From contig NC_057720.1 of assembly GCF_004010195.1 (NCBI RefSeq), forward strand, positions 91,585,319 through 91,637,271: a stretch of 51,953 nucleotides of DNA, read 5' to 3'. Below are positions 1-51,953 of the stretch, piece by piece; within the stretch, counting starts at the first letter, position 1; each line of letters opens with the position of its first letter. The stretch is from Chiloscyllium plagiosum. Taxonomy: Eukaryota. The position numbers and the translations under genes were made by a program. The notes under the pieces are model-generated. The model saw only the letters and a list, made by a program, of their open reading frames with translations. It ran no database searches and was not told where the DNA came from.

Positions 1-55
1 TTAAATTATTCAGACAGGATTGCCCTCTAAAACATCTATGCTGGCATCTCTGGTT

Positions 56-2640
56 TTATAAGTGTTGATTAATCCTGTTCGTCAGAATTGTTTCCAATAA
101 TTTCCCTCCCACTGGTGTCAGATTAATTGGTCTGTAATTTCCTGGTCTATCCCTGTCACTCTTCTTGAGTAAATCACAGCACGTCAGCAATCCTCCAGTC
201 ACCTGGCACTTCACCTGTGGCCAGTGAAGTTTGAATATCTCCTTCAGGGTTCCAGCAATCTCCTGCCTTGTCTCCCATAGCAGCCTGGGATACATTTCAT
301 TAGGCCCTGGGGATTTATGCAACTTTATGCCTTCTACAACATCCAATACTTCCTTCTTACCAATAATAACATGAACTAGAACCTCATTATCAGAAGTAAA
401 ATCTCCAGCTACAATGTCTTTCTCCTTTGTGAATGCAGATGAGTAAATTTCATTTAAGATCTCATCTACGTCCACACAAAGATTGTCCCTTTGGTCATGA
501 ATAGATTTCACTATTTCCCTGGTCATCTTCTTCCCCTTAACATCCATATAAAATGTTTTGGGGTTCTGCTTGATCCTATCTCAAAGATATTTCATAGTCC
601 CTCTTTACCCTCCTAATTTCCTTTTTAAGTACCCACCCAGTACACTATACTTCTGAAGGCTCTCCCCTGCTTTTAATTCTCTTTATGTGACATATGCTTC
701 TTTCTTTTTTTATCAAACTCTCACTATCCTTTCACATCCCAGGCCCCCTTGGTTTGCTGTCCCTGTCCTTCACACTAAGGGGTTCACGCTGTCCCTGAAT
801 TCTCACGATACCACTTTTAAAAGATGCCCACTTTCCAAATATAGACTGACCTGCAAGTAGCTGCTCCCAGTCTGCTAGATCCTGTCGAATGACATTGAAA
901 TTGGCCTTCCCCAAATTAAGACACAAATTGTGCACTGTCTTTATCCCTTTCCATAATGACTTTAAAATTTACAGAGTTGTGGTCACTGTGCTCACCCATT
1001 GACACTTCAACCACTTGACCGGCATCATTCCCGAGCTCTGCCCCATCTCTACTGAGACTATCTACGAACTGGAACAAAAAGATCTCCTGGATGGATTTCA
1101 AAATTTCCGTCCTGTCTGATCCTTTCACACAAAGGCAATCCCATTTCACACAAAGGTAATCCTAGTTAATTTTCACAAAGTTGAAATTCCCTCTTAACAT
1201 AACCCTATTCCTCCAACATCTCTCTGTGATTTGCCGACGTTTCTGCTTTTCTATCTCCCTCTGACTATTGGGAGGCCTGCAGTATAATCCCAATGAAGTG
1301 ATGACACCTGTTTTATTTCTTAGTCCACCCAGATGGCCTCATTTGAAGACACTTCTAAGACATCCTCCCTCATTACTGCAGTGATGGTTTGTGAATAATG
1401 CAATGCCCCCTGTCTCCCTGCTGCATGCCCCCATCCCGCCTGAAACTTCTTTATCCTGGAATTTTAAGCTGCAAGTCCTGTTCTTCCTCCAACCGTGACT
1501 CAGTCATTGCAACAATGTCATATTCCCACATGCTCATCAACGTCATACGTTCATCTGCCTTATTGGTCAAGCTCCTTGCATTAAAATAGATACAATTTAG
1601 CTTTCTGGTCCTCCCATGTTCCATATCCTGCCTACGTCTCCCTGGTGGTTACCTAATGCTTTTCTGTCTGTGTGGCCCTCCATGAGGGGAAACATCAGTT
1701 TATCCTGTTAAGCCCCTTAAGAATCCTATATGTTTCAACGAGATTGTCATTCATTTTTCTAATCTCCAGCAAGCAGATTTCAAACCTTTGCGCTTTGATC
1801 ACAGGACAGCCCCTCCACCCTGAGGATCATCCCAGTGAACCTTCTCTGATCTGCCTCCATGTTTTCATAAATAAGGCAACCAAAACTGTTCACAGTACTC
1901 CAGCTGTGGTCTCATCAGCACCTTGTACACTGGCAGTAAGAATTCCCTCCACTTATGCTCCAACCCCCTTGAAATAAGGGCCAACATCCCAATAGCTTTC
2001 CTGATTCCCTGCTGCTCCCATGCGCTAACTTTCTGTGTTTCAGGCACTTTAATGTTGCAGCTTTCTCAGTTTTTCTCCATTTAAATAATATTCTGTTGTT
2101 TTGTTCTCCCTACCAAAAGATACAACTTCACGTTTTTCCACATGAAACTTCATCTGCCAACCTTTCCTCACTGACCTAACCAATAAATATCTCTCTATTA
2201 AATGTTTGTATCACACTTGTAACTTGCCTTTCTCCCTATTATTGTGCCATCTGTAATTGTGGTTACAGTACAATCACTTGCTTCTTCCACGTCACTGATA
2301 AATATTGTAAACAGTTGTGGCCCCAGCACTGATCCCTGTGGAATGCCAATGGTCACAGGTCACCAACCTGAAAAGGAACCCCTTATTCCCACTGAGCTCA
2401 CTCTGATCTTCAGTATGATTTTGAGTCCTCACTATCTGCCATAAACTTCCCCCTTTTTCCTTCCCAAACCTGTCCATCCCTTGATATCCAGGGTTCTCTG
2501 GCCTTGTTGGTCCCACCCTTCACCTTTACAGGAACATGTTGACCCTGCACTCTCACTATTTCCTTTCGGAAAGAGTCCCATTGTTCTGATGTAGATTTTC
2601 CTATAAGGAGCTGCTCCCAGTCCACTTCAGCTCGCTCCTG
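56..2640 (-). mobile_element. Degenerate CR1-clade LINE ORF2 fragments (several pieces)
   Basis: ORFs contain CR1 motifs KSPGPNEMYPRLL, PGNYRPINLTPVGGKLLE, GEHSDHNSVNF and RPQLEYCEQFWLPY, broken by stops and frameshifts. Confidence 0.85.
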
Positions 2641-2959
2641 CTTCATTGGTGGCTCTGGCACCACATGCTGGCCAGACCAGGAAGGAGGGTAGATTTCCTT
2701 CCCTAGTGAACCTGATGGGTTTTTATGAAGTTTGTCAATTGTTTAATGGTCATCACTGGATTCATCGCATATTGCAGCTGGAAAAGATCCTTTGGTCCAT
2801 TATCAAGCAGTTGCCTCAACTCATCCCACTGTATGTGTGTGAGAGTGTGAGAGAATCAGAGAGTTTGTGTGTATGTGTGTGTGCGTGTGACTGTGTGTGA
2901 GCGTGGGAGAGAAAGAAAGAGAGAGACCCCCACCTTCTCCATTTTGTTTGCACCATTAC

Positions 2960-4520
2960 GTTTGTCACCGGACTGCTCCACAGGCCGTGGTAATGACAAA
3001 TGGCTCCACCACTGACCTATTTCCCACTGGGACTGATGTCAAATAGGGCTGTATCATCGCCCCAACACTGTTCTCGATCTACCTCACTGCAATGTTTCCT
3101 TTCACCCCCAACAAGCTCCTTGCTGGAGTGGAGCTAACTTACAGAACCTGTGGGAAATTATTCAACATCTGCTGCCTTCAAGCTAAAACCAAAGTCAGCC
3201 CAACCAGTGTCATCGAGCTGCAGTATGCAGATGATGATTGTGTGTGTGCAATCTCAGAGAATGTATTCCAGACCATTTTCAGCATCTTTACTGAGTCACA
3301 TGAGAGCATGGGTCTCACCCTGAACATCTACACCTGAAGATTAGATTACTTACAGTGTGGAAACAGGCCCTTCGGCCCAACAAGTCCACACCGCCCCGCC
3401 GAAGCACAACCCACCCATAACCCTACATTTACCCCTTACCTAACACTACGGGCAATTTAACATGGCCAATTCACCTGACCTGCACATCTTTGGACTGTGG
3501 GAGAAAACCGGAGCACTCGGACGAAACCCACGCAGACACGGGGAGAACGTGCAAACTCCACACAGTCAGTCGCCTGATGCGGGAATTGAACCCGGGTCTC
3601 TGGTGCTGTGAGGCAGCAATGCTAACCACTGTGCCACCGTGCTGCCTACATCCTACACTAACCTGGTCTGGCATTGTGGAGCAAACTCCTGATCATCAAG
3701 GTCCATGAGGAGGCCTGAGAGAATGTTGACTACTTCCAATAACTCAGAAGTCTCCTGTCAGCCAAAGCAACTGTTGATGAAGAGATCCAACATCACCTCC
3801 AATGTGTTAGCACAGTCTTCAGCTACTTGAGCAAAAGGGTGTTCGAAGACAACAGCATCAGATCCAAGACCAAGCTCATGGTTTACAGAGCTGTGGGGGT
3901 TCCCAGCCTTCAATATGGCTCTGAGACATGGACTGTCAGAGCAAACACCTCAAGGCGCTGGAGTAGTATCACCAATGCTGCCTGCTCAAGATCCTGTGAA
4001 TCAGCAGGGAAGACAGACATACTAACACCAGTTAGTCCTCAAACAGGCTAATATCCCCAGCATCAAGGCACTGACCATTCCTGATTGGCCACGATGGGCT
4101 GGGCACATCGTCTGCATGACCGACACAAGACTCCTCAAGCAGGTGCTCTACTCCCAGCTTCGACACAGCAGGCAAGCCCCAGGCGGACAGAGGAAGTGGT
4201 TCAGGGATACCCTCAAGATCTCATTGGCAAAGTGCTGCATTCCCCAGGCACCTGGTATTCACTGGCCCAAAACTGTCTAACGTAGAGGAGGAGCATCCAG
4301 GAAGGTGTCGGGCATCCCGAGACTTGCCACCAGGAAAAAAATGGAAGCCAGGCTAAAACAGCAGAAGGGACACACTACCACACCAAAGTCCCAATCCACC
4401 CCTTCACTTGACCACCACTTGTCCCACGTGTAACAGAGCCTGTGGTAGCCACATCAGTTTGTGCAGCCACCTACAGACTCACTCTGAGGGTGGAAGAGAG
4501 TCATCCTTGTCTGCGAGAGA
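2960..4520 (+). mobile_element. Degenerate RTE-clade LINE (RT and C-terminal region) interrupted by a SINE
   Basis: Motifs ELQYADD, KTKLMVYRAVGVPSLQYGSETWT and a WAGHIV-like segment are typical of RTE ORF2. Confidence 0.8.
3338..3645 (-). mobile_element. tRNA-derived shark SINE (HE1-like)
   Basis: The - strand starts ggcacagtggttagcattgctgcctcacagc with a B-box (ggttcaattcc) and ends in a (tctaa)n tail. It is near-identical to the copy at 39773-40078. Confidence 0.85.
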
Positions 4521-4992
4521 CCATGGCCAATGTTGATGTGCTGTGTGTGTGCGTGTGTGTGTGTGTGTGTTACATCTGAGTGGGGCCAGGATTCAGACTT
4601 GGGAATATCATCTAAACTATGGGAATTTGAGTTCAGAACACATCCCACAGATCTCTGGAACAGGAGGAGGCCATTCAGGGCATTCTCTGGGAAAGCGTCG
4701 TTTGAAACAAGAATAATGACACATCTCCGAGAATCATATTAATAATCATTTTTACTGAAGCTTTCATGAGTTCTGTGTTGATTGACACAATGTTCTGGTT
4801 TGGGCTTTGCTGTCTGTACAAACCATCTGTAATGTCTTTGCTGCAATGGTTCACATTTACATCATCAAACTCACACTCCAAATATCCCGTCATTATTCTT
4901 CATGGGACTCACTGAATTGGCTCAGATCAGACTCCCAGCAGCACAAATGGAGGGAGGGCTGGAGCTCAGAGATAGAGAGAGAGAGAGAGAGG

Positions 4993-5028
<36 letters not shown>

Positions 5029-5052
5029 TGGAACTCAGAAGAGAATGCTTTG

Positions 5053-5362
5053 ACTGGAGACTGTAATGGATGCACGGGTGTTCTAGATGGAGACTGCAAT
5101 GGATGAATGGTGCTCTGGATGGAGACTGCACTGACTGAATGGTGTTCTAGATGGAAACTGCACTGGATGAATGCTGCTCTGGATGGAGACCGCACTGAAT
5201 GTATGGTGCTCTGGATGGAGTCTGCACTGGATGAATGATGCTCTGGATGGAGACTGCACTGGATGAATGATGTTCTGGATGGAGACTGCACTGGATGAAT
5301 GGTGCTCTGGATGGAGACTGCACTGGATGAATGGTGCTCTGGATGGAGACTGCACTGGATGA
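5053..5362. repeat. 32-bp minisatellite, about 9.5 copies (ctggatggagactgcactggatgaatggtgct)
   Basis: Tandem units are directly visible and produce the repetitive ORFs 4893-5420 and 5083-5430. Confidence 0.95.
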
Positions 5363-6153
5363 GAGAATCCTTGATTGCAATCACAGGACCCTGGTTGATT
5401 CTTTCCACACAGCAAGTCAAATGTCATCATTGGACTCGATACTGGACAGGAACAGGTCCACTCTGGATCATAGGAGATCTCGGGTCAGGTTTTAGGAGTG
5501 AGTGGGAATGCTGGATCAGAGGGGGAGTTTCCTCCAGAACCGGAAAAGGTAACAATGAGAATCCAAGCAGACAAAGCCTTGTCGGGGAGGGAGGAAAGGA
5601 GGGGGTGTCGGCGCTGGGCACAGCAAACCAGCTCATTGTGTCCAAGAGACCGAGTGGGCAGTTTCTGGTTAGAAACTGAAGCTTCTGCAACTCCTTCTGG
5701 CTTCCAGCTCCATCATTAAATCCGGAGCAGTTTCAACATTCCTTATCAACACACACTGACACCGTGATTAGAACAGAAGGAATAGGGACAGCTAATAGGG
5801 ACTCTCTCTCTCTCTCTCTCTGTCTTGGTGCTGACTTCTACCTCTGAAGGGGTTCTCTGGGAGCCAGTGTTTAATAGAAGGGATTGGGTCTCATTATGTT
5901 TTTGATGCTGTATGGTTTATGTGTGTGGTGGGGGAGAGGATACAGGCTCTGTTCTATGATGTCAGGCAGTGATGCCTGTCCCTGTAGGTCAGACTGTGAT
6001 GCTGTTGTTTGCTGGCACTGACACTATGCTATTGATTGCAATGTCACTCAGTGTGATAGAGGTTACATGGCTTGATCAGTGGTGGGGGAGGAGCTGACTG
6101 AACAAGGAGCTGCAATCATTAGTCACTGCTGAAACCCTTCACACAGCCCTCAC

Positions 6154-6209
6154 CGTCTGGAAACTTCTTCACTAAAGATTCTTTCAGCTCCTTCATGACA
6201 GCCCTGGAG
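6154..6209 (-). other. Putative 56-nt coding exon of an unidentified gene (xSRAVMKELKESLVKKFPD)
   Basis: Strong polypyrimidine tract with ttttcag acceptor, cg|gtgagg donor, open frame, non-TE sequence. Confidence 0.4.
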
Positions 6210-6499
6210 CTGAAAAGGGAGAAAGAGAAAGACATCTTTTCGAGAGGCTCCTGGACACAATGTACACTGTGTATTCCCCACTAATTACACTCCATCCCTC
6301 CACATTGAACTCATTGTTGAAGCTGCAGCCCAACTCCTGTTCCTATTGGATTGTTACAGTCAAGGAGACAGAGAAGGCTCCAGCACAGAAGGAGGCTGTT
6401 CAGCCCCTCACCGTCTGGAAACTTCTTCACTGCTAGCTGTTTACTAATTCATTCACAATGAACCTCTCCATTGAATGTCTCTTGTTGGGGAGTGATTGA

Positions 6500-9400
6500 A
6501 TCTGTTTTTAAGAGATAGAATATTTTACAAATATGAACTGATTCAAGAAAGTCAGCATGGATTTCTCAGGGTTAAACACCTTGAACTAACTTGGTTACAT
6601 TTTATTAAAGAGGTTACTAATGTGTGAGATAAGGGAATGTCAATGGGTGTTGTTCATATGAACTTCCAGAAGGCATTCAAGAAAGTTGCACACAAAATTT
6701 ATAATCTTATAATGAGAACAACAAGATGGCAGAATAATTAAATACATATTCAGGAATTTTGTACACAAAGGAAGACTCTAAAACATCCCTAAATTGTTGG
6801 GATCACAGAGTCTGGAGTGAGGGAGGAACTGGAGAAAATCAGTTTTTAAAGTGAAATGGTTTTGGGAAAATTGATGGAATTAAAGTTTGATAATCGACAT
6901 TCTAAGTATTCAGGAAATGGCTCAAAAATTTTGGAAATATTGGTGATCATCTTCCAAGATTGTATTGATTCTGGAACAGTTCCTTCAGATTGGAGAGTTG
7001 CTGATGTAACCTCACCCTTAAAATCGGAGGGAGAGAGAAAACAGGGAATTTTTGATCAGTCAGCCTGATGGTGGTATTGGGGAAAATTCTTTAGTCCGTT
7101 GTAAAAGATTTAATAGCTGAGCACATGGAAAACAGTGACAGGATTGGACACAGTCAGCATGGATTGTGGGAAGGGAAATCATACTGAACAATCAATTGGA
7201 ATTGTTTGAGGATGTAAGGAATGGATTTAATAAGGAGGAGCTAGTGAATTTTTGTTTTCTTTATTCATTCATGGGATGAGGGCATCACTGGATAGCCAGC
7301 ATTTATTGCCCATCTCTAATTAGTTAAAAGTCAACCACATTGTTGTGGGTCTGGAGTCACATATTGTCCAGACCAGGTAAGGATGGCAGTTTCCTTCCCT
7401 AAAGGAAATTAGTGAACCAGATGGGTTTTTCCAACAATCAACAGTGGATGCATGGTCATTATTAGATTCTTAATTCTGGATTAATGTGCTTCATTTACAC
7501 TTTCAAGAGGCTTCTGATAATCCTACAAAAGAGGATAGCATATAAAATTAAGGCTCATGGGATTGGGGGCAGTGTACTGACATGGATAGAGAACTGATTG
7601 CAGACAGGAAACAAAGTCATAGAGTCATAATCGAGCACAGAGACAGGCCCTTCGGCCTAAACTGGCCCACTCCGACCATAATGTCTGACCACACTAACCC
7701 AATTTCCATACACTTGGCCCATGTCCTTCTGAACCTTTCCTATTCATGCATTTGGCCAAATGCCTTTTAAATGTTGTCAATGTACCCAGTGCAACCACTT
7801 CCGCTGGCAGCTCATTCCATATGCGGACGATCATTTGAGTAAAAAAGTGCCCCTCAGGTTCCCTTTTATTCCTTATTCTCTAACCTTAAACTGATGCCCT
7901 CTCGTCCTCTATTCACAAACCCTGGGAAAAAGATTGAGTGCATTCACCCTATCCATGCCTGTCATGATCTTACACACTGCTTTAAGATTCCCCTCTTCAA
8001 TCTTCTATGCTCCAAAGAAATAGGTTCCTAGCTTGTCCACCCTCTCCCTATAACTCAGACCCTTGAGTTCTGGCAACATCCTCGTAAATTTCTCCTGCAC
8101 TCTTTTCAGTTTAATAATATCCTTCCTATAACAAGGTGTCCAAAACTGAACACAATAATCCAAGTGTGGCCTCACCAACATCCTGTATGACTGTAATATA
8201 ACTTCCCAATGCCCTGACTGATGAAGGTCAGTGTGCCAAAAGCCTTCCTCACTGCCCTGTCCAACAGTGACTCCACTTTCAGAGAATTGTGCACCTGAAC
8301 TCCAAGGTCCCTCTAATCCACTACACTCCTTTACCATTCACCATGAAACTCCTACCTTGATTTGACTTTCCAAAATGCAAGACCTCACACTCTATTAAAC
8401 TCCATTTGCCATTTCTCAGCCCACTTCCCCAGCTGATCAAAGTCCTGCTGCACTTTCTAATAACCTTCCTCACTGTCCACGATACCGCCTATTTTAGTGT
8501 CATTTGGAAATTTATGAATCATGCCTTGTACAGTCTCATCCAAATCATTGATATAGATGTAATTTCGGAATAAACGGGCCTTTTTCTGAAAGGGCTGGAT
8601 GAGCTCAGGTCTGGACCACAGGCCTGGATACCAGCTACTCACATGATATGTTAATGATTTAAATGATGGAATTAAGATTAATATCTCCAGGTTAGCAGAT
8701 GACACAAAGCTGGTTGAGAGGGGGAGCTGTCAGGAGGATGCAGAGATGCTTCTGTGTGATTTGGACGGGTTGAGTAAGTCACAGATGAAATATAATGTGA
8801 AGTTACCCAGTTTAGTATCAAAAACAGGAAGGCAGATTATTATCTGAATGGGGATAGATTGGGAATGGGGAGATACAATAAGACCTGGTTGTCCTTATAC
8901 ACCAGTTGCTAAAAGCAAGCATTGCAGGAGCAGCAGTAGTGAAGAAGGCCAATGGTATTGAGGTCTTCATAGCGATAGGATTCAAGAACAGGAGCAGAGA
9001 TATCTTGCTGCAATTTAACAGGGCTTCAGTGAGATCATACCTTGAGTATTCCATCAAAATTTGGCTCAGTGACAGGAGACAGAGGGTAGAGGCAGAAAGT
9101 TGTTTGTGTGACTGGATCCAGTGTGCAGTGGGATACCATAGGGATCACTGCTGGGTCCCTTATTATTTGTGACACTTAGAAACAATGTGGATGAGAATGT
9201 GATTGGGTGAGGGGTGGGGTTAGTGAATGATATCTAAGTTTGTATATGACATGAAGATTGGAGGATGGTTAACATGAGGAAGAAGGTGTTAGGTTACAGG
9301 AGGATATAAATGGATTGTTCAGATAGGCAGAGCAAAGGCAGATGGAATTTAACCCTGCTAAATGTGAGGTGAAGCACTGTGGAAGATACAGCAGGTTAAC

Positions 9401-10015
9401 AGGGCAGGAATGAAGACATATAGGACACTTACCTTTATCATTTCAGGCATGGGTTATAAAAACAGGGAGGTTATGTTGGAACTGTTCAGAACTTAGGGGA
9501 GGCGAGAGCTGAAGTACTGTGTGCAGTTCTGGTCACCACACGATAGGAAGGTTGTGATTACACTGGTCAGGGTGCAGATGAGATTAACGAGGAAGTTGCC
9601 TGGGGTGGAACATTTCAATGATGAAGAGATGCTGGATAAGCTCAGATTGTTCTCTTTGTAGCAGAGAAGGTTAAGGGGTCCCTGGTAGAGATGCATAAAG
9701 TTATGAGAGGAATGCATAGGGTGGATAGAAAGTTCTCCTGAGGCAGAGGGATAATAATATGGTGGCACACATTCAAATGCGAAAGGCAGGAGCTTCAGAG
9801 GGGATTTGAGGAGCATCTCTTTCACCCAGAAGATGGTGACAGTCTGAATACATTGACTGGGAGGATAGTTGCGGTAGGAAACTTCATAACCTTTGGATGA
9901 ACACTAAAATGTCATAGCATTCAAGACTATGGGCCTAATATTGGAAAGTGGGACTCATGCAGGTTTAATGTTGTTTGGCTGGCACAGGTTCAATGGGCTG
10001 AAGGGACTGTGATTT
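6500..10015. mobile_element. Nested CR1 LINE fragments (+), with an inserted CR1 3' portion (-, ~7618-8555) and a SINE-like piece (~7255-7480)
   Basis: Motifs DSGTVPSDWRVADV, RPHLDYCVQFWTPCYRKDI, YINDLDE..DTKIGG and VRSYLEYS. Confidence 0.8.
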
Positions 10016-10038
10016 TATGATACTATTACGTGCAGTTT

Positions 10039-10360
10039 TAGAACATAGAACATAGAAAAATACAACGCAGTACAGGCCCTTTGGCCCCCGATGTTGCGCC
10101 GATCCAAGCCCACCTAACCTACACTAGCCCACTATCCTCCATATGCCCATCCAATGCCCGTGTAAATGCCCATAAAGAGGGAGAGTCCACCACTGCTACT
10201 GGCAGGGCATTCCATGAACTCACGACTCGCTGAGTAAAGAATCTACCCCTAACATCTGTCCTATACCTACCACCCCATAATTTAAAGCTATACCCCCTCG
10301 TCATAGCTGACTCCATACGTGGAAAAAGGTTCTCATGGTCAACCCTATCTAAACCCCTTA
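10039..10360 (-). mobile_element. 5'-truncated CR1 3' end with (tagaaca)n tail
   Basis: ORF RGLDRVD...TRGYSFKL...FFTQRVVSSWNALP plus a short-repeat tail. Confidence 0.85.
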
Positions 10361-11039
10361 TCTGAGGAAGAATGAGCTGGCTGTGGAGGGAGGGCAGGGA
10401 GTGGGTTGAGAACAAGGATGAGAATTTGAAAATCGAAGTGTTGCTCGACCGGGAACCAATGTAGGTCAGTGAGCATGGTGGGGAGGGCGGGGGATGTTGA
10501 TGTGGGGCTTAGATCAGTCTCAAAGATGAGGTCAAGGTTGTAACAAGTTTGTTTGAGCAGCAGACAGTGCTCAGGGAGACGGATGGAGTTTGTACCGGGA
10601 GCTGAAGAAGATGGCTTTCATCTTCCCAATGTGTTTCCCAGTGAGCCTGGCTCTTCAGTCCTGACTGCTCTTAGCTGCTGTGATTGTCACTGATTGGACA
10701 CTTATTATTACAGACTCTGACCACAGCAGAAAGCCCCAGTCTAAAAAATAACTGCAAGGACTGTCAGATCGCAAGGTTGAAACTTCACCAAGAGTGGAAG
10801 TGAAAGAAGGAGCTCAGAGTAGCTGGACGTTTGTTACTGAGATGGGAGAAAACTGTGAACCATCTGCACTCCCTGGAATCTGACAGCATATAAGAAAATA
10901 AGGACTAGGATCCTGAGTATAATGATGGTAGAAGTGTCAGTCTCTCTCTCACAAACACACACTCGGAGATCAAAAACAGAATCCAGCAGCAGCTCTGTCT
11001 CCAAGCTGTGAAGCCTACACAGAATTGTTCCCTCATTCA

Positions 11040-11570
11040 GTTTTTAACTGGTAGGATAGACCAAGCAGGGGTGGCAACACAGTGGTGTGTACAGTCGGAA
11101 TTGGAGTTGCCCTGGGAGTCCTCACCATTAACTATGGAATCCATTAAGTCTCATGACAGCAGGTAATACATGGGAAAGGAAACCTCCTGCTAATTACCAC
11201 ATAACATCGCCCTCCCCTCCAACCTCAACTGAGCAGTCAGTCCTCCTCCATGTTGAACAACACTTGGAGGGAGCACTGAGGGTGGGAAGGATGCAGGATA
11301 TACCCTGAGTAAGGGACTTCAAAGTCCACCATCATGAGCTGCTCAGAAGCATCACTACTGAGCAAGCAGGTCAAGTTCCACCTGATTCAGCTGCTCGACT
11401 GGACCTGGGGCGGGTGGTGAGGGAACCAACAAGAGTGAAATACATACTCATTATCACCCTCACCAATCTGCCTGCTGCTGGTGCATCTGTCCATGACAGT
11501 ATCAGTAAGAATGATCACCGCACAGTCCGTGTGGAGACAAAATCCTGTCTTCACATTAAGATTACCTTAC
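11040..11570 (+). mobile_element. LINE AP-endonuclease domain remnant
   Basis: GDF-x-VHH-like sequence (gggacttcaaagtccacc), VREPTR and DHRTV endonuclease motifs. Confidence 0.6.
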
Positions 11571-12269
11571 ATTTTGTTGGGCAAGAGATATGGGATGTCA
11601 GAAATAATTTTGTTTTGAGCAGCAATTGGTAATGACTTGGAAATTAGTGCCCATTCAGGTGAAGCAGGTGAAGTCACTCAGTTATTGCAATGGCAGATTG
11701 GATGGGCTCTTGATGGAAATAAACCTGCAAGGCTCTGGGGGTCGAGTAGGGGAGGGGGTGGGACTGACTGGATTGCTCCATGAAATGACAGCATTTACCT
11801 GACAGGCTGAATGTTCTCCCCCTGTGCTGGAAATAGGTCTAACTCAGTGAGGGGTTCACAATTAGAGAGTTTGGGTGCAGTAAATACAGGACAAATTGTT
11901 TCTCCAGGCAGGAGGATCAGTAACCAGAGGGCACACATTTCAAAAAGGGTCTGAAGAACAAGAGAGAAGATAGGAACATTTTTATCCAGTGCGTTCATGA
12001 TGACTGTCTGCAAGGTGAGTGGAAGTGGATTCAACAGCAACTTTCAAAAGGGCATTTAGAGAAATAGCTGAAAAGGAAATAATTGCAGGGTTATACAGGA
12101 AGGGCTGGGTAAACGGGACACATTGGACTCATTTGACTAACAGTCATAATTGGCCCAGTGACCTCTGTCTGTGCTGTATAAGAGCTCACACACACTTAGT
12201 CTCACCTTTACACAAAGACTGGGAGAAACAGACAACCCAGTTTACAGAAGAGTGTTTTCTCAAGCAAAA

Positions 12270-12990
12270 TTTACACAGTGTCCAAATATGGCCTTACCAG
12301 TGCCTTGTACAGCTGTAACATGATGTCCCAGCTCCTGTACTCCCTGCTTTGACCAGTGAAGGTTAGCGTGCCAAATACCTTCTTCATCACCCTGTCTACC
12401 TGTGGCCCCACTTTCAAGGAACTATGTACCTGTACCCCTCGGTCTCTCTTTTCAACAACACTCTCCATGGCTCTACCATTAATTGTGTAATTCCTGCTCT
12501 GGTTTGTCTTACCAAAATGTAATTCCTTGCACTTTTCAAAATTAAACTCCATCTGGATTTGTTGACCACTGGCCCAATTGATCAAGATTACATTCCACTC
12601 TTAGATAACCTTCTTCCCTGCCCACTATGCCAACAATTTTAATGTCAGCCACAAACCTACTGACCATTCTTCCTATTTTCTCATCCAAATTGTTCATATA
12701 AATGATGAACAACAGTGGTTCCAGGATCGATTCTTCTGGCAGACGTCTGGTCACTGACCTCCAGTCTGAAGAACAACCCTCTCTCACCAGCCTCTGCCTC
12801 CTCCCATCAGGCCAATTTTATATCCAATTGGCTCACTCTCTCTGGATCCTATGTGATATAATCTTACTGAGCAGTCTGCCATGGCGGGGGGAACCTTGTC
12901 TAAGGCCTTGCTAAAGTCCATGGAGACAGAGTGTACTGCTCTACCTTGATCTATCTTCTTGATGACTTTTGCAAAAACTCAGTCAGCTGC
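12270..12990 (-). mobile_element. CR1 ORF2 RT fragment
   Basis: Motifs PEESILEPLLFIIYMNNLD, MEFNFEKCKELHFG and LYKALVRPYL. Confidence 0.85.
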
Positions 12991-13165
12991 TCAACTCAAT
13001 TGCAAACTCCAGTGAATAGGAGGCCCATGTTACTGGTCTCCTTTGGAGAGTCCAGTAGGAAAGAGGCCATAGGGATTGGAATAGGGATTGGGATTGGAAC
13101 ATGTTGTGAATGGACAGGATGGGTCAGTGGGTCAGAACCTGTCCTGTCCTGTCCCTCCAGCTCAC

Positions 13166-13296
13166 ACTGATGGCCTGGGGATCTCCTCTCTCTGCTGGGC
13201 CTTCATGGAATGAGCTTTGTGTCCAAACCAGTGCCCAGTGAGAATAGGCCAACAGCACAGAACTGCCCTTCATTTGACAAGAATCTGTCAGTCTTC
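13166..13296 (-). other. Possible exon of an unidentified gene (MKGSSVLLAYSHWALVWTQSS...AIS)
   Basis: ctctcag acceptor, gtgagc donor, open frame with an ATG and a moderately hydrophobic N-terminus. Confidence 0.25.
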
Positions 13297-13439
13297 CTGA
13301 GAGATACCAAACCCTGGGCAATGTGAGAAATGGGGCTTTACTCCAGGAGAAGACATGCTTCTGGGGTCAAGGGTTAACATCCATTAGTGGGGCAGAGCAG
13401 AGGGAGATTTATCTTACATTCAACTGTCATCACCTGAGA

Positions 13440-14120
13440 CACTGTGAGAAAGAGAGAGAAGCGAGACAGAGAGAGAGAAGCGAGACAGAGAGAGAGAGGT
13501 AGAGGGTGTATATGTGTGTGTGTGTAATTGAGGGATAGAGGGAGGAGCATCTGAGACAGTGTGAGATATGTGAGGGGACCAAGAGTGAGTTGGAGGGAGG
13601 TAGAAATGATGAGGTTGAGGGATAGAGAGAGAGAAACAAGATGTGACTGAGAGGGATGGAGAGAGAGAAAGAGACAGGATGGGTGTGATACCAAAAATGA
13701 AGGGGATCAAGAGAGAGTGGGTAGGGTTGAGTGTGTGTGAGAGAGAGAGATGAGTATGGTTAGACACAAAATGACATAGAGGGAGGGAGAGAGACTGTAG
13801 ATTGGGAATGCAGACAGGGAGGGAGAGACAGAGAGAGGAATATAGAGTGGCAATTAACATTTGGAGGTTTTCAATTGATGCGAGAGATGGAGTGAGTAAC
13901 AGTGAGAGAGAAAGATGCAAAAATAGAGATTATGAGACAGAGTGAGGAAGCGTGAGTGAGTTGGAGAGAGTGGCTACGAGACAGAGTGAGAGTGAGAGAG
14001 AGAAAGAGAGAATATGAAAGAGATTAACAGTGGGAGAAAGAGATAGTAGTAGAGAGAAAGAAGTGGCAGCTGTGAGTCAGGAGGGGAGATTGAGAGAGAG
14101 AGAGAGAGAGAGAGAGAGGT
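13440..14120. repeat. GA-rich low-complexity and (GA)n region
   Basis: Extended degenerate GA/GT dinucleotide tracts. Confidence 0.9.
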
Positions 14121-14129
14121 GGACAGGTC

Positions 14130-14390
14130 CTGGTCACCACATTCTGGGAAGGATGTGATTGTACTTGAGGGGGTGCAGAGATTTCCCAGGATGCTGCCTG
14201 GGATGGAGGGTCAGCTGTGAGGAAAGATTGGAAAGGTTGGGATTGTTTTCCTTGGAGCAGTGAAGGATGAGAGGGGACCTGATAGAGGGGTACAAGATTA
14301 TTCGGGGCAGTGATAGGGTGGGCAGGAAGGCACTTTTTACAAGAGTCAAGGATTCAATAACCAGGGACAGAGATTGAAGGTAACACAGAT
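14130..14390 (+). mobile_element. CR1 3' ORF2 fragment
   Basis: Encodes WSPH..KDVIVLEGVQR and GDLIEGYKI motifs. Confidence 0.75.
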
Positions 14391-14570
14391 ATGGTCACAT
14401 AGAAACTGCTGCAGGAGTAGGCCATTCGGCCCTTTGAGTCTGCTCTGTCATTCAGTATGATCATGGCTGATCCTCCATCACAAAGCCATATTCCTGCTTT
14501 CTCCCCAGTCCCTTCATGCTGTGAAAATGCAAAACAATGATCTCTCTCTTTCTCTTGAATATATTCAGTT

Positions 14571-15070
14571 NNNNNNNNNNNNNNNNNNNNNNNNNNNNNN
14601 NNNNNNNNNNNNNNNNNNNNNNNNNNNNNNNNNNNNNNNNNNNNNNNNNNNNNNNNNNNNNNNNNNNNNNNNNNNNNNNNNNNNNNNNNNNNNNNNNNNN
14701 NNNNNNNNNNNNNNNNNNNNNNNNNNNNNNNNNNNNNNNNNNNNNNNNNNNNNNNNNNNNNNNNNNNNNNNNNNNNNNNNNNNNNNNNNNNNNNNNNNNN
14801 NNNNNNNNNNNNNNNNNNNNNNNNNNNNNNNNNNNNNNNNNNNNNNNNNNNNNNNNNNNNNNNNNNNNNNNNNNNNNNNNNNNNNNNNNNNNNNNNNNNN
14901 NNNNNNNNNNNNNNNNNNNNNNNNNNNNNNNNNNNNNNNNNNNNNNNNNNNNNNNNNNNNNNNNNNNNNNNNNNNNNNNNNNNNNNNNNNNNNNNNNNNN
15001 NNNNNNNNNNNNNNNNNNNNNNNNNNNNNNNNNNNNNNNNNNNNNNNNNNNNNNNNNNNNNNNNNNNNNN
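14571..15070. other. Assembly gap (500 N)
   Basis: Run of N. Confidence 1.
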
Positions 15071-15210
15071 CTGGAGGATGGGATTAGTGTCATCAGATCT
15101 TTGCTGACCAGTTTAGACACAATGGGCCAAATGGTCTCATTCAGTGCTGTTAACATCAATGACTCTCTGAGACAGAGAGAGAGAATAGGAGAGAGAGAGA
15201 GAGAGAGAGA

Positions 15211-15308
15211 AGAGGAAGTATGAGGTACTGACGTGGCTCTCCCTGCCTGATGCTATTTACATACTGAGGAACACCCAGTCAGACTCTCACAAGCTGCAGC
15301 TTTATAAA
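15211..15308 (+). promoter_or_regulatory. Ig light-chain V promoter: PU.1/Ets site, TGACGTGG, variant octamer, TATA
   Basis: AGAGGAAGT 15211-15219, TGACGTGG 15229-15236, ATTTACAT 15255-15262 (1 mismatch to ATTTGCAT), TTTATAAA 15301-15308, about 60 nt upstream of the leader ATG. Confidence 0.7.
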
Positions 15309-15368
15309 GCAGAGCCCAGTGAAGGGAGAGTTTATCAGGAACCAGGCACAGGGACAGGAGCACACATC

Positions 15369-15418
15369 ATGATTTCACACATCCAGCATGATCTGGCCCC
15401 TGGCATTCTGTGTCGCAG
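15369..15418 (+). CDS. IGKV: Ig kappa-type leader exon (L-PART1) with an apparent 1-nt insertion; alternative in-frame ATG at 15388
   Basis: Reads MISHIQ[+1]..IWPLAFCVA with a gcag|gtac donor. The 50 nt from the first ATG are out of frame with V, while the 31 nt from ATG 15388 are in phase 1. Confidence 0.85.
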
Positions 15419-15604
15419 GTACAAATCTCTCTGCTTCCACCTTGAATCTTTAGCTGCTCTCCATTTCACTCCAATTCCACTGACTTGTGATTGAAGGGAA
15501 AATGCTGAAACCAGAGGAATGCTCAGTGTCTCCAACAATCTCTCATTTGACAGACTCTTTCTGTGACAGTTCTGACTTCACTGTGTTTCTCTCTGACCCC
15601 TCAG

Positions 15605-15934
15605 GTATCAGTGGGGACATCATCATGACCCAGTCTCCCCCGGTGCTGTCAGTGGGACTGGGCCAGACCACAACCATCACCTGTACGGCCAGTCAAGACC
15701 TTAGCAACTACCTTTATTGGTACCAACAGCGAGAAGGTCAGAAACCCTCTCTCCTGATCTATGCTGCAACAAATCGATACACAGGAGTCTCCGATCGATT
15801 CACCGGCAGTGGATCAGGGACCGGTTTCACCCTGACAATCAGCAACGTTCAGAATGAGGATGTCGCTGACTATTACTGTCAGCACTATGACAGCTGGTCT
15901 ATTACGTTCGGTAAAGGAACCAAGCTCCGACTGA
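15605..15934 (+). CDS. IGKV: Germline-joined V-J exon, shark kappa (type III / NS4-like) light chain
   Basis: tcag|gt acceptor, then [12 protein letters not shown]...C...WYQQ...LLIY...[22 protein letters not shown], then a perfect a|gtaagt donor. No RSS lies between V and J. Confidence 0.97.
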
Positions 15935-16369
15935 GTAAGTAAACTTCAATCCTCCGTTATTATCCCTTTCAATCTCTAAACACAATTTCTAAAACACAAA
16001 TGTTGAATTGTTGAAGTGTTGCAGTGAATGAAATGTTTGATTGAGGAACACCATGTCCCATGGGGTGTACACCTGTGTCTCTTTAGTTCCATTGCCCCCT
16101 TTAAGCAGCAAGATATAAGTCAGTAAGTTTTACTCACTGTGTGGAGGAGCTCTGTCCATTTGCAGCCTGTGGTCCCATTCCTGCAGCATGGAGTGAAATC
16201 AGTGAGTGGCCTCCTGCCAGTCTCAGTGTGACGGACACGGGCAGAGTTTGATGTGAGCTCTGGCTCCCTGTCCCAGTCTCTGACCCCACTGACCTCAGCA
16301 GCAGCAGCAGCAGCAGCAGCACAGTGAGACACCGAGCTCCCCCCTCCCCCAGCTTTAACTCTGCTCAAT

Positions 16370-19300
16370 CACACAATCACACAATCACAGAATTGTTATA
16401 GCGCACACGGAGGCCGTTCTGCCCATCCTGTCTGGACCGGATCTCAAAATGAGCAATTCACTTGAGTGTCATTCTCCTGCCTTCTCCCTGTCACCCTGCA
16501 CATTGTTCCTTTTCAAATAACAATCTCATTCCCTTCGGAATGTTTCAATTGAAGCTGCCTCCACCACACTCTCAGGCAGTGCATTCCACACCTTAACCAC
16601 CCACTGGTTGAAAATGATGTTCCCCATCTCACTTTTGTTACTTTTTCCAATTACTTTAAATCTGTGGCCTCTCAGTCTCAATCCTTTCTCAAGTGAGAAC
16701 ATTTTCTCCCTATTTACTCTGTCCAGGCCCCTCTTGGTTTTAATTCCTCGATCAAATCTTCTCTCAGCCTTCTCCAAAGAAGACAGTCCCAAATTCTCCA
16801 AACTATCTTCATAACTGATGTTCTTCATCCCTGGAATGATCTTTGGGAATATTTTTTGCCATTTCTACAAAGCTTCACCTTCTTCCTGAATGATTCACAT
16901 TATCTATGTCCCTCATGGTTTTATAAACCTCTATATTGTCACTCCTCAGACTCTTACACTTAGGGTAAAAAAGTCTCAGCTTTTTCCAGCCCCTCATAGT
17001 CATGGAGTCATACAGCGTGGAAACAGACCCTTTAATCCAACTTGTCCATGCTAACCAGATATCTTAAACTGACCTCATCCCATTTGCCAGCATTTGGCTT
17101 ACATCCCTCGAAACCCTTCCTATCCATGTACCCATCCCAATGTGTTTTAAATGCTGTAATTTGATCTGCCTCCAACACTTTCTCTGGCAGCTCGATCCAG
17201 ACGCGCATCACCCTCTGTGTGACAAGTTACCCCTCAGGTCTCTTTTGAATCTTTTCCCTCTCACCTTAAACCTATGCTGTCTTCTTTTGACTCCCTTTCC
17301 TAAGGAAAAGACCTTGGATATACACCCTGTCCATGCCCCTCATGATTTTATAAAGAACTATAACATCACCCCTCGGACTTGGATGCTGCAGGGAAAATAG
17401 GTCCAGTTTCTTCAGTCTCTCCTAACAGCTCAAACCCTCCAGTTCCTGGTTACGTCCTTGTAAATCTTTTCTGCAGCTTTTTAAGTTTAGCATCACCCTT
17501 CCTTTCACAGGATGATCAGAATTGTTCTAAAGCGGCCTAAAGCGGCCTCACCAATCTCCTGTATAGCTGCAACATGATGTCCCAACTCCTGTACTCAATG
17601 TAGTGACCAAGAAAGAAAAGCGTACCCAACGCCTGCGACTCCACTGTCAAGGAATAATCCACCAGCACCTTCACCATCGGTCTCTTTGTTCAGCAACACT
17701 CCACAGGGCCCTACCAATAACCGTATCGTCATATTTATCTGAATTAAACTCCATCTCCATTCCTCAGCCCACTGGCCCAGTTGGTCAAGATCCTATTGCA
17801 CTCTGAGACAGCCTGCTTCACTGTCCACGATGCCACCTGAAAATTCACCTGAACACACTCTCACAACTCTAGCCCCTCCCTGCCCAATACACTGTTACTA
17901 CTCCAGTCTATATTCAGAAATTAAAGAGCCCACCCCCCATTTATAATAACTCTATCATATTTGCAGTTCTCCTGTAAATTCCTTGCATTTGTATTCCTCT
18001 ACATCCTTCCCACTGGGTGGTGACTTACTGACTGCACATAGGATTCTGTGGTCCTTGGTGTTCCTCTTTGATATTTCCCCCTGGCTCCCACAGCCCTGCA
18101 AAGGTAGCTTAAACCATCTCCAACAGCACTAATAAATCATCCCAAAGGAACTCAGTCCCAGCTCTGCTCAGGAGCAACCCCGTTTAGTCTATTCAGGTCC
18201 CATCTCCCCTAGACCCAGTCCCAATGTCCCAAGAATCTAAAGCCCGCCTTCCTGGAACCCTCTTTCCTGCCCCACAGTCACCTGTGTTATCCTCCTCACT
18301 TGCATGGGATACTGGGAGTAATCCAGAGAATCCTACTTTTGAGTTCCTGTTGCTAATTCCCTCCTGAGTTCCCTAAATTCTGACTGCAGGACCATATCCC
18401 TTTTCTCCCTCTGTCACTGGGACTGATGTGGACCACAACTGCAGAATGTTCCCCCTCTCTCCTCAGGGTGCTCTGCAGCCGCTCAGTGACATCCTTGACC
18501 GTGGCACCAGGGAGACAACACACCATCCTGGATTTCCATCTGCAGCTGCAGAAACACCTATCAATAGCCCTCACTCTCGAATCTCCTCTTACTATCGCTC
18601 TTCTCGTCTTCCTTGTGCCCCTCTGTACAGCTGAGCCCTCCCCATGGTGCCAGGGACTTGGCTCTGGCTGCACTCCCCAGATGAACCATCATTCTCATCA
18701 GGATTCTGATCTAAATCCTAGTTGGAGAGTGAGATGCACTGAGGGGATTCCAGTACGAGCAGCCTGGTCCTTTTGGACTGTCTGCTGCTCCCCCATTTCC
18801 TCTTTCCCTGCATACTCTGAAGCTGCAGAGTGACCACATCTAGAAACGTGCTCTCCACAGAGCTCTCAGCCTCACGGACTCTCTGCACTGACACCAGCTG
18901 CTGCTCAAGCTCCGAAACCTGGAGCTCCAACTGCTGTCACTGACCACACTTCCTACACTCATGGTATTCCAGGAGCTAGGAAGCATTCTGAAGTTTCCAA
19001 ATAGATGCACACTCTCTCCACTCTTCAGTTATCTCTTGGCAAAGTTCTGATAACAAACAGCTACAGCAGGGCTCACAGTCCAGTGGGTTCAGTGTTCCAG
19101 GGGTTTGGGGAAACTCTCCAGAAGACTTTAAGAAATAGGAGCAGAAATCAGCCATTCAGCCCATGGAATCTGCTCTGCCATTTGATCTTGGCAGATATGC
19201 TTCTCACCCCCATTCTGCTGCCTACTCCTCAGGAACCTTCCATCCCCTTAACAATCACGAACCTATCTATCTCTGTCTTAAATACACTCAGTGACTTGGC

Positions 19301-22300
19301 CTCCACTGCCCTCTGTAGCTCTGTTCCACAGATTCCCCATGCTCTGGCTGAAGAAATTCCTCCTCATCTCTGCTCTAAAGGGTTGGCCCTTCACTCTGAG
19401 GCTGTGCCTTGGTTACCGAGTCTGTCCTGTTTTTGGAAACATCTTCTCTGCATCCACCCTATCCAGACCTCTCAGTATTCTGTAAATTTCAATAAGATCC
19501 CTCCTCATCCTTCTAAACTCCATCGAGTACAGACCCAGAATCCTCAACCGTGCCTCATATGACAAGCCCTTCATCCCCAGGATCACTCTTGTAAGCCCCT
19601 CCAATGCCAGCACATTGTTTCTTAGAACATGGGTCCCAAATCTGTTCACAATATTCCAAATGCAGTCTGACTAGAGCCTTACACAGCCTCAGCAGTACAT
19701 CTCTGCTCTTGTATTCCGGCCCTATTGAAATGAATTCTATCACTTCATTTGTCTTCCCAAGCACAAACTGGACCTGCCTGTTAACCTGAAGAGAAACCTG
19801 AATGAGGTTTGTGCTTTAGATTTCCAAAGGCTTTCCTCATCTAGAAAACAGTCTTTGCATCTCTTCTTCCTCCCAAAGTGCATACCCTTACACTGTTACA
19901 CATTGTATTCTATCTGCCCCTTCTTTGCTCACTCTCCGAACCTATCCAGGACCTTTAGCAGCCTTCCCACTTCCTCAACACTACCTGTCCCTCCACCTAT
20001 CTCATGTCACCTGCAAACTTAGCAACAATGTCTTCACTTCCTTCATCCAGATTGTTCATGTATAACGTGAATAGTTATGGTCCCAACATTGACACATGCA
20101 GAACTCTACTAGTCACCAGTGGCCATTTTTCCTCATTCTCTGCTTTATGCCAACCTGTCCGTCCCCAGTCCATGCCAGTACAGTGCCCCTAACACTATGG
20201 ACTCTTAATTTATGTCAAAGGCCTTCTGGAAATCCAATAGATTACTTCCTTGGACTCTCCTTTGTCTGACTGGCTCAGTGCATCCTCAAAGAATTCTAAC
20301 ATATTTGCCAGGCATGACCTCCCTTGATGAAACCGTGTTGACTCAGCCTTATTTTACCATTGCACTTCCAAGTCCTCTGCAATTTCATCCTTAAATTGAA
20401 GTCTAAAACCTTACCAACAATAGTCCAGGCTAACTGGCCTATAATTTCCCATCTTCCAAACCCCTCCCTTCTTAAACAGGAGCCACTTTCTATTTCCTTG
20501 CCCCCATCAAATCCCTCCCCACCCCACCTCCACACCCTGACTCCATTGATTCCTGAAAGATCATCACCAATGTCCCCACAATCTCCTCAGTGATCTCCTT
20601 CAGAACACATGGGTGAAGTTCATCCAGTCTGGGTGATTTATCCACATTCAGACCTTTCAGCTTTCCCAGTACCTCCTCCTTAGTGATGGCCACTACACTA
20701 CCCTTTGCCCCCTGACAGTCTTGAAGTACTGGTATTCTGCTGGTGTTTTCCATTGTGCAGACTGATGCAAAGTATCTATTCAATTCCTCTGCTGTTTCTA
20801 TTATTCTTTCTTCAGCCTCATTTTCCAGCATTCCAATGTCTACTTTTGCCTCCCTCTTCCTTTTCATAAATCTGATAAAACTCTTGCAATCTTCTTTTGT
20901 ATTACTGGCCAGCTTACCCCCACATTTCACCTTCTCCAGCATTAATGCTTTTTTCGTTATCCTCTCCAGGTTTTTAAAGACTTCCTAATCCTCTGGCTTC
21001 CCACTATTCTCCACCATATTGTATGCCTTTTCTTTTGCTTTTATGCTGTCCTTGACCTCCCTCATCAGCCATGGTTGCCTTGTATGTTTCTTCCTTTTTG
21101 GGAAGAGTTCCTGCTCTGCTTCCTGAATTACCCCCAGAAACTCTGCTGTTTGCTGCCCCACCGTCTTACCTGCTTGGCTCCCCTTCCAATCAACTCTGGC
21201 CAGCTCCTTCCTCATGTCTTTGTAATTCCCTTTACTCAACTGAAATACTGTTCCATCTGATTGCAGCTTCTCCCTCTCAACTTACAGGGGGAGTTCGATC
21301 ATATTATGGTCACTTATCCACAGGGATACTTTCACCTTAAACTCACTAATCAAGTTTGCCTCATTACACATCGCTGAATCCAGAACTGCCTGTTCCATAA
21401 TGGCTCAACCACAAGCTGCTCCAAAAACCATCTCATAAACATTCCATGAAATCCTCTCCTTGAGACACGCTACCCAGTCCACCTATCCATTGAAGTCTGC
21501 CCTGACATTTTGTATCTGGCTTTTCTGTCTCCTGATTGATTTTCTTCCCCACACCCTGATTACTGCTTCGAGACCTGGACATAACTTGCATCAGATTCTT
21601 TATTTATTGCGATTCCTCAACTCTACCCACACAGATTCTACACCTTCTGACTCTCTATCACTTCTTGCTATTGATTGAATTTTATTTCACACTAACAAGG
21701 CCCTCTGCCCATCTGCCTGTCCTTTTGATAGGACACGGATCCTTGGATATTTAGTTCCCAGCCCGGATCCCCTTACAGCCATGTCTCTGTGATACCCACA
21801 ACATCGTACTGCCAGTTTCAATCTGCACGACAAGCTCATTGTGTATACTGTGTGCTTTAAAGTACAACACCCTCAGTCCTGCATTGACTGCCCTCCTTCT
21901 CATCATTGTCCTCTTATCTGCTGGGCTTTACGTTCGACTCCTGATCCTGTCCGTTTATATCTTCTCGAAACTTAAATAATCTCCCCTGAGCCCTCCTCCA
22001 CTTTAACTAGGTTAAATTCCTTGGAAACTCAGTTTACTTGGATTTGTGGCATCACTTTGTCTACCTTACTCAGAATGCTTTGTGCATTTAGTTACAACCT
22101 CTTTAAGTTTGTTCCATTATTGATTTTCCCAGCACTTCTTTGATCCTTTGATATTCAAAACTTCCGTCCCTACCTTTTATTTTCTGGTAACAATCAATCC
22201 CATCACTAACCAGCAATCCTACCTTCTCCTTCACCTTCTGTTTTCTCATTTTCCATCCAACTGAACCAAATTACTTTCTCTTTGGGTTGACTTCATGCAT

Positions 22301-25300
22301 GGTGGCTCAGTGGTGAGCACTGCTACCTCACAGCACCAAGGACCTGGGTTCAATTCCCCCCTTGGGAAATTGTCTGTGTAGTGTTTGCACATTCTCCCTG
22401 TGTCTGTGTGGGTTTCCCCCAGATGCTCTGGTTTACTCCCACTGTCCAAAGATGTGCAGGTCAGGTGAATTGGCCATTCGAAATTGCCTATAGTGTTAGG
22501 TGAAATAGTCAGGAGTAAATGTAGGGAAAGTTTCTGGGTGGACTGCTGTTCGGAGGGTTGGTGTGGACTTGTCAGGCTAAACTGCCTGTTTCCACACTGT
22601 AGGGAATCTAATCAGGCCAATATTTATCATTAATCCAACATCATTATTGCTCTTTGATCTGATTGCTTCTAGTTGGATCTTGCTGTGTAGAAACTGGCTG
22701 CCACATTCCTAACATTGCAACAGTGACTGCTTGTCAAACAAAACTGTTTGTAAATGTCTTTGGGAGAGCCTGAAATGTTAAGGGCTAGATTGATGCCCAT
22801 ATCCCTCTAAACTCTTCCTATTTACATATTCATACCTTTTAAATGCTGTAACTGTACCAGCCTTCACCACTTCTCCTTGCAGCTCATTCCATACATTTAA
22901 CACCCTCTGAATGAAAACGTTGCCCCTAAGGTCCCTTTTAAATCTTTCCCCTGTCACCTTCAACCTATGCCCTCCAGTTCTGAACTCCCCCACTCTGGAG
23001 AAAAGATCTTCTCTATTCACCCTATCTATGCCCCTCATGATTTTATAAACCTTTATATGGTCACCTATCAACCTGCAATGAGCCAGGGAAAATAGCCTCA
23101 GCCTATTCAGCCTCTCCCTTTCGCACAAATCCTCCAACCCTGGCAACATCCTTGTAAATCTTTTCTGAACCATTTTAAGGTTCTCAACATTTTTCCTGTA
23201 GCAGGGAGACCAGAATTGCACACAGTATTCCAAAAGTGCCCTAATCAAGGTCCTGGACAGCCACAGCAGCTCCCAACTCCAATACTCAATGCACTAACCA
23301 ATAAAAGAAAGCAAACCAAATGACTTTGTCACCCCCCACCTATCTGCAACTCCACTTTCAGGGAACAATTCTTCTTTTTTTGGATGAACTGGGAGTCTCT
23401 CAGTTGTGAAAGATGCCATTCATGGCACTGTTGGATGAAGTGCAGGCAGTTCCCCCTGGTGTCCCTGATCAATATTTATCCCCAGTCAAAATCACTAAAA
23501 ATGTATTTCTCTGCTAATTATCCCACGGTGTTTGGGATCTCGCTGTGCACAGTCTGCAGGAAAGAGCCATTGGGACATCCTGAGTTGAAGACAGGTGTGA
23601 CACAAATGCAAGTCTTTCTTTAAGATTGGAGTCTCCTGATCCGGACCCTCACCCATTGTCTGCGCACTGTCACCTTCCAGGGGGCATGGGGTCATTAGGA
23701 GCAGTGACCCTGTCTGACCCTAGGACACTGAGACTCTTTGCAGCCTCACCCTTGATGTCAGCTCAGTGGTGTGCAGCAAGGTTTGAAATGTAATCTAGAA
23801 CCTTCTACACTGACACCCAACGTGACTATTTCCCGAAGTGTGTGGATCCGAGTCTGCTCCAATGTTTTGTGATAAATCTCTCCTGATCTGTGGGTGATCA
23901 GAGGTTTGTTAAAGAGGTATCGAGCTCCATCCCACTTTCCAGCTCTTGCTCCACAGCTCTGGAGGTTTCGCTGTTTGAAGTGAATAGCCAAGTGTTTTTT
24001 CAATGTGATGAGGGTTTCTACCTCTCCCACCCTTTCAGAAAGTGAGTCCCAGATCCCACCAACCTGTGGGTGAAAACAAATGCCCTCAACTCCCCTATAA
24101 CCCTGCCCCCAACTGATTTCAATCTCTCCCCATGGTTATTGCCCTCTGTGCTGGTGGAAATCATCCTTCCTATCCACTCTGAAAGGCCCCTTATCATTTT
24201 ACACACCACCATCAAATCTCCCGTCAGCCACCTCTGTTCCAAAGAAAACACTCCCAGCCAAACCAATCATTCCTCAAATCTCAAAGTCCCCATTCCAGAC
24301 AAACTCCTCCTCTGTCCCCGTCTCTAATAGGATAACATCCTTCCTGTAATGTGGTGACCAGAACCGTACACTGTTCTCTCCCTGTGCTCTAACTGGGGTT
24401 TTATTTCGTTCCAGAATAAACAAACTCCTTGCTTTCACAGTCAACCAAAAATGAGATAAGGAAGGGAATGATCAAATGGTATTATTGCTGAACTGTTAAT
24501 CCAGAGATCCAGGTAATGTTCTGGGGACCAGGGTTAGAATCCAGCAGATGGTGGCATTCAAATTCAATCAAAACAAATCTGCAATTAAGAGTCTAATGAT
24601 GACCATGAAACCATTGTTGATTGTCAGGAAAAAAACCATCTGATTCCCTAATGTCCTTTCGGGAAAGAAACTGCCATCCTTACCATGTGACCCCAGACCC
24701 ACAACAATATGGTTGACTCTAAACTGCCCTCTGGGTGATTAGCGATGGGCAATAAATGCTGCCAATTCAGCAATTGCCCTCATTCCATCAAGGGAAAATG
24801 AAAAACAGTTTATCACATGTGTCTTCTTAACCACCTTACTGACCTGCACTAATCACCATTGCCACATCTTCCACCTCCACACACATTTGACTTCCAGCTT
24901 CAAACTGATGAGAGACATTTCTTCATTATCTGAGAAACAGATAGATACATCCAAACTAGGAGCAACAGTAGGCCATTCGGCCCCTCAAGCCTGCTCCATC
25001 ATTCAATATGATCATAGCTGATCATCCAACACAGTCCCCTGTTCCTGCTTTGTTCCCAAATTCTTTGATCCCTTTAATCCAAAGAACTATATCTAATTCT
25101 TTATTGAACACATACTGCATCTAATTCCCTCATGTTGGAAAAATGGATGACAATTATTGAGTTGTTGTTTTTTGACCAGTATGGACACAAAGGGCTGATG
25201 GGCCTTTTGAGTCTTTCTGACTCGATGACCCTATTATTATATTTTATGAATAACTGAGTACCAAGTACTGACCCCCTGTGGCACCCTAAGTTGTAACTAC

Positions 25301-25560
25301 CTGTCATTCAGAAAAAGACTCATTCTTTCTGTGCTGTCGGCCAACCAGTACCCAATCCATGTCAGTACATGACCCTCAATCCTCTTGTTCATTTGGTTTA
25401 GATCTGGAAGGCCCACCCTTACTCTTTGTGGGAACAGATTCTGAACGATCTCTGTCTCATCCTTCAAGGACTCCCATTGTCTTGACACTGATTTCCCATC
25501 ATGCCATTGGTTCCGATCCACTTTTACCAAAGCACCACACAGTTGAGTAAAATGAAAACT
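16370..25560. mobile_element. J-C intron filled with nested CR1 LINE fragments (mostly -), including an ORF1 SGNH-esterase remnant at ~18100-18960
   Basis: ORF1 motif AIVRGDS...VCCLPGATVKDVTERL and ORF2 motifs KSPRLDELHP, LEYCVQFWSP and QRVLNVWNEL. Confidence 0.85.
22296..22614 (+). mobile_element. HE1-like tRNA SINE present only in duplication arm 1
   Basis: Runs ggtggctcagtggtgagcactgct...ggttcaattcc...tctaatca. The paralogous site in arm 2 (~50840) is empty. Confidence 0.9.
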
Positions 25561-25906
25561 TTTACACTTGCTCCATGGTTCTTCATTTCCATCCCTACTC
25601 TCAATCTCACTGAGTTCTGAGCACTGTCACTAAAATGCTCCCCCATTGATAGCCCTTCCAGCTTTCCACTTTCATTTTATAAACAATGGTCCAAAACTGT
25701 CCCTTCTCTCTCTGCTGCTTCACCATCACCTTCTCAGGGGCAATTAGGGATGGGTAATAAATGCTGGCCCTGCCAGTGATACTCACATCCCAAGAAGCAA
25801 TTTGAACAATGCCTGGTCGTTTGTTGGGTTTATTCTGTATTGACTAAAAATGTTCAAAAAGATTGTATGGCCAGTGAATATTATAATTTCTCCTCTTATC
25901 TTTCAA

Positions 25907-26235
25907 GCAGTGAGAACTCTCAGCCCAAGCTGAACCTGCTGCCCCCTTCCCTGGAGCAGGTCAATGCCAAGGGCACTGCCACCCTGGTGTGCCTTGCCAA
26001 TCACTTCTATCCCGATGAGCTGGAGGTGCAGTGGAAGAAGGACGATGCAGTCATTTCAGACAGAGTTCAGACCAGCAAATACCTGCGAGCTTCGGACAGC
26101 ACCTACAGTGTCAGCAGCCTGCTGACCCTCTCTGGGTCTGACTGGGAGTCCAACGCTCGCTTCTCCTGTGCCCTCACCCACGTGACCCTCCCCTCTCCCC
26201 TCAGCAAGAGCATCAGGAGATCAGAATGTGTGTAG
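25907..26235 (+). pseudogene. IGKC: Ig kappa-type constant exon 1; ORF intact but splice acceptor mutated (AG>AA)
   Basis: C1-set motifs LLPPS, ATLVCLANHFYP, W, YSVSSLLTL, FSCALTH and C-terminal SECV*. The acceptor reads tttcaa|gc versus tttcag|gc in the paralog. Confidence 0.85.
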
Positions 26236-26835
26236 AGTGTTTGAGACAGTCCCCAGAGGAGACACAATTTTAAATAGAACAGGGCTGAGCTGGCAGGACA
26301 AAGGTCATTGTCAGCACTGAATTTCAACTCTCTTCCTTCCCAGGATTGCTCAGAGAACCTTCTGAGGTTTGGATGTTAAAGCAAGTCATTGGGATAGCGG
26401 CGAGAGAGCTTTACACTCTGTCAAACCTCATACTGTCCTTGTCCTGGGAGTGTTTGATGGGGACAGGATTGCCTTGTGATGTCAGCTGCACAAAACAATG
26501 TGAACCTCAGAATTCTCTGCTTCAGTAAACCAGATCTCCTTCCTGCTCAACTGCTAGTTCCAATTTAAGGTTTTATCACTGACTAAAGGGACAGGATTCT
26601 CGTGTTGTTGAGAAAATCTCTCCAAGTGTTTTCCTCAAGCTCCATTGTGGTTGTGAATTTGAGCAGCTTCCTCTGTCTGGGCTGTTAATTGCAGTTGTGT
26701 TTTTCTGTCAATGTGAATGTGGAAAAGGGAGTAAAGATGAAGATTCAGTCTCTGTCTCTGTGTGCTTTGGAAATAGCTGACTTCAACCCCCCACCCGTCA
26801 GCTGATTGGCTTCATTTCAGCAGGTCATTGTCACA

Positions 26836-26925
26836 TGAAGGGCTTTTGCCCGAAACATCGATTTTGATGCTTCTCGGATGCTGCCTGAACTGCTGTGCTC
26901 TTCCAGCACCATTAATCCAAAAACA
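26836..26925 (+). mobile_element. Short Penelope terminal-repeat fragment with a truncated hammerhead core
   Basis: atgaagggcttttgcccgaaac...gatgctgcctgaactgctgtgctcttccagc, the same family as 38728-38935. Confidence 0.7.
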
Positions 26926-27620
26926 TTGTCACAGTTGGTTGCTTGGCCTGTCAATCAATTTCAGTCAAGAATCATCAATCATTTTCAAATGATCCCTTTG
27001 ATCAGGAATATATGTAGATTCCAAAAAGAACTGAAACTGAAAGCTGTTAGGACTCAATAAGTGCAATCTGATGCATTCCCTCTTCACTCTGTTGGTCCAG
27101 ACCCAGCTGATGGGATCGAACTTTGCTGCATGTTAGTTAGCCCCTGAAACAATCTTCGGCCATTCACAGACATTGTTGGCTGAGTGCCTCTCTGAGTGTG
27201 AGTGTTTAACTTAATACTGCCTGTAGGTGTCTCTCTGAGTGTAGGTGTGTTATTCAGAGAAACACCCACAGACAGCGCTCAGTAACACTCCCACATTCGG
27301 CGAGACACCTGTCTGCAGCATGGCGTGTGAGCATGTTACTCAGTGCTGCCTGTCTCACAGTGTGAGTGTGTTACTTAGTGCAACCTGTAGGTGTCTCTCT
27401 CAAGTGCGAGTGTGTTACTCTGTGCTGCCTGTAGGTGTCTCTGAGCGATGGATTGAGAATGGGCTTTGTGCTGGGGATTGAAGATGAGGCTTTAATCTTC
27501 TCAAATTATGAATGAAAAACAGTTCAGCTGATTCAATCTGAGATGGTAGCTCATTCAGATGGCCAAAGTTAAAAAGCACACAACACTAGGTTATAGTCAG
27601 ACAGGTTTATTTGGAAGTAG

Positions 27621-27649
27621 AAGCTTTCGGAGCGCTGCTCCTTCATCAG
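27621..27649 (-). ncRNA. Minimal hammerhead-ribozyme-like motif in a Penelope terminal fragment (~27565-27690)
   Basis: The - strand reads CTGATGA-A-GGAGC-agc-GCTCC-GAA-AGCT-T. Confidence 0.6.
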
Positions 27650-28483
27650 GTAGCTGGAATGGCAGGATCATTGGACACAGAGTTTATAGTAAATTGAGAT
27701 GGCAGCTGAAAAAGGTGAATACTGAGAGTGTATTCTCGGTAAGTGAGGGATTTCAGAGGCAGTGGGCACTGTGCTCCCGAATGTATTGCTCAATTCTGAG
27801 GGGATTTTCTGAATCCAGGGTCAGAGCAGTCGTGGCTGCCTGCCCAGCCAATGCTGGCTCCCCATAGTCATATTTCAGTGGTTAACTAACCCAAAACTAG
27901 GTGCAGCAATATTACCTTCCAGGGAAGGGAGTTGTCTGAGGGAGGGAGGTTGAACTCTTGCAGCCCCAAGAGAGGTTGCGGTGGATTAATGACAGGTATG
28001 ACCACCATGAGGATGCCACCTTCTCTCCCCCTGCCCCAGCTGTGATGACCCTCAGGTTAAAAGTGTGACTGCTCTGGGATGATGACCATGTTCCTGGTGA
28101 TGGAGGGAAAGCCAACCTCTCCCAAAGGCAGCACAGGCTGGATAGAAGGGGCATCAAAAGTAAGCATGGGGAGATTGAGGGGGACGGAAGGAGGGGGTTG
28201 GTTGGCAGGTTGTTATTCAGAGTCAGGTCCCAGAGCATCAGTCCTTCTGACACTCCCCTTTTTATCTGTCAGCCAGGATTCCCTGACTGGACAAAGTTAA
28301 CTGTCCCTGTCAGGGAACTCATATTTTATCAAAAAGAATAAAGCATTTATTGAACAAGGAGCTCAAATGCTAAACAACACTAGACAAAATGAATGGTTTG
28401 AAAGGTTTCATCATGGACACCGCAAAAAAGATTTGGGGAAGACCGTTTTCACTCAGTGGGTGGTGGGAATCTGGAATGGACAG

Positions 28484-28785
28484 TCATAGAATCCCTACTG
28501 TGAGGAAACAGGTCATTTGGCCCAATAAGTCCACACTGACCCTTGGAAGAGTAACCCATCCAAGACCCAATCCCCTCTCCCATTACTCTACTTTTGCCCT
28601 GACTAATGAACCGAATCTACACATCCCTGATCACTATGGGCAACTTAGCATAGCCAATTCACCTAACCCGCATGACTTTAAATTGTGGAAGGAAACCCAG
28701 AGCACCTAGAGGAAACCTACGCAGACACTTAGAGAATGTGCAAACTCCACACAGACAGTTGCCAGAGGCTGGAATTAAACCTGGG
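28484..28785 (-). mobile_element. HE1-like SINE (shared with arm 2, 44635-44937)
   Basis: Similar to the other SINE copies (gtgcaaactccacacagacagt). Confidence 0.85.
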
Positions 28786-28789
28786 TCAA

Positions 28790-30770
28790 AACACTCGGAC
28801 TGGCCTTGACTTCGTTCCAGCCTCTGCCTCCACTTCTGGCCCCACCCACTCTGCAACCAAGATTCAGACTGCATTTCCCAGAGTCATCCTGAGTCCAACT
28901 GCCTACCTGCAGCCAGCCAACACACTCGCTCTCCCTCTTCACCCATCCATCCCCACAGTGCACCCTATTCCTCCACTTTTCCCTCTTCACCTTGTCCCCA
29001 CCTTCCCACTCCCCCACCTCACTCCACAACCCAGCTCTGTCCCAATCTCCTTTCTCTCCCACACCCATTCCCCCGTGCTACATCACAATCGACCCTCACC
29101 CACCACATGCCAGCACCCTTCCCCTCTCCCCTCCTTCAGCCAACTTGGGTCCCCCGAAAACCTCACCGCTGAGCCTTGCCCCATATTTACTATCCTCCCT
29201 GACCTCGAAGTTTCTGAGGCCAAAAGGAGAGGGCTCACAGTCATTCCCGCCTGACTCCACCTCAACGAAACCCGCACCCACCACGACGCAGAGCTCTTCT
29301 TCCACCGCCTCTACCTCCGTGTCTTCTTCTTTAACAAAAACTCCCAAACTCCCTCTGAGCAACCCTCCTCCCACCTCCAACCTTCCTCCTCCATTTGGTC
29401 ACCCCACCCCCACCCCCCACCACCAGCTGTGTACACACCCGAGACCTCTTCATTGCTGATTGTTGATGTGCCATCAGCCACCTCAATTTCTCCCCTCATA
29501 CTCTCCAACCACACCCCCTCCGATCAAGCACTCCACTCTCTCTGCGCCAACCCCTGGTTCACCATCAAACCCGCTGACAAAGGTGGGGTGCTATTAGTCT
29601 GGAGAACAGACCTAAATGTCACAGAGGCTGAACCCCAACCACTTTCTACTCCCCCTTGCTCATAACCCCGCCGTGACCCATCAGGCCAAAATCACTCGCA
29701 CTGTCAGTGCCCCCATTGCCTTTAGTGATCTCCCCTCCACTGTCTTCAATCTCATAGTCCCCTAGCCCTGCATTGCCCAGTTCTACCTGCTCCCCAAGAT
29801 CGACAAGCCCAACTATCCGGCTGACCCATCGTCTCAGCATGCCCCTGCCCCACCGAACTCATCTCGGCCTACCTCAACTCTCCTCCTTGGTTCAGGCACT
29901 GCCCACCTACATCCACTACACCAACCATGCCCTCATCTCTTCAGAAACCTCCAGTTCCCCAGCCCTAAGTGCTTTATCTCCACTATGGATGTGCAGTCCT
30001 TATATATGTCCATACCCCACAAGGATGGCCTCCATGCCCGACACCTTTTCCTCTGCAACAGACCCATCCAGTCCCCCTCCACCAATACGTTCCTCCGGCT
30101 TGCCAAACTGGTCCAGGGGGTGGCCATGGGCACTCGGTTGAGCTATGTCGAACAGTCCCTCTTCAGTGACTATACACGCACTGTGCCCCAACTCTTCTGC
30201 CATTCCAACCTAGTTCACTGGATCAGGTGCCTACGATGTGGTCTTCTCTACATTGGGAAGACCAAACATAAACTTGGGGAACGTTTCACCGAGCATCTCA
30301 GCCAGGCCTGCAGGGGCCAACCAGACCTCTCAGTCACCGCCCATTTCAATTCCCCTTCCCGACATGACCATCATCAGACTTCTCCATTACCACAATGAAT
30401 CAAACCACAAATTGGAGGAACAATACCACATCTTCCGTCTGGGCAGCCTACAGCTCAGATGACTCAACATTAAGTTCTCCAATTTCAAATAACCACTCTT
30501 CCCTTCCCCCAACTCCCTTCCCAGCCCTATCCCTCCCTTCCACTCCTCCCTGCCACCTACCAGATACATTCTTCCCATTGACCAACGAAGTTGTACCATC
30601 TACCTGTCATCACCAATCCCCACTTCATCATCCTGTCCTCACTACCCCCTTTATCTGCAGCTTCCTCTACATCCCACCCCATTCCTGAAGAAGGGCTACA
30701 CCTGAAACATCTCCACCACCTGATGCTGCCTGGCTTGCTGTGTTCTTCCAACTCCTGCCTGTCATTGAAT
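28790..30770 (+). mobile_element. Degenerate Penelope-like element (RT plus GIY-YIG)
   Basis: Motifs IKPADKGG, KIDKP, MDVQSLY, GVAMG and NLVHWIRCLRCGLLYIGKT, with a hammerhead-like core at 30685-30711. Confidence 0.88.
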
Positions 30771-31683
30771 GGAACCAGCAGGAAAGGGTTAGATCATCAA
30801 GTGTCAGGGCCATCAACAAATGGGAATGGGGCATGCTACAGATAGATGCATTGAGATGGTCAATCACAAAGATAAGACCAAACTGGAAATGCAACACTAA
30901 TACACAGTGGATGGAATTTAATGTCAGAAAGTGTGAGATTTTGCACTTGGGTCAGAATAATCTAAAGGCCGACTATTATTTAAATTGTCAGAGAGTCCAA
31001 TAAAGTGCAGTACAGAGTGATCTGGGTAGTATTGTGCATGAAACACAGAAAGTTAGTGCAGGTACAGCAAGTAATTGAGAAGACGAAAGGAATTTTCACC
31101 TTTATTGCTGGGGGTTGGAATTTAAAAATAGAGAAATCCTATTAAAAAGATAGAGGGTGTTAGTGAGTCTGCATTTGAAGTATTGTGTGCAATTTTGGTC
31201 CTTGTATTTAAGAAAGGATGGACAGCTATTGGAGTCCTCCTTCTGTTCCTATTTCCCATGTCCTTGTGTGCTCCAGTGTCCTTCCCTCACAGCAGAGCTC
31301 GTTTGGAGCCTGCCTGCAGTAGCAGCCTCCAGTCTCTGGGTGGTGCTGCCAAAAGATCTGCCTTGCCCAGGCTGTCACAGTTCCCACATGACAATAATGT
31401 CTGGACTTTGGAAGTATTCCATTGGCTGTAAAACAGTTCCAAACATCCTAAGTTCAAGGAACGTATAACACATATATAATTCTCTCTCCTTTTATATTTT
31501 ATCTCCATGTCTTCCCAGCAGTCACCTGACAACATCACACACTTGTGTAAAATCTAGAATGAATTATGAATCTCTAGGAGAACTTAATCTATGACAATAC
31601 TGAGACTATTGACCACCTCCCCAGTGGGCTTTGAGGGTGAAGGTCAACAGCAGTCTCACTGGGACTTGATCTGGGTTATCTTG

Positions 31684-32250
31684 CTCATCATCGCATTGTT
31701 TGTCTGTTAGGCTTCTGTGGATGAAATTGTGGAAATATCCATTCTTGGCAAAGTCTTTGTAGACGTGTTCTTCTCTTTGCAGGTCGGGAGTGCTGCAGTG
31801 TGTTGTCGCCCTTAGGAACAGAGGCCTAATGCAGCTTCTCCTGTGTGTGTTTGGGATCTGGTTTTTTGTCCACTTTTGTTGTGCATTCACCATTCTGTGC
31901 TCTTTCTACCATCACTTCCAAAAGTGGGATTTGGTTGTTAATTTCTTCCTCTTTCCTAAATTTGATCCCTGAGAACATGGTGTTGCTAATCCAGTGTGTG
32001 TTCTCGATCTCTGTACTCTATTATCATAAAAGTGTCGTCCAAAAATCTCATCCAGAATTTGGGTTGGATTTGTGGGATGGCTGTTTGTTCTAGTCTTTGC
32101 AACAGCGCTTCCTAGGAGGCTCCAAAGCCCTGAAGGTATCACCTAAACAGGGGATGAAACGTCTGCAAATCAACTTCCCAGCTCGGCCGAACACACCCAC
32201 AACCATGGCAAGCAGCACCCGAGCTACAAATCTGTGCACAAACCTTGAAC
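31684..32250. mobile_element. Second-family Penelope remnant at the inner boundary of arm 1
   Basis: - strand ORF HRRSCIRPLFLRATTHCST...FAKNGY, plus a + strand terminal piece with a degenerate hammerhead core at 32130-32163. Confidence 0.75.
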
Positions 32251-32650
32251 CCCTCTCTCTTCTCTACTTCAGTGAGGATAAGGCCAGCCTTTCCAATCTT
32301 TCCTCATCACACAGTCCACTCATTCCAGGGATCAATCAGGTAAAACTCCTCTGAAGCACCTGCAATGCATTTATATTCTCCTTTCAAGAAGGAGACCATA
32401 ACTGTGTACAGTGTTTGAGATTTGTTCTCACCAAGGTCCAGTAATTACTCATACATCACTATGTGTGTAACTCCTCAGTCATTCTCCACTGCAATAATAC
32501 ACAACATTTTGATTCTTCCTGTCAAAGTGAACAACTTCACATTTTCCCAAATTATACACCATCAGCTTGATTTCTGTCTCCCCAGTGAACCGAGCTCTAT
32601 CGGTCTGTCTCCTGTCATGTCATCTTCACAACATGCTTTCCTCCTTTTCT

Positions 32651-32943
32651 TTGAACCCTCTGAAAGTATTGCCCCCATGCCATTTATTCCCTCACTGAAG
32701 CCAGTGAGAGAAATTGACAGCTGTGGGCCCAGTATTGAGCGCTACGGGATACACTAAGCACATGCAGGCAACCTGAAAGGGCTTCTCTCAGGATACTTGA
32801 ACCCTCTGAAAGTATTGCCCCCATGCCATTTATTCCCTCACTGAAGCCAGTGAGAGAAATTGACAGCTGTGGGCCCAGTATTGAGCGCTACGGGATACAC
32901 TAAGCACATGCAGGCAACCTGAAAAGGCTTCTCTCAGGATACT
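32651..32943. repeat. 146-bp near-perfect tandem duplication (2 copies)
   Basis: ttgaaccctctgaaagt...caggatac repeated at 32651 and 32797, with one mismatch seen. Confidence 0.92.
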
Positions 32944-33067
32944 GTTTCCTGCTGGGCTGACAGTCTTTCTAAAGGATATTTCCTTCAGAGAGCACTGTTT
33001 CAAAAGTTCAACAATTTGAATATTTTAAAAGTGGAGGTAGCACACTTTTATTGCACAAAATTTCAAG

Positions 33068-34840
33068 AGTTAAAGATCAGCAAGGTGGCCTTTGTGTGGA
33101 GCCACAGAAAATGCAGGAGATACTAAAGGAATATTTTGCATCAGTATTTACTGTGGAAAAGGATATGGAAGATATAGACTATAAGGAAATAGATGGTGAC
33201 ATCTTGAAAAATGTCCAGATTACAGAGGAGGAAGTGCTGGATGTCTTGAAACAGTTAAAGGTGGATAAATCCCCAGGATCTGATCAGGTATACCCGAAAA
33301 CTCTGCGGCAAGCTAGAGAAGTGTTTGCTGGGTCTCTTGCTGAGATATTTGTATCATCGATAGTCACAGGTGAGGTGCCAGAAGACTGGAGGTTGGCCAA
33401 CGTGGTGCCACTGTTTAAGAAGGGCCATAAAGACAAGCCAGGGAACTATAGACTGGTGAGCCTGATCTCAGTGGTGGGCAAGTTGTTGGAGGGAATCCTG
33501 AGGGACAGGATGTACATGTATTTGGAAAGTCAAGGACTGACTAGGGATAGTCAACATGGCTTTGTACATGGGAAATCATGTCTCACAAACTTGATTGAGT
33601 TTTTTGAAGAAGTAATAAAGAAGATTGATGAGGGCAGAGCAATAGATGTGATCTATATGGACTTCAGCAATACGTTCGACAAGGTTCCCCATGGGAGACT
33701 GGTGAGCAAGATTAGATCTCATGGAATAAAGGGAGAACTAGCCATTTGGATTCAGAACTGGCTCAAAGACCCGGAAGACTGAGAGTAGTGGTGGAGGGTT
33801 GTTTTTTAGACTGGATGCCTGTGCCCAATAGAGTGCCACAAGGATCGGTGCTGGGTCCTCTCCTTTTTGTCATTTACATAAATGATTTGGATGCGAGCAT
33901 AAGAGGTACAGTTAGTAAGTTTGCAGTTGACACCAAAATTGGAGGTGTAGTGGACAATGAAGAGGGTTACCTCAGATTACAACAGAATCTGGACCAGATG
34001 GGCCAATGGGCTGAGAAGTGGCACATGGAGTTTAATTCAGATAAAAGCTGCATTTTGGGAAATCAAATCTTAGTAGGACTTATACACTTAATGGTAAGGT
34101 CCTAGGGAGTGTTGCTGAACAAAGAGACGTTGGGGTGCAGGTTCATATCTCCTTGAACGTGGAGTCGCAGGTAGATAAGATAGTGAAGAAGGCATTTGGG
34201 ATGCTTTTCTTTATTGGAAAGAGTATTGAGTACAGGAGTTGGGAGGTCATGTTGCGGCTGTACAGGACATTGGTTAGACCACTGTTGGAATATTGCATGC
34301 AATTTTGGTCTCCTTCCTATCAGAAAGATGCTGTAAAACTTGAAAGGGTTCAGAAAAAATTTACAAGGATGTTGCCAGGGTTGGAGGATTTGAGCTATAG
34401 GGAGAGGCTGAGCAGGCTGGGGCTGTTTTTCCTGGAGTGTCAGAGGCTGACGGGTGACCTTATAGAGGTTTACAAAATTATGAGGGGCATGGATAGGATA
34501 AATAGACAAAGTGTTTTCCTTGGGGTCAGGGAGTCCAGACTGGAGGGCATAGGTTTAGGGTGAGATGGTAAAGATATAAAAGAGACCTAAGGGGCAACTT
34601 TTTCATGCAAAGAGTGGTACGTGTATGGAATGAGCTGCCAGAGGAAGTGGTGGAGGCTGGTACAATTACAATGCTTAGGAGGCATTTGGATGGGTATATG
34701 AATAGGAAGGGTTTGGAGGGATATGGGCCGGTTGCTGGCAGGTGGGAGTAGATTGGGTTGGGATATCTGCTCAACATGGGCAGGTTGGACCGAAGGGTCT
34801 GTTTCCGTCCTGTACATCTCTATGACTCTATGACTCTATG
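33068..34840 (+). mobile_element. Relatively young 5'-truncated CR1 LINE (RT to 3' UTR)
   Basis: Long ORFs 33051-33782, 33746-34105 and 34135-34563 with PQGSVLGP and YINDLD, ending in a (tatgactc)n tail. Confidence 0.93.
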
Positions 34841-36114
34841 GATGGGAATGTGGAATTGGAGAAACAAACACATCAGCCTTGGTCCTACTGAAAGTTAGAG
34901 AAGTCTTGAATGATGGAATCGCCTAATTCAGTCTCTAATTTGTAAGTTCAAACCAATTGAATGCTCTTTCCTCTGTACCCACTCATGCACACTGTCTGTG
35001 AGAAAAAAAATCTTCAACTCTCCACCCTTCCTCCTTCATGTCTTAACCCTGAGCTCTCAATGTTGCTGGGAAGTTTGAGAAGTAGGTTTATTCACTTGCT
35101 CATTCATTTCCTTCTCAGTCTCTCTTTATCTCCTGAAACTCCATTCAACACCAATCTGCTGGGTAAGGAGCAAGGCTCTCAGCTCAAAGGATAAGGGAAC
35201 CTTTTTCAGCACCAAGCTGGTGAGGGTCAGCTGGAGAACAATGTTCCATTGCACATGCCTTCTTCAAAAACCAAGATCTCCAGCCATTCTGTACATCCAC
35301 GTTCACTCCTGAAGGGACCAGACAGAGAGGAAGAGTCAGTGCAGCCATTGTGCAGCATCCAGTGTTGAGTTGCCCCATTTCTAATCCCACTGCAATGTCA
35401 TTGTCTGCCCCCAACACCAAGCAGATGCTCCCATCACAAGAGGCTCCATGGCCCTGAGGACTGTGAGAGTGAGCCCTGTCCATTCAGCTCGATCATCAAG
35501 CTCCAGCCTTCCTAATGTGGTGGCAGCCAGGAGAACCCTGCCCATGGGAGATTCCCCATACACTCCCTTCCTCCCTGCAGGGAAAGATGATTCCTTGTCC
35601 CTGCTTTCTCTCCAAACTGATCCGAATTTGAGTGTTGCTGAAAAAAAGAACATTGTGTCAAAAACTCTGTCTTGCACACATCAGGACAATCTGCAAGAAA
35701 TAGCACAGCAAAGGCAAATACCATGTAGACTGAGATCCCAGCGGGTCAGGCAGCACCCATGGAGAGAAAGCAAGGCAAAATGAACGTTTTCACAAGAAGG
35801 GTTTTGTCTCACTCAAATTCTGTCTTCTGAACTGACTATTTGATCCTGATTTGCTCTTTTGCTTCAGACCTGTTGAAATTCTAAAAAGTAATTCTGTACT
35901 TTTTTGAACAGAGCACTCAGTCTATAATCATTAAATTCCAATAACTGCATCAAAATATTTCTGTACCTGGTATATGACTGGAAAATGTGTCATTTTGCTT
36001 TTCAGTTTGTCAGCGTTGCTGGTAAATCTACATTTTCTGTGTTTCTTTGTTTAGGAATTTTTGAACATCAGAATTCCCTCCCTCCACTGTCGAGATCCTG
36101 TTCTGGCCTTCATA

Positions 36115-36312
36115 CAATCATAGAATCGAGGAATTTCCTCAGTGTGCAAGGAGGCCATTCAGCAAATCTAGTCCACATCGACACTTTGAAGACCATTCCA
36201 CCCAGACCCACACCTCCCCTACCCTATCCCTGTATTCCATTTGCTAGCTTGCACATCCCATGGACATAATGAGTAATTTAGCACAGCCAACCACCTAACC
36301 TGCACATCTTTC
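36115..36312 (-). mobile_element. Degenerate SINE fragment
   Basis: gtgcaaggaggccattcagc...cacctaacctgcacatcttt. Confidence 0.7.
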
Positions 36313-38727
36313 AGTTTTGCAAATGAAACATCAAGGTTGATGTTTATGCTTTGAGCGAGATTTAATACAGTTGGAAACATGACTCCAGGCACATTTAATC
36401 AATCAAGTAGCCCATTTCAATATCCCCAATGCAGCTAAGATTTCTCCCAATGAATATCAGGACAGAAGTAGTGAACTGGAATTCCCAGCCACCATCAGAT
36501 GATATCAACTAGACTGAGGAGCCAATTGACCCCTAAATTCCTGAATCTATCCTGATTTAATGGCAGCTCAGCGATTAAATCTGCTTGGCTTTCCCACAAT
36601 GTTTTCAATCAAGGGACCTAGCTTCAAATGATGTCCTCATGTTAAACTGCCACCTCTCCCATGACCCACACCTGCCTTTAGTTGCATTTAGTCTGGGGTT
36701 CCATAATAAGTCAAGGTCTCCAGTGAGAGCCCTGCCTCCAACAAGCATTGCTCTGCTCACCTCCAACTGGGGACCTCCCCAGGAACCAAAAGGAGCTCCC
36801 CAGCAGTTCTGTCACTGATGGGTGAGATTGTTGTTGACCCAACTCAGAGTGGACTGAACCCAAACCTTTCTGACTCCATGGAAGGAGTTCTACCAACTTA
36901 GCCAAGGCAGAAACTTTTTAAAAAGTCGTAAAATCTGCCAATAATTAGCAATGTCTTTGTTTAAGGTCAGAGCTTTGAGGTTTAAACGTGTTCTTTTGGA
37001 ATGCAATGAAGCGTTACCATGGAGAATGTTGCTGCTGGACAAGAACAGCCAACTCTGCCCAAAAGGTCACCACAATAATTAATCCATCAACATCCAGGCA
37101 AATGCTTTCTAGCATTACTTTCCCTTTATTATTCCTGTTTTTCAGGTTATTAAACCCCTTTTAAAATAACACACATGGGAACACTTCCACCTGCAAGATT
37201 TTCCCCAAAACCATTCATCATCCTGACTTAATAAATCCCTGTTCCTTCACTGTCACTGAGTTAAAATCAGGGGATTCTCTCCCTCAGGGCATTCTGGATC
37301 TACCTACAGCACATGGCTGCAGCGGGTTCAGGAAGGCAGCAATTCACCGCGCTGCAATGTTGTTTATCATATAAACGGCCCTTCAAGCTTTATCGTTCTC
37401 AGAGGTGTTACAACCGAGAAAACCCCTTCCATCTCTCAGCAGAGATTTCAATTATTCACGTTTCCCTGCTCTATCCCAATAGCTTCTTTTAATGTGTGAC
37501 TGTGTTTCTGGTGTATTCAACAATATCTGATACTTGCCTGCCTAATGCTCTTACACCCATTGATGCCTGTTGAGTTCCCCTGGATAAATTACTGTTCTCT
37601 GCAGTTTGATAGCCGTTTGTTCGGAGTGTAATTCATTTTATGCCTGGTCCCAGTGACAATCCGAAGGACACTCCACCTTTCAGTCTGACAAACCAGGTTC
37701 ACCCATGTCATGGCTCTACTTCTAGCTGAGGTTCCAGTCTTTCAAAGAGATGAATTCAAGCCTCTCCCGTTTGATCATTTGAAGTGTATCTCAATTATTT
37801 TGATTTCTCCTGGGATGGATGGTAAAAGTGGCTGCTATTTGTTGCACTTCCCTAATTGTCCTGGAGAGGGCGGTGGTGAGCCATGTAATATCTGGGAAGG
37901 AAGGAGCTGGGATCTGAACAAAAAAACCCATGAAACTCAATGTCATGCTCATGAATGTAGTTTGGACAAGGGAACCCAGTCTGTGACTCCAGTCCCACAG
38001 TGACATGATACATTCTTCACGGCCCCATGATCTGGCTCACAACTCAGTCCGAGCAACTAGAGATAGGCAATATGTTTTAGGCTTGACTTAAAATAGTTTA
38101 TAAAATTATTTATTTTTAAAAAATATTTAAAATAGTTAAATATATGTTAACCTGAGTGCACAAGGCATAATTTCAAAATTTGCTGATGGTATGAAACTTG
38201 GATGTATTCCGGCTGATGAAGAAGATAGTGTCGAACTTCAAAAAGCATGTGGGTAAGTTAATGGAATGAGCAGATGTTTGCAGATACAATTTAATGGAAA
38301 GAGATGTCACTGATTCATTTTCGAAGGAAAACGTGGAGAGACAAACAAACTAAAGGGCACAAGTATGGGTGGGTGTAGGGGCAGTAGGACCTGGATGCAA
38401 TTGTGCATCAGTCACTGAAGGTGGCAGGATAGGCAGCTGTTCTCATGACAGAGCAGCTGATTAAAGCAGATGCCATATCAACATAAACGTAGAATATAAC
38501 GTGGATGTGAAAAGAATGCTTCCTTTTCAGGGAGAATATAAACTAAAATAAGTTCCCTCATTTAAGACCGAGAAAAGCAGGGTTTTTTTACTTCTTGCAT
38601 AAGGTCATAGGTCTTTGGAACTCTTCGTCAAACATAGAAATTAAACCTCTGAATGCTTGTAGTGAAGAAGTAAATAGCCATTGCTTATCAAAAATCTATC
38701 AGAGTGAGGCAAGTATGTGGGATAATC

Positions 38728-38935
38728 AGTTGAAACTTTATTGCTGGAACAGCACAGCAGGTCAGGCAGCATCCAGGGAACAGGAGATTCGACGTTTCGG
38801 GCACAGGCCCTTCTTCAGATCCTGTGCCCGAAACGTCGAATCTCCTGTTCCCTGGATGCTGCCTGACCTGCTGTGCTGTTCCAGCAATAAAGTTTCAACT
38901 TTGATCTCCAGCATCTGCAGACTCACTTTCTCCTC
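38728..38935. mobile_element. Young Penelope terminal-repeat insertion with a perfect 80-bp inverted repeat and a 13-bp target-site duplication
   Basis: Arms 38728-38807 and 38821-38900 are exact reverse complements. GTGGGATAATCAG occurs at 38717-38729 and 38936-38948. Confidence 0.9.
38791..38818 (-). ncRNA. Minimal type I hammerhead ribozyme core
   Basis: The - strand reads CTGAAGA-A-GGGC-ctgt-GCCC-GAA-ACGT-C. Confidence 0.7.
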
Positions 38936-39124
38936 GTGGGATAATCAGGTCAGCCATGGGGAACAGGCTCAAGAGGATGAATCTGTGTCCAATTCCACCT
39001 TTGAAAATCAGCCCCTTGAAAGCTTGTGGTTTTCAATAAAGCAGCTGAATTGGCTGCAGGTTTGTGTGGGCGCGAATGGAAGGGGACTTTACCCATAATC
39101 CTCAGCAGGCGTGCAAGCGCTCTC

Positions 39125-39144
39125 TCGCCACTAGAGGGCAGCTG
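39125..39144 (+). promoter_or_regulatory. Candidate CTCF binding site
   Basis: tcgCCACTAGAGGGCAGctg matches the core CCASYAGRKGGCRS. Confidence 0.7.
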
Positions 39145-39772
39145 TTTCACTGTCCCTGATCAGTAAAAAGTAAACTGGGGACCTGCTTGGAGCGAACAAG
39201 CTCAATCTGGAGAGACAGAGAGAGAGAGAGAGAGCATAGCTTCGGAAGCACCACAATGAAAATGTCCTGTGTGATAAGAAAAGTACTTTGGTGTGACTTT
39301 TGTTTGTTTCCACAGTGTTCATTCTGTGATTCACGTAGGCATGTCAGTACTGAGTGGGACAAAGTGTATTTCATTCTATAACCCCTTTCCAACACACTCT
39401 CTCCATCTTGCTTTACTCCTTATTGACACTTCTACAATTGTCCCTGTTCCCTCACTCCGTCCCAGCCCCAGAGGGATTGATGACCGGAGTTCATGACCCT
39501 GCACTGTGTGAAGGTTGGTGTGAAGTGAGGCCAGTGCGTTGGAGCTTGGGCTCGGGCTCGGGCTCCTGCCTTAGGCCCAGGTGTCGGGGCCTGTACAACA
39601 ATCTGCACATTGTCCTTTTTCTCTTTCTGATCGTACTGGAGTTTTCATGCTGCAGTAACTTGCTGGCAACAAGGTGTCTTGTCTATAATATTCCCAGCAC
39701 TGGACAGATCTCTGCTGTTGGTTTTTTTTCTCTCTCTCAGGATCCTGCTCTGCATTCAGTGCCTGTTATCAT

Positions 39773-40078
39773 GATTAGATTAGATTACTTACAGTGTGGA
39801 AACAGGCCCTTCAGCCCAACAAGTCCACACTGCCCCGCCGAAGCGCAACCCACCCATACCCCTACATTTTACCCCTTACCTAACACTACGGGCAATTTAG
39901 CATGGCCAATTCACCTGACCTGCACATTTTTGGACTGTGGGAGGAAACCGGAGCACCCGGAGGGAACCCACGCAGACACGGGGAGAACGTGCAAACTCCA
40001 CACAGTCAGTCGCCTGAGGCGGAAACTGAACCCGGGTCTCTGGCGCTGTGAGGCAGCAGTGCTAACCACTGTGCCACC
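39773..40078 (-). mobile_element. Young HE1-like SINE
   Basis: Near-identical to 3338-3645, with a possible catga target-site duplication. Confidence 0.9.
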
Positions 40079-42374
40079 CACATGAGTTCGTTGGAGTTCA
40101 TATGTCAGCTGCTGCTTCCTTGCTATGGTACTGAAAAAAAGTCATCAATGCCTCTTGAGATTTAAAATATTCTGTCTTCATGAAAGTGGTTGGCAGACTT
40201 TTTAACATCATTTAACATTCCAATGATGTGAATGCATCAGTGTTGCGTCTGGCTGGGAGCATTTAACATCATGGTCCTAGTTTTTAATGGATCCTCACTC
40301 GTGGTAATACAGTTTGCAATGTTTCTCTCCCCTTTTTGTGTTGCAAATGTGTTCTGATGAGGACAATGCAACTTTAACACCATTTGATGGAGTGGGTGGC
40401 TGTTTGAATTCTCATCTCAGTATCATACAGCTTTCAAAGAAAATGCTGTAGTCTATGAAATTAGATTGTACTCAGGTTTTATGCATATTGTGTTTGTATT
40501 TTATTTTTGGAATGTCAATTTGTCATAAAAATATCCTGTTCGGGTTTGTAGCTCAGTAGTTGTATTTGTTCCCTGAGATACTGAGAGTTTACACAACCCT
40601 CCATTTGCCTGTGATCCAGTTGTTGGCTGAAGCCTCTGGTTGTTCGGTGAGTCCAAGCCATTGTCTTGCTCTCTGCAGTTATCCCATCAACTTGGTTTCT
40701 CAGTGTGAGCCAGGAGACCACTGCGTGTTCCACTGTCAGTGTAAAGGTAAGTGGGAACTGTCGAGATTAATCCCAACATGAACATCAGAACATTATATTC
40801 AGCTGGAACAACATCCATTGACTCATTTCTTTGGCTGCCATTGCAGTAAAAGCAAATCTCTCCCTTTGCCAGCACAAAGAGAAAGTGCCCGTCAGATTCC
40901 CTTGTGTGTGATGGATTAGCCCAATAGGAGCAGCGCTGGTAGATCATGCTGTATCAGCCTGGACGGAAACCTGGGCAAATTCCAGATGAAAACATATCCT
41001 TCAGTGGATCTGCTGCTACACAAAATATTGAATTGGAATCCTTGTTCTCGAATCACCTCGTCAAACCTAAATACAATTGAGAAAATATAAACCAAACCCA
41101 TTTCCCAAGGACATATGTCACAACAAGAAAGTGGGGTGCAGACAGTTACTGTTCGCCTGTCTCTGGGGAGCATCCCTTTTCCTGTCTCCTCTCTCTTTGT
41201 GGGATATCATTTTTACCATCCTTTCTGTCTGAGGATATTATTGTTCCTGTCCGCACTCTCTTGGGGACAGGGTGGTGGTGTCACACCCACACAGTTTGTT
41301 AGTTCCATTTACTCTCATGAAATGTGTAATCCCTGCTTCACTATGTGTGTGACCCATGTGTGAAAGCCCAGCACAGCTAACCCTTCACTTCAATCAGATC
41401 ACAGGGTCTGAGGTTGGTCTGTACTATCTGGACCCAGAAAAAAACCGGATCACGATCAAGATAACTCAAATCAAGTCCCAATGAGACTGCTGTTGACCTT
41501 CACCCTCAAAGCCCACTGAGGAGGTTGTCATTAATCTCAGTGTTGTCATAGATTATGTTCTCCCAGAGATTCATGATTCATTCTAAATTTAGCACATGTG
41601 TGTGATGTTGTCAGGTGACTGCTGGGAAGACATGGAGATAAAATATAAAAGAAGAGAGAATTATATATAATTATATCCTTGAACTTAGGATATTTGGAAA
41701 TGTTTTACAGCCAATGGAATACTTCCAAAGTCCAGACATTGTTGTAATGTGGGAATTATGACAGCCTGGGCAAGGCAGATCTTTTGGCAGCAACACCCAG
41801 AGACTGGAGGCTGCTACTGCAGGCAGGCTCCAACCAGCTCTGCTGTGAGGGAAGGACACTGGAGCACACAAGGACACAGGAATTAGGAGCAGGAGAAAGC
41901 CTCCAATTGCTGTCCCTCCTTTCTTAAATACAGGGACCAAAATTGAACACAATATTCCAAATGCAGGCTCACTAACACCCTCTGTAGTTTTAACAGGATT
42001 TCTCTACTCTTAAATTCCAACCCCCAGCAATAAAGGTGAAAATTCCTTTCGCCTTCTCAATTACTTGCTGTACCTGCACTAACTTTCAGTGTTTCATGCA
42101 CAATACTACCCAGATCACTCTGTACTGCACTTTGTTGGAATCTCTCACTATTTAACTAATAGTTGGCCTTTAGATTATTCTGACCCAAGTGCAAAATCTC
42201 ACACTTTCTGACATTAAATTCCATCCACTGTGTATTAGTGTTGCATTTCCAGTTTGGTCTTCTCTTTGTGATTGACCAACTCAATGCATCTATCTGTAGC
42301 ATGCCCCATTCCCATTTGTAGATGGCCCTGACACTTGATGATCTAACCCTTTCCTGCTGGTTCCATTCAATGAC

Positions 42375-44630
42375 AGGCAGGAGGTGGAAGAACTCAGGCA
42401 GCATCAGGTGGTGGAGAAGTTGATGTTTCGGGTGTAACCCTTCTTCAGGAATGGGGTTGGGTATACATGAAACTGCAGATAAAGGGGGTAGTGAGGACAG
42501 GATGATGAAGTGGGGATTGGTGATGACAGGTAGATGGTACAATTTGGTTGGTCAATGGGAGGAATGAATCCGGTAGGTGGCAGGGAGGAGTGGAAGGGAG
42601 GGATAGGGGTTGGGAAGGGAGTCGGGAGAAGAGAAGAGTGGTTATTTGAAATTGGAGAACTTAATGTTGGTGAAATGTTCCCTAAGTTTATATTTGGTCT
42701 TCCCAATGTAGAGAAGACCACATCGCGGGCACCTGATGCAGTGAACTAGGTTGGAGGAGAGGCAGGTGAACCTCTGTCTCACCTGGAAGGACTGTTTGGG
42801 ACCCTGGATGGAGGGGAGGGATTGGTGTACCAGCAGGCTTTGCATCTTTTTGGGTTGTACGGGAAGGTTCCTGGGGGTTAGGGAGGGTAGGTGGGCAAGA
42901 ATTGTCAAAGAGAAAGTCCTTGTGGAAGGCAGACAGGGGTGGGGAGAGGAAGATGTTCTTGGTGGTGTGGTCTAGTTGGAGTTGGTGGAAGTGTTTAAGG
43001 ATGGTATGTTAATTGGTACAGGGATTGGTAATAGTTAAGGACAATGGGGACTTTGACTTCATTGTATTTGGAGGTTTGGAGGGTTTAGAGCGATGGAACG
43101 GGAAATGGAGGTGGTGCAGTGAATGACAGAAGGAGGAAAAGCACGTTATTCATAACAGGCGGACATCTGTGATCAGCGAACTGTCTCCTCATCCGAGCAG
43201 ATGGAGTGGAGGCAGAGGAATTGGGAGAATGGGATGGAGTTCTTGCAGGATACTGGTTAGGAGAAGGTGTAGTTCAGGGAGTCTGTGGGTTTGTAGTAAA
43301 TGCCTGTTTGAAGATTATCGCCTGAATTGGAAATGGAGAGGTGAAGAAAGGGCAGGGAGGTGTCTGAGATGGATGAAGTGAATTTGAGGACAGGGTGGAA
43401 ATTGTGGGGCAAGTCAATGAACTGCTCCAGTTCAGCCTGGGTGCAGGATGCCCTGCACTGATGGAATCACTGATGTAATGGCAGAAGGATTGGGGCACAG
43501 TGCCTGTATAGTCACTGAAGAGGGACTGGTCAAAATAGCTCAACCGGGTGCCTATGGACCAGTTTGGCAAGATGGAGGAGGTATTGGTGGAGGGGGACTG
43601 GATGGGTCTGTGCTGGCTGGCTGCACTTAGGGCTGGGGAACTGGAGGTTTCTGAAAAGATGGAGGGCATAGTTGGTGTAGCGGATGTAGGTGGGCAGTGC
43701 CTGAACCAAGGAGGAGAGTTGAGGTAGAATCAGAGGAGTCCAGTGGGGCAGGGGCATGCTGAGACGATGGGTCAGCCGGATAGTTGGGCTTCTGGATCTT
43801 GGGGAGCAGGTAGAACTGGGAATTGCAGATTGGAGACAGTGGAGGGGAGATCACTGGAGGAATGAGGGCAATGACTGTGTGAATGATTTTGGTCTGATGG
43901 GTCATGGCGGGGTCATGGGCAAGGGGGAAGTAGGACGTGGTGTCTGAGAGTTGGGGTTCGGCCTCTGTGACATTTAGGTCTGTTCTCCAGACTAACACCT
44001 CCCCACCTATGTCAGCGGGTTTGATGGTGAACCAGGGGTTAGCACAGAGAGAGTGGAGTGCTCGATCGGAGGAGGTGTGGTTGGAGTGGGTGAGGGGGAG
44101 AAATTGAGGCAGATGATGTCACATCAACAGTCAGCAATGAAGAGGTCTAGGAAGTGTATACAGCTGGTTTGGGGGGGGGGGTTGGGGGGGTGCTGACCAA
44201 ATGGAGGAGGAAGGTAGGAGGTAGGAGGTGGGAGAAGGGGTCCTCAGAGGGAGTTTGGGAGTTTTTGTTAAAGAAGAAGACACGGAAGTCGAGGTGGTGG
44301 AAGAAGAGCTCCGTGTCGTGGTGGGTGCGGGTTTCATTGAGGGGGGGTTGGGCGGGAATGACTGTGACCCCTTTCCTGAGGATGGACGTTTTAGCCTCAG
44401 AGAGTTCGAGGTTGGAGGGATAGTAAATATGGGACAAGGCTCAGGGGTGAGGTTTTCGGGTGGGCCTGGGGGTGGATGGGTGAGGAGGGAGAGCGAGTGT
44501 GCTGGATGGCTGCAAGTAGGCAGTTGGACTCAGGGTGACTCTGGGAAATGTAGTCTGAGTCTTGGTTGCAGAGTGGGAGGGGCCAGAAGTGGAGGCAGAG
44601 GCTGGAGTGAAGTCAAGGCCAGTCCGAGAG
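42375..44630 (-). mobile_element. Penelope-like element, paralog of 28790-30770
   Basis: Motifs SNLVHCIRCPRCGLLYIGKT and FYLLPKIQKP, with a hammerhead-like core at 42422-42448. Confidence 0.88.
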
Positions 44631-45769
44631 TTTTGACCCAGGTTCAATTCCAGCCTCAGGCAACTGTCTGTGTGGAGCTTGCACATTCTCTAAGTGTCTG
44701 CGTAGGTTTCCTCTGGGTGCTCTGGTTTCCTCCCACAATCTAAAGACGTGCGGGTTAGGTGAATTGGCTGTGCTAAGTTGCCCATAGTGATCAGGGATGT
44801 GTAGATTAGGTTCATTAGTCAGGGCAAAAGTAGTGTAATGGGATAGGGGATTGGGTCTTGGGTGGGAACTCTTCCAAGGATAAGTGTGGACTTGTCGGGC
44901 ATATTGGCCTGTTTTCTCACAGTAGGGATTCTATGACAGTCCATTCCAGATTCCCATCACCCGCTGAGTGAAAACAGTCTTCCCCAAATCTTTTTTGCGG
45001 TGTCCATGATGAAACCTTTCAAACCATTCATTTTGTCTAATATCGTTTAGCTCTTGAGCTCCTTGTTCAATAAATGTTTTATTCTTTTTGATAAAATATG
45101 AGTTCTCAGACAGGGACAGTTAACTTTGTCCAATCAGGGAGCCCTGGCTGACAGATAAAAAGGGGAGTGTCAGAAGGACTGATAGTCTGGGACCTGACTC
45201 TGAATAACAACCTGCCAACCAACCCCCTCCTTCTGTCACCCTCAATCTCCCCATGCTTACTCTTGATGTCCCTTGAATCCAGCCTGTGCTACCTTTGGGC
45301 GAAGTTGACCTTCCCTCCATCATCCATGAATGTGGTCATCATCCCAGAGCAGTCACACTTTTAACCTGAGGGTCATCACAGCTGGGGTACGGGGAGAGAA
45401 GATGGCACCTTCATGGTGGTCATACCTGTCATTAATCCACCGCAATCTCTCTTGGGGTTGCAAGAGTTCAACCTCCATCCCTCAGACAGCTCCCCTCCCT
45501 GGAAGGTAATATTGCTGCACCTAGCTTGGGGTTAATTAACCATTGAAATATGACTATGGGGAGCCAGCATTGGCTGGGCAGGCAGCCACGACTGCTCTGA
45601 CTCTGCATTCAGAAAATCGCCTCGGAATTGGGCAACACATTCGGGAGCACATTGCCCACTGCCTCTGAAATCCCTCACTTACCGAGAATACACTCAGTAT
45701 TCACCTTTCTCAGCTGCCATCTGAATTTACTCCAAACTCTGTGTCCAATGATCCTGCCCCTCCAGCTAC

Positions 45770-45798
45770 CTGATGAAGGAGTAGCGCTCCGAAAGCTT
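45770..45798 (+). ncRNA. Minimal hammerhead-like motif (paralog of 27621-27649)
   Basis: Reads CTGATGA-A-GGAG-tagcg-CTCC-GAA-AGCT-T. Confidence 0.55.
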
Positions 45799-46125
45799 CT
45801 ACTTTCAAATAAACCTGTTTGACTGTAGCCTGGTGTTGTGTGATTTTTAACTTTGGCCATCTGAATGAGCTTCCATCTCAGACTGAGTCAGCTGAACTAT
45901 TTTTCATTCATGATTTGAGAAGATAAAAGCCTCATCTTCAATCCCCAGCACAAAGCCCATTCTCAATCCAGAGCTAGAGACACAGACCTCAGAGAGACAC
46001 CTACAGGCAGCACAGAATAACACACTCGCACTGAGAGAGACACCTACAGGGAACACTATGTGAGACAGGCCGCACTGAGTAACATGCTCACACTCCATGC
46101 TGTCTGTGGGTGCCTCTCTGAGTGT

Positions 46126-46332
46126 GAGCATGGTACTCATGCTGCCTGCAGGTGTCTCTCTGAGTTACAAGACCACACACCGATAAAGACCTACAGGCAA
46201 CATTAAGTTAAACATTCACTCAGAGAGAGAGCATGGTACTCAGTGCTGCCTGCAGGTGTCTCTCTGAGTTACAAGACCACACACCGATAAAGACCTACAG
46301 GCAACATTAAGTTAAACATTCACTCAGAGAGA
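46126..46332. repeat. ~103-bp tandem duplication specific to arm 2
   Basis: gagcatggtactca...cactcagagaga occurs twice. Confidence 0.9.
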
Positions 46333-46570
46333 CACACAAGGCCGACAATGTCTGTGAATCGCCGAAGATTGTTTCAGCGGCTAACCAACATGCAGCAGAG
46401 ATTGAACAGTGCGATCCCATCAGCTGGGCCTGGACCAACAGAGTGAAGGGGACTGAATCAGATTGTACTTATTGAGTCCGAGCAGCTTTCAGTTTCTGTT
46501 CTTTTTGGAACCTTGTAACCTACACAAATCCCTGATCAGTGGGATCATTTGAAAATGATTAATGATTGAT

Positions 46571-46769
46571 NNNNNNNNNNNNNNNNNNNNNNNNNNNNNN
46601 NNNNNNNNNNNNNNNNNNNNNNNNNNNNNNNNNNNNNNNNNNNNNNNNNNNNNNNNNNNNNNNNNNNNNNNNNNNNNNNNNNNNNNNNNNNNNNNNNNNN
46701 NNNNNNNNNNNNNNNNNNNNNNNNNNNNNNNNNNNNNNNNNNNNNNNNNNNNNNNNNNNNNNNNNNNNN
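46571..46769. other. Assembly gap (199 N)
   Basis: Run of N. Confidence 1.
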
Positions 46770-47120
46770 GGCTGAGCAGGAAGGAGATCTGGTTTACTGA
46801 AGCAGAGACTTCTGAGGTTCACATTGTTTTGTACAGCTGACAGTCTTCAGCATCTTCGAGAGGTTTTACTTGGCATCGCAAGTCAACGCTGTCCCCATCA
46901 AACATTCCCAGGACAAGGACAGTATGAGGTTTGACACAGCGTAAAGCTCTCTCGACACTGTCGCAATGACCTGCTTTAACATCCAAACCTCAGAAGGTTC
47001 TCAGAGCCAGTCCTGAGATGGAAGAGAATTGAAATTCAGTGCTGACAATGACCTTTGACCTGCCAGCTCAGCCCTGTTCTGTTTTAAGTTGTGTCTCCTC
47101 TGTGGACTGTCTCAAACACT

Positions 47121-47449
47121 CTACACACATTCTGATCTCCTGATGCTCTTGCTGAGGGGTGAGGGGAGGGTCACGTTGGTGAGGGCACAGGAGAAGCGAG
47201 CGTTGGACTCCCAGTCAGACCCAGAAAGGGTCAGCAGGCTGCTGACACTGTAGGTGCTGTCCGAAGCTCGCAGGTAGTTGCTGGTCTGAACCCCGTCCGA
47301 AATGACTGCACCGTCCTTCTTCCACTGCACCTCCAGCTCATCAGGATAGAAGTGATTGGCAAGGCAAACCAGGATGGCAGTGCCCTTGGCATTGACCTGC
47401 TCTGGGGAGGGGGGCAGCAGGATCAGCTTGGGCTGAGAGTTCTCACGGC
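47121..47449 (-). CDS. IGKC: Ig kappa-type constant exon 2 (intact acceptor; its V/J would lie beyond the window end)
   Basis: tttcag|gc acceptor and a 329-nt exon RENSQPK...SECV*, with 8 amino-acid differences from C exon 1. Confidence 0.95.
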
Positions 47450-47989
47450 CTGAAAGATAAGAGGAGAAATTATAATCCCTGTCATTCGAAGGGAATTCAA
47501 CCCTCACAATATTCACTGGCCATACAATCTTTTTGAACATTTTTAGTCAATACAGAATAAACCCAACAAAAGAACAGACATTGTTTAAAGTGCTTCTTGG
47601 GAATGTGAGTGTCACTGGCAGGGCCAGCATTTATTGCCCATCCCTAATTGCCCCAGAGAAGGTGATGGTGAAGCAGCAGAGAGAGAAGGGACAATTTTAG
47701 ACCATTGTTTATAGAATGAAAGTGGGTAGCTGGAAGGGCTATCAATGTGGGAGCATTTTAGTGACAGTGATCAGAACTCAGTGAGATTGAGAGTATGGAT
47801 AGAAATGGAGAACTGTGCAGTAAGTGTAAAGCTTTTCATTTTACTAAACTGTGTGGTGCTTTGGTAAAAGTGGACTGGAAGCAGTGACATGATGGGAAAT
47901 CAGTGTCAAGGCAGTGGGAGCCCTCAAAGAACAAGACAGAGATCATTCAGAATCTGTTCCCACACAGAGTAAAGGTGGGACTTCCAGAT

Positions 47990-50900
47990 CTAGACCGAAT
48001 GAACAAGAGGATTGGGGTCATGTTCTGACATGGATTGGGTACTGGTTGGCCGACAGCACAGAAAGAAGGAGTCTTTTTCTGAATAACAGGTAGTAATAAC
48101 TTAGGGTGCCACAGGGGTCAATCCTTGGAATCCAGTTATTCATAATATATAATAATAGAATCAGAGAGATCCAAAAGGCCCAACAGCCCATTGTGTCCAT
48201 ATTGGTCAAAAAACAACAACCCAATAATTTCATTCTTCTTTCTAGCAAGAGGGAATTAGATGCAGTATGTGTTTAAGAAGGAATTAGATATAGTTCTTAG
48301 GATTAAAGGGATCAAAGAATGTGGGGAGAAAGCAGGAACAGGGGACTGGGTTGGATGATCAGCCATGATCATATTGATTGGTGGAGAAGGCTTGAGGGGC
48401 TGAATGGCCTACTGCTGCTCCTAGTTTGGACGTTTCTATCTGTTTCTCAGATAATGAAGGAATGTCTCTCATCAGTTTGAAGCTGAAAGTCACGTGTGTG
48501 TGGAGGTGGAAGATGTGGCCTTGGTGATTAAACAATGCGGGTCAGTAAGGTGGTTAAGAAGACACATGAGAGAAACTGTTTTTCTTTTTCTCTTGACGGA
48601 ATGAGGGCATTGCTGGATCCGCAGCATTTATTGCCCATCCATAATCGCCCAGAGGGCAGTTTAGAGTCATCCACATTGCTGTGGGTCTGGAGTCACATGG
48701 TAAGGATGGCAGTTTCCTTCCCTAAAAGACATTAGGGAATCAGATGCCATTTGTCTGACAATTAATTGCAGATGTTTTTTGATTGAATTTGAATGCCACC
48801 ATCTGCTGGATTTTAACCCTGGTCCCCAGAACATTGTCTGGATCTCTGGCTTAACAGTTCAGCAATAATACCATGAGACCATCACCTCCTTTATCTCATT
48901 TTTGGTTGAAAGCAAAGAGTTTGTTTATTCTGGAACTATATAAAACCCCAGTTAGAGCACAGTGAGAGAACAGTGTACGGTTCGGGTCACCACATTACAG
49001 GAAGGATGTGATCCCACTAGAGACCAGGACAGAGGAGGAGTTTATCTGGAATGGGGACTTTGAACTTTGAGGAATGATTGGATTGGCTGGGACTGTTTTC
49101 TTTGGATCGCAGGAGGCCGAGGGGAGATTTGATCGTGGTATGTAAATAATGAGGGGCCTGGATAGAGTGTGCAGGAAGGACTGATTTCCATCAGCACAGA
49201 GGGCAATAACCATGGGGAGAGATTGAAATCAGTTGGGGAAGGATTAGAGGGGAGTTGAGGGTATTTGTTTTCAGCCAGAGGCTGGTGGGATGTGGGACTC
49301 ACTGTCTGAAAGGGTGGGAGAGGCAGAAACACTCATCACAGTGAAAAAAACACTTGGATATTCACTTCAAACAGCGAAACCTCCAGAGCTATGGAACAAG
49401 AGCTGGAAAGTGGGATGGAGCTCGATACCTCTTTAACAAACCTCCGATCACCTCGGATAAAGTATCAGGAGAACTTTATCCGAGAACATTGGAGCAGACT
49501 CGGTTCTACACACTTCAGGAAAGAGTCATGTTGGGTGCCTGTGTAGAAGGTTCTAGATTTTATTTCAAAACTTGCTGCGCACCACTGTTCTGAGGGTCAA
49601 GCGTGAGGCTGCAATGAGTCTTCCTATTCCAGAGTCAGGCAGGATCACTGCTCCTAATGGCCCCATGACCCCTGGAAGGTGAGCGTGCGCAGACGATGGG
49701 TGAGTGTCTGGATCAGGAGACTCCAGTCTTAAAGAAAAACTTGGATTTGTGTAGCTCCTGTCCCCAACTCAGAATGACCCAATGGATCTTTCCAGCAGAC
49801 TGTGCACAGTGGGATCCCAAACATCATGTGATAATTAGCAGAGAAATACATTTTTAGTGATTTTGACTGGGGGATAAATATTGACCATGGACACCAGGGG
49901 GAACTGCCTGCTCTTTATCCAATAGTGCCATGGAATGGCATCTTTCACAACTGAAAGACTCCCAGTTCATCCAAAAAAAAAGAATAGTTCCTTGAAGATG
50001 AAGTTGCAGGTAGGTAGGGGAGTGACAATCTCATTTGGTTTGCTTTCCTTTATTGGGCAGTGCATTGAGTTGGGAGCTGTTGCAACTGTACAGGACATTG
50101 GTTAGGGCACTTTTGGAATACCGTGAGCAATTCTCCTTGCTGTAGGAAAAATGTTGTGAACCTTAAAATGATCCAGAAAAGATTTACAAGGATGTTGCCA
50201 AAGTTGGAGGGTTTGCGCAAAAGGGAGAGGCTGAATAGGCTGAGGCTGTTTTCCCTGGATCATTGCAGGTTGATGGGTGACTGTATAGAGGTTTATGAAA
50301 TCATGAGGGGCATAGATAGGGTGAATAGAGAAGATCTTTTCTCCAGAGTGGGGGAGTCCAGAACTGGAGGGCAGAGGTTGAAGGTGACAGGGGAAAGATT
50401 TCAAAGGGACCTAAGGGACAACATTTTCATTCAGAGGGTGTTAAATGTATGGAATGAGCTGCCAGAAGAAGTGGTGAAGGCTGGTACAATTACAACATTT
50501 AAAAAGCATGGGTATATAAATAGGATATGTTCAGAGGGATATGGGCCAAATGCTGGCAAATGGGACTAGATTAATTTAGGATGTCTGGTCAGCATGGACG
50601 AGTTGGACCGAAGGGTCTGTTTCTGTGCTGTCCATCTCTCTGACTCTAATTGTATTTCAATCCAGCCCTTAACACTTCAGGCTCTCCCAAAGACATTTAC
50701 AGACAGTTTTGTTTGACAAACAGTCACTGTTGCAATGTCGGTAACGTGGCAGCCAGTTTCTACACAGCAGGATCCCACTAGAAGCAATGAGATCAAAGAG
50801 CATTCTTCATGATGTTGGCTCAACGATAAATATTGTCCTGAACTCAACCCAAAGCGAAAGTAATTTGGTTCATTTGGATGGAAAATGAGAAAATGGAAGG

Positions 50901-51953
50901 TGAAGGAGAAGGTAAGTTATTGGTTAGTGATGGGATTGATTGTGACCAGAAAATAAAAGAAAGGGATGGAATTTTTGAAAATCAAAGGAAGCCTAAAAGT
51001 GCAGGGAACATCAATAATAGAACAAGCTTCTAGAGTTTGTATCTAAATGCATGAAACATTCCGAGTAAGGTAGACAAAGTGATGCCACAAATAGAGGTAA
51101 ATTGAGTTTCCAAGGAATTTAAACTAGTAAAAGTGGAGGAGGGCTCAGGGGAGGTTATTCAAGTTTCAAAAACACATAATAGGACAGAGAGTACAGAAAG
51201 GATCAGGAATCGAATGTAGAGCACAGCAGAAAGAGGACACCAATGAGACGGACGGCAGTCAATGCAGGACTGAGGGTGTTGTACTTAAATACACACAGTA
51301 TACACAATGAGCTTGTCGTGCAGATTGAAACTGGCAGTTACGATGTTGTGGGTATCACAGAGTCATGGCTGTAAGGGGATCCGGGCTGGAAACTAGATAT
51401 CCAAGGATACATGTCCCATCAAAAGGACAGGCAGATGGGCAGAAGGGCATTGTTAGTATGAAATGAAATCAAATCAATAGCAAGAAGTGATATAGAGTGA
51501 GAAAGTGTAGAATGTTTGTGAGTAGAGTTGAGGAACTGCAAGAAATAAAGAATCTGATGCAAGTTATGTCCAGGTCTCCAAGCAGTAACCAGGGTGTGGG
51601 GAAGGAAATCAATCAGAAGACAGAAAAGCCATAAACAAAATGTCAGGGCAGACTTCAATGGATAGGTGGACTGGGTAGCGCGTCTCATGGACTGTCTATG
51701 AGATGGTTTTTGGAGCAGCTTGTGGTTGAGTCACTATGGAACAGACAGGTCTGGATTCAGTGATGTGTAATGAGGCAAACTTGGTTAGTGAGCTTAAAAC
51801 GAAAGTATCCCTGTGGATACGTGACCATAATATGATCGAATTCCCCCTGTAGTTTGAGAGGGAGAAGCTGCAGTCAGATGGAACAGTATTTCAATTGAGT
51901 AAAGGTAAGTACAAAGACATGAGGAAGGAGCTGGCCAGAGTTGATTGGAAGGG
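47990..51953 (+). mobile_element. CR1 fragments in the intron upstream of C exon 2
   Basis: Mirror of the arm 1 intron; ORF 50123-50569 with QRVLNVWNELPEEVV. Confidence 0.85.

Follow-up and report, generated by a model that had tools for sequence, protein, structure and literature searches.

A probable old germline V-J join in a bamboo-shark kappa light-chain cluster that is now probably a pseudogene

The stretch of Chiloscyllium plagiosum DNA analysed here (51,953 nt, hereafter the window) contains one kappa (NS4-type) light-chain cluster in the order leader, V-J and C on the plus strand. An assembly gap of 500 N occupies positions 14571-15070. The contig that follows is gap-free to 46570 and includes V-J as well as C; the gene begins some 300 nt inside it. 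An octamer-like promoter element (15255-15262, plus strand) shows one mismatch to the octamer consensus ATTTGCAT, and a putative TATA-like box lies at 15303-15308 on the same strand. The leader exon (15369-15418, plus strand, 50 nt) was placed from the sequence and from contigs of four of the 24 sequencing runs listed, of which X1 and X9 are DNA-like and X15 and X16 were guessed to be RNA. It is separated by a GT..AG intron of 186 nt (15419-15604), the distance jumped by the RNA joints, from the joined V-J exon (15605-15934, plus strand, 330 nt). The V-J exon follows a CAG acceptor (AG at 15603-15604), begins in phase 1 and has a single open frame from 15607; directly behind it, at 15935, stands a GTAAGT donor. 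This intact donor opens a J-C intron of 9,972 nt (15935-25906) with retroelement fragments inside, beyond which the C exon (C1-set, 25907-26235, plus strand) was identified by profile match and alignment. The C exon of a second kappa cluster, with an intact acceptor, lies on the minus strand at 47121-47449, tail to tail with the first. No second V, J or leader was found within the window.

The Pfam V-set profile covers residues 9-108 of the V-J exon (profile positions 1-107 of 109, E 1.2e-18). Both V and C have open frames, no core V residue has been lost, and the CDR3 has nine residues, QHYDSWSIT. The best protein matches are kappa models of Chiloscyllium punctatum and a nurse shark chain (81-87%). 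V-J is 82% identical to nurse shark chain P0030 and 41% to lambda model P0069, and C is 89% and 46% identical to the same two proteins, values that rule out a shark lambda (type II) identity. Judged from these alignments, V, J and C are all of kappa/NS4 type. By eye, the NS4 J primer printed in the available part of PMC2193156 matches the window exactly at 15907-15924.

V runs in frame into J in the genomic DNA, with both RSSs and the intervening sequence gone and both introns kept. A processed (retro) pseudogene is ruled out by the presence of the 186-nt and 9,972-nt introns, in agreement with an earlier sequence-only reading of this DNA, which had also assigned the locus to a kappa type joined in genomic DNA; the single open V-J frame and the identities to P0030 and the lambda model uphold that assignment. 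We scanned the whole window for RSSs with 12- and 23-nt spacers, allowing up to three mismatches. One match with a 12-nt and four with a 23-nt spacer were obtained, none of them within 11 kb of the junction; the four sit elsewhere in the window, two of them inside a repeated element. Between 15840 and 15960 there is no heptamer with fewer than two mismatches.

Split paralogues of the V-J exon exist in the contigs of X1 and X9 and, among close protein models, in P0001, P0005, P0039, P0074 and P0075, and the contigs place the V-J junction in the interval 15898-15906. The split V sequences depart from the window after 15897 and continue for four (X1) or six (X9) further coding bases into a heptamer; in X1 the signal can be followed through the heptamer and the 12-nt spacer into the first bases of the nonamer. 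The split J, read from its own heptamer, meets the window sequence at 15902-15904 and has seven coding bases ahead of the Phe codon, and these points of divergence and rejoining fix the junction at 15898-15903. The earlier claim that V passes straight into J without heptamer, nonamer or spacer is thus borne out both by the empty scans around the junction and by the paralogues that carry signals at exactly these ends. From Cys to Phe the window has 27 bases as opposed to 29 or 31 for untrimmed split ends, and therefore a net 2-4 coding bases have been lost. The same reading had proposed that alignment to split V and J segments would define trimming and N/P nucleotides. It did so for the trimming, but no P nucleotides are clear enough to be assigned, and the Ile codon at 15901-15903 matches neither side, being unlike every split V end and split J start seen. 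At this position the split-J read-throughs listed carry L, F, Y, V or G, and none has Ile. It could derive from the 3' end of a parent V not seen here, from a J codon with two later changes or from N addition. Chance is not a candidate explanation for the in-frame join.

A second copy of the join appears to exist in a related species. The C. punctatum gene model P0073 (XP_072429442.1), located on a 135.9-Mb contig, is identical to the window at 98 of 109 V-J residues and shares with it the CDR1 QDLSNYLY and the junction end SWSIT-FGKG. Of the 42 shark kappa V rows aligned, the 40 others all lack two CDR1 residues (L and Y) that the pair has in common, and a tree built without CDR3 placed the window and P0073 as sisters with support of 98/91. 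By plain identity P0031 ties with P0073, each differing from the window at 8 of 85 positions, so the link between the window and P0073 rests on the rare shared residues and the junction. The two also differ: each has private V changes, framework positions included, and the P0073 CDR3 starts QQHY instead of QHYD. The P0073 model, annotated only as 'kappa light chain-like', also differs in its J-C boundary, which is normal, and in its first exon, which is not the leader. The shared junction ending, the identity over 98 of 109 residues and the sister position make it very likely that the join is inherited, as had been proposed, and the search for the same junction in related sharks that had been suggested found it in this model. 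Two copies that differ at 11 residues and carry the same odd junction most plausibly descend from a single old germline join and were later separated by speciation or by duplication. A join private to this locus or assembly, which had been raised as possibly lineage-specific, does not fit a diverged second copy that carries it.

The sequencing runs add little at the junction itself. No contig of X1 or X9 spans 15898 or 15901, and no X1 contig carries the window letters at 15700, 15885 and 15889; contigs of this kind drop rare variants. In the flank, X1 has an exact 136-nt match to 15973-16108 at a depth of 21.8 compared with 1,600-3,000 nearby, a low, single-locus-like value. Among the RNA pieces listed that cross the junction (X15 record 16; X16 records 22 and 23) there was no close match, each having 6-11 other letters. 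When runs were searched with words from the window, none of the 20 runs with matches contained as many as half of the words, and no RNA run was among those listed. A metagenome scan with a leader-intron stretch gave no match, and an exact look-up of five window frames in a protein collection returned none of the five.

The leader of the cluster is disrupted in the one assembly available for this comparison. An extra A at 15388 lengthens the leader exon to 50 nt from the normal 49. It causes a frameshift and is itself the first base of a second ATG, which is in frame. By depth, this base is left out in every covering contig (1/1 for X1, 1/1 for X9, 24/24 for X15 and 19/19 for X16), and the normal leader is present in 40 of 80 stored proteins while the shifted leader is present in none. 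From the normal ATG the shifted frame stops at codon 50 (15702-15704, plus strand), inside V and 230 nt before the J donor; by the 50-nt rule, nonsense-mediated decay is therefore predicted. In start context the first ATG, with A at -3, is as good as the second. The ATG at 15388 would provide a 14-residue leader that keeps a hydrophobic core (best 9-residue mean 2.24 vs 2.32 in the normal leader). An alternative leader acceptor at 15610-15611 would restore the frame at the cost of the hydrophobic core (1.01 vs 2.32) and was rejected; among the RNA joints listed, none ends at 15612. The leader sits about 300 nt from the assembly gap. By eye, the NS4 leader primer in print (window 15371-15388) has its 3' end exactly on the extra base, so that a standard NS4 PCR screen would likely miss the window allele.

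A further lesion lies at the other end of the J-C intron. The splice acceptor of the C exon (25905-25906, plus strand) reads AA in the window cluster and AG in the neighbouring cluster, again in one assembly. RNA contigs of X15 (22) and X16 (29) that pass from J into C start the C exon at the homologous base, which confirms the position of the acceptor. All five AGs within 25880-25935 are out of frame, and the four in-frame AGs within 25700-26060 have weak pyrimidine tracts (0.21-0.58 vs 0.89). Splicing to one of these, at 25860 (tract 0.42 against 0.89), would yield a full chain carrying 15 inserted residues. The nearest cryptic acceptor adds eight residues, and without J splicing the frame ends two residues after J. 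The neighbouring cluster has 34 extra nt about 25 nt upstream of its C acceptor, including a branch-point-like motif. In the window C exon there are five private amino-acid changes within a 104-residue block and one before it, six in all. Elsewhere, private C changes number 0-2 in 12 Chiloscyllium and Hemiscyllium models, three in the neighbouring C and six in the more distant nurse shark chain, so that five or six against three in the neighbour is a modest excess. From its sequence, J is predicted to be able to splice only to out-of-frame or weak acceptors. Because of the leader frameshift and the lost C acceptor, the window cluster is predicted to make no normal light chain, contrary to the fixed-CDR3 chain that the sequence-only reading had implied. 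We also considered the octamer mismatch as a third lesion, and dropped it because the same element is common to relatives: P0001 and P0024 read through the octamer stretch as IYILRN, and an X1 contig over 15255-15377 has two letters unlike the window, tabulated at 15292 and 15367.

Taken together, we favour, with a probability of roughly 0.8, an old, inherited join of RAG type made in a germ cell in a bamboo-shark kappa cluster that is now likely a pseudogene. The V-J spacer, about 500 nt long in the nurse shark, would have been excised in the germ line by a RAG-type cut and join, with the net loss of two to four coding bases, before the window copy and P0073 diverged (11 of 109 residues differ). 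The joined copy would then have become fixed and later decayed to loss of function, translation from the normal ATG now running into the stop at codon 50 and the transcript presumably into nonsense-mediated decay. That RAG acted here, in a germ cell, is an inference drawn from Lee et al. 2000 (PMC2193156), the available part of which describes six germline-joined NS4 genes (R4, R7, R18, RE18, R6 and R19) among about 50 in the nurse shark. It argues for RAG from P bases and complete signal removal, sees little TdT activity in the germline joints, and dates the joins to between 7 and 49 million years at the earliest, with presence across animals. R4 and R18 are expressed in pups, and two of the six, R6 and R19, are pseudogenes, R19 with stops and a CDR3 frame problem and R6 with many disruptions.

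The window cluster resembles these nurse shark genes, as far as the available part of the paper describes them, in isotype, cluster layout, the 186-nt leader intron, the loss of both signals and the presence of joined and split paralogues in one genome; it has the leader intron, the J-C intron and the one C per cluster of the joined NS4 layout. It differs in belonging to another shark family and in a junction that is tied, by protein, to a C. punctatum model. The leader frame and the J-C splice, expected to be intact in functional joined genes of the R4 and R18 type, are not intact here, and the cluster is probably a pseudogene like R6 and R19. Its join is in frame and it is disabled at the leader and the C acceptor, unlike R19 and R6, which are disrupted otherwise. 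The window cluster is also like the all-joined shark lambda (type II/NS3) genes and the joined sigma-2/IgM1gj gene of the neonatal antibody in that V-J is fused in the germ line with the introns kept, but those genes are described in the available parts of PMC5192425 and PMC4279169 as expressed and functional, whereas the window cluster is of another isotype (41% to the lambda model) and predicted to be non-functional.

The join could be germline and the gene still work, if the extra base and the AA were assembly errors or marked one null allele, an intact allele then giving a fixed-CDR3 light chain early in life as R4 and R18 do in nurse shark pups (PMC2193156, available part). This fits the open V-J and C frames with their intact core residues, the normal J-C boundary modelled for P0073 and the position of the leader close to a contig end. 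It would, however, need two separate lesions 10 kb apart both to be errors when some 990 nt of V-J and two C exons are without an indel, and assembly errors among many similar copies should pull a sequence towards the commonest version, not away from it. The additional private changes in the C exon also speak against a working gene, as does the P0073 model, which likewise makes no use of the leader exon, and we consider this reading improbable. Alternatively, both lesions may be real and the locus still productive, with translation starting at 15388 to give the 14-residue leader and an intact V-J that is either C-less, from unspliced or mis-spliced transcripts, or spliced to C at a weak acceptor further upstream. 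Such a product would be in frame, would retain the hydrophobic core, and would end soon after J if unspliced, gain eight residues at the nearest cryptic acceptor or become a full chain through the AG at 25860. Yet the first ATG is in an equally good context and leads to the premature stop, the pyrimidine tract before 25860 is poor, and the private V changes in both P0073 and the window, framework included, resemble drift and not a conserved new role; a residual product of this kind is very improbable.

Two other explanations concern the join itself. A B-cell rearrangement in the sequenced tissue, or an assembly chimera, may have replaced a split germline allele. A nine-residue CDR3 with a possibly untemplated codon is B-cell-like, the junction is uncovered by the X1 and X9 DNA contigs, and many V positions are unlike the paralogue majority. 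Against this, the same junction ending and the rare CDR1 residues occur in a separate C. punctatum model that differs at 11 residues, and the V end and J start have no overlap by which a graph chimera would be expected to form. The reach of somatic hypermutation is shorter than the 10 kb to the C acceptor, and the lesion there lies outside it. We put the chance of a somatic or chimeric origin as very slim. Equally slim is the chance that the join entered the germ line without a RAG cut in a germ cell, a rearranged DNA or cDNA copy having overwritten the V-J stretch alone by gene conversion. Codon 15901-15903 could be an N addition, whereas little TdT activity was seen in germline joints in the available part of Lee et al., and identical joined proteins occur under two C. 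punctatum accessions (P0028), which may mean that joined units are copied between loci. But the leader intron adjoining V has been kept, the codon may also come from the end of V or from a J codon that has since changed at two bases, and copying from another joined germline locus would only shift the origin one step back. A RAG-type join in a germ cell followed by decay remains the preferred account.

On that account, the window locus adds to the class of germline-joined kappa genes known from nurse sharks since 2000, which in the literature searched are described from the nurse shark only and are the main evidence for RAG acting in vertebrate germ cells in recent evolutionary time. Our literature search, which covered mostly the main texts of openly available papers, found no report of joined kappa genes in bamboo sharks, and the available parts of PMC13433984 and PMC12227049 hold nothing on them. 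The window copy is probably dead and its direct biological weight is low. A join common to two diverged bamboo-shark copies, with joined-looking models in two genera, would offer dated natural experiments on how often such joins occur and whether they are kept or silenced.

We examined ten chromosome-level kappa models of C. punctatum, taking joined status from the gene models. Five are joined-looking (P0027, P0028, P0034, P0036 and P0073), all with a nine-residue CDR3, and five are not (P0031, P0039, P0053, P0074 and P0075). A normal leader is lacking in all five of the former and in none of the latter (one-sided chance 1 in 252, calculated by hand), a pattern that may reflect real silencing or a habit of gene prediction. 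Counting against leader loss as a rule, the joined-looking P0038 (Hemiscyllium) and P0051 (from an older C. punctatum assembly) have normal-type leaders. The idea that bamboo sharks repeatedly make in-frame germline kappa joins and then silence them outside the join, chiefly at the leader, is doubtful, although it fits the leader pattern in these ten models, alongside which one divergent join with an 11-residue CDR3 has been retained in two genera. The reason for silencing would be that a light chain already assembled forestalls rearrangement and so restricts the repertoire, and the window locus would then be the first sequenced case; in a bolder form of the same idea, the ATG at 15388 would make the locus a C-less secreted V domain. 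P0028 stands for one joined-looking protein under two accessions (XP_072429389.1 and XP_072429392.1), possibly through duplication after joining. P0051 (GCC33278.1) and P0076 (XP_060696386.1) are divergent joined-looking kappa proteins from Chiloscyllium and Hemiscyllium that share a join with an 11-residue CDR3, and they form a long branch with support of 100/99 in the V tree built without CDR3. The Hemiscyllium P0076 lies on another contig (77 Mb) than the main cluster (116 Mb). The pair is a candidate for an old, conserved and functional germline-joined light chain.

The remainder of the window contains duplications and repeats. A large inverted duplication pairs 21181-31692 on the plus strand with 51953-41448 on the minus strand in blocks that are 81-92% identical. 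The V and J of the second, tail-to-tail kappa cluster lie beyond the window end, and its V-J should sit about 5 kb past it. The modelled first exon of P0073 is only 53% identical to window 11384-11575; this is probably another copy of a repeat and was not counted as synteny, and a repeat-like frame runs through 11309-11632 on the plus strand. Fragments resembling LINE reverse transcriptase, presumably CR1-like, occupy 32973-34563 and many shorter stretches and fill much of the window. A degenerate tandem array of units of about 64 nt is found at 5045-5362. At 32651-32943 a 147-nt unit is repeated almost perfectly in tandem (99.3%), which may be a recent event or an artefact of assembly.
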